A DNA stretch of 64,000 nucleotides from positions 62,001 through 126,000 of the forward strand of contig CBFFRP010000423.1 in the NCBI GenBank assembly GCA_965644295.1, read 5' to 3'. Made by a program: the position numbers and the translations under genes. Positions 1 through 64,000 of this stretch are shown here, one piece after another. Each line of letters begins with the position of its first letter. The stretch's first letter is position 1. Origin of the DNA: Paraphysomonas bandaiensis. Its lineage: Eukaryota; Protista; Chrysophyceae. The notes beneath the pieces are model-generated. The model saw only the letters and a list, made by a program, of their open reading frames with translations. It had not been told where the DNA came from and made no database searches.

Positions 1-883
1 AGAGACCACGTTTCTGGCGATATAATTAGTTATGCCACTCACATTCAAATAAGTCCAAACCCTACCTGGATTCAACGTGTCTGAGAAAGCGCAAGATATT
101 AGAACAGCCCCAGATCCCACACTGGATAGTAAAAACAATACAATAGCAAGATTTTGAGGGCTGGATATGACACGACGACAGCAGCTGAGAAGAGCCCTCC
201 GTGGATATTTCTTGCACTCAGAGGAGCAACAACAACAAAACATTCGGCAGCAGCACTGCTTATCATCGAATTGATTGAACTCATTATCGTCGTCTACTGA
301 CTGTTGCATCACATGTAGTGCCATCATTGTAGTTTCTGCTGATGAGGTACATGCTCCACGGAGAAGAAGTAATGTCCCAAGAAAACTAGAGCATAGACAC
401 AAAAAAACGATGACAAAACTAGCAGGCCACATATATTCTGCTTCAATGCCCATATGTGTACCATTATCAATGTTGTCGATACTTTGCCACAAATGAATAT
501 CAGACCATTGCCAGCAAAATTCATCACAAAATACTGATGAACTAGTTCCTGGACATAGCAGTGTATCTGCAGTCTGATCACATGCAATTGAAGAACCAAA
601 TCCAATCCAAGAATTAAAATACATACATTGACCATTTAAACATTCATCTGTATAAGAATATAATCGCCACATTGACTATATATACATATATAGTTAATAT
701 CACTGTAGTGTATATGGATATTGTACACATTACCTGTCTGTATACACCGTATGAGAAGCATACAGTAACTATAACACCTAATAAAAAATGTATAGTCATA
801 GCCAATTGATTATAATGTATGTATATTCCATGTAATACTCCACAATATCCATATCCCTTATTACGATATGAAGCAGTTGACAT
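1..883 (-). CDS. Cys-rich multi-pass membrane protein, 3' end runs off the window (partial)
   Basis: Exon 1 from ATG 883 (MSTASYRN...FSYGVYRQ), GT-AG intron at about 677-733, then a long open frame missed by the ORF track (SMWRLYSYTDECLNGQCMYFNSWIGFG...WPASFVIVFLCLCSSFLGTLLLL...QCCCRMFCCCCSS...LAIVLFLLSSVGSGAVLISCAF) with three hydrophobic segments. Confidence 0.65.
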
Positions 884-1392
884 GATGTTGTTTGATAGTG
901 TATTGTTGATGTAATGAAGTTCATTTGATTTGATTGTGGTGATGAATGTGAATGTATGTGTGTGTGAATTGAATGTTATGAAGAGTCAGTTAATTAATTA
1001 ACTTACTTATATATGTGTGTATGTATGAGATGATACGTACATATATATGTATATGTATGTATGTACATATATATGTGTATGTAGCTATGAGATGATAGTA
1101 ATAGAGACATAAGCTCATTGGATGACAGTCAATAGCAATCTATTCACACTTCACTTCATGAAGCTGAACTTATATATGTATATATAGATATATAGATATA
1201 TAGATACTGTACATACCTTCAGCCACATACAGCAGTATCTACAGCATATAGATATCATACAACTCCATGGTACTCTGGTATTCCTACACCTGGAGGTGTA
1301 TGATTTTATTGATTGTTCATTGTTTATTTCATTGAAAATCATCATTTTTTCAGTGAAAAATGAAAAAAAAGAGACTTTTCAATGATGAACAA

Positions 1393-1544
1393 ATCGGCAC
1401 TCGTCAGCATATTATGTTTTCGGAAATAAATTGAAGCGAAAACCCTCTATATTACTGAAGTACAACTACGGCTGTAATATAGATAATTGTTCTCTCAATA
1501 TTAGAGGCATATTTGAACAAAAATATACAAAGGACCCCGATACG
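1393..1544 (+). mobile_element. ~150-bp dispersed MITE-like repeat, copy 1
   Basis: Core ...AAATAAATTGAAGC...TACGGCTGTAAT...TTAGAGGCAT.TTTGAACAAAAATATACAAAGGACCCCGATACG recurs at 13978, 56306 and 61380; imperfect terminal inverted repeats ATCGGCA.../...CCGATACG. Confidence 0.7.
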
Positions 1545-1851
1545 AAAATCGACACGCACAACCACCCCCCAGATATTGGGTGTTTCAGCCTAAATATCCT
1601 AATATATAGATTTTAATCATAAAATTCTGGATTTTCTGATATCGACCTATTTTTGGTGTTCAATTCAAAAAAAAATATCAACAAAAAAAACTGTCGGTTA
1701 CATTTGCTACAATGATGGTGTGTGTGTATGTGTGTATAGATATGTACGTATATATATATATGTTACATGAGGTGGGATATGGTGCAATAGATCACTACAA
1801 TTGCATTATATTGCATTAATTGATATATATTATTGATCTTTACAATATATA

Positions 1852-3111
1852 ATGGGATCTGCGGCATCTACATGGGAACCCTCTAGTGATGATGTTCACT
1901 TAACTGAGGAAGAAGTTAAAAATATTGTGGGTGAAAAATTTGATAAGGAAAAATTTACATCTCTTGCCGGAGAGAATGATTTCATCACTGCTGGACAGTT
2001 GAAATCAATAATGAATACTAATCAAGAACCTCCGAAAGAAGAAGCTCCTAAGACGGACGCACCAGCAGCAGATGAGCTTCCTGAGAGTGATGATGAGGAT
2101 GATTTTGAACCAGAGGATCCGAATGCACCTGAATATGTCCCGCCAAAAAATATTGGAAAGAAGGCAAGAAAAACAGGTGTATCTGCGGAGTCTATGGATC
2201 CAACAAAAATGAAGGAGCAAATGAAGAACATTACATGTATTGAGAAAGAACCAGAAGTGTATCAAAATCTCCTCAATGTTGTTGCCAAGTCGCCACTATT
2301 GCGGGCTCTTGATGATGAACAAAAAGACATGATTGTCAAAGCATTTTCAGGGCCAATAATGAAAAAAGCTGATGAAGATATTATTGTGCAAGGCGAAATC
2401 GGTGATGTGTTTTATCTTCTTGAAGAAGGCGCTGTAGATGTGTATATTAGCAAAGGTGGTGATCCACAAGTTAAAGTACACTCATATAAACCTGGGGATG
2501 CCTTTGGAGAGCTTGCAATTATGTATAATGCCCCACGTGCGGCAACATGCAGAGCGCAGACTGACAGCAAACTCTGGCAACTCGATAGAGTATCGTTCAA
2601 GTGCATTGTCGTGGCCGCTGCAATGCAGAAACGTGAAACGTATCGTGGGTTTCTCACCAAGGTTCCTATTCTATCCTCTCTTAACGAGATGGAGGTCATG
2701 ACATTAGCCGATTCCCTAGCCGAAGAGAAGTATGCAGAGGGGGACATTATTTGTAAACAAGGAGAGGAGGGAAATTACTTCTATATCATCAAATCCGGCG
2801 TGGCTGTATGCTACATTGACAAAGATGGGGTTGACACAGAAGTTGCCCGACTCACGGAAGGTTTGTATATATCACTTATTCCATGAGCATCGAAAGTAAT
2901 ATTAAAATGTACAGGACAATATTTTGGAGAGGTTGCGCTGTTGACTGCAAAGCCTAGACAAGCTACTGTGAAAGCAGCGGAGGCACTTCAAGTGTTGGCT
3001 ATTGACCGTGCAACATTTACCCGTGTTATGGGACCATTGGACGACATTATGCAGAGAAACCTGGTGGAATACGAAAAGTTGAACTCTAGCATCCTAGAAA
3101 GTTCGGTCTAA
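1852..3111 (+). CDS. PKAR: cAMP-dependent protein kinase regulatory subunit (exons 1852-2860, 2915-3111)
   Basis: Inhibitor site RKTGVSAES and two cNMP-binding domains with phosphate-binding cassettes FGELAIMYNAPRAAT and, after the 54-nt intron, YFGEVALLTAKPRQAT; stop TAA at 3109-3111. Confidence 0.95.
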
Positions 3112-4439
3112 GGAATTTGAAAATTGTCAAAACTGTATTACCTTTCTGCTGAATGCGTTTCTTGTGTATATTGGTGAACAAAAATGCATTGGTAGCTTAC
3201 GTGTCGACATATACTAGCTCGATAAAGTATTTAATACCTACTGTGGCGGTAGAGTTCGATATAACAGATAATTAAACAAGAAATGAGTTGATATTACTGC
3301 CAAACATCGTGAAAAATTCATTCCTGCTGTATTCAGTGAGTATAGGCACATATATTGTTTATGGTATCAAGATAATATATATGTGATGCAAATTAAAAGT
3401 GTACATGCATTACATGTTTAGCATAAACTATCTTTAATTTTGTTAGCATTCGTATATACATTCAGATAGGGCAGTTTTTAGAGTAAATGCATGATATACA
3501 CCATATAAATGGTGCATCGTGCATCATATCATGTATGTTCCTATATGGTACTTCATGTTGTTTTGTCATCATCTGCTAATGACAATTTTTGTACTCAAAT
3601 AGATCCTTGGTGTACTGTCTATAGTATCTTGGCGATCTGTACACGTCCTGGCATTGCATTACTACTGCTAGTTGTGCTTGTCTTCTTGGTAGCTTCCAAG
3701 CTGACAGCAGCACTTGATATTGTCAAGTATCTTCCGGGCACTATTGGATGCCTGGCCTTCTCTTCTAGCGTTGTGTGATGTTTTTCACACGGAACCCACA
3801 ATTACTCTATCTAATTGTTTGAGAGTTAATACTTATACTGATTAATCGACACTTAATTCCGAATATTTTGGGTAGCATGGGTGATGAGTGTAACTTTATC
3901 TCACTTCGGCATATTATTAGGATTCAGCTCAGCTTAATACAAGACAGTATCTGTGAGTTATAATGTTCAATGAAATATATCATGAACTAAATTAGAGAGA
4001 GTATCTGTTGAAGATACATGATCGTCATCAAAACGTTGTCATTACACTTCTAACTATTCCGTTGTGCATGTTGAGTTCTGCTATAGTGCATGATAGTTAT
4101 GTTTTATATTATTATTCATAATTCTCATGCTTTACACTTTACACTCTAATAATCACAACATTGTGTACTATTTCTAAGATCAATTCTTTATTCATTAATT
4201 TCTAAAGTGTGTCCCCGCACGAATGTAGGAGTAGCGAATGATGCATCAACACTTGTTGTAACTGTAAAAGCAATATATACTGTAGACTGTAGACTAAGAA
4301 ATTCAGGACAACCAATAAACCGATCGTTATATAAAATAGTATACTACTTTAACAGAAGCAACAATTTAATATAAATTCAAGGAGTACATTATTATGAGCA
4401 TGTTAGGCTTTCACAATATATTAAAATAGTTTGCTACAC

Positions 4440-6018
4440 TTAGTATGGTCCTGCTCCACTTCCACCTTGACTAGCGAACTGGGCCTCCTTTTCCACAAGC
4501 TTCCGCACGATGCCCTTCAAGAAATTCGATTTGTTGTTTATCCTATTCATGTCTTTTGCACAGAAATCACAGATTGCCTTACTCGCAATCCAAGGGTTCT
4601 GCGCTGCCAAATAGTCCCGGACCCTATCGTCAATATCCTGTACACGAGATCAAACCATTGAGCGAGCTCTTAAAAACACAAGAAGCTACTCACGCAATCA
4701 CGTATCACACCAGCAGCAACGTTTCTGGAGATCTCCATGTCGATTCGACTGCGGGCAGACGCCTGAGCAGGAGAGTTAATAGTCATATACAGAGTTGCCG
4801 ACAAACAGCATGGTGTCTCACCTCACTCGCATGCCGCATATAAGTGGAGGGCAACGCAACCGGGACAGCCCCACCACGTGGTCGCTTGTCTCGGGCTCCC
4901 GGAAAAGGCTGCTGATAGTCCAGAGGCCGTTTAGGCCCAAGCGATCGTTGTCTGTCTACGGGGTCTGTTCCACGCAATTCCACTGTAGACAGATGAGAAT
5001 ACAATACATACGGTTTTTCCTAACTTACAATTGTGTGCCACTCTGCGTGCAATACCAAGCAAATATGAAGGAACGTTACGAACAGAATCTCGATCGAGAG
5101 CTGTAAATTCTTTCGCGATTGTAAGAGCAAAGTCCTCTGGCATAGCAGCTAACTCCTGTATTACTCGTCCATCAATATCTTCCATCTACAGATAATACGC
5201 GTGTGAAATGATTCAACACAATCAAGGAGACCCTACATATAGTACTCCTCTATTGATAAGTGCTTCTAGTTGGTCTTGTACAGACAAGGGGAGGCGAGTC
5301 CCCTCCAGCATCTGTTTATACACAGCATGACATATGTTGCCACATCGTGATATAATAAACATACCCGGGGCATTTCGGGAACATACTCTTGGTCTCCAAA
5401 ACCATACATGAGGTCCAAGGGCAGCACACGAGGGGGAGGTGGCAAGAATGGTGCCCCACCAGGACCAGAATATCCCACACCTGCTCCAGGATCCATTCTG
5501 TTAATCCTGTCTCCACCTCTATGGTCCCACTCTTCTTGTCTACGATGATTGATAGGTCTAGAGTATTTCTTCATCAAGCCCATAAAAAAGGATGGAATAT
5601 TTTTTAATGTAGATAAATCAGTTGTTTCTAATTCATGTAAAGCTTCCAAAGCACGATCTTCAGGTAGATGTTTTAACATATCTCTACATCTATCATCTAT
5701 AGCATCTGGATGTATACGTCCTTCACGAAATAATCTTTCAAGTTCATGTATTACACGTTCATTTTCATGTACATCAGCAGCAGCAACAACACGTTGAGTA
5801 ATTCCAACTAAATATCCACCTGGATTACGAATTGTTTCACGTTTTGTACGCATTGTATGTTCAAAATCATGTAATACACCCATCGCCTTATCTTCAGAGA
5901 GACGAGAGAGGAGACCCTTGATACGAGGCTCTAGTATAGCAGGATCTAGATCATAGTTACTATGAAGAACGTCATAGAGACGTTGTTCGACTCTCCAGGA
6001 TACGGGGTGGTCGTTCAT
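4440..6018 (-). CDS. Protein with four hnRNP-Q/SYNCRIP acidic-domain (NURR)-like repeats, about 6 exons
   Basis: Four helical repeats: LEPRIKGLLSRL..IRNPGGYLVGITQR; IDDRCRDMLKHLPEDRALEAL..LKNIPSFFMGLMKKY; IDGRVIQELAAMPED..VRNVPSYLLGIARR; IDDRVRDYLAAQ..INNKSNFLKGIVRK. Canonical GT-AG introns join the ORF pieces; TAA at 4440-4442. Confidence 0.75.
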
Positions 6019-6072
6019 TGTAATGTTAGGGATATGAGGTTGCTATGCATGTATATATGAGAATAATGACAG

Positions 6073-6359
6073 TATGTATGTATGTATGTATGTATGTATG
6101 TATGTATGTATGTATGTATGTATGTATGTATGTATGTATGTATGTATGTATGTATGTATGTATGTATGTATGTATGTATGTATGTATGTATGTATGTATG
6201 TATGTATGTATGTATGTATGTATGTATGTATGTATGTATGTATGTATGTATGTATGTATGTATGTATGTATGTATGTATGTATGTATGTATGTATGTATG
6301 TATGTATGTATGTATGTATGTATGTATGTATGTATGTATGTATGTATGTATGTATGTAT
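6073..6359. repeat. (TATG)n microsatellite, left half of an array split by the LTR element
   Basis: Perfect TATG repeat read directly. Confidence 0.99.
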
Positions 6360-6566
6360 TGTAGCTGACAGACACCAAGAGAATGTAGACTAGGAATATA
6401 TGGTTATTATGCATATAAGAATCATGTATGTATAGACTGGCATGAAGCAACTGCCTATCACAATATCACGATCCTGAAGGGACGTGCCCAAAGCAATCCC
6501 TGAAGGAGAGTGATCGCAAATCTAAAAACCCAAGGTTTTCCCAAAAGGCAGGGGTTTCATGCCACA
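6360..6566 (-). repeat. 3' LTR (207 bp)
   Basis: Base-for-base identical to 10590-10796; preceded on the minus strand by the PPT AAAAAAAAAGGAGGGAAGGGGTAG. Confidence 0.95.
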
Positions 6567-6761
6567 CTACCCCTTCCCTCCTTTTTTTTTGTTGAAAAAA
6601 ACCTGGCATTTAGCCTACGAAAACTACTACTCCTAAAAAAAATCACCACTACTACCCTACATCTCACTCCAAGCATTATTCTGACTTTACGAGAACCTTA
6701 TCATAGGTGTCCACTACATGGACAGAGCGGATTTTAACCGTCAAAACTCATAATCCCTAAA

Positions 6762-8360
6762 CTAACTCGACGAGCCCTCCTCCTCAGACTGGGCATCTTC
6801 TTCCGTCGAATCAACTGACCTGGAGCGCTTCTTTCCCCTCTTGGGTAATAGGGCCCGAACAAGATAGTTAGAGTGGGACCTCAGGTATCTTAGCAATGCC
6901 TCTGAACCTCGCACTGCCTTCCAAGACTCCCAAGTCGGTACACTATAATTAGACCAAAACACCTCAAAGTACAAGTCAAATCGTGACCCTTTAACATCCC
7001 CTCGCATGTTCGTTATTTTCTCCATCACAAACTCGGCGCCCTCTGTGTCATCCCGTAACGCAATCTGCACCGGGTCTTCCACCCTCGGATCATAACAGAA
7101 CGGACGTAACTTCGAGATATGATGCTTCGTCGTGCCTCTGGTCAAAAGACTCTGCACTGTATAAATTCCACCATCTATTGCCACCACCTTCATGGGGCCT
7201 TTTAAATAGGGTAATAACTTGCTCGGAGGACCCTTCCTCAACGAGTTATGGCGATATTCCACTAGCACCAAAGCCCCTACCGGATATGAGGATATACCCT
7301 CCGGCATATTAGACTCAATATGATGCTGGTCTCGGATACGCAAATTCTGTTGTGCATACGCCCTAACCTTATCCTGAGCGACAAGTCTGTCTGCCACCCA
7401 TTGTGATAAATCTCGACTCTCCCGAGATGATAAATTCTTTCTATCCAAAATAAAGCCCGCATCCAGATTTATGGATTTACCATACACAAGTTCTGCTGGG
7501 GCCACCCCAGTTGATCCATGTACAGACGCATTCAAGATGCGCTGCACCATTGGTAAAACATCAGACCACCACTTTAAAGCAACTCGCTCGAAAATGATGT
7601 TCCGCAAATGTCGAAGAATCTCTTTATTCTCCCTCTCGACCATGCCATTTTCCTCCTTCGAGTACTCGATTGTAAAAGAGTGGTTGACACCCAACAAAGC
7701 AGTTATCTCACGAATGATATCCGCAATAAACGCCTTGCCCTTATCCGAGGTAAGTTTACAAATCGAGCACATCGAAAATCTACCAAAATATTGAATCAAC
7801 GCTCGGGCTGTATCTTTCGCCGATATGCCTTTCGTGGGGAATAACTCAACCCACCTCGCGAAGGCATCAATCAGCACTAATATACTCGTAAACCCATATT
7901 CATCCGGCATCAAGCCTTCAATATAATCCATATAAATACATTCTCCCATCGAGTATTTCGACAGTGTAAATGGACGAACCCACACAGATGGTTTCAACGT
8001 TGACATTTTCTGACAACACACACATCTCTTAATAAAAGTTATTACATGCTGACGCATGTTCCTCCAATTGTTGTTGCTCCCTCGCAACTTCCCCATGGTT
8101 CGTTCTACCCCATGGTGACCCACTACACTATTGTGACAGGTCTTAATAACTTTCCAGAAGCGACTCGGGATATGCTCACACTCTGTATCCTGCTCTACCT
8201 CAAGGCACTGCTCGAGTGAAGAACAGACATTTTCACCGATTTCATCGGATGCGTCCACCCCACAAATTCGACTAAGAGCGTCAGCAATCACATTGAGTTC
8301 TCCTGCCAAATGTTCGAAGGTAACATCAAACGACTGAAAACACATAAACCAGCGTTGCAC
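6762..8360 (-). CDS. Retrotransposon RNase H tail + integrase (HHCC, DDE, GPY/F) + chromodomain
   Basis: NVIADALSR; H-NSVVGH-HG...CVCC zinc finger; YMDY, SDKG and NGMVERENK core; LLPYLKGPMKV; C-terminal FVMEKIT...YFEVFWSNYSVPTWESW chromodomain. Confidence 0.9.
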   Translation of the reverse strand: MQRWFMCFQSFDVTFEHLAGELNVIADALSRICGVDASDEIGENVCSSLEQCLEVEQDTECEHIPSRFWKVIKTCHNSVVGHHGVERTMGKLRGSNNNWRNMRQHVITFIKRCVCCQKMSTLKPSVWVRPFTLSKYSMGECIYMDYIEGLMPDEYGFTSILVLIDAFARWVELFPTKGISAKDTARALIQYFGRFSMCSICKLTSDKGKAFIADIIREITALLGVNHSFTIEYSKEENGMVERENKEILRHLRNIIFERVALKWWSDVLPMVQRILNASVHGSTGVAPAELVYGKSINLDAGFILDRKNLSSRESRDLSQWVADRLVAQDKVRAYAQQNLRIRDQHHIESNMPEGISSYPVGALVLVEYRHNSLRKGPPSKLLPYLKGPMKVVAIDGGIYTVQSLLTRGTTKHHISKLRPFCYDPRVEDPVQIALRDDTEGAEFVMEKITNMRGDVKGSRFDLYFEVFWSNYSVPTWESWKAVRGSEALLRYLRSHSNYLVRALLPKRGKKRSRSVDSTEEDAQSEEEGSSS

Positions 8361-10045
8361 ACGCTTAAAACACCGTGTTCTTGCTTAAGCTGTCGTGATC
8401 CGTTCGAACAATGAAGCGTCGATCTCTCAACAAGTATTCCCACTTATTCAAGGCATACAAAAATGGCAAATCCTTCCTGCTCACAGGTATGCCATTTCGC
8501 CAAGGTTGACTCGAACGCCTTACTAATCATACCAATTGTGCGTCGTGACCCTCCACGATTTGCACCAAATGAGCCCCAATCCCTATTATAGATGCATCAG
8601 TATATAGATAGATGGGGAAAACATCATCCATAAAAAATAATAAGGGACACTCATGAATTCGCTCCTTCCGCTCATCGAATGCTACCGTGGCCTCCTCTGA
8701 CCAGTCGAGCACTTTCCGATGCGCTTGAGACTTTTTGTATAATTTCCCAATATTGCATGCAAAGAAAACTCATTATATACCAGGCCCGCAAGCACTATAT
8801 TTTGCATTTGCCTCTGGAAATAAGATGGAGCGCACTTTAAACCCATGGGGAGCCGGAGCCACTCGTACACCCCGTTTTGAGTAATAAAGGCAACCCAGCA
8901 CGGGATCGTTTACCCCCTGGCACCAATTCTATAGATCATATCTCTTATATTAGGAATTGGCCAGCTTTCTGAAGTCGTGACCCGATTTAAGTTTTTATAG
9001 TCTATTACCCACCGCCCTTTATTATCTGGCTTCGGCACCACAAAGGGATGACTGTAATGAGTGGCTGTGCTAAGTTGGATTGCTCCTAACTTCTCTAGCT
9101 TATCCACCAAATGTTGGAGCTCGCGCTGGCGACTCCTGTCTAACCTCCGGGGAGGCAATTTATGTGCCGGTATCAACCACGTTTCAGACGGGTTCCGGAC
9201 TTCTAACTCAAAAGGCTCCAGCTTGGCTGGTTCCCCTTTACGAATCTCTAATCGGAATATCTCCTTGTATTCCCCCAGGACATCCCGGATACGACTCTGT
9301 AAACTCGGGGATCCAAATATCTTATCTGGAAGCACTTGCGGATCCTTTTCCGCACTTAAATAATCAGAATCAATAGACTCCAATTGATCATCGTGAATCT
9401 CCTTCATATTCTCTCGGTCCCTTGCGGACCTGGTTGAGAAGTTAGTAGGGTCCTCGACCCCCAGAGAGAGCAACTGCTCCTCCACTGGGTATGACCAATC
9501 TTCGCCACTATCATTGATTCCTACCTCGAGTGGAGCTAACTCGCTCTGCACCCCAAGGTCATAATTTTTGCGTAGCGGTAGACAAACGCTGGCTCGTTCC
9601 CCCCCACAAGGGTAAGACGCGTGCACGCCCAGGCCAAGAGGCACTGCTCCCCCAGACTGATCATCTCTCTCTCTCGCATGAAGGAATGCGCTGTTTCCCA
9701 CTACGTTGGCTAACCGCCATGCGCTGTCCGCGCTCATAAAGCATTAGGGCAATGTACAACTAAATTTAGTTCTCGTACAGTCTGCATTCCTAATATAATA
9801 TCAAAATTTAAATCTAATTCTCAAGCAGTTAACCTAGCTTGCAACCCCGGAGGCTCCTTTGCCTCCGAAAGGATTTTTACATCAAAGGGTACACCCCTCC
9901 TACACAATGCAAAAGCAGACTTCAAGCCACCCGCAATATTCTTAATTACAGGTATTGGAACAGAATCACTCTCTATCAACCACTGTACAACGTCTTTACT
10001 AATAAAGTTCGCCGACGCGCCAGTATCAAGCAGAGCCTTGCACAT
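8361..10045 (-). pseudogene. Fragmented pol: aspartic protease, reverse transcriptase (YxDD segment deleted), RNase H
   Basis: LLDTGASANFIS; VVPKPDNKGRWVIDYKNLN; YEWLRLPMGLKCAPSYFQRQM; IYLYTDAS. These lie in different frames with stops, and no YxDD follows LAGLVYN. Confidence 0.85.
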
Positions 10046-10128
10046 CCTTTTCCCACCCTGCTCATTTCAACCCATGACATCCGAGTATAATTCGCAGAAC
10101 TCACCTTTGGAGTATTTTCCATACGAAC

Positions 10129-10525
10129 CACTCTTTGGAAGTTCTCGGTCGGAGGCCCCTGCCTCCTTCCCTTCCGTTGAACTGGAGGTTATCGGCCCCT
10201 CAAGAGCCCCCTCACTCTCATAATCTAAAACACTCTTTGGAAGTTCTCCGTCGGAGGCCCCTGCCTCCTTCCCTTCCGTTGAACTGGAGGTTATTGGCTC
10301 CTCAAAAGCCCCCTCACTCTCATAATCTAAAACACTCTTTGGAAGTTCTCGGTCGGAGGCCCCTGCCTCCTTCCCTTCCGTTGAACTGGAGGTTATCGGC
10401 TCCTCAAAAGCCCCCTCACTCTCATAATCTAAAACACTCTTTGGAAGTTCTCGGTCGGAGGCCCCTGCCTCCTTCCCTTCCATCACACTGGAGGGTCTCG
10501 GTTCCTCAGGAACCCCCTCACACTC
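10129..10525. repeat. 102-bp tandem repeat (about 4 copies) inside the LTR element
   Basis: CACTCTTTGGAAGTTCTC recurs at 10129, 10231, 10333 and 10435; the minus frame reads a 34-aa repeat EGKEAGASDRELPKSVLDYESEGAFEEPITSSST. Confidence 0.95.
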
Positions 10526-10589
10526 TTGTTCTAAAACGCGTTTTCATTTCCTAACTCTTTTAGACATCAGTATGACTAAATATCGATAT

Positions 10590-10796
10590 TGTAGCTGACA
10601 GACACCAAGAGAATGTAGACTAGGAATATATGGTTATTATGCATATAAGAATCATGTATGTATAGACTGGCATGAAGCAACTGCCTATCACAATATCACG
10701 ATCCTGAAGGGACGTGCCCAAAGCAATCCCTGAAGGAGAGTGATCGCAAATCTAAAAACCCAAGGTTTTCCCAAAAGGCAGGGGTTTCATGCCACA
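10590..10796 (-). repeat. 5' LTR (207 bp)
   Basis: Identical to 6360-6566. Confidence 0.95.
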
Positions 10797-11102
10797 GTAT
10801 GTATGTATGTATGTATGTATGTATGTATGTATGTATGTATGTATGTATGTATGTATGTATGTATGTATGTATGTATGTATGTATGTATGTATGTATGTAT
10901 GTATGTATGTATGTATGTGTGTATGTATGTATGTATGTATGTATGTATGTATGTATGTATGTATGTATGTATGTATGTATGTATGTATGTATGTATGTAT
11001 GTATGTATGTATGTATGTATGTATGTATGTATGTATGTATGTATGTATGTATGTATGTATGTATGTATGTATGTATGTATGTATGTATGTATGTATGTAT
11101 GT
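10797..11102. repeat. (TATG)n microsatellite, right half
   Basis: Read directly; one TGTG interruption near 10918. Confidence 0.99.
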
Positions 11103-11356
11103 CCCCACTACAACCAACTACACTAAAACTACAGTCGTGTACACAAGCAACATCACCATCTGACACTGTAGGACACACATATATATGGATCTGTTGAAAC
11201 ATATGGTACCTTCTCTCTCACATCATAACACCACACGCTAATCTCTCCCACTGCCCTGCATATTCCCATTATATCTTGCCCTTATCACAGCAAATATGTC
11301 CACATCAACTCTATTCCTCTATTATAACTATAGTGTCTCCATATATAATAACTACT

Positions 11357-12664
11357 ATGCAAATTGCATTGAATGTATCAAATGAAATGTTACATGAGGC
11401 ATTTATATGCCTTGGTACATTATTATACGGTATATCTATAGTCCTTGCAAAGGAGGCAATGGATATAGGAGTCGGACCCTATACATTCAATGCATTGCAA
11501 CATATCGTTGGTACAGTTATGTTACTTATATTTCGCCCCAGACTAAAGAAAGTAACGGGCGGTAATGCAGTTATAAACCAATGCCCACCGTCTAAGTTCA
11601 TTACTTATTTAAAGACTTTACCGTTCATAGGAAGTACATCTGAACATTTTGAACTTGTCGTTCTTGGGATGTGTTGTGCCCTTCCCACGTTCTTTGCCTC
11701 GACGATGAATCAGATAGGTCTTGTTACTGTTGAAGCAGGAAAAAGCGCTTTCTTAACTAGCTTATATGTGGTGATAACTCCAATGATGCAATATTTCTTG
11801 AGGGGTTCTGAGGCAGGGTTGACTACGTACACTTGGTATTCTGCTGGTATTAGTCTTCTGGGATCATTTTTTCTATCGAAATGTTTTGTTGAAAGTATCA
11901 CATTGGGTGAGTTGACCACACTTCTTGGGGCAGTTCTCTTTGCAATCGAAATAAATATGATGGATCATAGCGTAGAACGCGTGAATTGTATTGACTTGAC
12001 CTGCATGCAGATGTTCACATCGATGACTTGTTGTATCATCACAGCGCTTGTAATGGAGCCCGAAGTTATGTGGTCTCTATTGTCATCGTCAGAGGCTGGA
12101 CTAACTTATTGGGGTTGGACTCTAGTAATAACAGGTGGTGCTATTGAAGCTATAGCGTTTCAATTTCACATGGTGGGCCAGATAGTAACTCCGAGCTCTC
12201 GGGCAGCGTTGCTGATGGGTCTGGAGTCAGTCGTGACTGTTGTTGTGGCGTTTATGTTTCTTAATGAAGTATTATCGTATATGGAGCTATTTGGTTGTGC
12301 CCTCATTCTAGCATCAACAATGGTGGTTTCTACATGTGAGGAGGAGATTACTGAAGGCATGCCAATTTCTTCGTCGGTTGTCGCCTCTGGAGGTCTCATG
12401 AAGAGCTCATCTATACTTGCTAGCACTATTCGAAGCACAGTTCGACGCCAGAAATCATCTCATATTGACTATATCGAGGTGGGGACGTCAGATAGTGAAG
12501 ATGATATGTTAATTGCCAAAATAACGCCTAATAGTTTTACCTCATCCGTTTGGAATGTAATCAGAGTGGCTGTCGCTCGATTGGCTTTCGAGAAGCAGAC
12601 GATTACTCCTGATATATGCTCGTCATCATCTCCTACCATTTCTTCTAAAGATAAGAAACAATGA
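11357..12664 (+). CDS. EamA/DMT-family drug-metabolite transporter
   Basis: Single-exon ORF with about 10 TM segments and EamA motifs (GLVTVEAGKSAFLTSLYVVITP; SSRAALLMGLESV..FLNE), plus a hydrophilic C-terminal tail. First true ATG at 11357. Confidence 0.85.
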   Translation: MQIALNVSNEMLHEAFICLGTLLYGISIVLAKEAMDIGVGPYTFNALQHIVGTVMLLIFRPRLKKVTGGNAVINQCPPSKFITYLKTLPFIGSTSEHFELVVLGMCCALPTFFASTMNQIGLVTVEAGKSAFLTSLYVVITPMMQYFLRGSEAGLTTYTWYSAGISLLGSFFLSKCFVESITLGELTTLLGAVLFAIEINMMDHSVERVNCIDLTCMQMFTSMTCCIITALVMEPEVMWSLLSSSEAGLTYWGWTLVITGGAIEAIAFQFHMVGQIVTPSSRAALLMGLESVVTVVVAFMFLNEVLSYMELFGCALILASTMVVSTCEEEITEGMPISSSVVASGGLMKSSSILASTIRSTVRRQKSSHIDYIEVGTSDSEDDMLIAKITPNSFTSSVWNVIRVAVARLAFEKQTITPDICSSSSPTISSKDKKQ

Positions 12665-13977
12665 CAGCATATATTGAATGATATGACCGGTTTTCCTTGT
12701 AGATATTTGTGTTTGTAATGCAATCACATTTCTGGGCAATTGTAATTGTGCCTGTACTTGTAATGATACCTACATGTATAAATTTCTTTTGTTACCTTTG
12801 TTGTTATAAGAATAAGTAATGGAGGAACACAACATATATATTCTCGTAATCCTTTTACACATAGTTTAATAGATTGCGACGTTGATAGTGTTACTACGTT
12901 CGTGTCGGACCATAGTGTTACTGAATAGTTGACAAAGAGATGTGTATTAGGGATCGACAGAGAAAAAATGCTACACCCCTGCAAATAAATCTTTGGATTA
13001 CTTAACTTACAGTCTTACAAGTACTTTTTGCTCTTACCGACTCCAAGTCGTATAGAAACACTTCATAAAGGAAACACTCTATTCTCTATCACATTGTAAT
13101 ATACACTATACTATAATCATGTTAAACTTAATATAATATTCATAAATACGGCTGTCAAGCAATTCACTATCAAAGTGGAGAGAATGGGCTTCAGAAGCAG
13201 TGACACTCAAAATATATAAAGCTCAGTCTTTATAGTTAAGTATTTTGGGCTCTCAGGCCATCACAACAGGTGTTAAAAGTGCTAAACATTCATAACATAT
13301 AAGCTCATGGGTATATGTTGCTAATCTAGAGATCAAGTTTCTTGAGGTTCTTTTGGTAAGCATTTTACGTGACTATTGACATATAAAAACAAATATACAG
13401 AAGTCTAACATGCATAGTATTACATGAGATTATATGAACTATTGATAAGAATGAGAAGTTCTTTGTTTTCTTACTTAGTTTATTATGATACTGTTGAACT
13501 AGTTGTGTATGTAGTGTTTGATTAGTTTAAATTGATTTATATGTTAATAGAACTCATGTATGAATATATGAACCACACTGTATGGGGACATACAGCACTA
13601 TGGTCTCTAGTGATAGATAACTATATCCATATGCTGCTTTACTGTTTATGGATATATTTGTATCCACAGTTGGATTCATAATCCTGAAGCTCCCACACCA
13701 CATCCATGTACTGGTGTATAGCTTTTGCTGCATTTCCATGTTTTCTCAAATTCAGGTCCATAAAAGATGAATTTTATGTATGAAAATTGAATATTCTGAT
13801 AGAAAATCTGGCTATTACAGTTATTATACTATATAACAGTATAAAAAATATATGCATAATGCATGCTTTCTTGTACTGGTGTGTGGTGTATATACTAATA
13901 GCAAGTGGTGTACAGATAGCACAGTATACATACAACATACAGTGTATTCCTCTTGTCCATCTATATACACATATATA

Positions 13978-14124
13978 CGTATCGGGGTCCTTTGTATATT
14001 TTTGTTCAAAGATGCCTCTAATACTGAGGCAACAATTATGTGTATTACAGCCGTAGTTGTATTGCATCTATATAGAGTATATTTGCTTCAATTTTTTCCC
14101 GAAATATGATGCAGACTGCCGATA
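13978..14124 (-). mobile_element. ~150-bp MITE-like repeat, copy 2
   Basis: Reverse-complement of copy 1; ends TATCGGGGTC / GACTGCCGATA form imperfect TIRs; flanked by TA runs. Confidence 0.7.
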
Positions 14125-14254
14125 TATATACGAGAGTATCACTCTTATCATAATGACAGCCTCACATATGCCTTAATATCATCAATATATCACTATAATG
14201 CACCATCTCTTCACTCATAACATTCTTTCAAACCATTCTATTCATTAAATCAAT

Positions 14255-17200
14255 ATGAAATATCAATTTATCTTCTTATTTCTTATAATATATGCATTAT
14301 ATTCATGTCATGGATTTACTGCATGTCAACCAGCAGTTGAACGTCGTGCATATGTTACAATCATTACTGATCATAAAGAATCATTATTAAAAGTTCGTGT
14401 ATTAAGAAAATCTATAAGAAGATCAGGTTCACTTGCAGATTTAGTGGCTATTATACCTGAAAGGATATTAACGCCTGAGTTAAACACTGTATTAACACAA
14501 GATGGATTTAAAGTACACGCTGTTAAGAATACGTATTTAAAAAATATTGATGATGATAAATTACGTGAAGTACTTCCATTATGGGCATTTGATCTGGTTA
14601 TGTATGATCGTGTTGTATATTTGGATCCCTATTCTCTCATGATTCAGAATATGGATTCAATATTTAGTTGCTCAGGATATTGTGCTTCGATGTATTCCAA
14701 AGGAGGGCCTGTGGTATTGCAACCATTGAAAGACACTCATGCGTATCTCCTGCAGTTGCTTGCACTAGGAAAGACGGATATACTATTGGAGCTACAGTGG
14801 TTCTTTAATCTAGCATCTTGTCCTCAATTCACGGAACTCAATCACGAGAATCCGGGAACACTCTGCGAGGCTGGGGACTTTCGATCTTCCTCGTTGTCTA
14901 CGTGTCACAGGTTGCCACTAAGTATGGGTGTACCTTCTAGCTATTTTGCTTCCTCTGCCCTGATTAGGGAGCTAGTCTGCACGAATTGTGGGTTTGATAA
15001 GCCGCGCTTAATAGTATACCCTGAGCAAAACCCTTGGGAGGCATTTCTTCTAACTGACAAGGCGATCCAATGGAGGTGGTATAGCATACGAAGCTCACTT
15101 CCCGTTGAAGTAGAAGATGTTATGTCTGCGTGTTGGATTTTTGCTGTCGGTTTGGTTATGGTTGTCTTGGTTCTGTGGAGCCACCGACGGGCATACCTCT
15201 CCGCTGCAGCTGCATCAGACACAGTGTTGAGTATAGCTGACATTGTCTCCACTGCCGCTGATGACTCTGTACCGTCACTCTCAGGTTTAACCCTTGGTCC
15301 AAAACCACCTTCGTTAACACTTTTATTCCAAACCATTCTTATCCTTGGAGTTGTGTCAGGATGGTATCATTCGTCCCAGATGATGGGTCGTTATGTTTTG
15401 TCATTCATGTGGGAGCCATCTACTTCTCTGGCAGTGTGCTCTATGTGGTTGATTCTCTCACTCTTAATTGGATTGCAGATTGTGGATTACATATTTTTAC
15501 ACGTCAAATACAGGTCTAGAGTTATCATTTACGAAGGGCTTGCCCATCTATTAGGTCTGTGGCTGCTGCGGTCTTCAGGGTGGGTGATCGATCACCATGT
15601 TTTGCCTATTTGGTTGGTGTTATTAGGCTTACATTTGTGCTGGGTTTATAATTCACGATTTGGTTCTATGCGGGAGAAGTGGTTTCTTGGGCCACAGGTG
15701 GCATCGTCAATGGGCACGCCAGCGTTCCCAGTGCCTCAGGTTTGCGCACCATTAGTTCGCAAAGAGGACATTTCCCTTCTCCTATCCGTATCCCTTGGTT
15801 ACTACATATCTCTAAGTATTCTGTGTTTTTTAAACCTGTCCGAGTCTCTCCGCAGTGTCGTTATTCGTTGTATTACGATCAGTCATGCAACCGCCGTTGT
15901 TGTACTCTTCATGTTTATAGTGTACGGTCATGGAAAGGTCGTGTCTGAATCTGCGAGAAGATCAAAAGTACTGATGTTCCTTTCGAGTACAAGAAAATTT
16001 TGTGCTAGCATCGGTCGATCTATATGCAATAAGCTGAACGACTGCTATCCGGTAGCTTCTCTGTGTCTACGAATCGTGTTGCACCCAATATCGATAGTGT
16101 TAGTCTTCGTACTCATCGCCGCATGTACAGTGTCCTATATCTTGTTTTTTTCTCACTCTCCCACCTTACCCACTACGAGACCTTTTTTCTGTCTGAAGCA
16201 GCATAGCATGTACTTAAGTCCTGCTGGTGGGATATCTACCATGTGTGGTGCTGCTGAAGCAATGGTAATAGAAGACACCGGCTTGTGGTCAGAAACCTTT
16301 TCGCAGTATTACGTCTGCCTTGAGTCAACGTCCTTTAAAGGGGCGCTGAAGGGGCATAAAACACCTGACATGAATATCGCGCCATTCCTTACTGGAGATT
16401 TCATGGATACGGCGTTCTCTTCCTCGAATAGCCTCGAGCCTGTAAAGTCTCCTAAAAATAGTCGTCGGCAGAAAATGAGAAACAAGTACTCGCGTTCGGA
16501 GAAATATGTGACGCTTCGACGGGGTACAGCCGCCACGTGCTCTGTTGATAGTCAGTTCGTGTTCATTACAATGCAACCCAACCAGCTAGAATCCAATAAG
16601 GGGTATTGTTTATACAACCCTCGACATGGGAAATTTTTAAGTTCCAAGAATGAGCCAGAAGTGACATGTGGAAAGACTGAGATGTGGCATGTAATTCCTA
16701 CTCATTCCGTCACGTACTCCTGGAAGATTTTATCCAATATAGCTGCTCCGTTGAGGTATAGGTTTGCCTATTTGCACCCCGTCTTCGCTATAGGTTTAGT
16801 TGTGGTGCTCTTTTTGACACTGAAGCAGGTATGTTTCCATGATTGCAGTTTTACATGGGTTGTAATATATCTCATCGTTTCAGATACGCATGAATTACAA
16901 CTTGAGAGCGGCGCTGACCATGGTGGCGTCCATGAATTCCGTTTACATTATGCATGCGCTATGTGTGTGGTGCTTTTGGGGTGTTAAGAGATACTTCCAT
17001 ACACGAAATTTGATATCTACCGCTGTATACCATCTTCAGGATAAAACCGGCATTCCATCAGGTCCCCAATTCTTACGCCTTATCACTCCCAACCCTGAGC
17101 AGTGTGCCGAAACCACATGGCTAGCTTCCCTTGTGTGTTACACTCTCTGTAGTTTCGCCATGGTAGTGTTTGTCTACAGTGGGTCCTTCGACTATCGGTC

Positions 17201-18032
17201 TCTAAGTGAGGCTCGACGGAAGAAGTATGTGGATGTCTCGGTCTGTGTAGACTCCTCTCCTAAGCCGAGTGCATTGGAGTGTAAGCACTCCGGGCGGTCT
17301 ACAGTGCGCGGCATTCGCAGACCGATCAGTGTCTCAGATCTCCGCTCAGCGGAGGGACGGACAGGAAGCCCTAAACATCAGTCTAATCTCTCTCAGCGAC
17401 AAGGCAGTTTGTCGAATATTACCGATATATTGGCATCCCTAGATGGAAGTCACTCTGGAAGTGATACAAACGCATTAGATACGACAGATACGACTTCACT
17501 TCTTGCTCTTGATCACGACAGTACCCACGATCTGCATGATGATTTTGAGATATATGACGACAGTTTCATTGGTGAATATTCTATCATGTCACGGCTGGTT
17601 GCTTATGTAGTATCAACGATTGCGCTGGATGCACTAATGAGCCTCTTGCTCCCAATTCAAAATCTAGGCGATGTATCGAAGTCTTCGTGTTTATTCTTTG
17701 AGATGAGGTTTGCATTGATGGGATATTCAGATGAGTACGTGGATACAGTTTGTCTAATGGCCAACGTATTAGGTCATGCGTCTTTTCGGTATGCAACAAC
17801 GTCATTAGTGTGGCTAATAGGTGTTGCAATTGCAATTGCGACGTATGTGCTGATTTGGCTAACAACGGAGTGCTCGTACTCAATGTTTGCCATTAAAGTT
17901 GTGATTACTCTTGTGTCATGGAAATATATAGCGCCAAAGCTGGCACCATATTTTGAAAATATTATATACTCGACTCCATCGAGTAGTAGATACTCACAGT
18001 TGGAATTGTCGCCGTTGGATATTAGTGATTAG
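14255..18032 (+). CDS. Large membrane protein (about 1240 aa): signal peptide + GT8/IPUT1-like glycosyltransferase-fold domain + many TMs (exons 14255-16828, 16884-18032)
   Basis: AYVTII..LLKVRVLRKSIRRSGS..YDRVVYLDPYSL..IFSCSGYCA resembles the plant IPUT1/PGSIP6 GT8 N-terminus. A 55-nt phase-0 GT-AG intron joins the two ORFs in frame. Confidence 0.75.
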
Positions 18033-18923
18033 ATGATAGGTAAACGGATAGAAAATTAGTGACTTTTGTGGTGGCTGTGAATGTAGTCGAATAGTAATAA
18101 ACATTTATATTCAAAATGCTGCAACGTAACCAGTGTTGGCAAAGTTTTAACTTCACGAGTGATCACTGCAGTAGTAAATTCCTAACTCAGTACTGATTTC
18201 TGATTATTAAAATGTATACTAATTTCGGTATATCGAAGTGCTATAATTTATAATTCTAACAGTGTTTAACACATTGAATGCCTCCAATATATTTCAGCTT
18301 TTCGTATGGCAACTGAGTTTGCTAATGATTACAAAGCTTTTACCACAATCTGTACTACAACAGCGAATCGCTATAGACATAAGCTTTAAATATTTATTAA
18401 GAAGTATAGTATCATTAAGCGGTTACCTCTTTCATTGCTTTATCAAACCACCACATTCAACATAGTATATTTACCCTACATTTGCAACACAAGTTAGTAG
18501 TTGTGAATGTCTTAATACTAGCTACGAGCCAGGACTAGTATAACATTAGTGCTTAACTCTGATATCCTACTATTTAACGCTACGAACGCTACTTGTGTGT
18601 CACCGCAAGCACCAAGTTACAACCACTTCTGCTCTATCACTCAAAGCAAATGCAATGAGCAACCAGAGTGTTGATATGCCTGACATCGGCTAACTCTAGA
18701 GCTAAGTAGATGTGTATTGAAACAGGACAAGTCTATGCATGTTTTCTTATGATTATACTCTTGCGGCTGTTGTGATAATATATGCTGGTGACTGTTATCT
18801 GTACTATACGCTACTGGCCACAGGGTGTATATATAAGAGAAGAGTCATGGAAGTAACCACAGAGACTAGACACATGCTGTATATCCAAATACATAAGATA
18901 CGTACATAGCTCCCTGTATATGC

Positions 18924-19263
18924 ATGTATGTATGTATGTATGTATGTATGTATGTATGTATGTATGTATGTATGTATGTATGTATGTATGTATGTATGTA
19001 TGTATGTATGTATGTATGTATGTATGTATGTATGTATGTATGTATGTATGTATGTATGTATGTATGTATGTATGTATGTATGTATGTATGTATCTTTATA
19101 CAGTGGTATGTATGTATGTATGTATGTATGTATGTATGTATGTATGTATGTATGTATGTATGTATGTATGTATGTATGTATGTATGTATGTATGTATGTA
19201 TGTATGTATGTATGTATGTATGTATGTATCTTTATACAGTGGTATGTATGTATGTGTATGTAT
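18924..19263. repeat. (TATG)n microsatellite with two identical CTTTATACAGTG interruptions
   Basis: Read directly; interruptions near 19094 and 19230 indicate a block duplication. Confidence 0.97.
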
Positions 19264-19591
19264 CGTCACTCCGACCTCTCATCCTCTTTAGCCCTTCTAT
19301 TACCATTCTCACGATACCTAAATAACGGGGTTAAAGGGTACACACCACACACACTCTCTAATCTACAGCAGTATATGTATGTATATGTATGTATATCTCT
19401 CTATCTATACATCAGACAGTCTCTATATATGGATATACACACTCCTTACAAGTTGAGTCTAAGAATTCTTATAATCCTTCCAAACACTTTTATGTGACGT
19501 CATCTATATGAAATACCAGCATTAAGTTACGCGTATGTTACATATATATATACATATATATATACATAGATATATATATACATATATACGA

Positions 19592-20600
19592 ATGGATGGC
19601 ACGATTAATCAGGAGGCACATGATTATGAAGAGTCATCTAGAGATATTCAATGGGATACCTCACAAGAGAATTCAATGCATGTATCCTGGATGAGTAGAG
19701 ATCCTCTGCCATCTACTGGATGGCATATGGATTCAACAGAACATAATACACAGTTGCATCCTTCTCATAGTGCTCAGATAGATACACTACCACCTGTATT
19801 TTGCATTGATTCATTTGGGTGTATTAATCATGGTATGTGTATACCTTACTGTCTGTACTGCAACTGATTTTGTTTTAGATGGAATGGAAGAATCAAACCA
19901 ACTTCTGTGTGTTCGACCCATGATATTATTTCCCAGTGGTAAGATTGTGCTTGTCCCTGTAGATAAAAAAGCAAACGACGCTCTCTTGAGGGTAATTGAA
20001 GAGTGGAAATTGTCAAGTCCGTTGTCTACACATAAGGTGTTATGGCTTAGTATTTACCCAATGGATCCAACAAACTTTCGTTCATCGGTGATGCAGAGCT
20101 TCAGTGGCTCCAATATGGCTCCAATCATGCCTACCCCTTTAGCATCAGTCCGTCTTCCTCCAAAGCTAACGGCACCCAAATATATATCTCAATCCTCATC
20201 ATCTACCTCTTTTCGAGTGCAGGTTAATTCAGGGAATAAGTTAGAGAAGAATAAGAAATTCAGTCGGAATGTAGGTACTATTGAAGATGCTTTGTGGCTG
20301 TGTGAGTATGCGATAATCATGAGTGGCAATATAACTTCGCTACAAACCCTGGTTCCTAGAGGAAATTATGAATGTTTTTTGCAACGGGGGATGGTTTCTT
20401 CGCAGACAGATTTTTTCAAGAAACTGAAACATAACATTTTAGTTTTCAAGCAGCGTGGTATCGTGAAACAGCAGGAGTATGACCAAGTAATTGAATTTTT
20501 TGAAAGGCCAATCCATTCAGGGTTGGATACGGATAATGAACATTTATTCGTTGGTAAGAGAACTTACTGTGCGGGAATGGAGAACACAGGAAACATTTGA
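19592..20600 (+). CDS. Hypothetical protein (exon 1 from 19592, intron about 19833-19878, exon 2 to about 20600; 3' end uncertain)
   Basis: Two ORFs joined by a GTATGT...TTTTAG intron; no recognisable domain. Confidence 0.55.
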
Positions 20601-22401
20601 CTCGTAAAAATACTCATGCTCCCATTACAAGCAACATTGATTCTTAGGATAAAACTACAACTGGAATTATGGCAGTGGCTATTATATGTTCATCGTGAAT
20701 GTTCACTTTGCAGCTAACAACTACCATTCGCAATACTGTGTGCATTGCATTGGTACTACCGATGTTTTATTATTACCAGCATTGTGTTTTTGTTATTTGT
20801 GTGAGTCAATCAGTCGTATATATATTATGATTTGTTATGGTTTTTTCATTACTATAATGCACTATTAGTATCCGTATCAAAGAACAGTGCCGTAACGCAA
20901 GTAGTTTTATTGCAGAGTGTCCAGTTTTAATTTATATACACTAATTCGTATCTTATTATTATAATAGTAGGATCTATCTACGTATTGTTACATACCGTAG
21001 TGCTATTTGTTCCTCACGATACAGCGTCTGATAAAATTGGTCAAAGAACAGTGAAATGGACAAAAATCTGAGGATTTCTGAGAGATGTTAAATTGATGTC
21101 AAGCAAGAATATAGTGTATTATCATTGTCGTCATTAAGAAAAGCTCATTAATTTTGCTGGTTGTATCGTGCTATATTCGGTACCACAAGTAGCAGTGTAT
21201 CTAAAATTAATTAAAATTGAGGCAGCCTGCTATTAGTAATTGGAATATTTTTAAAACCATCAAAATCAGTGCTTATATATATTATATATATCTGGTTGTT
21301 ATGCTATTCATTTCAAATGGGTATTCAACCCTGCTGGTGGATTAAGTTGATTGACTTGTGCCATCAGTTATTATCTAAAAATTGCTAGCAATCTCCGCAG
21401 GAAATATATCTTATGCGCAGTTTTATCTTCGTAACAAGACACCAGGTATGGTTCCACATATATATGCAATGATTAACTGCTATTATTTGCTTCTATAAAT
21501 GTGTTGGTCCTGACTCTAATTCTAAGTGGAATGGAGCATGATGACAACTACGGAACGACTTGAAATTATTTCAATGCGTGTCAATATAAATACATATGGA
21601 AGGCCGACATCAACTCGATCTCTCTCGATTACCTAGTGATGCATCGACATATCTGGGAATAATGCATCTATTATTCGTAACTCTGCCTTTGAAATGGCAG
21701 CCCTGAAGATGCAAAATGAAGTTACAATATATTAGCTCATTGAGGAAGAAGATGACTTGACAGTGAGGGTCTAGTTCGACATGTTAACTCATCGGAGCGT
21801 ATGATTGATGATAACAGGCGCGGAAACGAGAACACCTTAACAAGCTAACTCGACACCGCGGCAGCATGAAGCACAAGGTCGGAAGATAATTCAGTTTGCC
21901 TCCACGGCATTTAGAGCTACTTACTATCTGGAATGAAATGATTGTGATCAAGCTGTGTTGGTAGATAATTTATAGCCATACACGTAGGCAGTTTGGTGTC
22001 AAATAATAGCATAATAGAAAATATTTGCAATTATAATTGACTATAACCTGCGCCAATTAATTGACAATTAATTGCTATTCAGCCTAGACAAGAAGTACAA
22101 TATAATAGATCTAAAACATTGCAAGTTTAACTGCTCATAAGAGTAAAAATAGAACTAAGAAATAGAGTTTTCAAATATAGCTTCATAATATTTACACAGA
22201 TAATGCGGATGGACTCAGCACAAGAATTAGGGCTGACTCGAGAAAATGTATATACATATTGTACACACTATCTACTCGTAGCACTGTACAAAGGTAAGTA
22301 GCTATAGCTGTAGTTTCTCTTATGATCATAGCTTCTATTCCCGACAGAAGTTTCTCGTCTCACTTTTCTCTTTCTACTTACCGAGCACCAATATAACTTT
22401 A

Positions 22402-25400
22402 TTACAGTGTTGGCCAGGGAAGCGCTGCGTACCGTACGGCGTACTGAGACGGATGTGCCCCCATGTTTTGGAGGAATTGGACAACCTCTGTGTGACCATT
22501 GAGGAGCGCGGCATCAGCTGCTGTTGACGACGCATATACTCCCAAGGAGGAAAGAAATTGAACAACCTCGAGGTGGCCATTCTCAGCAGCAACATCGACG
22601 GCTTGGGTAGAGGCACTATAAGCGCCCTTACTCTTATCCATTAACCACTTGAGAGTCACTATATTTCCAGTCATTGCCGCATGATCACATGCATCTGGGT
22701 GAATAGGTATATTGCATTCCAAATGCAACCACTCAAGTAAGGCGATAGGACCAGCTATTGCCGCATTCAATGCCGCTGCAGGGGTCGGCTGAACCCCTGC
22801 TGTATGACATAGCCATTTGGCAACACCCAACTGTCCACCACCGCATGCAGCCTCAATAGCTGACGCATTGAATAGCTCCCGTACATAGTAGTTGCTCGAA
22901 TCATCATCAGTTGGTTTGGCAGACTGTCCAGTTGAACATGTCTTGGAATGTGTCTGAACAACTTCCCAGAGCCACTTTAAGACATCCTCATACCCTACTC
23001 GGGCTGCTGCTTGAACAGCTGTTGAAGAACAGCGCCCCAGCATGTTTTCATACATCCACGGCAATACTGTCAGCCGATGAGGTGTGACCACTACAGTGTC
23101 CATCGTGCAGTCGATAGCACGTCTCCAAACATTGGGCGACCATTTACGATACGGTTCATTTCGAATTTCACCTTGAATATGGCCCATCACATCCAGCGCC
23201 CTGAATACAATTGTCAAGCATCTGGAATTCCAAAATGCAAGGTATTAACAACTATAGCATATAATACATACCCGTAAGGCATGACGTATTTCTCATTATA
23301 AACAGTGGAGCCCATATCAGAGTAATCCAGATCTCCATCGGCAGGAGCAGATCTATCATTGGCTCCCGGTGCATTCACCATTGGCATATTATCTGCTTCC
23401 CGAAGGTTGGAAGTCGTGTCATCCAATTTTCGTTTCGACATAGTTATCATTTCATTGCACTCCCGCTGCTGATAATTCGCTGAGGGCATATCAAGGCTAA
23501 CATCATCATCTTCCAATGACTCATAATCATTTGAAGAGTACTCGAAATCTCCTCCATCGTCGCCATCACTTAGTATTGAATTGCCATCATCAAACTTTAT
23601 ACCACCACAATCCTCGTCCATTTCATCCACACTACCGGTCTCAGCATCAGACAAATCACTCGCAAGCATAATGTACTTGGCCTCAGGTATAATTCGTTTA
23701 GACAAAAGGTAGTTCATTATTTCTATGTCCCCTCTCAACGCAAGCCGATTCAGTCCTTCGGGACTGCAGCCGACCTAAGGGACAGCACTAATTAAAAGCA
23801 CTCAGTTAATAAACAAGCATCTACGTGGTGTAAGATGACAAAAGATTCCCACCTCTAGAACTTCAACAGCATACTGAATAACACTCCAGTGTCCTCCCCC
23901 GCAAGCAGCATCAAACGCCACTTCCATGTACTGGCCTAATTCACCGCGGTTCGACACAAGAAATTCAACAATCTCTCTATGACCATTTGCAGCAGCACCA
24001 ATCAGAGCTGCAGTGGTACATCCTTCTGGTCGGTTGCGATGCAGCCATTGAACAACAGCTAAATCTCCTTTGATAGCAGCCTCTGGTATAAATGTTATGT
24101 TACGCATATACATCGTTATTACTGAATAATGTATTCTTACCATCCATAACCTGTGAAGTGCAAGTAGCAATAGTGTTCTGCTGTAAGAAATCTAAAACGT
24201 CAAGATGACCTGCCAGTGCAGCACGTTCTAACGCAGAACCAATCTCAATAATTCCCAATGACGTCAAGAATTCAATGACTGGTAAATGACCTTTGGCTGC
24301 AGCAGCTGCATAACCCTTTAGCATATATATTCGAGTTTATATATATACATACACATACATCAAAACACATCTATATCTATAAATAAACATATACACACAT
24401 CTATGTACATATATATACACACAACTATGTACATATATATATTCACACATCTATACATATATCTATACACACATCTATGTACATATATATATATACATCT
24501 ATACATATATATACACATCCTATACACATATCTAAATACACACATCTATGTACATATATATACACATCTCTCTACATATATATATTCACACATCTATACA
24601 TATATCTATACACACATCTATGTACATATATATATATACATCTATACATATATATACAGATCTCTATACATACATATACACACATCTATGTACATATATA
24701 TACACACATCTATGTACATATATATACACACATCTATACATATATATACACATCCTATACACATATCTAAATACACACATCTATGCACATATATATACAC
24801 ACATCTATACATATATATACACACATCTATGCATACATCTATGTACATATATATACACACATCTATACATATATATACACACATCTATACACACATCTAT
24901 ACACACATCTATGTACATATATATACACACATCTATACATATATATACACACATCTATACATATATATACACACATCTATACACATATCTAAATACACAC
25001 ATCTATGTACATATATATACACACATCTATACATATATATACACACATCTATGCATACATCTATGTACATATATATATATACATCTATACATATATATAC
25101 AGATCTCTATACATACATATACACACATCTATGTACATATATATACACACATCTATACATATATATACACACATCTATGCATACATCTATGTACATATAT
25201 ATACACACATCTATACATATATATACACACATCTATACACATCTATACATATATATACACACATCTATACATATATATACACACATCTATACATATATAT
25301 ACACACATCTATGTACATATATATACACACATCTATACATATATATACACACATCTATACACACATCTATGTACATATATATACACACATCTATACATAT

Positions 25401-26090
25401 ATATACACACATCTATACATATATATACACACATCTATACACATATCTAAATACACACATCAATGTACATATATATACACACATCTATACATACATCTAT
25501 GTACATATATATACACACATCTATACATATATATACACATCTCTATACACATATCTAAATACACACATCTATGTACATATATATACACATCTCTCTACAT
25601 ACATATACATACATCTATACATACATCTATGTACATATATATACACATCTCTATACACATATCTAAATACACACATCTATGTACATATATATACACATCT
25701 CTCTACATATATATACATACATCTATACATACATCTATGTACATATATATACACATCTCTCTACATATACACACATCTATGTATATATATATACACATCT
25801 CTATACACACATCTAAATACACTCATCAATGTACATATATATACACACATCTATACATACATCTATGTACATATATATACACATCTCTCTACATATACAT
25901 ACATCTATCTACCTTCAATAGCTCTTGTTCCCATAATTCGATTCTCTTTCTTTCTCATCATACGTTTGATCATAATTAAATCCCCACATTCTGCTGCTTG
26001 TATTAATTTTTCTATTGTAATATCTGCTTCAATCGTCTCATCTGATGATGATGATGATGTATTGCGTATAACTCGACATGTATTTATCAT
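22402..26090 (-). CDS. Ankyrin-repeat protein (oomycete-style AAxxGH repeats) with a 1.6-kb first intron
   Basis: Repeats AIEAAAAKGHLPVIEFL, VVQWLHRNRPEGCTTAALIGAAANGHREIVEFL and AVDVAAENGHLEVVQFL; five exons joined by GT-AG introns (24306-25912 and three short ones); acidic insert. Confidence 0.85.
24340..25908. repeat. Degenerate ~22-24-bp minisatellite (ACACATCTAT[GT]ACATATATAT) filling intron 1
   Basis: Read directly; it generates the spurious YIHT ORFs. Confidence 0.95.
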
Positions 26091-26800
26091 AATGACATAC
26101 TATACCTTCTATATTTGTTATAAATTGTTGATTATCTGTAGAGGATATGAGCATTATTGTTTATAGTCGATGATAGGTGGATATGTATGTATATATATAG
26201 ATGGGTGTATGAAGATGTCCATATGTTTCTTATGGTGATATATATGTGTATATATATATGGATCTATCATCTTGGTGTACTGCTATATGTGTATATAGGT
26301 ACAGTAGGGATATAAGTACATAATTATATTATGTATATGTTTGTACTACTATTGTACTGCTCTACCTGTAGAATAGATACAGAGGTACATATATGTCATA
26401 TAGGCAATATATGTTGTGTGTAAATAGGTACGAAGCAAGGTCTATACATACTTGCTTGGCCCTTGCGTACATATACACCCTGTACAATACCTCCGTATAC
26501 TTATACAGCAGTACATATATCTTCAACTCTACACAGTTCCACCTACAGAATACACACATCAACACTGACTGTCTCTTCTCTATACTATCTATCTCCATCC
26601 CTTCACTTCCATAACTTCGCTACTATCAATAGGGATAGTGCGTATCGTCAACACGAAGTAGTATCATATACCACATTCTCTCATATCCATCTATCATCTA
26701 GACATCATCATCACCACATATATCATACCTATAACATAACTATATATACATACATACTTAACATCTCACATACTCACATACTCACATATATACACATATA

Positions 26801-28684
26801 ATGCTACAAACAATCATATCTATTCAATATTTATTAATCCTTATATCAGTAATTAACACAACCGTATTATCTACTAAACCACATATCATACATATTCTAG
26901 CTGATGATTTAGGATGGGGGGAACTCGGATACCATAATCCTGAAGCTGGTTCAGATATTAAGACACCAAATATTGATCATTTAGTGAAAGAAGGATTAGA
27001 ATTAGATCGTTTATATGCTGAAAAAATATGTTCACCATCACGATGTAGTTTACAAACTGGACGATTAGGTATACACGTTAATGTTCAGAATGTATTTCCT
27101 GAAGTACATAATCCTAATGATACAATTGGTGGATATCAAGGAATACCTCTTAATATGACAGGAATTGCAGAAAAATTACATGATGCTGGATATACTACTC
27201 GGGCTATAGGAAAATGGGATATTGGTATGGCCACAGAAGCTCATTCACCATGGAGTAGGGGGTACGAGTCTTGGCTAGGCTACTGGCACCACTCCAATGA
27301 CTACTGGACTCAGGTAAGGTGATGCTAGAAATAGATATTATAATTATACTACACAGGATGAAACCAGCTGTAACTTTCATCCCATAAAAGATCTGTGGAG
27401 GCACAATGCGACCTATAGTGGTCCGGCATTGGACTTACAGAACGGTCCTTCTTGCACTCAAGACTCACAATTTCCTGAAAATGAGAAGTGCGTTTTCGAA
27501 GAAGACATATTAATGGATGAGGTGCAACGTGTGATACGTTCTCACGACACGTCGACCCCACTCTTCATGTTTTACAGTATGCATCTTGTGCATATGCCTC
27601 TACAGGTAATCACGAAGTCTATTTTATTAATGTTGTAAGTCACGCCTCTTGTCTAATTTTCTTTGTACTTAGATCAAAGAACAGCTACTAGAAGAGTTCA
27701 ATTTTATTGATGACAAGTGGCGGCAATTAATGCACGCCATGGTGTACCAAGTGGACATAAATGTGGGTCTCATTGTGGATGCCCTTAAAGACAGCGGTCT
27801 ATGGGATAACGCATTGGTGGTTTTTCATTCTGATAATGGGGGTGAGATAATGGCCCAGCTATGTGGGGGTAACAACTGGCCTTTACGCGGTGGAAAGTTT
27901 TCTAACTTTGAGGTATTGTGCTGTTGTATATGTCAATGTCGTGCTACTTGCAGTGTATATTCGCAGTGTATAGTCGTATTGAGATGGTCATATACACGCA
28001 ATTCGTTAATTCTAGCATATGTAGGGTGGAATACGGGTAAATGGGTTTATTACTGGGGGATATTTGCCTACAGAGCGCCGTGGTCAACGAGTGGAAGCCA
28101 TCATGAGCGTGGCTGACTGGTACGCAACTTACGCCCACCTGGCAGGATTACAGGAGGAAGACTGGGAAGATACCCGGGCTGCTGCGGCTGGTCTCCCGCC
28201 GATTGACTCCCATAACTGCTGGCCTGTTCTTATGGGTGTTCCTGGAGAATGTCGGGAAGAATTGCCAATAGGAGACACGTCCTCAGTTAAACCAAATGGC
28301 GATGGAGATACCCTTGTTGGAGGCCTCATTAGAAATGGCTATAAGATTCTTGTGGGTGCAGCCAATAAGCAGTATCTGGTGGGACAAGACGTATTAACAG
28401 CCCCACTATGGCCAAACACCTCTTTTCCGCCGTTAACTCCCGAGTTACACCCTCGTGTATGCGGGAGAACTGTCGAAAATGGATGTCTTTTCAATATAAT
28501 GGATGATCCGCAGGAAACCCACAGTCTTGCGACTGAAAAGCCAGCATTATTTTTTGATATGCTACGTCGAATCGACGAGCTTCAAGAGACAGTATACTCT
28601 CCTATACGTGGAGATAAAGACCCAGAAGCATGTGAACAAGCTATAGAAAATGGCTACTATTGGGGTCCTTGGATTGAAACGTAA
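26801..28684 (+). CDS. Arylsulfatase B-like sulfatase (S1 family), 4 exons
   Basis: Signal peptide; PHIIHILADDLGW; FGly motif CSPSR..LQTGR; GYTTRAIGKW; SDNGG; NWPLRGGK; LFNIMDDPQE. Exons about 26801-27313, 27357-27605, 27673-27912, 28025-28684. Confidence 0.92.
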
Positions 28685-29395
28685 TTTTGTCCCGCATTAT
28701 TACATTAACTGTTATTTGTTATTGACTCGGAAACAGCATTATTTTGCTCCTGCAGTACTGCTCTATATTCTAATTATGAGATCTAAATGATATTTGATTT
28801 CAAGAGTCACGAATTATAATAATTCATATAATCTGATTTGTGAAATCTCATATAGGCTATGCAAGTATAGTGTAGATCTAGCTAGCTAGAGCTTTCTTGG
28901 TGCTGACACACAAACAATACGCTGAGATTTTTATTAACAATCTATACTCTATACGTTACTTAGCTTAATCAACAGTGAGTGCGCTACTAGCAGTGAGACT
29001 AGTCAAGTTATAATAGCTTTTCTGTGCACACTGTGCGTAATGCGAGAAGATGAATAAGTCTTTACCGTGTGCATGCACTATTGTTTATTGATATAGATAC
29101 ACACAGAACACAGAAGCTTCTTCTAATTGTATGTAAGAGATAAAATGGCCCTTCCTGACTAGATTGCCGAAACCACTACCTACGAGCAATTCTCTCAACA
29201 TGTAAATGTCACTATAGCACCACACCCGCAGGGCACAACAAATGGACAATATCGATAATTGCAGTGCACTCACCACACTGTGTGCGATAGGAAGAGACAT
29301 GAGCACTGCAAACTGCTAACACAGGCTATATAAAGATGCAAAGTCTACCAGGGAAAATGCCATTATTACATTGTCATTCACAAAGTACCGCCAAT

Positions 29396-29894
29396 CTAAA
29401 CTCTGCTGGGATACAACATGACGCGAACTGGAGACCCAATGGTGGTAGGCTGCATGATATATACCGTTAACAACATCTACTAAAACAAAGCAAATATATT
29501 CTTACCGACAGGTTGGTAGAAAACTTGGCACGCACGACACCATTAGAACCATGAGGGCGGGTCACTTTACCCCATACAACACGGAATTTGGAACCCGCCT
29601 TAGCAGCCTGAGCTCTGTAGATGTATGCAACCTTCTTACCAAGGTAGAAATCAACAGCCTCCTTATCATTACATCCTTCAATTTTTAAAAGATTTGTATG
29701 ATGATATGTGTTTCTTCTTCCTCTATATTGAATTATTAATGATAATGTATGTATATATGTATATATATGTATCGTACCTCTTGAAACCAAGTATAGTGCC
29801 TTTGACATGAAGTCTCACAGGCTATAAGAGTAATTTTATATAGATATCATTATCAGTAACATGAACTTACCCTGTTGGAATTAGATGCTGGCAT
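29396..29894 (-). CDS. RPL35A: 60S ribosomal protein L35a (eL33), 4 exons
   Basis: RLHVKGTILGFKR|GRRNTYHHTNLLKIEG..FYLGKKVAYIYRA..RVVWGKVTRPHGSNGVVRAKF..|PTTIGSPVRVMLYPSRV*. Confidence 0.96.
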
Positions 29895-30557
29895 TTTCGA
29901 CCTCGTAAGGCTATAATTTAATACTATTATCACAAGTATGTGAGTGTTACTCAAGCTCTTCACTCTCTCTATATGTATGTATGTGTGTATGTATGTATGT
30001 ATGTATATAGAGGCACTTGTATATAAAAGCCATTGACCTAAGAGATCTTTAGAAGACAATTATTTTCAGTTTTGAAACTTATGGAGAGGATGAAGTATAA
30101 CAGATAAAAGTTTGGGTTTTTATATAAGAAATCTTTAATGGACTATAGTTTTCAGTTCTATAATAAGTACAGTAGGTGTACATATGTACAGGTATAGAGT
30201 GTATCTTCAACAGGTATTTTCAGTTTTATAATATAGGTGCACATATATGTATGTGCATACTCACAATGTATGTGCATGCTCACAATGTATGTACAGTGTA
30301 CATGCTCCTGCTGCTGTATACACACATATATGCATATATAACTCATCACACATACAACAACATGCATCATCATAGCTATCCTAGTTGTAATAGAGGAGCA
30401 ACAAAGTCTCAGTCTGGTCCGAATGAAGACCACAGCCTATCTGAAGATACATACAGGCTTAATAATACACTATCTGCACACTATAGTGTGCTATATATAT
30501 ATCTGATGCAAGTGATAACTCAACGAGTCACTATTAGCCAGTATGTCTCTGTCTAGT

Positions 30558-30780
30558 ATGAAGCCAGAGGAAACAGGTAAAGAATATGAACTACATTTTG
30601 AATTACTCCAAGAACTTCATGCACTGGATCAATCGGTCACTGACATTTCAAAGATCAGTCGTCTGAAAGAAGGGGTGGTTACTGAGTAATACGATACATT
30701 GAACTGTACATTGTATCTGTTACCTGATGATGTTACATATGAGATGTTATCTAAAAGATAGAACAATTCGATGACACGAT
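30558..30780 (+). pseudogene. Degenerate Ty1/copia gag fragment, inverted relative to the copy at 30950-31180
   Basis: ATGAAGCCAGAGGAAA...ATTTCAAAGATCAGTCGTCTGAAAGAAGG...TTCGATGACACGA aligns by eye to the reverse complement of about 30953-31177; contains stops and indels. Confidence 0.75.
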
Positions 30781-30799
30781 GTATGCAACATGTGTACTC

Positions 30800-31610
30800 T
30801 CTGCTTCCTGGTCTCTGTCCCTTTACCTCTTTTTGCTTTGTTCTTCATTGATCCGTATTATGATTATATCGTATACCTTTCTTCGAACAATGTAATTCAT
30901 CTCCTCCTCCATAATCCTTCACTTCTTGTTAAGGATTCGTCTCCCAGCCTTCGTGTCGTCGAAGTGTTCTATCTTCTTCGATACAATTTCCTTTGTAATA
31001 CCATCAAGCAATAAATACAAGGCACAATTCAATGCATCATATTCATCATTAACAAGACCTTCCTTCAGGCGACTGATTTTTGAAATTTCTGTTACCGTTT
31101 GATTCAGTGCCTGAAGCTCTCGGAGTAGTAGCCCAAAACGTATTACATATTCATTGGCACTTTCCTCTGGCTTCATCTCAAATGACCCGTATTGAGTGAT
31201 TAGATCACCGATCTTGTTCTGTTTTCCTTCTTTACGTGTGTGCACCATTTCGAGCGCATTGAACTTATTGTCCCTTCCTTTCGCTGCTTTGAACTCCTTA
31301 CGCCTTCTGAACTCAGATGGAACTTCTGAAACGCCTTTGGAAGCCGCTTCACCGCCTCCCTGTAGTATGAAGAGGCGATCGCATTTGCCTTCTAGTATTC
31401 TGTTCCAACTTGCTTGAAAGATTTGGTCTCAAGCTTGTAGAGCGGTGGAATCCCGAAGTTCTCCTACTTTGGTGGTCTGTGCAGCACTACCTCACTCTGT
31501 TCCTTTCGCATGAGGAACGTCTCGAAATCTTCTATTTATTGTTCAACATTGTTATCATAGAACCAAGGCACATCAAAACTATCCTCCTTCTCTCCTCCAC
31601 ATCCGCTACC
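30800..31610 (-). pseudogene. Ty1/copia gag relic
   Basis: FEMKPEESANEYVIRFGLLLRELQALNQTVTE..KISRLKEGL..EYDAL (copia gag_2/UBN2-like). The upstream frame SFDVPWFYDNNVEQ*IEDFETFLMRK resembles the copia gag N-terminal motif and runs into the first tandem unit. Confidence 0.7.
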
Positions 31611-34600
31611 ATATTGGTGATGTTTTCAACATTTTTACTTGTTAAGATCGTTAAAGGAATGTCGTTACACTAGATGGATGACTATTTAGTAAAAAGTTGA
31701 AAACAAGCCAACATAGTAGCGGATGTGGAGGAGAATTGTTCAACATTGTTATCAATAGAACCAAGGCACATCAAAACTATCCTCCTTCTCTCCTCCACAT
31801 CCGCTACCATATTGGTGATTTTTTCAACATTTTTACTTGTTAAGATCGTTAAAGGAATGTCGTTACACTAGATGGATGACTATTTAGTAAAAAGTTGAAA
31901 ACAAGCCAACATAGTAGCGGATGTGGAGGAGAATTGTTCAACATTGTTATCATAGAACCAAGGCACATCAAAACTATCCTCCTTCTCTCCTCCACATCCG
32001 CTACCATATTGGTGATGTTTTCAACATTTTTACTTGTTAAGATCGTTAAAGGAATGTCGTTACACTAGATGGATGACTATTTAGTAAAAAGTTGAAAACA
32101 AGCCAACATAGTAGCGGATGTGGAGGAGAATTGTTCAACATTGTTATCATAGAACCAAGGCACATCAAAACTATCCTCCTTCTCTCCTCCACATCCGCTA
32201 CCATATTGGTGATGTTTTCAACATTTTTACTTGTTAAGATCGTTAAAGGAATGTCGTTACACTAGATGGATGACTATTTAGTAAAAAGTTGAAAACAAGC
32301 CAACATAGTAGCGGATGTGGAGGAGAATTGTTCAACATTGTTATCATAGAACCAAGGCACATCAAAACTATCCTCCTTCTCTCCTCCACATCCGCTACCA
32401 TATTGGTGATGTTTTCAACATTTTTACTTGTTAAGATCGTTAAAGGAATGTCGTTACACTAGATGGATGACTATTTAGTAAAAAGTTGAAAACAAGCCAA
32501 CATAGTAGCGGATGTGGAGGAGAATTGTTCAACATTGTTATCATAGAACCAAGGCACATCAAAACTATCCTCCTTCTCTCCTCCACATCCGCTACCATAT
32601 TGGTGATGTTTTCAACATTTTTACTTGTTAAGATCGTTAAAGGAATGTCGTTACACTAGATGGATGACTATTTAGTAAAAAGTTGAAAACAAGCCAACAT
32701 AGTAGCGGATGTGGAGGAGAATTGTTCAACATTGTTATCATAGAACCAAGGCACATCAAAACTATCCTCCTTCTCTCCTCCACATCCGCTACCATATTGG
32801 TGATGTTTTCAACATTTTTACTTGTTAAGATCGTTAAAGGAATGTCGTTACACTAGATGGATGACTATTTAGTAAAAAGTTGAAAACAAGCCAACATAGT
32901 AGCGGATGTGGAGGAGAATTGTTCAACATTGTTATCATAGAACCAAGGCACATCAAAACTATCCTCCTTCTCTCCTCCACATCCGCTACCATATTGGTGA
33001 TGTTTTCAACATTTTTACTTGTTAAGATCGTTAAAGGAATGTCGTTACACTAGATGGATGACTATTTAGTAAAAAGTTGAAAACAAGCCAACATAGTAGC
33101 GGATGTGGAGGAGAATTGTTCAACATTGTTATCATAGAACCAAGGCACATCAAAACTATCCTCCTTCTCTCCTCCACATCCGCTACCATATTGGTGATGT
33201 TTTCAACATTTTTACTTGTTAAGATCGTTAAAGGAATGTCGTTACACTAGATGGATGACTATTTAGTAAAAAGTTGAAAACAAGCCAACATAGTAGCGGA
33301 TGTGGAGGAGAATTGTTCAACATTGTTATCATAGAACCAAGGCACATCAAAACTATCCTCCTTCTCTCCTCCACATCCGCTACCATATTGGTGATGTTTT
33401 CAACATTTTTACTTGTTAAGATCGTTAAAGGAATGTCGTTACACTAGATGGATGACTATTTAGTAAAAAGTTGAAAACAAGCCAACATAGTAGCGGATGT
33501 GGAGGAGAATTGTTCAACATTGTTATCATAGAACCAAGGCACATCAAAACTATCCTCCTTCTCTCCTCCACATCCGCTACCATATTGGTGATGTTTTCAA
33601 CATTTTTACTTGTTAAGATCGTTAAAGGAATGTCGTTACACTAGATGGATGACTATTTAGTAAAAAGTTGAAAACAAGCCAACATAGTAGCGGATGTGGA
33701 GGAGAATTGTTCAACATTGTTATCATAGAACCAAGGCACATCAAAACTATCCTCCTTCTCTCCTCCACATCCGCTACCATATTGGTGATGTTTTCAACAT
33801 TTTTACTTGTTAAGATCGTTAAAGGAATGTCGTTACACTAGATGGATGACTATTTAGTAAAAAGTTGAAAACAAGCCAACATAGTAGCGGATGTGGAGGA
33901 GAATTGTTCAACATTGTTATCATAGAACCAAGGCACATCAAAACTATCCTCCTTCTCTCCTCCACATCCGCTACCATATTGGTGATGTTTTCAACATTTT
34001 TACTTGTTAAGATCGTTAAAGGAATGTCGTTACACTAGATGGATGACTATTTAGTAAAAAGTTGAAAACAAGCCAACATAGTAGCGGATGTGGAGGAGAA
34101 TTGTTCAACATTGTTATCATAGAACCAAGGCACATCAAAACTATCCTCCTTCTCTCCTCCACATCCGCTACCATATTGGTGATGTTTTCAACATTTTTAC
34201 TTGTTAAGATCGTTAAAGGAATGTCGTTACACTAGATGGATGACTATTTAGTAAAAAGTTGAAAACAAGCCAACATAGTAGCGGATGTGGAGGAGAATTG
34301 TTCAACATTGTTATCATAGAACCAAGGCACATCAAAACTATCCTCCTTCTCTCCTCCACATCCGCTACCATATTGGTGATGTTTTCAACATTTTTACTTG
34401 TTAAGATCGTTAAAGGAATGTCGTTACACTAGATGGATGACTATTTAGTAAAAAGTTGAAAACAAGCCAACATAGTAGCGGATGTGGAGGAGAATTGTTC
34501 AACATTGTTATCATAGAACCAAGGCACATCAAAACTATCCTCCTTCTCACATCATTGTTATCATAGAACCAAGGCACATCAAAACTATCCTCCTTCTCTC

Positions 34601-37600
34601 CTCCACATCCGCTACCATATTGGTGATGTTTTCAACATTTTTACTTGTTAAGATCGTTAAAGGAATGTCGTTACACTAGATGGATGACTATTTAGTAAAA
34701 AGTTGAAAACAAGCCAACATAGTAGCGGATGTGGAGGAGAATTGTTCAACATTGTTATCATAGAACCAAGGCACATCAAAACTATCCTCCTTCTCTCCTC
34801 CACATCCGCTACCATATTGGTGATGTTTTCAACATTTTTACTTGTTAAGATCGTTAAAGGAATGTCGTTACACTAGATGGATGACTATTTAGTAAAAAGT
34901 TGAAAACAAGCCAACATAGTAGCGGATGTGGAGGAGAATTGTTCAACATTGTTATCATAGAACCAAGGCACATCAAAACTATCCTCCTTCTCTCCTCCAC
35001 ATCCGCTACCATATTGGTGATGTTTTCAACATTTTTACTTGTTAAGATCGTTAAAGGAATGTCGTTACACTAGATGGATGACTATTTAGTAAAACGTTGA
35101 AAACAAGCCAACATAGTAGCGGATGTGGAGGAGAATTGTTCAACATTGTTATCATAGAACCAAGGCACATCAAAACTATCCTCCTTCTCTCCTCCACATC
35201 CGCTACCATATTGGTGATGTTTTCAACATTTTTACTTGTTAAGATCGTTAAAGGAATGTCGTTACACTAGATGGATGACTATTTAGTAAAAAGTTGAAAA
35301 CAAGCCAACATAGTAGCGGATGTGGAGGAGAATTGTTCAACATTGTTATCATAGAACCAAGGCACATCAAAACTATCCTCCTTCTCTCCTCCACATCCGC
35401 TACCATATTGGTGATGTTTTCAACATTTTTACTTGTTAAGATCGTTAAAGGAATGTCGTTACACTAGATGGATGACTATTTAGTAAAAAGTTGAAAACAA
35501 GCCAACATAGTAGCGGATGTGGAGGAGAATTGTTCAACATTGTTATCATAGAACCAAGGCACATCAAAACTATCCTCCTTCTCTCCTCCACATCCGCTAC
35601 CATATTGGTGATGTTTTCAACATTTTTACTTGTTAAGATCGTTAAAGGAATGTCGTTACACTAGATGGATGACTATTTAGTAAAAAGTTGAAAACAAGCC
35701 AACATAGTAGCGGATGTGGAGGAGAATTGTTCAACATTGTTATCATAGAACCAAGGCACATCAAAACTATCCTCCTTCTCTCCTCCACATCCGCTACCAT
35801 ATTGGTGATGTTTTCAACATTTTTACTTGTTAAGATCGTTAAAGGAATGTCGTTACACTAGATGGATGACTATTTAGTAAAACGTTGAAAACAAGCCAAC
35901 ATAGTAGCGGATGTGGAGGAGAATTGTTCAACATTGTTATCATAGAACCAAGGCACATCAAAACTATCCTCCTTCTCTCCTCCACATCCGCTACCATATT
36001 GGTGATGTTTTCAACATTTTTACTTGTTAAGATCGTTAAAGGAATGTCGTTACACTAGATGGATGACTATTTAGTAAAAAGTTGAAAACAAGCCAACATA
36101 GTAGCGGATGTGGAGGAGAATTGTTCAACATTGTTATCATAGAACCAAGGCACATCAAAACTATCCTCCTTCTCTCCTCCACATCCGCTACCATATTGGT
36201 GATGTTTTCAACATTTTTACTTGTTAAGATCGTTAAAGGAATGTCGTTACACTAGATGGATGACTATTTAGTAAAAAGTTGAAAACAAGCCAACATAGTA
36301 GCGGATGTGGAGGAGAATTGTTCAACATTGTTATCATAGAACCAAGGCACATCAAAACTATCCTCCTTCTCTCCTCCACATCCGCTACCATATTGGTGTT
36401 GTTTTCAACATTTTTACTTGTTAAGATCGTTAAAGGAATGTCGTTACACTAGATGGATGACTATTTAGTAAAAAGTTGAAAACAAGCCAACATAGTAGCG
36501 GATGTGGAGGAGAATTGTTCAACATTGTTATCATAGAACCAAGGCACATCAAAACTATCCTCATTCTCTCCTCCACATCCGCTACCATATTGGTGATGTT
36601 TTCAACATTTTTACTTGTTAAGATCGTTAAAGGAATGTCGTTACACTAGATGGATGACTATTTAGTAAAAAGTTGAAAACAAGCCAACATAGTAGCGGAT
36701 GTGGAGGAGAATTGTTCAACATTGTTATCATAGAACCAAGGCACATCAAAACTATCCTCCTTCTCTCCTCCACATCCGCTACCATATTGGTGATGTTTTC
36801 AACATTTTTACTTGTTAAGATCGTTAAAGGAATGTCGTTACACTAGATGGATGACTATTTAGTAAAAAGTTGAAAACAAGCCAACATAGTAGCGGATGTG
36901 GAGGAGAATTGTTCAACATTGTTATCATAGAACCAAGGCACATCAAAACTATCCTCCTTCTCTCCTCCACATCCGCTACCATATTGGTGATGTTTTCAAC
37001 ATTTTTACTTGTTAAGATCGTTAAAGGAATGTCGTTACACTAGATGGATGACTATTTAGTAAAAAGTTGAAAACAAGCCAACATAGTAGCGGATGTGGAG
37101 GAGAATTGTTCAACATTGTTATCATAGAACCAAGGCACATCAAAACTATCCTCCTTCTCTCCTCCACATCCGCTACCATATTGGTGATGTTTTCAACATT
37201 TTTACTTGTTAAGATCGTTAAAGGAATGTCGTTACACTAGATGGATGACTATTTAGTAAAAAGTTGAAAACAAGCCAACATAGTAGCGGATGTGGAGGAG
37301 AATTGTTCAACATTGTTATCATAGAACCAAGGCACATCAAAACTATCCTCATTCTCTCCTCCACATCCGCTACCATATTGGTGATGTTTTCAACATTTTT
37401 ACTTGTTAAGATCGTTAAAGGAATGTCGTTACACTAGATGGATGACTATTTAGTAAAAAGTTGAAAACAAGCCAACATAGTAGCGGATGTGGAGGAGAAT
37501 TGTTCAACATTGTTATCATAGAACCAAGGCACATCAAAACTATCCTCCTTCTCTCCTCCACATCCGCTACCATATTGGTGATGTTTTCAACATTTTTACT

Positions 37601-40600
37601 TGTTAAGATCGTTAAAGGAATGTCGTTACACTAGATGGATGACTATTTAGTAAAAAGTTGAAAACAAGCCAACATAGTAGCGGATGTGGAGGAGAATTGT
37701 TCAACATTGTTATCATAGAACCAAGGCACATCAAAACTATCCTCCTTCTCTCCTCCACATCCGCTACCATATTGGTGATGTTTTCAACATTTTTACTTGT
37801 TAAGATCGTTAAAGGAATGTCGTTACACTAGATGGATGACTATTTAGTAAAAAGTTGAAAACAAGCCAACATAGTAGCGGATGTGGAGGAGAATTGTTCA
37901 ACATTGTTATCATAGAACCAAGGCACATCAAAACTATCCTCCTTCTCTCCTCCACATCCGCTACCATATTGGTGATGTTTTCAACATTTTTACTTGTTAA
38001 GATCGTTAAAGGAATGTCGTTACACTAGATGGATGACTATTTAGTAAAAAGTTGAAAACAAGCCAACATAGTAGCGGATGTGGAGGAGAATTGTTCAACA
38101 TTGTTATCATAGAACCAAGGCACATCAAAACTATCCTCCTTCTCTCCTCCACATCCGCTACCATATTGGTGATGTTTTCAACATTTTTACTTGTTAAGAT
38201 CGTTAAAGGAATGTCGTTACACTAGATGGATGACTATTTAGTAAAAAGTTGAAAACAAGCCAACATAGTAGCGGATGTGGAGGAGAATTGTTCAACATTG
38301 TTATCATAGAACCAAGGCACATCAAAACTATCCTCCTTCTCTCCTCCACATCCGCTACCATATTGGTGATGTTTTCAACATTTTTACTTGTTAAGATCGT
38401 TAAAGGAATGTCGTTACACTAGATGGATGACTATTTAGTAAAAAGTTGAAAACAAGCCAACATAGTAGCGGATGTGGAGGAGAATTGTTCAACATTGTTA
38501 TCATAGAACCAAGGCACATCAAAACTATCCTCCTTCTCTCCTCCACATCCGCTACCATATTGGTGATGTTTTCAACATTTTTACTTGTTAAGATCGTTAA
38601 AGGAATGTCGTTACACTAGATGGATGACTATTTAGTAAAAAGTTGAAAACAAGCCAACATAGTAGCGGATGTGGAGGAGAATTGTTCAACATTGTTATCA
38701 TAGAACCAAGGCACATCAAAACTATCCTCCTTCTCTCCTCCACATCCGCTACCATATTGGTGATGTTTTCAACATTTTTACTTGTTAAGATCGTTAAAGG
38801 AATGTCGTTACACTAGATGGATGACTATTTAGTAAAAAGTTGAAAACAAGCCAACATAGTAGCGGATGTGGAGGAGAATTGTTCAACATTGTTATCATAG
38901 AACCAAGGCACATCAAAACTATCCTCCTTCTCTCCTCCACATCCGCTACCATATTGGTGATGTTTTCAACATTTTTACTTGTTAAGATCGTTAAAGGAAT
39001 GTCGTTACACTAGATGGATGACTATTTAGTAAAAAGTTGAAAACAAGCCAACATAGTAGCGGATGTGGAGGAGAATTGTTCAACATTGTTATCATAGAAC
39101 CAAGGCACATCAAAACTATCCTCATTCTCTCCTCCACATCCGCTACCATATTGGTGATGTTTTCAACATTTTTACTTGTTAAGATCGTTAAAGGAATGTC
39201 GTTACACTAGATGGATGACTATTTAGTAAAAAGTTGAAAACAAGCCAACATAGTAGCGGATGTGGAGGAGAATTGTTCAACATTGTTATCATAGAACCAA
39301 GGCACATCAAAACTATCCTCCTTCTCTCCTCCACATCCGCTACCATATTGGTGATGTTTTCAACATTTTTACTTGTTAAGATCGTTAAAGGAATGTCGTT
39401 ACACTAGATGGATGACTATTTAGTAAAAAGTTGAAAACAAGCCAACATAGTAGCGGATGTGGAGGAGAATTGTTCAACATTGTTATCATAGATCCAAGGC
39501 ACATCAAAACTATCCTCCTTCTCTCCTCCACATCCGCTACCATATTGGTGTTGTTTTCAACATTTTTACTTGTTAAGATCGTTAAAGGAATGTCGTTACA
39601 CTAGATGGATGACTATTTATTAGTAAAAAGTTGAAAACAAGCCAACATAGTAGCGGATGTGGAGGAGAATTGTTCAACATTGTTATCATAGAACCAAGGC
39701 ACATCAAAACTATCCTCCTTCTCTCCTCCACATCCGCTACCATATTGGTGATGTTTTCAACATTTTTACTTGTTAAGATCGTTAAAGGAATGTCGTTACA
39801 CTAGATGGATGACTATTTAGTAAAAAGTTGAAAACAAGCCAACATAGTAGCGGATGTGGAGGAGAATTGTTCAACATTGTTATCATAGAACCAAGGCACA
39901 TCAAAACTATCCTCCTTCTCTCCTCCACATCCGCTACCATATTGGTGTTGTTTTCAACATTTTTACTTGTTAAGATCGTTAAAGGAATGTCGTTACACTA
40001 GATGGATGACTATTTAGTAAAAAGTTGAAAACAAGCCAACATGGTAGCGGATGTGGAGGAGAATTGTTCAACATTGTTATCATAGAACCAAGGCACATCA
40101 AAACTATCCTCATTCTCTCCTCCACATCCGCTACCATATTGGTGATGTTTTCAACATTTTTACTTGTTAAGATCGTTAAAGGAATGTCGTTACACTAGAT
40201 GGATGACTATTTAGTAAAAAGTTGAAAACAAGCCAACATAGTAGCGGATGTGGAGGAGAATTGTTCAACATTGTTATCATAGAACCAAGGCACATCAAAA
40301 CTATCCTCCTTCTCTCCTCCACATCCGCTACCATATTGGTGATGTTTTCAACATTTTTACTTGTTAAGATCGTTAAAGGAATGTCGTTACACTAGATGGA
40401 TGACTATTTAGTAAAAAGTTGAAAACAAGCCAACATAGTAGCGGATGTGGAGGAGAATTGTTCAACATTGTTATCATAGAACCAAGGCACATCAAAACTA
40501 TCCTCCTTCTCTCCTCCACATCCGCTACCATATTGGTGATGTTTTCAACATTTTTACTTGTTAAGATCGTTAAAGGAATGTCGTTACACTAGATGGATGA

Positions 40601-42118
40601 CTATTTAGTAAAAAGTTGAAAACAAGCCAACATAGTAGCGGATGTGGAGGAGAATTGTTCAACATTGTTATCATAGAACCAAGGCACATCAAAACTATCC
40701 TCCTTCTCTCCTCCACATCCGCTACCATATTGGTGATGTTTTCAACATTTTTACTTGTTAAGATCGTTAAAGGAATGTCGTTACACTAGATGGATGACTA
40801 TTTAGTAAAAAGTTGAAAACAAGCCAACATAGTAGCGGATGTGGAGGAGAATTGTTCAACATTGTTATCATAGAACCAAGGCACATCAAAACTATCCTCC
40901 TTCTCTCCTCCACATCCGCTACCATATTGGTGATGTTTTCAACATTTTTACTTGTTAAGATCGTTAAAGGAATGTCGTTACACTAGATGGATGACTATTT
41001 AGTAAAAAGTTGAAAACAAGCCAACATAGTAGCGGATGTGGAGGAGAATTGTTCAACATTGTTATCATAGAACCAAGGCACATCAAAACTATCCTCCTTC
41101 TCTCCTCCACATCCGCTACCATATTGGTGTTGTTTTCAACATTTTTACTTGTTAAGATCGTTAAAGGAATGTCGTTACACTAGATGGATGACTATTTATT
41201 AGTAAAAAGTTGAAAACAAGCCAACATAGTAGCGGATGTGGAGGAGAATTGTTCAACATTGTTATCATAGAACCAAGATGAGGATTGACAACATTGTTAT
41301 CATAGAACCAAGGCACATCAAAACTATCCTCCTTCTCTCCTCCACATCCGCTACCATATTGGTGTTGTTTTCAACATTTTTACTTGTTAAGATCGTTAAA
41401 GGAATGTCGTTACACTAGATGGATGACTATTTAGTAAAAAGTTGAAAACAAGCCAACATAGTAGCGGATGTGGAGGAGAATTGTTCAACATTGTTATCAT
41501 AGAACCAAGGCACATTGGAGGAGAATTGTTCAACATTGTTATCATAGAACCAAGGCACATCAAAACTATCCTCCTTCTCTCCTCCACATCCGCTACCATA
41601 TTGGTGATGTTTTCAACATTTTTACTTGTTAAGATCGTTAAAGGAATGTCGTTACACTAGATGGATGACTATTTATTAGTAAAAAGTTGAAAACAAGCCA
41701 ACATAGTAGCGGATGTGGAGGAGAATTGTTCAACATTGTTATCATAGAACCAAGGCACATCAAAACTATCCTCCTTCTCTCCTCCACATCCGCTACCATA
41801 TTGGTGATGTTTTCAACATTTTTACTTGTTAAGATCGTTAAAGGAATGTCGTTACACTAGATGGATGACTATTTAGTAAAAAGTTGAAAACAAGCCAACA
41901 TAGTAGCGGATGTGGAGGAGAATTGTTCAACATTGTTATCATAGAACCAAGGCACATCAAAACTATCCTCATTCTCTCCTCCACATCCGCTACCATATTG
42001 GTGATGTTTTCAACATTTTTACTTGTTAAGATCGTTAAAGGAATGTCGTTACACTAGATGGATGACTATTTAGTAAAAAGTTGAAAACAAGCCAGCATAG
42101 TAGCGGATGTGGAGGAGA
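31538..42118. repeat. Tandem array of about 53 near-identical 197-bp units, each containing a ~47-bp inverted repeat
   Basis: Period 197 (GATCGTTAAA at 32041 and 34011 = 10 units). Arms TCTCCTCCACATCCGCTACCATATTGGTGATGTTTTCAACATTTTTACT and AGTAAAAAGTTGAAAACAAGCCAACATAGTAGCGGATGTGGAGGAGA. Confidence 0.98.
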
Positions 42119-42539
42119 GCTGCATCCATACCTTTCCCTGAATGTAAGCATTATTGCCAGTGCAATTGTTGAGCAGGCAGTGGCTAAAATTCAAGCGTTG
42201 ACAGGAAATGAGAGAAGAGCAGTTAGACATCTGCAACTGGATTCATCCATTGATTTTGGTGATTTGACAGAAATAACGAGGACGACAGTGAAGGAAGTGA
42301 TTTTGCACAGTGTGTTCTGGACAGCGCCGAGGTCACCAAGAGAGCTCGACTTGGTACCTATGAGTCCAACTACCGCTGCTTGCTTCATATTGAAGCACAA
42401 TCTAATGTTGTTGAGAGGCTTCTTTAGTCGTGCAAAGTTTATAATCACACCTGAACGTAGAAACACGAATCTATATCGTTTAGAATCGTTGCTATTCCTA
42501 CGGACGAATTACATGTTGTGGGATGCTTACCCTCCATGA
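42119..42539 (+). pseudogene. hAT-like transposase C-terminal (dimerisation domain) relic
   Basis: YLSLNVSIIASAIVEQAVAKIQ..LT..E..AV and FFSRAKFIITPERRNTNLYRLESLLFLRTNYMLWD match the hAT ERxFS..R..L..LLFL..N..W pattern; internally deleted. Confidence 0.65.
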
Positions 42540-43142
42540 AGCGCTGCAAGAAGATCCTGATGTGCCAGTAGAGAGCGAGAAGTAGTTAAAATTCGTAGTT
42601 TGCTATTTAACTAAAAATTAGTAGTTAAGGGAGCACAGCACTATCTATTATATGAGTGGTGCTATCTACTTTAAGTTAGTAGGCATTAATGGCGGTTATA
42701 ATTGCCGGGAATTGGACTACCAGTAATGGTTACCAGGCCCTGGATTCTTATATTATTATTGCTTATTGCATAGGCTATTATGAATTGTCATGTAAACTGC
42801 AGAACACATCAACAACATAATTTTATACTTATTTCATGTATACCTGAATTAATTCAGTTAATTCTTACGCACCCCTATGGGAAACATAGGTATTCCGTAT
42901 TCCAACAAGTACTAGTTAGTTCACTTGTTTTGCTGCAATAGATCTGACTCTTACACGACTATTGCTAATAATCAGACATTCACTACTAGAGAGATGACTA
43001 TTATTGAATATAGACAGTCCTGCGTTGTCGTGTAAAACATAGAAACAAAATAAAAACTATATCTTATCATTATTACTACATAAAAGCCGAACGCGTCCTA
43101 ATGATGGTAAATGAATATGTAAGTAAATCGTCCTCAGATCAC

Positions 43143-46100
43143 CTAATCTGTCGTACCAATTTTACTCCCCTGACCAACCGTCGCGCTACTGCACAGCAAC
43201 TTTTCAACTACACGTTTCAGTATTGTTGCAATATCTTTGCGGCGATATTCAGTCTGCTTGGATACAGAGCACCACACCTCACCGTGATGGGGTTCAGCGG
43301 CAACACACCGCTGGAGTACATCCTCCGCTAAATTGGAGCTGCCATCTCCTGTTGATTCGGCAGCATGTCGTAGCTCAAATGCATAGTAAAAGGCCCATGC
43401 GTCACCATAATCGGGATCTAGTGTAACGGCTCTGGTGAACCACTTTCTAGCCTTCGCAATCTTGTGGTCTTTATCGAAAAGTCTGGCAACTGAGACGATG
43501 ACATGCGGGTTGTTATCACATCGTTTCAGAGCATCCACAGACTTGGACTTCTGCTGCGACTTTTGGCACGTCAGTACCTCCTCAGCCCAGAGCACACCTG
43601 AGTTCGGGCACTCCTGCAATGCGCGTGCCATGAGGTTCTCAGCAAGCTTTGCGTTGTTGTGTCTGCGTTCCAGTCGTATGGCCTCCAGCCAAAGGTGCTC
43701 ATTCTTTGGTAACTTGAGCTTGGCAAGTTCTAGCACTGAACGTGCCTTGCTTACTCCTTGCATCTTCTCACACAGTCGAGTGGTCAAAATAGCAAGAACG
43801 TACGATTCAGGACACTGCTTCATACCCATTTGGAAATAGCTTTTCGCCCTGGGAAGGTCACAGAGAACCTCGTCACACGCTTGACCGGCCATCATGTAGT
43901 ACTTTGCAAACGTCGGATATCTAGTCAACGCTTCGTCCAGTATTTTGAGCTCTGCCTCAATATCCCCTACTTCTCTCTCCAATAATGCCGCTTTCATCCA
44001 TACGCGTTCTGTAGACGCATTCTCACGTGCTTTCGCGAGAAGACTACGTGCACGAGCTATCTCATTATTTTCCCACTCTAACTTCACTGCAGCAAGCCAT
44101 ATCTGTTCCGAATTAGGATTGGCATCGAATGCTTCTATGAGAATAGCTCGAGCTGAAGGTACATCTCCGGCCATCCATTTTTCCTTGGCCGCCATCAACC
44201 ATAGATGTTCTGCCTGCGGGCAGTGTTTTACTGCTTCTTTGAGCACCTCCTCCAATCGCTCTGGGGTTCCATGCTCTTTCTCAAGCAGCGCCGCATCCAT
44301 CCATACTCCTTTTTTGTTCGGGAATTCCGCCATGCACTGTGCATAAATTGCTCGAGCAGTCTCCACAGCCACATTCCCCGGTGGGCGACTGAGACAGGCC
44401 TCGGCATCATCCAGCCATCGGTGCCTCAGGTCCTCCTCCTCCACTCCCAGATGTATCGTATGGCGCACAATAGCAGCACACGTCAATGGTGACCCTGCAA
44501 ACTCCGCCGCCTCAGCTTCCTTTAGCCACTGGTCACGATCAATGACCACTTGATATTGTGACAGTGATGATAACGCTTTCTCTATGATGCGATTCACTAC
44601 TTCTCCAGATGCACCATGGGCCTCTTCGAGCTTAGCAGCCGTAATCCATATAGCCGGTTCAGTTGGGATCGCCTCGCGCGCGGTATTCAGTACCTTCCTA
44701 GCATTCTCATACGTTTCAAGTCGTGCCAAAGCTAACCACATATCGACCGAATGAGGAACACACTCCACAGCTCTGGCAAGCATGATACGTGCATCCTCTA
44801 CTCCCTCCAACTCGATCGCGGTCTTCCATAGCTTCACTGAGTTCGGAACAAATTCGAGTGCCCGCCGTAATACAACCTTCTTTTGAGCATCAGACGTCTC
44901 TAAATCCGCTGCGCGCAACCAAAGTTTAACAGAGCTCGGTATATGACGCACAGCTGTAGCAAGGATAGTACGTGCATTTTCCGGAGTGTGCAAACGAGCA
45001 GCTTCCAACCACACATCCTCAGAGTCGGGGCTGGCCTCACATCCCTGTCGAATAATTTTACGTGCCTGTACAACTTTGCCTGCAAACTCCTCTACTCTGG
45101 CTGCAGCTATCCATCCAGGGCCATGCTTGGGATTAGTGGACGTCACAGATGACAAGAGCGTGCGTGCTTTCTGGATGTCTCCTACCTCAGCATCACTGGT
45201 TATACGAAGACTGTTGAGATCTGTCAAATAGCCCTTCGGGTCAACAACCGTTTGTCCTAAAACGAGAAAATCACTACATATTTCAGAACGCATTGTAAAC
45301 TTACCACTAACAGAGTCTGACATTTTGTCCAGCTTCAAAGACAGCACTGTACCTCTTGCCTCAGCCATACCCATGCCAGATACAGTAGAGGTTGCTCCCG
45401 ACAAGGGATCGTCACCAACCACTGTTTGAGTCATGCCAGCATTACCAACCTGGCTCGCGGCACCTTGCAAGATATAGTCGGGCAGAGGTGTGAATACCTC
45501 GTTACGCTTGCGTTGCTTTAGCTTCAGACTATGGTCACCCACATCAGGGATCATATCCCACTGCTCTGACGTAACAGTTGCCAAGTCGCGTTTCAAGTCT
45601 GCGAATTGATCGGCAATTTTGGGCCGCTCTCCACGGTTTTTCTTTAAGTCATCAAGCATTTGTAGTTCTCTGCGCCTTTTGCGTCTGCTGTCCATTCTCT
45701 CATCGACGGCCTCGTAAATTCTATCCGCCTCCTGATCATCCTCCTCGTACGGCACGCCACGGCTGAATAGGGTCTCCCCATAACCCGAAAACTCGTCATA
45801 ATTACTTTCACTATAATCCCCTCTATCCTGTTCTTGTTGCATCTGACGACCACTGAGCTCTCCCTGATCACGAGCCAGTTCCCCCATTCCTCTTCCTCTA
45901 CCCGCCACATACCCCACAGGTGCTGCACCAAACTGTGGTTCCTCTACCACCGGTCGTGCTGGACCAATATCAGATCGTGTAGTAAACCCTATCCAAGAGA
46001 GAGAGTGAGATACGATCCCATCATATAACAATATACATAACTATATATTACAAATCTATAAAATTATTAATAAAAAACATTAAAAATATCACTAAAAATA

Positions 46101-46273
46101 ACATAAAAATCACTAAAAATCCCATAAAATCCTTATAAAGTTATTGTCAATATATATCCATATATATACATACATACATACATACCTTGAGCTCCTCTTC
46201 CTGCCCCTGCTATATAATGAGATGGTGGAGGAGCATTGTATGTATTAGCTGACTTCGGTCCAATGCCACTCAT
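43143..46273 (-). CDS. PRPF6: Pre-mRNA splicing factor PRP6 (U5 102K, HAT/TPR repeats); introns 45989-46185 and 45257-45304
   Basis: PPPSHYIAGAGRGAQG|FTTRSDIGPAR; DSVSG|QTVVDPKGYLTDL; NPKHGPGWIAAARVEE; EPHHGEVWCSVSK. Confidence 0.97.
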
Positions 46274-46569
46274 ATTCTGTATTGTTAATAAAATCTATAT
46301 ATACAATGAGTGATGCACCAATGTGATATATATGGTATGTAGAGTGTATATATATAGTAATGTAGAGTGATATGAGGGAGCGACTGTGTATATATATACA
46401 TGTGTATATATATGGAGAGATGATATGATGGTCTGCTGGAGACTAGAAAACCATGGTTTTCAAGAGGTAGATGTAGTTTTTATAAAGAAACAAGGTTTTA
46501 TTGAGAATGTTCTCCACACTTCCAAACCTTTTATACAGCAATACCAGTACCACGTACATACAGTACATG

Positions 46570-46866
46570 CATACATACATACATACATACATACATACAT
46601 ACATACATACATACATACATACATACATACATACATACATACATACATACATACATACATACATACATACATACATACATACATACATACATACATACAT
46701 AATACATACATACATACATACATACATACATACATACATACATACATACATACATACATACATACATACATACATACATACATACATACATACATACATA
46801 CATACATACATACATACATACATACATACATACATACATACATACATACATACATACATACATACA

Positions 46867-46900
<34 letters not shown>

Positions 46901-47018
46901 CATACATACATACATACATACATACATACATACATACATACATACATACATACATACATACATACATACATACATACATACATACATACATACATACATA
47001 CATACATACATACATACA
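46570..47018. repeat. (CATA)n microsatellite between divergent PRP6 and UEV genes
   Basis: Read directly. Confidence 0.99.
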
Positions 47019-47096
47019 TGTCTATATGTTCATTATTCTCTCAGTGGTTTGAGATATTTAACAGAGGTTCAAACTAATATTTCCTACCATCCTACC

Positions 47097-47624
47097 ATGT
47101 CAGTTGTCGTTCCAAGGAACTTTAAGCTTCTTGAAGAGGTGAGTTCAAGTGTATAATCATACATACACACACATAACTATATATTAATATGTAACACAGC
47201 TGGAGGCTAGTGAGAAAGGTACAGGTGATATGAGTATTAGTATGGGGCTGGTTGATCCTGACGATATCTTTCTAACGGAATGGAACGCATCTATATTGGG
47301 ACCTGGAGTAGTAAGAGTCTCATATATATAACACTATTACAACTAATTATATATATACAGTCACCATTTGATGGTCAACTTTATGAGTTGAGAGTTACAT
47401 GTGGGGATGATTATCCACAGCGTCCTCCTGTGGTCCGCTTTGTTACTCGTATTAATCTGACATGTGTGGATCAGAGAACGGGAATGGTTACTTCGGAATT
47501 GCCTGCCATTGCTAATTGGAATAGAAGCATGAGTATTGAGAGTGTACTTGTTGCAATCAAGAATTTAATGACATCTCCTCAGAATCGTCGCCTTCCTCAG
47601 CCTGCTGAAGGGTCTAGATTTTAG
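47097..47624 (+). CDS. MMS2: Ubiquitin-conjugating enzyme E2 variant (UEV1/MMS2), 3 exons
   Basis: MSVVVPRNFKLLEE|LEASEKG..ISMGL..DDIFLTEWNASILGP..|YELRVTCGDDYP..PPVVRFVTRINLTCV..LPQPAEGSRF. Confidence 0.93.
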
Positions 47625-48739
47625 ATCGTTATAAGACAATAGTACACTCAACTCATTCATCTATTGGTTTACTAATGAAAATTACATTTGCGATTTGTTT
47701 CTTATGCTGCAAAGTATGTGTGTAATTTTCAGTGCCAACGTGCCCCGCTACAATTTTGTTTAGCGATCTTTCTCCCAAGGGAGATCGCGAACGAGTTTAG
47801 CATTTCTACTTAATAGTTAATGGGGCAAACCATATATAAAAACCACGATATGATATCTCTCGTGGGATAGGTATGGGATTTGTTGCGTGCCAACTGAAAA
47901 ACCTGTAGCACAGATACTCAGATACTACAATGGTTGGACACTGCCGTTGAATCTGCAAAGAGATATTTTGCATATAGGCGTTAAAATTCGCATTTATAGT
48001 GAGCAGAGTTTACCTGTTGGTGACAAAGACAAAGCTAATGGTGGGTAGGATGCAGTGAAAGGGGTTAGCAGTAAGCAGGACTCGTTTGCATTTGGCTGTA
48101 TTTCGCTGTTAATATAATTCCCATCGTAATATCTATGATGTAGCTAGTGATATCAATGATTAGTAGGGAATGTCTGATTACTAGCACTAGGCGTCTAGGC
48201 GTGTGTGTGTCAGAAGTTTTAAACTAATGTAGCATTTCAATTTAACTATAAATAGCGCTTAACTCTGATATTATCCTACAATTTGGCACTACGAAAGCTG
48301 CTTGTGCGTCACCGCAAGCACCTCAAGGCCCAAAGACGTCTATACAAGTGACACTAATTAGTGTCCCTTAAAACCAGAAAAGCATGTGGCTATGAGTGGA
48401 TAGAACAATATCTGCATATCTGCTAACTTCATATGCGGCTCACGTTAGTTTCCCAGAGAAATATCTCTCGTACTTATCCCCCAGAACACCACGAAAAGGT
48501 GCGAGCCCGACTTTGTTGAAGGTACGAGATTGCCATGCTGAGGGGTATCAATGACTACCATGAATTCACAACACGGCTAAACACGAAGTTCATTGTAGTT
48601 GGTGGGCTGTCATTGCGTGGTGGAGAACGAGTGTAATAGCGAACCAACAACAGGTAAAAGAGCAATATTTTAGACGAAGTGGGGATAAAATATGAATTAC
48701 ACTTAACAAAAGTAAGATATAGTATTTACTTAGAGCAAC

Positions 48740-50617
48740 CTAATTGCTCTTGAACGAATTACATGAATGAACATCCAACAGAAGAGACACATTACACACC
48801 TTAACAACATCATTTTTATACAATTGTAAACAAGGGACTTCCACGTGACGATCAATTTCTTTTCTAAATTTTAGGATTTCCCTTCCCGTAAGGGAACCAG
48901 ATGCGAATGGCAACTCTGAATTCGTCGCATCAAATAAAGAAAAAGTGACGTTACATCTCTCCGACAAGCCTACGTTAGGCACTCTCATAGTTTCTGCCTC
49001 AGATTGGTCGAAACGCCAAATTAGGGTATCTCCTACACACTTCTGTGCATCACTCTGTGTCCTGTACCGCGCCACATCACTACCAACCACAGCGGAAGTT
49101 TCAATACACATGGTTAAGTATACATCATGATTCTCACACTCGAGGTTATTCATAAAATCGAACAGGGTGGCGGATAATACAGCCAACGAATATCTTGCTG
49201 AACTCTGCTCCTCGAAACTAACAACATCAGAGGTTTCAGTATCCTTTATTTTTTGGTTACTTGTTTTAGCGTCATTGGAATTGCCACCTTTTGGTGGTCG
49301 TACGTCTTCAACTTCCTCCAAAATAGACGCTTTATTTCCTGGCGGTAATTTTTCTTTCTTCGACTTGCTACGTTCTAGCACACACAACCAATATTACGTG
49401 ATATATATACAAAATTTTACACTGTGAACACCTTTTAATACAAATGGCTGTACGTCATCAGGTCCGGGTGGTGCGGGCAGTTTTCCAGGAGCAACAGACT
49501 CATCCAGTTTCGATTCTGGTGGCGTAGATGGTCTACTCCTAGACGACCGAGTAGTGCCCTTCGCACAGGGTCCATTTGCATCCCGATTATCAATTGGCAT
49601 ATCTTCCCTTACTTCTTCTGATTCATTCAGGGTTGGGAGTGTTCCAACACCACCTTCAACATCGGCCGCAGCCATAATTCGATTTATCGCCTCCTGCTCT
49701 CGTTTCGCTGCCAGCCGACGGCGCTTCTCCTCTTTGTCTTGTGCCATTCGGCGCTCATACTCTTGTTCGTTCTAACAAACATATATTGTTAACCATGCTA
49801 TACTTGAGGTACGAATACTATAATACAAACATGAATATACAAAAAGGGGGAAATACCTGTTTAAGAGTATTTAACGCTTTAAGGAAAAGCTCTTCCTCTC
49901 TAATATTTGTCGCGCGCTCAATTCCCTCTAAATTCTCGTCATATGGAGCAACCTGTTGGGCCTTATAGGCACGATAGAATAGTACTCCAGACACGATTAC
50001 AACGATACCAATTCCGCTGGCGACCATTACAGTATCAGGCAAGGCTACGCCACAGACAATACATCCAACAATTAGTACCCCAAAAGCCCATTTCAAGTAA
50101 TAATTGCGCTTTGCTTCTGCAGCTTCAACTACTTGGAACAATTCAGCCTTGTATTTCGCCCGTCGATTAGCTTCAATTTCCTTTATTTCTGCTTCAGCTG
50201 CTTTACGAGCATTAGATTTCAGTTGATGCATAACATTTTCTTTTTCTCTTCTTTCTATTTCTTTTTTCTTTTGTCGTGCACGTACTTTACGTATAACTTC
50301 AGCTTCACGAGCTGCTTGTATTTCATATTCTTCAGTACGTATAGCTAACCATTTCTTGACATGTTTAAGTATTTCATCATTCCCTTAAAAAACAAAACAA
50401 AAAATCCTTTATTTTTTAATATAAATATAGAGATATTTATACCATCTTTCCATATTTTAACTTTTGATTCAGCTGATGCTTTTGATAAGACACTATGCAT
50501 ACCTTGTAATTGTGCTAAGTTTAATGTTTCAATCCTTTCTTCAATTTCTGATACAAATTGTGTCCCATATTTATCTTCACTTAAACATTGTTTAATAAAT
50601 TGTGATAATGATGCCAT
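48740..50617 (-). CDS. Hypothetical membrane protein: coiled coil, 2 TMs, C-terminal C2-like domain, 4 exons
   Basis: Four ORF segments joined by GT-AG introns; two hydrophobic helices; beta-rich C-terminus (RYRT..LIW..VTFSLFD..FASGSL..VSLLLDV). The C2 call is by pattern only. Confidence 0.6.
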
Positions 50618-51367
50618 AATATAGATGAGATTGATTATATAATCATGTTATATATATATATGGAGTTAGATGGTAGAGTGGGAGGGAGGTTTAAGTGGGT
50701 TGGTTATTAAGGAGTGTGCTGTTAGGGTATGTATGTATATGTATGTATGTATGTATGTATGCCGTTATATAGAAATGTACTTGTGGATTTGATACTGTAG
50801 TATGTATATATACCTGATTAGTACGATCGTATAATGGTACATTGGTACAGAAGTACGTGTTGTATTTTTTTTCCTGTAGCCTATAGTGCTGCTGTCTACA
50901 GCAGTGTGGTATTACTAGATCGCGGTATATACTGTATGTAGAATGATATGGATTTCCAGTACTATATTGTGGAAAACATTATAAAAATAACACATATTTG
51001 TTATCTTTGTAGCATAAAAGTGGCGTTTCTGCACAAAATTAGAAAATTATTGATGTTTTCTTGTCATATGGTTCCTTCGTTGACAATGAAATTACATAAT
51101 ATCATCAAACACACTCCTTTCCAATCATATATAAACAGTATGTATTGATTGGTTACATGATTTCAGTAAACAGAAAATTTGTGGTTAGTTTCTAATCTCC
51201 TATTGAGATGAATTCGATAAGAAAGTGAGAAGATTCTTCTTTATCTTAACTATCGAATTCCATCCATTCACGTTACATGCTCATGATACTACATATGCCT
51301 AACATTTGTTTTGTTAGATGCATCATAATTTCCCTCACTTTGATAACTATTACAATAAGTTTAAAGC

Positions 51368-52123
51368 ATGTTGACAACCGGTTTCTCGACATCAGTGGTC
51401 AATGCAGCTCGCAATATATCATCACGCTGCAATAAAGCCTTAGGACTTGATTTTCCAGAACTCTTTGCTTGTGATACATTCACAGCACTGGAAGAGTACT
51501 GTGATTACGATGATATTCGTTTACACAGGCCACCGGCATCATATGTTAGGATCGATTCAATGCTCGCTTCCACCAAACCAGAGTGGCTCAAAAATAATGG
51601 TAAGCATGGCTCGTATCATTTGAAGTATCGGTGATTATTATCGTTACAGCATTTCATGGCACTCTGAGTGGTCAGAACATGATAGAGGACTACGAAGTAT
51701 ACTTCAATCCTGTAGACAAGGACATTGTGTGTCTGGTCAGATTCGGAGGCGCTCTCAATGGTCACGAAGGAATTGTACATGGTGGTATTACAGCAATGAC
51801 TTTTGACAACTCTTTTGGATGGCTTTTTATGGCAAACAAATGTGATCCTGCTTTCACTGCTAATATTAACGTCAACTACAGGTATAGTACGAAACCTATT
51901 TGGCTATCCAGTTTAATGTGCACTATGTCTCAGACGAAAGGTTTTAGCGAATTCTCTTGTTCTGTTGAGAGCTAAGTTTACTGAAGTTAAAGGGAGAAAG
52001 CTCTTTATGGGGGCAACGATGGAAGACACGGACGGAAATATCCTTGCCGATGCCACCTGTCTATTTATCACTGTGAAAGATGTTAAGAAATACAAGGGTA
52101 GCCTTCCTGATGTCAAAAAATAA
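51368..52123 (+). CDS. Hotdog-fold acyl-CoA thioesterase (THEM4/PaaI-like), 3 exons
   Basis: FGGALNGHEGIVHGGITAMTFD; AFTANINVNYR; GRKLFMGAT..ADATCLFI; TAA at 52121-52123. Confidence 0.85.
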
Positions 52124-53513
52124 ATTTATTTTTCTGAATTTCCTCATGGAAACATTGAGTGAGTGGAAGTGGGATACCTGTACAAATAATTGGGGATATG
52201 TAGTGCAATTGTATCAGAGTTGGTATTTTTTATTCAAATCTTATTTCTAGACCCTAACCTTATTTAATTAACAATAAATAAATTAAAACGCTGTACGAAC
52301 TACGTAAACGTACCAACGTATACGATTGCTCAGTCGATAATCACACACAACTACCACCCTTATCTACTTAACAAGTCAACACTACTTATACAACAGTGGT
52401 TAATGCACCGTAGTGCACATACCAACAACTTAAATTCTACGCGCAGTAGTAATTATACTGATTAAACTATCCACTATATATTGCATGGTGTTACACCTAC
52501 AAAAAATGAATATATCATCTATAGCGGTATATTAGGGTTAGAATAGTTACTTTTTGCAGCTGTTACTGTATCTTTTCTTATACCGTATACAAATAACTCT
52601 AGCAAAGAAATTATATCAATTGAGTCAAAACAGGGGTAGCAGATTATGCGATTATGTCAAAACACTAACTTCCACTACAGTCGAATACTAGAGTCTACAC
52701 TCTAAACACGAGATTTCGTCCCTAATAAGTATAAATATCATTGCGCTTGAAGCTTTTCCAGTAGACGGAACATAACTTGTCCAAGAAATACCTACCGTGG
52801 CCACAGAAAACCCAACAATAGTATAATAGGAGCCGTTTCAAAGAGTTACCCACAGTGGTGGTGGCTCTGATACAAGATAAATCTATATAACACACTAGAT
52901 TGCTTATATTCACTGTGAAATGTTCTATGAGTTTTGTTCACCACGAATTATAGTAGATTTGTAACCATTATCGCAACAGCGGCTCGTTGATTGTCTTTCT
53001 CACTAGTTAGCAGATGCTGCATAGTGAACAGTTGAAGATAGGTATAATAGAAGACACAGCAAAATAGAGTCTAGATTACGAATTGAAATAGCTCTCATTT
53101 AAAAACTTAGCTATCATCGATAATAGTGACCACAGCTGCAATCAATATGCATTATATGTAATTTGATTCATAGTCATATAATGCATACGAGGACTACCAA
53201 TGAATCAGAGAGCCATCTACGATATGTTCTAGCAATTCATATGGATTATGTGTAAACAGTTTTTCATATGCGAAAACAGTCATTTATAATGAATTTACGA
53301 AATGTAATTAGGTTTACCACTTGCATGACGGAATGACAGAGGACACTTCAAATTAATTAGTGTTCTATATCAGATCGCAGTATCACCATATACATGTAAT
53401 GAGTGCAAATGATAAAAAGCTTCAAAAATCCTAGTAATTATACTTTAAAATGTACTTTCTATAATATACTATAATAATACAATACCAAATATAGCAAAAC
53501 ACTTCTATCTTCT

Positions 53514-55704
53514 CTATACAGTAATGACCAAAAATATTACAGAGCACGAATCACTGCACACAGAGCACAAACAATCAATAAGAATCGCTGTACCGAAATA
53601 TTACATGTCGTGTAAGAGAATCTGATACGTCCAGAGGAGTTAATTTACGCTGAAACAGAACCGGTTAGGCACCTGATCAAGTCTGTAAAAGTAAAACATT
53701 TGGATACCTTGTTTTTTACGAATGGGTCGGCTCCGAATTCCATTAATAAGTGTACAAGCTGGCCTTTATTATGAAGATCAGATGCACACACAATGTGTAG
53801 CGATGTATCTCCACACTACACACTAATAACTGGAGCAGTAGCACAAAACATAAAATACATACCACATCTGGAGAGTTAATGTCGAGAACACCACGACTCA
53901 AGAGCTCCCTCAAAGTTTCTTGATTACCACTCACAGCGGCATAGTGCAGTACTGAACGTCCATGCTATAAGTAATTAGTACTGTCTCAGTATTTGTAAAG
54001 ATTTTACGCACCACATCTCTAGCCTCAACACTTGCACCGAAGTCAAGCAAGATGGCCATTGATCCAGCAGTAGCAGCCATATGAAGTGCCGTACAACCTC
54101 TCTAACGCATTCATAATACACACACATGACAATATTACTCAATTGCATTACGAATAGCAACCACAACAATACAAATAAGTTCGTGTCCTTATTAAAAAGA
54201 CCTTACATTATCCCAACTCTCTAGTGTCGACATATATGGAATGACAGTTGATACTATACTATCTCGACCAGTAAGCGCTGCATAATGCAGTGGTGTTAGT
54301 CCATCCTGAGTATAAATCATCACACATAGTTCTGTGGTGCGTCATATGTACTAACTTCGTCAGTGGCATATATATCAGCACCCCTCTCAATTAAAGCTTG
54401 TGTCACTTCACAACTACCACACTTACAAGATATATGAAGAGCTGTGCGCCCACCCTGCACATGAATGACGAATAACACAATGGCAATTCGAAATCGTATT
54501 ACCAAGTCGAGTTCCTCCAGGGGTACCCCATTTTCTAGAAGGACGCAAACAACATTACTGTGGCCTCTCATAGCAGCATAGTGAAGAGCCATGTATCCGT
54601 CCTTTTTATGCAATCATATTTTAATGTATGCGAACAAAAAAGAGCAGTAGCACTATTTAACGCAGAGTAGAACATTAAAATTCGACTACCTTACTGCGTA
54701 CATCCCAGGAGCCACTCCAGCGCAGCAGTGCTTCCGCCACATCAGCCCGACCGTAAATAGCTGCAACATGCAAAGGAATATTTCCTCGCTACAAAAATGA
54801 ACATCAAATCGATTAGTGCTGCTTAAATAATTCTTACATGATTCGGTACCGTTGGGTCTGCCTGATGACGAAGTAAAAGTTCTGCAATATCATTTCTTTG
54901 AACTAGATGGAGAGGAGTGCATCCCCACTGTAGTAATATATTAAGCCAATACTAACTGGATAACAAGTTTGTCTAAAACATTACATGTCCTGCTCTGTAT
55001 GAAAAACTGCATAGAAGACAGACAACAGATCATTTCAGTAACAATGGTGACTTCACACCTTATCTTGGTAAGTTACACTTGTGGGAAATTGAGATATCAA
55101 TTCTTTCACGACAAGAAAAGAATAGAACTCATGGCCGCTGATATCAGGCTTCCCAGCAGATGAAACTGCAATGTGCAAGGGGTATTGCATCTCCTATGTG
55201 ATTCACAGTAGTATATATCTGTTAACCGAAATCGTAGATGAATACACTGCTCACGTTATTAGCCATATGGGTTGCCAAAACATCATTACAAAGAAGGGTC
55301 ATTGCTATATTAGCCTCTGTCCCGGATAAATTGTAGCATGCCAAATGTAAAGCTGTGTTTCCCTCCTGTAAATAACGTAAATTTAGTACGAAATATCATC
55401 GGTACAAACCTTGTCCTGAATTCCAGTTTCTACCCCATATTCCAGCAAAAGACGAATACATCGTAAATGACTACACTGAGCAGCAGCGTGAAGTGCACTA
55501 CGCCCATCCTAAAGAATACTATATCAAAGTAGCATATATATTCCTATTACATAAATATACCTTGTCCAGTGCCCGGATGTGATTTCTTTTACTGCTCCGC
55601 ATTTTAAAAATGAACTTAACATCATTGTTGTAAGACGCATCGACTACAGTAGAAGAGCGCCTGTACTGTACCCATTTGATATCTTTGAAGCATGTGAGAC
55701 CCAT
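53514..55704 (-). CDS. Ankyrin-repeat protein, about 11 repeats, one per exon
   Basis: Successive exons begin DGRSALH, EGNTALH, EMQYPLH, WGCTPLH, RGNIPLH, DGYMALH, GGRTALH, DGLTPLH, RGCTALH, HGRSVLH, CGDTSLH, RKLTPLD; termini approximate. Confidence 0.85.
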
Positions 55705-56305
55705 CCCTATAACTCTATGTGATAAACCCGTTCGACAGAATCAACTCACTCAAGTATCCTGGCATAATATATATAATGATGCAATAAGCAACATGGATAT
55801 AATTAAATAGAGTCGTCTTGACCATGACCAGCTCATTAATCTACATCGTGTGCAGGTATATGATAGTATAGTCTGCTGTGTTTGTTTAAATATAAGTACA
55901 AATGTCGTGAAACGCTCTCTCAACTGTAATATACACCTCATCCAATAATATAGCTGTAAATAGTATTCATTGGAAAATTATTGGCAATGATTTCTAGAAA
56001 ATGTTTGTTTATCCAATCAAATTTGTTTCTTATGAAATCATTTGCTATAGTGTTGTAGAAGGAGAAGGAAATGTTGATTTCAATTTAAAACCAGAGGTTT
56101 TAATGTAAAAACTGTTAAATAACTGGGATATTCTGATGTCCAATAGGACTTTGTGTGAAGTTTATGGACACTAATAGGCAGTACGACGTACTCTCTGTAT
56201 AGTACTACCGCAGTGTGCCATAGACACCACTCACTTCACATCTACAGCTGTACAGCAGTGTATATACCATATGAAGTGTACTGTAGAAGACATCATAGCA
56301 TATCT

Positions 56306-56436
56306 CGTATTGGCATCCTTCGTATATTTTTGTTCAAAGATGCCTCTAATATTGAGACAACAATTATCTGTATTCCAGCCGTAATTGTATTGTAGTAATA
56401 TAGAGTATTTTCACTTCAATTTATTTCCGAAAACAT
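56306..56436 (-). mobile_element. ~150-bp MITE-like repeat, copy 3 (one end eroded)
   Basis: CGTATTGGCATCCTTCGTATATTTTTGTTCAAAGATGCCTCTAATATTGAG... aligns with copy 2. Confidence 0.7.
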
Positions 56437-56600
56437 ATATAGAAGACGCGACGCTACTCCACCTGTACATATAGAAGATGAAGGGTCGGTCACATCATCT
56501 TATCATACCACATACATACATACATATACACACATATATATATATATATATAACCTCTTGGAACATTATTCTCCAAGTAAACAAAAGAACACTACAAGAC

Positions 56601-58262
56601 ATGTCAAGTGATACCAAAGATGAGGTAAGATCATTTTCCTTATTCATAACTGCTTCTATATATACATATACATACCTACCCTCTACATACACATACATAC
56701 ACATACATACACATACATACACAGATCTCATCTAATATATATATATAACCTTCTAGAAGCTTTCTACTGATAAAGATCTTCAAAAGAATACTAATGTAGG
56801 GTATGACATACATCATAATGCATCTATTAATGAGATTAATCATACCGATAAGTCATATGAGAAGATAAAGTATGAAGAATCACGTTCATCAAGTCGACGA
56901 CATAAAGATTCTAAACATCATAAACATAAAAAAAATCATAAACATAAAAAAAAACATAAACATGAACGTGATTATTCATATGATAATACATATATATGTA
57001 ATGATACCACAGATATATGTGAACAAGAGAAGAGGATAGAGAAGAAAGACAACAGAAGTAATAGTGATGATAAGGAATATAAAAGAGTAAAACAACGAGG
57101 TCGTTCTGTATCCCGCTCAAGATCATATGGAAGATCACGTGGACGGTCTCGTTCTCGTTCCAATTCATATGATAAGCATCAGAGACGGTCTCGTTCTCGT
57201 TCATATTCATATGAGAAGTCACGTGGACAATCTCGTTCCAATTCATATGGGAAATCATATAGACGGTCTCGTTCTCGATCATTGTCATATAGAAGATCAC
57301 GTGGACGGTCGCGATCTCGATCGAATTCATATGACAAATCATCCAGACGATCACGCTCTCGATCCTTGTCATATAGAAGGTCACGTGGACGGTCGCGATC
57401 CCGATCGAATTCATATGACAAGTCAAGTAGACGGTCTCGCTCTCGTTCTAATTCTTATGCAAAGCGCAGATACTCACGTTCTCGATCAAACGGAAAAAAT
57501 ATCCGTGGGCGTCGTGCCGACGTTGGGCACCGGAGCAAATCCCGAAGTCGTAGCCCCCCTGGCCCTCCCGTCCCCTCGGAGGTGGTTATCTCAGCGGGTA
57601 AGTTTGTGCAGTCCAGTACACTGACTGACTCAGGTAAAGCGGAGAAGGAGAGTAAGCCCGCTGACAGTGCTAGTGATTCCACCATGACGGCCGAGCAGAG
57701 TGCTGCGGCAGCAGCTGCTGCTGAGAAAAAACGCCGTTCGAAGTTTGAAGATGAAAGCGACTATATGTCTATGTCATTTGTAACCGAAAAAGCTGGAGAT
57801 AAGTTGAAGAGGAAGCGAACTGCAGCTGCTGCTGCGGCTTTAAATGGAACTTCTGCCTCTGCTGTTGCCTCGGGCACTGTTATTTCGGCTGCTACACAAG
57901 GGAACACTGCTTCCGTTGGTACGGAAAGCGTTTCGGTTAGTACATCAACTACTGCTGCCCCTGTGAGCGGTACGAATCCAAACCCTGAGACCACATTGCC
58001 GAACAGTAATTTAGGAACTAACCCCACTACTGAGACCTTTGGACCTGGATCAGCCGCACCAGTAGCACCCGCAGCTACGGGAGATGCTGAGACTCAAGCG
58101 AAGGCGTATGCTGAATACCAACAGAGGTATTACCAGTGGTACTATCAGCAGCAGCAACATCAGCAATACTATCAGCAGTACTATCAGATGCAACAAGGCG
58201 CACAAAACCCTCGAGTATCTGATCCAGCCATGAGACGCTATTATGGTCTGAGTGATGACTAG
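56601..58262 (+). CDS. Arg/Ser-rich (RS-domain) low-complexity protein (exons 56601-56624, 56757-58262)
   Basis: MSSDTKDE|KLSTDK..., open frame through KHKK repeats, repeated SYRRSRGRSRSRSNSYDK units, an Ala/Thr linker and a Y/Q-rich C-terminus. Confidence 0.75.
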
Positions 58263-59408
58263 ATATAAAATTATGTTTAAGTACCGTTCGATTCGATGCG
58301 ATACTCTTTAGTTTTTATATAGTGCGTATATTAGCATTTATCTTGTAGTTTCCAGTTATTAGTAATAATATTATATCCTGTCAGTGTACCATTATTGAAT
58401 CTCTATCTGCTAGTCTGCGTATAAGTAAGCGCAACACACTGTTGAGTGCAATTGAAGTGAGCTAATAGTATATAAAAGGTGAAATCTACTCATAGGTGTA
58501 ACTGGTGAATATAGTTACAAAGGAAGTAAATTCAGTTACTGATGCATGAATATGCAAGACATAGGAGTGACTGCCCTCAACGGAGTAGGACTCGCACCTT
58601 TTCGTGGTGTTCTAGGCTTAAATACTGGAGATATTTTTCGGGAGAATAACATGAGCCGCATATATCATAAAATATAGTTAGCAGATACTGTTCTACTCAA
58701 CCATAAGCTCTCTTTTTAGTGAATGTCTGATTATTTAGCAATAGGCGTTGAGACCTTGCATCAATTAGTGGCTAGAAAGCTCTCTTTATGTCAACCACTG
58801 ATCTTCCGTATCTTGAATCGTCATGACACTTCACTTTCACAGTTATAGCGTTATAGCTATGTAGTATTTAACGTATTACAGCTTCTCACATTGTAATTAA
58901 GGTATTCTACATTTCTATCTTAGGAAACATACGTATTCAAACAGAGTAGCAAACAAATGTTTCTGTGAACAGATGCTACATGATTATGTTGTAAAGTGTT
59001 GAGATTACTAATCATAATTCTTAATTGAAAGTACATTGTGTGAAACAAAGTAAGAAGTAAGGTTTTTACGTGTTGCGCAAGGTTAACTTCAATAAAATTT
59101 CCATTTCTAACGCATACAATACTATAATATGTACGTACGAGGTAAGAGAACCCAATACAATATCAATAACGAAAAATATACTTTCGCAGTATTGGACATA
59201 AGTAAGTATCTAAAGGTACGTAGAGATGCTGTCTAAGAAATTTTCTATCAACACCGATGACCTTTAAAATACAATGACTAGTGCGATGAAACTGAATTAT
59301 AAGTCTGAAAAAATATTACTTGAAAACAAAACATATAGCACAAAACTAGATTAAATGAGATATTATTGTAAACCACAATCGCTGCTACCTATGTCTAATA
59401 TTCTACCT

Positions 59409-60352
59409 CTACCGTAAGTCCTGTAATGTTAATTCAACTTGAATGGACCCTTGAACAATGGAAGTGCCAGAACTTGTTGTACACCGTAATGGTATGTTTA
59501 AGAACAGAGGAACACTACTGGGCAAGTTCAACTCCTGCAAGTCCACAGTTCCCTCACTAACGGGTTCTACAATATCAACAATAAGCGTGTGCATTCCAAA
59601 ATAGTAGCATGCATGATATAAGACCTACCTTCATCTGTGAAGGCATCATCGTCGAAGACAGAAAGAACGAGATTGTCGGTGCCATTCCACGAGAGCATCA
59701 GCTTCTCATTATACTTGGGATCTGATGAATTGCGAACTATTCGAGACTTCGCACTTTGCTGTCCAATTCTTGCAACTACATACGAAGAACACACTGACCC
59801 GCCATCATCATTAGCTAACTGTGTGGCTGACAACAGTTTGACGATGAAAACCCCAATGAATTCTATTTGTCCACTACCAGTGATGCGCGGTCCCTCGATC
59901 TGTGATACGGGTATACTTATCGGGCAACTGCGCTGCTTATTTGTACCAGGCAAAAAACTACGATCCACATATTTCATTCGAATATATATTTCACGATCTT
60001 CACGAGAACTGCAATAATTGGGTTTACGTACAGTGTGTGGAACAGAATACTCCAAAAAATTTTCATTCACAAACGAATTAGATACGGATCTTTTCATCAT
60101 TTCAATATTCTCATTTGTCCATTCATCTAATTTTGAACTTCTAACAATAGATATATCAACACCAAGTGATCGATGAACACCTGCACACTGTGTACATATA
60201 AATACACTGTTATTAACTGATGCCCATGTAGGATTAATTGCATTACAATCAGCACACATCTTATTCCCATCTAAACTCATAAGATGATATAATTTTTGAT
60301 AGTTTTCTTGTATAGTATGACCACATTCAGTGGGATACTGTTTATCAGTCAT
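59409..60352 (-). CDS. ArfGAP zinc finger + C2 domain protein (AGD11-13/ZAC-like), 2 exons
   Basis: GNKMCADC..PTWAS..VFICTQCAGVHRSLGVDISIVRS..LDEW; then GQIEFIG..C2 domain. Confidence 0.9.
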
Positions 60353-61379
60353 TAGATATGTATGTATATATAGAACTACACAATTAATAGTACTTATATA
60401 TAATTAAACAATCATATCAATGATAGATAAGATCAGATGTGATATATGAAACTATAGAATGTGATGTATGATCATCTAATTAATGAACTAGATGGTTATA
60501 TATATATATATATACATACATACGTGTGTGTTCTATAGGCCTTTAAACACTTGAAGCATAGTACGACTGTATGGCTCTGTATGGTGTATGTATGAGCTGC
60601 TGTGTATGTATGACTCCATGACTCTGTATGTATGGCGGTTTGACTCTCTACAAATCATTATATTTCCCGATTTTTCCCAATTTTTTCGATATATATATTT
60701 TTCATGTTTAAAACGCCACTTTTTTGATATATTTCAATAGTTTTCAAAATAAAAACCTGTATATTCTTCACTTTTTACCATGCATTGTATCTTAGACTGT
60801 ATTTAAGGTATACTCATGACAACAATAATGGACTGAAACTGTCCACTGCAATAGATAACATCATTGCTGCAGCTATACTCTTTGATTACAACTGATGTCA
60901 GATGTGCACTACATCCCATATCTCTAATGTTCCATTATGTACATTTGTGAATACTATGAAATATATTGGAGGTTTATAAACTACATGACTGCTTTATACG
61001 ATTACACTGCATTGGGCTTAATACTACAATTGGCAGATACCAAAATTTGTAGTTGAGGAATGCTTCAGCTACAGCGTATGTTGGGACCATAAACTCCAAA
61101 TCACTCTACTCTACTTCTCCTCTCTACTGAAGGCTTAATATGCTGGCACTTTAATGGCACTGTTTCTTATCAGTGCTTCCTCATCTCACAGCAGGATCTC
61201 TACATGAAAACAAAAAAAACGTATTTTGTACAACATAAAAGTCATATTTTCAAGAAATTTCACTTTTTCTCACAAAATATCCTCATTTTATACAATACAA
61301 GATAGAATATACAGGATATTATCTACTCTACTATAGATACATATATATATATATGCAGGAAGCAACATACGAGGGCCGC

Positions 61380-61517
61380 AGCATCCTATTTTTCGTAAAT
61401 AAATTGAAGCAAATATTCTCTACATTATTGTACAACAAGTACGGCTGAAATACACATAATTGTTGTCTCAATATATCAGGCATTTTTGAACAAAAACATA
61501 CAAAATATGCCGATACG
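61380..61517 (+). mobile_element. ~150-bp MITE-like repeat, copy 4
   Basis: AAATAAATTGAAGC...TACGGCTGAAATAC...GGCATTTTTGAACAAAAACATACAAAATATGCCGATACG aligns with copy 1. Confidence 0.7.
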
Positions 61518-61606
61518 GCTCATAGTATCAATACAGCATATTAATGTTACTGTATCCTCCTTCATATTCTCATAACTAGATTAGTTTACATAATAATAGA
61601 ATAGAA

Positions 61607-62593
61607 ATGTTTTCTAATCTTCATGTATTGTTTGGTGGTGGATTATCTACTTCACGTATGAAAATATTTACTAAAATATTTACAAATCATGGTGGTATAG
61701 TGCATCATATAAAGAAAACTATACATACACAACCACTTCATAGTATACTGAATTATATTATAATAGAAAATAAACAAATTAATTCTTTATTACTTACACA
61801 ACAATTTTGTTGTCCGAATATACCAAATTATATTAAAGTTATACATTGTTCATGGATTGAAGATTGTGTATCAAAGAAACGGTTATTACCTACTACAAAA
61901 TATGAAATTGACATCAACAGACAAACAGATATTGCTAAATCAGTTGAAACAAGTGATGATATTACGAGAAGTTCATTGTCTGATTTATCTGACGGAGAAA
62001 AGTTGAACCGAAAAAGATCATATGCGGAAGTCACTCCCGAATCAGGTTTTATCGTGATTCATTTTTTATTATAGCAGTAAAATATGCACAGATTCCAGTG
62101 AATTAACGAAACAGAAGAATAACACGTTACCGAAAAATATTGCAGCTGGCGTGATTATGTACCACGAAGACAAAATATTTATGGTGCAGGTATGTGTCAA
62201 GTATTCCACCTGTGAAACGTAACTATTCCACAGCCAACTGGCGGACGTGGGTACGGGATCCCCAAAGGTCTAGTAGATCCGGGAGAATCTCTAGAAGATA
62301 CGGCTCGTCGGGAATTTCAGGAAGAAACTGGTATATCTATCTCAGGCCCATTGGAGTATCTTGAGGGAAGCGGTGATATCCCAGGACGTAAGAGAATATA
62401 TGCATTTTTGTATGCAGGAGATGGAACAGAGAAGTATGTGTCCAGTAATCTCATTACGGAAGGATATTGCGCAGGTTTACCTGAGAATGCGGGAGGAAGA
62501 TATTTTGACCTGCGTGAGGCCTTACGAGTTGTACATAAAAACCAACAAAAGCTATTGCATTTATACTCCACTTTTATGAGTCGACAGAAATAG
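61607..62593 (+). CDS. BRCT domain + Nudix hydrolase fusion protein, 3 exons (about 61607-62045, 62093-62189, 62234-62593)
   Basis: BRCT: FSNLHVLF..IFTNHGG..VIHCSWIEDCV..LLPTTKYEI. Spliced C-terminal part: AAGVIMYHEDKIFMVQ|PTGGRGYGIPKGLVDPGESLEDTARREFQEETGI, a perfect Nudix box GX5EX7REUXEEXGU. Confidence 0.82.
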
Positions 62594-64000
62594 TCTAGTC
62601 TATTGCTCTCTAAACCATGATTAAATTTTGTTACTGTATCCAGATTGTATACTGCTTCAGAATAATGTTTACGTGACAACCCTATTATAAAGGTACCTGC
62701 AAAGATTACACAGGGTGTATCGTTAGTATCACCACCATGGTTTTAATGTTTTAATAGATATCGCCCTTACAATATGGCGATATAATTTAGAGTGCAGGAC
62801 ACTTTGCAAATTGAATCCATACACAACGTTTTGAACAATAGCGATATAGTAACTATAATCATTATCGAACAGTAGTATGTTATCTACTTACACAAAAATA
62901 CTAAGCAAGCAGACAACAAACGGAAGTCCAGGCCTTCCCATGGAAGCGACAGACGCTCTTCTTTAAATCAACAATGGGTATAGATATGAAGAGCTGATTT
63001 CGATTAGGGTTAGAAAAGCTTTAAAAGTATTAAGAGTCATTGATTCACGTATATCCCTTAACGCGTGAATACTAACACATGTATACAATGAAATACCAAA
63101 TAGACTGAATAATTACCAAACTATACATGAAACATGTGTGTGATGCTAAGAACGCTCTGCTCTAACGCATCTTGCTATTATACTATTAGGCCTTATCATT
63201 CAATCTTTATCTCTAATAATATCAAGTGTATCCTTACTAAATGCCAAGACTAACCTTATATCTTATTTAAAAGATCATGAGGATATGCAATATTTATATT
63301 CCCCAAACCCCCAAGGTCCATTAGGTACCTTGACATTTACTTAGTAATGTACCTATAGGCTATAGGTACTTATTTTGAGGCCCACCGATGGAGCTTCTGT
63401 AGAGTAGCTCCTTATTGTGCATAGCTCAGCCACTATGTCTATAGCTTATAGTAATATAATACAATACAAGTTACTATCAACTATCATAGGATCTGATCAC
63501 AACTATAAAATAGGCAACTCTTACGTAGTAGTAGAATTCGTGGAGCAGATCGCATACTTTACGATAAATATTGGGAAAATGGACTAGTATGAGTGCATGA
63601 ATAATTACATTTTCTCTACGACACTCTTCGTCGAGTTATCAAGAAAATATTTTGAAGAAATAAAAAACGTCGGAAAGATCTATGACATTTAACTGAGGTT
63701 AGTACAACATGTTGATACTATCCTGGCCTATCGTTTCTAACTGCCTTCAAAAGAGATGACGCAAATGCGGTCCTGAATAAAACATTATAAGACCATTAAA
63801 TACGACCACAGAAACGGTGTATACGTTTAACAACATCTCACCTCCCACAACTGATGGCTTCATCTAAAAATTTGTATACTAAATGCTCAGCGGGCTTAGC
63901 ATCACGCTTTCGCATATGCGTAATTACGAACGTTCCCAATTCAATTTTCTACCATATAATAAATATTAGACCCTTACAGTGATATGATGACAGCACCTTA

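What the first reader, a model, noticed from the sequence alone, without database searches (positions are those of the whole stretch)
31538..42118. 10.6-kb array of about 53 hairpin-forming units: candidate TE-derived small-RNA or silencing locus
Seen: each 197-bp unit has ~47-bp inverted arms (first unit 31591-31639 and 31688-31734) with a perfect 19-bp outer duplex (TCTCCTCCACATCCGCTAC/GTAGCGGATGTGGAGGAGA), a ~48-nt loop and a ~50-nt spacer. The array is therefore a polycistron of pre-miRNA-sized stem-loops on either strand, or a chain of cruciforms. Units are nearly identical, implying recent amplification or homogenisation, and the array sits among copia and hAT relics between two housekeeping genes. 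Inference: an amplified hairpin cassette producing small RNAs against the leader of a copia family. Alternatives are a nascent nucleosome-sized satellite or centromere seed, or a rolling-circle amplification product.
Basis: partly seen in the sequence, partly recalled or inferred. Interest (0 to 1): 0.85.

Follow-up and report, generated by a model that had tools for sequence, protein, structure and literature searches.

The report
Hairpin repeat array from dead copia
A real 10.6-kb block of 53 near-identical 197-bp repeats, each able to fold into a hairpin, was built by copying over and over a repair-scarred fragment of a dead copia jumping gene; it is most likely a young, neutral satellite, and nothing yet shows that it makes small RNAs.

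Summary
There are 53 units at 31538-42118; 46 of the 52 spacings are exactly 197 bp and 36 units are identical. Each unit folds into a stem of about 44 bp (RNA z -7.8 and -9.7).

Origin: 151 nt of each unit is the antisense 5' end of a Ty1/copia element (last ~77 nt of the LTR, a primer-binding-site-like TGGTAGCG, first ~25 gag codons). This runs in register into a gag relic on the left flank. The other 46 nt is an inverted copy of the LTR-end/PBS piece. It ends at a microhomology junction with a truncated dispersed repeat, which looks like a fold-back repair scar. The segment was then amplified in place.

The unit junction and the inverted arm occur nowhere else in the 62.5-Mb assembly. The unit closes into a cycle in a marine metagenome, and the right junction is seen in another strain.

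Small RNAs are untested. Argonaute, Dicer-like and RdRP genes are present. However, the unit lacks the LTR promoter, probable RNA runs show at most a faint contig at the array edge, and no 21-mer of the arms matches any copia copy perfectly. It is not a snoRNA array, a MITE or a known RNA family.

Earlier scan notes report other recent tandem arrays and folded TE relics elsewhere in this genome, but none is this array.

The parts
31538..42118 (.). Tandem array of 53 units with a 197-bp consensus; no open frame longer than 71 codons
31933..31985 (-). Example unit (unit 3), spacer: antisense of copia gag codons just downstream of the PBS (sense positions +22 to +74)
31986..32034 (-). Example unit, arm 1: antisense of the copia LTR end (27 nt) plus the PBS-like TGGTAGCG and the following 13 nt; colinear with the spacer and loop
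32035..32082 (-). Example unit, loop: antisense of LTR (U5) positions about -28 to -77
32083..32129 (+). Example unit, arm 2: 46-nt inverted (copia-sense) copy of arm 1, about 87% alike; it shares arm 1's lineage-specific bases and is found only in this array
30785..31658 (-). Copia gag relic (aa 7-314 of the 1587-aa polyprotein of the related intact element, about 65% identity) that continues in register into unit 1
30558..30787 (+). Inverted gag fragment (aa 169-245) abutting the relic. It pairs with 30951-31176 at 78%, but is equally close to gag of copies elsewhere, so it is either a second fold-back or a separate insertion
42116..42753 (+). Truncated copy of a dispersed repeat (at least 40 copies, 85-91% alike). 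Other copies continue leftwards, so 42116-42119 (AGAG) is a breakpoint with microhomology, not a TE terminus
34297..34543 (.). Variant unit of 247 bp (50-bp internal duplication). Other odd units: 39469-39668 (200), 41048-41282 (235), 41283-41524 (242), 41525-41724 (200)
43143..46031 (-). Context: PRP1/PRP6 splicing-factor gene. It is transcribed toward the array, and RNA-like contigs stop at about 43085-43105
29467..29808 (-). Context: ribosomal protein L35Ae exon, downstream of the array on the minus strand

Best explanation
The array is a young tandem repeat found at one locus only, and it grew out of a DNA-repair scar in a dead Ty1/copia element.

Step 1 (shown by anatomy): a copia copy on the minus strand was truncated inside its 5' LTR, about 77 nt before the LTR end. 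Gag codons 1-314, the PBS and the U5 tail remain.

Step 2 (inferred): the broken end folded back on itself, and about 46-49 nt were copied in inverted orientation across the LTR end and PBS. The new end was then joined by 4-nt microhomology to a broken copy of another repeat. This made one hairpin-forming segment.

Step 3 (shown as outcome, mechanism inferred): the 197-bp segment from gag position +74 to the end of the inverted arm was duplicated head to tail. It was then expanded in place to 53 copies by unequal exchange or replication slippage, perhaps helped by the hairpin. Ongoing turnover keeps the units nearly identical.

The array most likely has no selected function. If read-through transcripts cross it, they would fold into one hairpin per unit and could enter RNAi as a by-product.
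For: - **Homology to copia.** Unit positions 1-150 are colinear with dispersed copia copies at 78-86% identity.
- **The related intact element.** L022:3989-9500 on the minus strand is 5.5 kb with identical 323-bp LTRs. Its 1587-aa ORF carries RVT_2, a retroviral SH3-like domain, gag_pre-integrase and copia-type gag.
- **Continuity with the flank.** The left flank continues the same gag frame.
- **Origin of arm 2.** Arm 2 carries arm 1's lineage-specific bases, which the other copia families lack. It differs from arm 1 by about 12%, while units differ by under 0.5%. The inversion therefore either predates the amplification or was copied with errors.
- **The right junction is a breakpoint.** Other copies of the right-hand repeat extend further left, and the shared AGAG sits at the join.
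- **Single locus.** All 52 unit-junction matches and all 53 arm-2 matches in the genome lie in this array.
- **In-place growth.** Both array ends are in phase with their flanks.
- **Segmental turnover.** Marked units recur 4 units apart: units 18 and 22, and units 26 and 30.
- **Real tandem arrangement.** A metagenome gives a 227-nt contig, which is 197 + 30, the closed cycle expected at k = 31. That same run gave no contig on the single-copy flanks. The unit's words are complete in 17 marine runs from 7 studies, although all 17 are flagged as possible sources. Another strain (X20) carries the arm-loop-arm segment and the junction with the right-hand repeat, with 6 substitutions and a 10-nt indel.
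- **Precedent.** Short templated inverted insertions made by fold-back at breaks are documented in yeast (PMC11724301). TE-to-satellite expansion is documented in Drosophila (PMC5932611).
- **Genome habit.** Unchecked scan notes report many other recent tandem amplifications of unrelated content in this genome.
Against: Neutrality is a default here, not a result. No small-RNA, total-RNA, methylation or chromatin data could be examined. In this genome many arrays of similar size and copy number are small-RNA (snoRNA) genes according to earlier notes, which raises the prior that a 53-copy hairpin array is kept for an RNA product. The fold-back inserts documented in yeast are mostly 5-34 bp, shorter than this 46-nt arm with a 48-nt loop. 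The arm divergence could also mean that arm 2 came from a second, closely related copia copy. The copy number in the assembly was not verified with spanning reads.
Confidence: 0.6

Rival explanations
1. The array is a hairpin-RNA (endo-siRNA) cluster. It would be transcribed as one long precursor, for example by read-through from PRP6 on the minus strand. Each unit would fold into a hairpin, and Dicer would cut the stems into siRNAs directed at the PBS and gag start of related copia elements. The closest parallel is the tandem hp-CG4068 cluster of Drosophila.
For: There is one stable hairpin per unit, and the minus-strand RNA pairs better, with 27 contiguous pairs. The genome has two Argonaute/Piwi genes, a Dicer-like frame with two RNase III domains, and two RdRP genes. 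The outer arm lies in the most conserved 33-nt block of the copia clade: 54 non-array copies are within 3 mismatches, about 44 of them from a family with identical LTRs. A contig in a probable RNA run crosses the last unit and the right junction. RNA-seq signal is known to be depleted over hpRNA duplexes (PMC10317233), so weak coverage is not decisive. Tandem hpRNAs with labile copy number are known: 20 copies in D. melanogaster and 9 in D. simulans (PMC10317233).
Against: No small-RNA data exist. No contig was laid on the array body in three probable RNA runs, and the edge contig has depth 8 against 479 for PRP6. The unit lacks the LTR promoter region. No 21-mer target is perfect, and the inner half of the stem has at least 4 mismatches to every sampled copia. 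The PRP6 contigs end about 1 kb before the array. The two wobble-compatible arm differences on the minus strand are expected by chance one time in four.
Confidence: 0.22
2. The array is an assembly artefact: a single hairpin segment, or a few copies, wrongly expanded by the assembler.
For: 36 identical units are hard to place without spanning reads, and depth could not be measured because only contigs were available.
Against: The head-to-tail junction exists in independent data as a closed 227-nt cycle. In that run the multi-copy unit assembled while the single-copy flanks did not. Scattered marker substitutions and five odd-length units give the array internal landmarks. It lies in the interior of its contig.
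Confidence: 0.04
3. The array consists of a mobile foldback or MITE-like element in tandem, or it is a rolling-circle or extrachromosomal-circle product that was re-inserted.
For: The arm-loop-arm segment of about 144 bp has MITE-like dimensions. Perfectly uniform units are what rolling-circle copying would give.
Against: The fold-back junction, arm 2 and the unit junction occur nowhere else in the 62.5-Mb genome, and a scan of metagenome contigs found none. Both array ends are in phase with colinear flanks, and the hairpin ends at a breakpoint rather than a target-site duplication. A circle intermediate followed by homologous re-insertion cannot be excluded.
Confidence: 0.06
4. The array is a set of structured small-RNA genes (snoRNA-like), as in the other arrays of this genome, or a centromere or chromatin-organising satellite.
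For: Earlier notes describe 22-58-copy snoRNA arrays with units of 166-300 bp in this genome. 197 bp is near a nucleosome repeat length.
Against: Neither strand has a D box (CTGA) or a canonical C box. Rfam at E up to 10 gives only generic long-hairpin miRNA models at 38 bits against gathering scores of 140 or more, and no snoRNA. The array's GC content (0.37) equals that of its surroundings. It is a single array between two expressed-looking genes.
Confidence: 0.04

Closest known systems
TE-derived satellite and tandem arrays (e.g. the hobo and Bari1 arrays of Drosophila, PMC5932611; satellites from LTR-retrotransposon parts in plants, from my own knowledge)
   Same: A fragment of a transposable element repeated head to tail, homogenised, with labile copy number and no coding capacity.
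   Different: The unit here is not a whole TE or a TE-internal repeat. It is a chimeric repair product: colinear copia 5' end plus an inverted copy. It sits at one euchromatic locus with only 53 copies, in a stramenopile protist.
Drosophila tandem hairpin-RNA cluster hp-CG4068 (PMC10317233)
   Same: Many head-to-tail copies of one hairpin unit that could be read as a common transcript; copy number changes fast; hpRNAs often arise from inverted duplication of their target.
   Different: Transcription, Dicer dependence, siRNAs and a target are shown for hp-CG4068. None of these is shown here, and no perfectly matching target exists.
Fold-back (templated inverted) insertions at double-strand breaks (PMC11724301; PMC7467729)
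   Same: An inverted copy of sequence next to a break, separated by a short loop, with the far end captured by end joining at microhomology.
   Different: The documented yeast events are mostly 5-34 bp, whereas this one is 46 nt with a 48-nt loop. Here the event is ancient, inferred from anatomy only, and was later amplified 53-fold.
Yeast Ty1 (Ty1/copia; from my own knowledge)
   Same: The related intact element starts its gag frame inside U5, so the PBS-like TGGTAGCG is translated as in Ty1; the motif equals the first 8 nt of the Ty1 PBS.
   Different: The priming tRNA was not found. No tRNA gene has a matching acceptor stem beyond those 8 nt.

Membership tests
TE-derived tandem repeat (satellite in the broad sense) | Head-to-tail units of constant length | tested here: met
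   53 units, 46 of 52 spacings exactly 197 bp
TE-derived tandem repeat (satellite in the broad sense) | Unit homologous to a transposable element | tested here: met
   150 nt colinear with Ty1/copia LTR end, PBS and gag start; the flank continues gag
TE-derived tandem repeat (satellite in the broad sense) | High copy number at several loci, or long heterochromatic blocks (satellite in the strict sense) | tested here: not met
   All unit junctions lie in this one 10.6-kb array
Hairpin-RNA / endo-siRNA locus | Inverted repeat giving a long RNA duplex | tested here: met
   About 44 bp per unit, z -7.8 to -9.7; one hairpin per unit in a 3-unit fold
Hairpin-RNA / endo-siRNA locus | Transcribed primary hairpin transcript | tested here: inconclusive
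   One low-depth contig at the array edge in 1 of 3 probable RNA runs and none on the array body; contigs cannot show strand or level
Hairpin-RNA / endo-siRNA locus | Dicer-dependent 20-25-nt small RNAs from the arms | not testable with these tools
Hairpin-RNA / endo-siRNA locus | A target with extensive complementarity | tested here: inconclusive
   Best 21-mers have 1 mismatch (two old copies) or 2 mismatches (about 44 young copies), in the outer 26 nt only; none is perfect
Hairpin-RNA / endo-siRNA locus | RNAi machinery in the genome | tested here: met
   Piwi domain at 2 loci, a double RNase III frame of 1695 aa, RdRP at 2 loci, all over Pfam cut-offs
miRNA precursor families (Rfam) | Score at or above the family gathering threshold | tested here: not met
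   Best hit 38.4 bits against a gathering score of 139.7; the hits are generic long-hairpin models
Box C/D snoRNA gene array (common in this genome according to scan notes) | C box RUGAUGA and D box CUGA near the ends of a short RNA | tested here: not met
   No CTGA and no RTGATGA on either strand of the unit or across its junction; no snoRNA model in Rfam
MITE / foldback transposon | Dispersed copies with terminal inverted repeats and target-site duplications | tested here: not met
   Arm 2 and the fold-back junction are unique to this locus; the hairpin ends at a breakpoint inside another repeat
Ty1/copia LTR retrotransposon (source of the unit) | Gag-protease-integrase-RT order with RVT_2, LTRs, and a PBS next to the 5' LTR | tested here: met
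   Met for the related intact element: identical 323-bp LTRs, 1587-aa ORF with copia-type gag, gag_pre-integrase, SH3-like and RVT_2 domains, TGGTAGCG 3 nt after the LTR's likely CA end (boundary inferred), purine tract before the 3' LTR. The relic at the array keeps only gag aa 7-314, the PBS and about 77 nt of LTR

The most novel reading that the evidence does not exclude
The array is a working 53-copy hairpin-RNA cluster of a stramenopile protist. It would be born from a fold-back repair scar in a copia 5' end and amplified for dosage like this genome's snoRNA arrays. Its siRNAs would hit the one block (PBS and gag start) that all copia relatives must conserve. That would be a tandem hpRNA transposon-control locus outside animals and plants, caught close to its origin.
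Probability: 0.15. Interest if true: 0.75.

Novelty: new member of a known kind. Interest (0 to 1): 0.4.

Why it matters
The locus shows every step of how a satellite can be born, with the breakpoints still readable: transposon relic, fold-back repair scar, first head-to-tail duplication, then in-place expansion. Because each unit is a hairpin aimed at the most conserved part of a still-active copia clade, it is also a clean test case. It can show whether a new inverted-repeat array is drawn into RNA silencing in a protist that has the RNAi genes but no studied small-RNA biology. If it makes no small RNAs, it is an ordinary young satellite of local interest.

Tried and rejected
- **Self-priming copia.** The related intact element has no 8-nt or longer reverse complement of its PBS region in its LTR.
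- **Priming tRNA.** A pattern for an acceptor stem matching the PBS beyond 8 nt gave five hits, none shaped like a tRNA.
- **Hidden snoRNA.** There are no C or D boxes and no Rfam snoRNA match.
- **Coding array.** No open frame exceeds 71 codons.
- **Metagenome contig scan for the fold-back junction.** Zero hits.
- **Exact look-up of two unit-encoded ORFs in public assemblies.** Neither is on record.
- **Synteny with a relative.** The nearest PRP6 outside this genome is 80% identical. Its 28.8-kb contig shares only PRP6 with the window, so the state before the array could not be seen.
- **The left inverted gag piece as a second fold-back.** Not upheld. It is as close to gag copies elsewhere (76-78%) as to its neighbour.
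- **Unit boundary at LTR position -77 as the transcript start.** The TATA-like motif of the related LTR lies about 215 nt from the LTR end, so this boundary is not obviously the RNA 5' end.
Full report
**1. The observation**

Tandem Repeats Finder reports a 197-bp period from 31538 to 41277 (49.2 copies, 95% matches). A second regular stretch runs from 41516 to 42118, with irregular units between the two.

Of the 52 spacings, 46 are exactly 197. Thirty-six units are identical. The others carry one or two substitutions, or short internal duplications that give units of 198, 200, 235, 242 and 247 bp.

One unit folds as RNA at -68.7 kcal/mol on the + strand (z -7.84) and -77.0 on the - strand (z -9.73). 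As DNA it folds at -40.4 (z -7.6). No shuffle does as well. The stem has a perfect 19-bp base and about 44 pairs. The loop is about 48 nt and the spacer is 53 nt. Three consecutive units fold into three separate hairpins.

**2. What the unit is made of**

A search of the whole 62.5-Mb genome with one unit finds dispersed copies that match unit positions 1-77, 1-113 or 1-147 at 76-86% (confirmed locally). These copies belong to long elements that are over 99% identical to each other.

One of them, L022:3989-9500 on the minus strand, is a complete 5.5-kb element:
- It has identical 323-bp LTRs.
- It has a single 1587-aa frame with copia-type gag, gag_pre-integrase, a retroviral SH3-like domain and RVT_2. 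It is therefore a Ty1/copia element.
- Its LTR probably ends in CA. If so, TGGTAGCG follows 3 nt later, in the canonical place for a primer binding site, and a purine tract precedes the 3' LTR.
- Its gag frame opens with an ATG inside U5, so the PBS-like motif is translated.

Read on the copia sense strand, each array unit holds about 77 nt of LTR end, the PBS-like motif and about 25 gag codons. That is 151 nt colinear with the element. A further 46 nt are the same LTR-end/PBS piece (sense positions -27 to +21) in the opposite orientation.

Arm 2 shares the bases that distinguish arm 1 from every other copia family sampled, so it was copied from the same lineage. The two arms differ by five substitutions and two small indels, about 12%.

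**3. The flanks**

On the left, the copia frame continues without a break from unit 1 through gag aa 7-314 (31658 down to 30785, about 65% identity). The array is therefore anchored in a relic, and the unit phase is the phase of that relic. No protease, integrase or RT remains.

An inverted gag piece (aa 169-245) abuts the relic at 30787 and pairs with 30951-31176 at 78%. It is just as similar to gag copies on other contigs. I therefore leave open whether it is a second fold-back or a separate insertion.

On the right, the last unit ends exactly at the end of arm 2. From 42116 onward the sequence belongs to another dispersed repeat, with at least 40 copies at 85-91% identity. In other copies that repeat continues further left. 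The join is therefore a breakpoint, and AGAG (42116-42119) is shared by both partners.

The whole block lies in the 13-kb gap between an L35Ae ribosomal protein exon (29467-29808, minus) and a PRP1/PRP6 gene (43143-46031, minus). A sulfatase gene and a ubiquitin-conjugating enzyme gene lie further out.

**4. How it most likely arose**

The anatomy reads as a series of events.
- A copia copy was broken inside its 5' LTR.
- The broken end folded back and primed synthesis on itself. AGTA/TACT could have served as microhomology at the turn, which is an inference.
- After about 46-49 nt, the new end was joined by microhomology to a broken copy of the other repeat.

Fold-back priming at breaks, with capture of the far end by end joining, is documented in yeast, mostly for inserts of 5-34 bp (PMC11724301; also PMC7467729).

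Later, the segment from gag position +74 to the end of arm 2 was duplicated head to tail, with at most one shared base at the new junction. It was then expanded in place. Four observations support in-place growth and continuing turnover:
- Both array ends are in phase with their flanks.
- Marked units recur four units apart: units 18 and 22, and units 26 and 30.
- Units differ by under 0.5% while the arms differ by about 12%.
- Another strain differs from the reference by 6 substitutions in 352 nt at the array edge and has one extra, internally deleted unit remnant, seen as a 10-nt insertion.

TE fragments turning into tandem arrays is a known route to satellites (PMC5932611).

**5. Is it real DNA, and is it unique?**

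All 52 genome-wide matches to the unit-to-unit junction, and all 53 matches to arm 2, lie in this array. It is therefore a single-locus array, not a dispersed element.

The unit's sampled 31-mers are complete in 17 marine or seawater metagenome runs from 7 studies. The tool flags all 17 as possible sources of the assembly, so I count this only as likely independent support.

In the one metagenome that I laid, the only contig is 227 nt. That is exactly 197 + 30, the closed cycle expected from a tandem repeat at k = 31. The single-copy flanks gave no contig in that run, which fits a multi-copy unit in a rare organism.

A contig of run X20 (a coded organism, about 99% identical at PRP6) crosses arm 1, the loop, arm 2 and the junction with the right-hand repeat. 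This is independent evidence for the hairpin and the breakpoint. The copy number itself was not verified.

**6. Does it make RNA or small RNAs?**

Runs X18-X20 are probably RNA. One contig is 2920 nt and ends about 40 nt past the PRP6 stop; by its length it should reach roughly the PRP6 start, beyond the stretch I laid. All three runs leave the intergenic stretch 42722-42910 uncovered.

In these runs no contig was laid on the array body. One contig at the right edge (41990-42341) has depth 8.4, against 479 for PRP6. These runs also hold 32-53% of the unit's words. Those words could come from the array or from an expressed relative of its parent element, and I could not tell which.

Contigs show neither strand nor level. 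RNA-seq is known to be depleted over hpRNA duplexes (PMC10317233). The result is therefore inconclusive but not encouraging.

Points in favour of the silencing idea:
- The genome has two Piwi-domain genes, a Dicer-like frame with two RNase III domains and two RdRP genes.
- The outer arm falls in a 33-nt block that is almost invariant across the copia clade. There are 54 non-array copies within 3 mismatches, about 44 of them from the young family.

Points against it:
- The unit lacks the LTR's TATA region.
- No 21-mer of either arm matches a sampled copia perfectly. The best has 1-2 mismatches in the outer 26 nt, and the inner stem has 4 or more.

**7. Other readings tested**

- **snoRNA or other known RNA family.** Rfam with permissive settings returns only generic long-hairpin miRNA models far below threshold, and no snoRNA. 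Neither strand has CTGA or a canonical C box. This array is therefore unlike the snoRNA arrays that earlier scan notes describe in this genome.
- **General amplification habit.** Those notes, and others on recent tandem amplification of whole genes, exons and transposon ends, suggest that this genome amplifies sequence in tandem whatever its content. They are unchecked notes. I use them only as a prior in favour of a by-product.
- **Folded TE relics.** Notes on TE relics folded into inverted repeats elsewhere fit the fold-back reading, but I did not test them.

**8. Verdict**

The structure and origin are well supported. The function is open, and a neutral young satellite is the most likely reading (about 0.6). 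A hairpin-RNA source is the main rival (about 0.2).

The closest known kinds are TE-derived tandem arrays for what it is, and the Drosophila tandem hpRNA cluster for what it could work like. It meets the structural features of the hpRNA cluster, but none of the functional features has been shown.

Noticed in passing
L022:3989-9500 (G000 contig 433), minus strand: An intact 5.5-kb Ty1/copia element with 100% identical 323-bp LTRs. About 44 copies in the genome share its PBS block exactly and the sampled copies are over 99% alike, so the family is very recently active. Its gag frame starts inside U5, so the PBS-like motif is translated, as in yeast Ty1.
   Followed up: partly
window 42116-42753 and L034-L037: An unclassified dispersed repeat with at least 40 copies at 85-91% identity. 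About 1.6 kb is shared among copies, and it contains internal repeats of about 44 bp. Its pieces have very high depth in the probable RNA runs.
   Followed up: partly
window 30558-30787 and 30951-31176: A 222-nt inverted repeat (78%) made of copia gag sequence, with a 171-nt loop, right next to the array. It is either a second fold-back or two relics of different copies joined tail to tail.
   Followed up: partly
window 42113: In run X20 the junction between the array and the right-hand repeat carries 10 extra bases (GGAGAATTGT). This reads as the remnant of one more unit with an internal deletion, so the array edge is polymorphic between strains.
   Followed up: no
window 24339-25912: A 1.5-kb low-GC (0.28) block of degenerate AT/AC-rich short repeats with strong negative GC skew, upstream of the sulfatase gene.
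   Followed up: no
window 6072-6359, 10797-11102, 18919-19263, 46555-47019: Four long, almost pure (GTAT)n or (TACA)n tracts of 290-465 bp. Two of them bracket an LTR element noted earlier by the scan. There is also a 102-bp x 4 repeat at 10129-10537.
   Followed up: no
G000 contigs 119, 212, 377, 355, 96 (L038-L045): RNAi gene set: two Piwi-domain loci, one 1695-aa frame with two RNase III domains, and two RdRP loci.
   Followed up: partly
window 43085-43105: Contigs of three probable RNA runs all end 40-60 nt past the PRP6 stop codon, which marks the likely 3' end of its mRNA.
   Followed up: no
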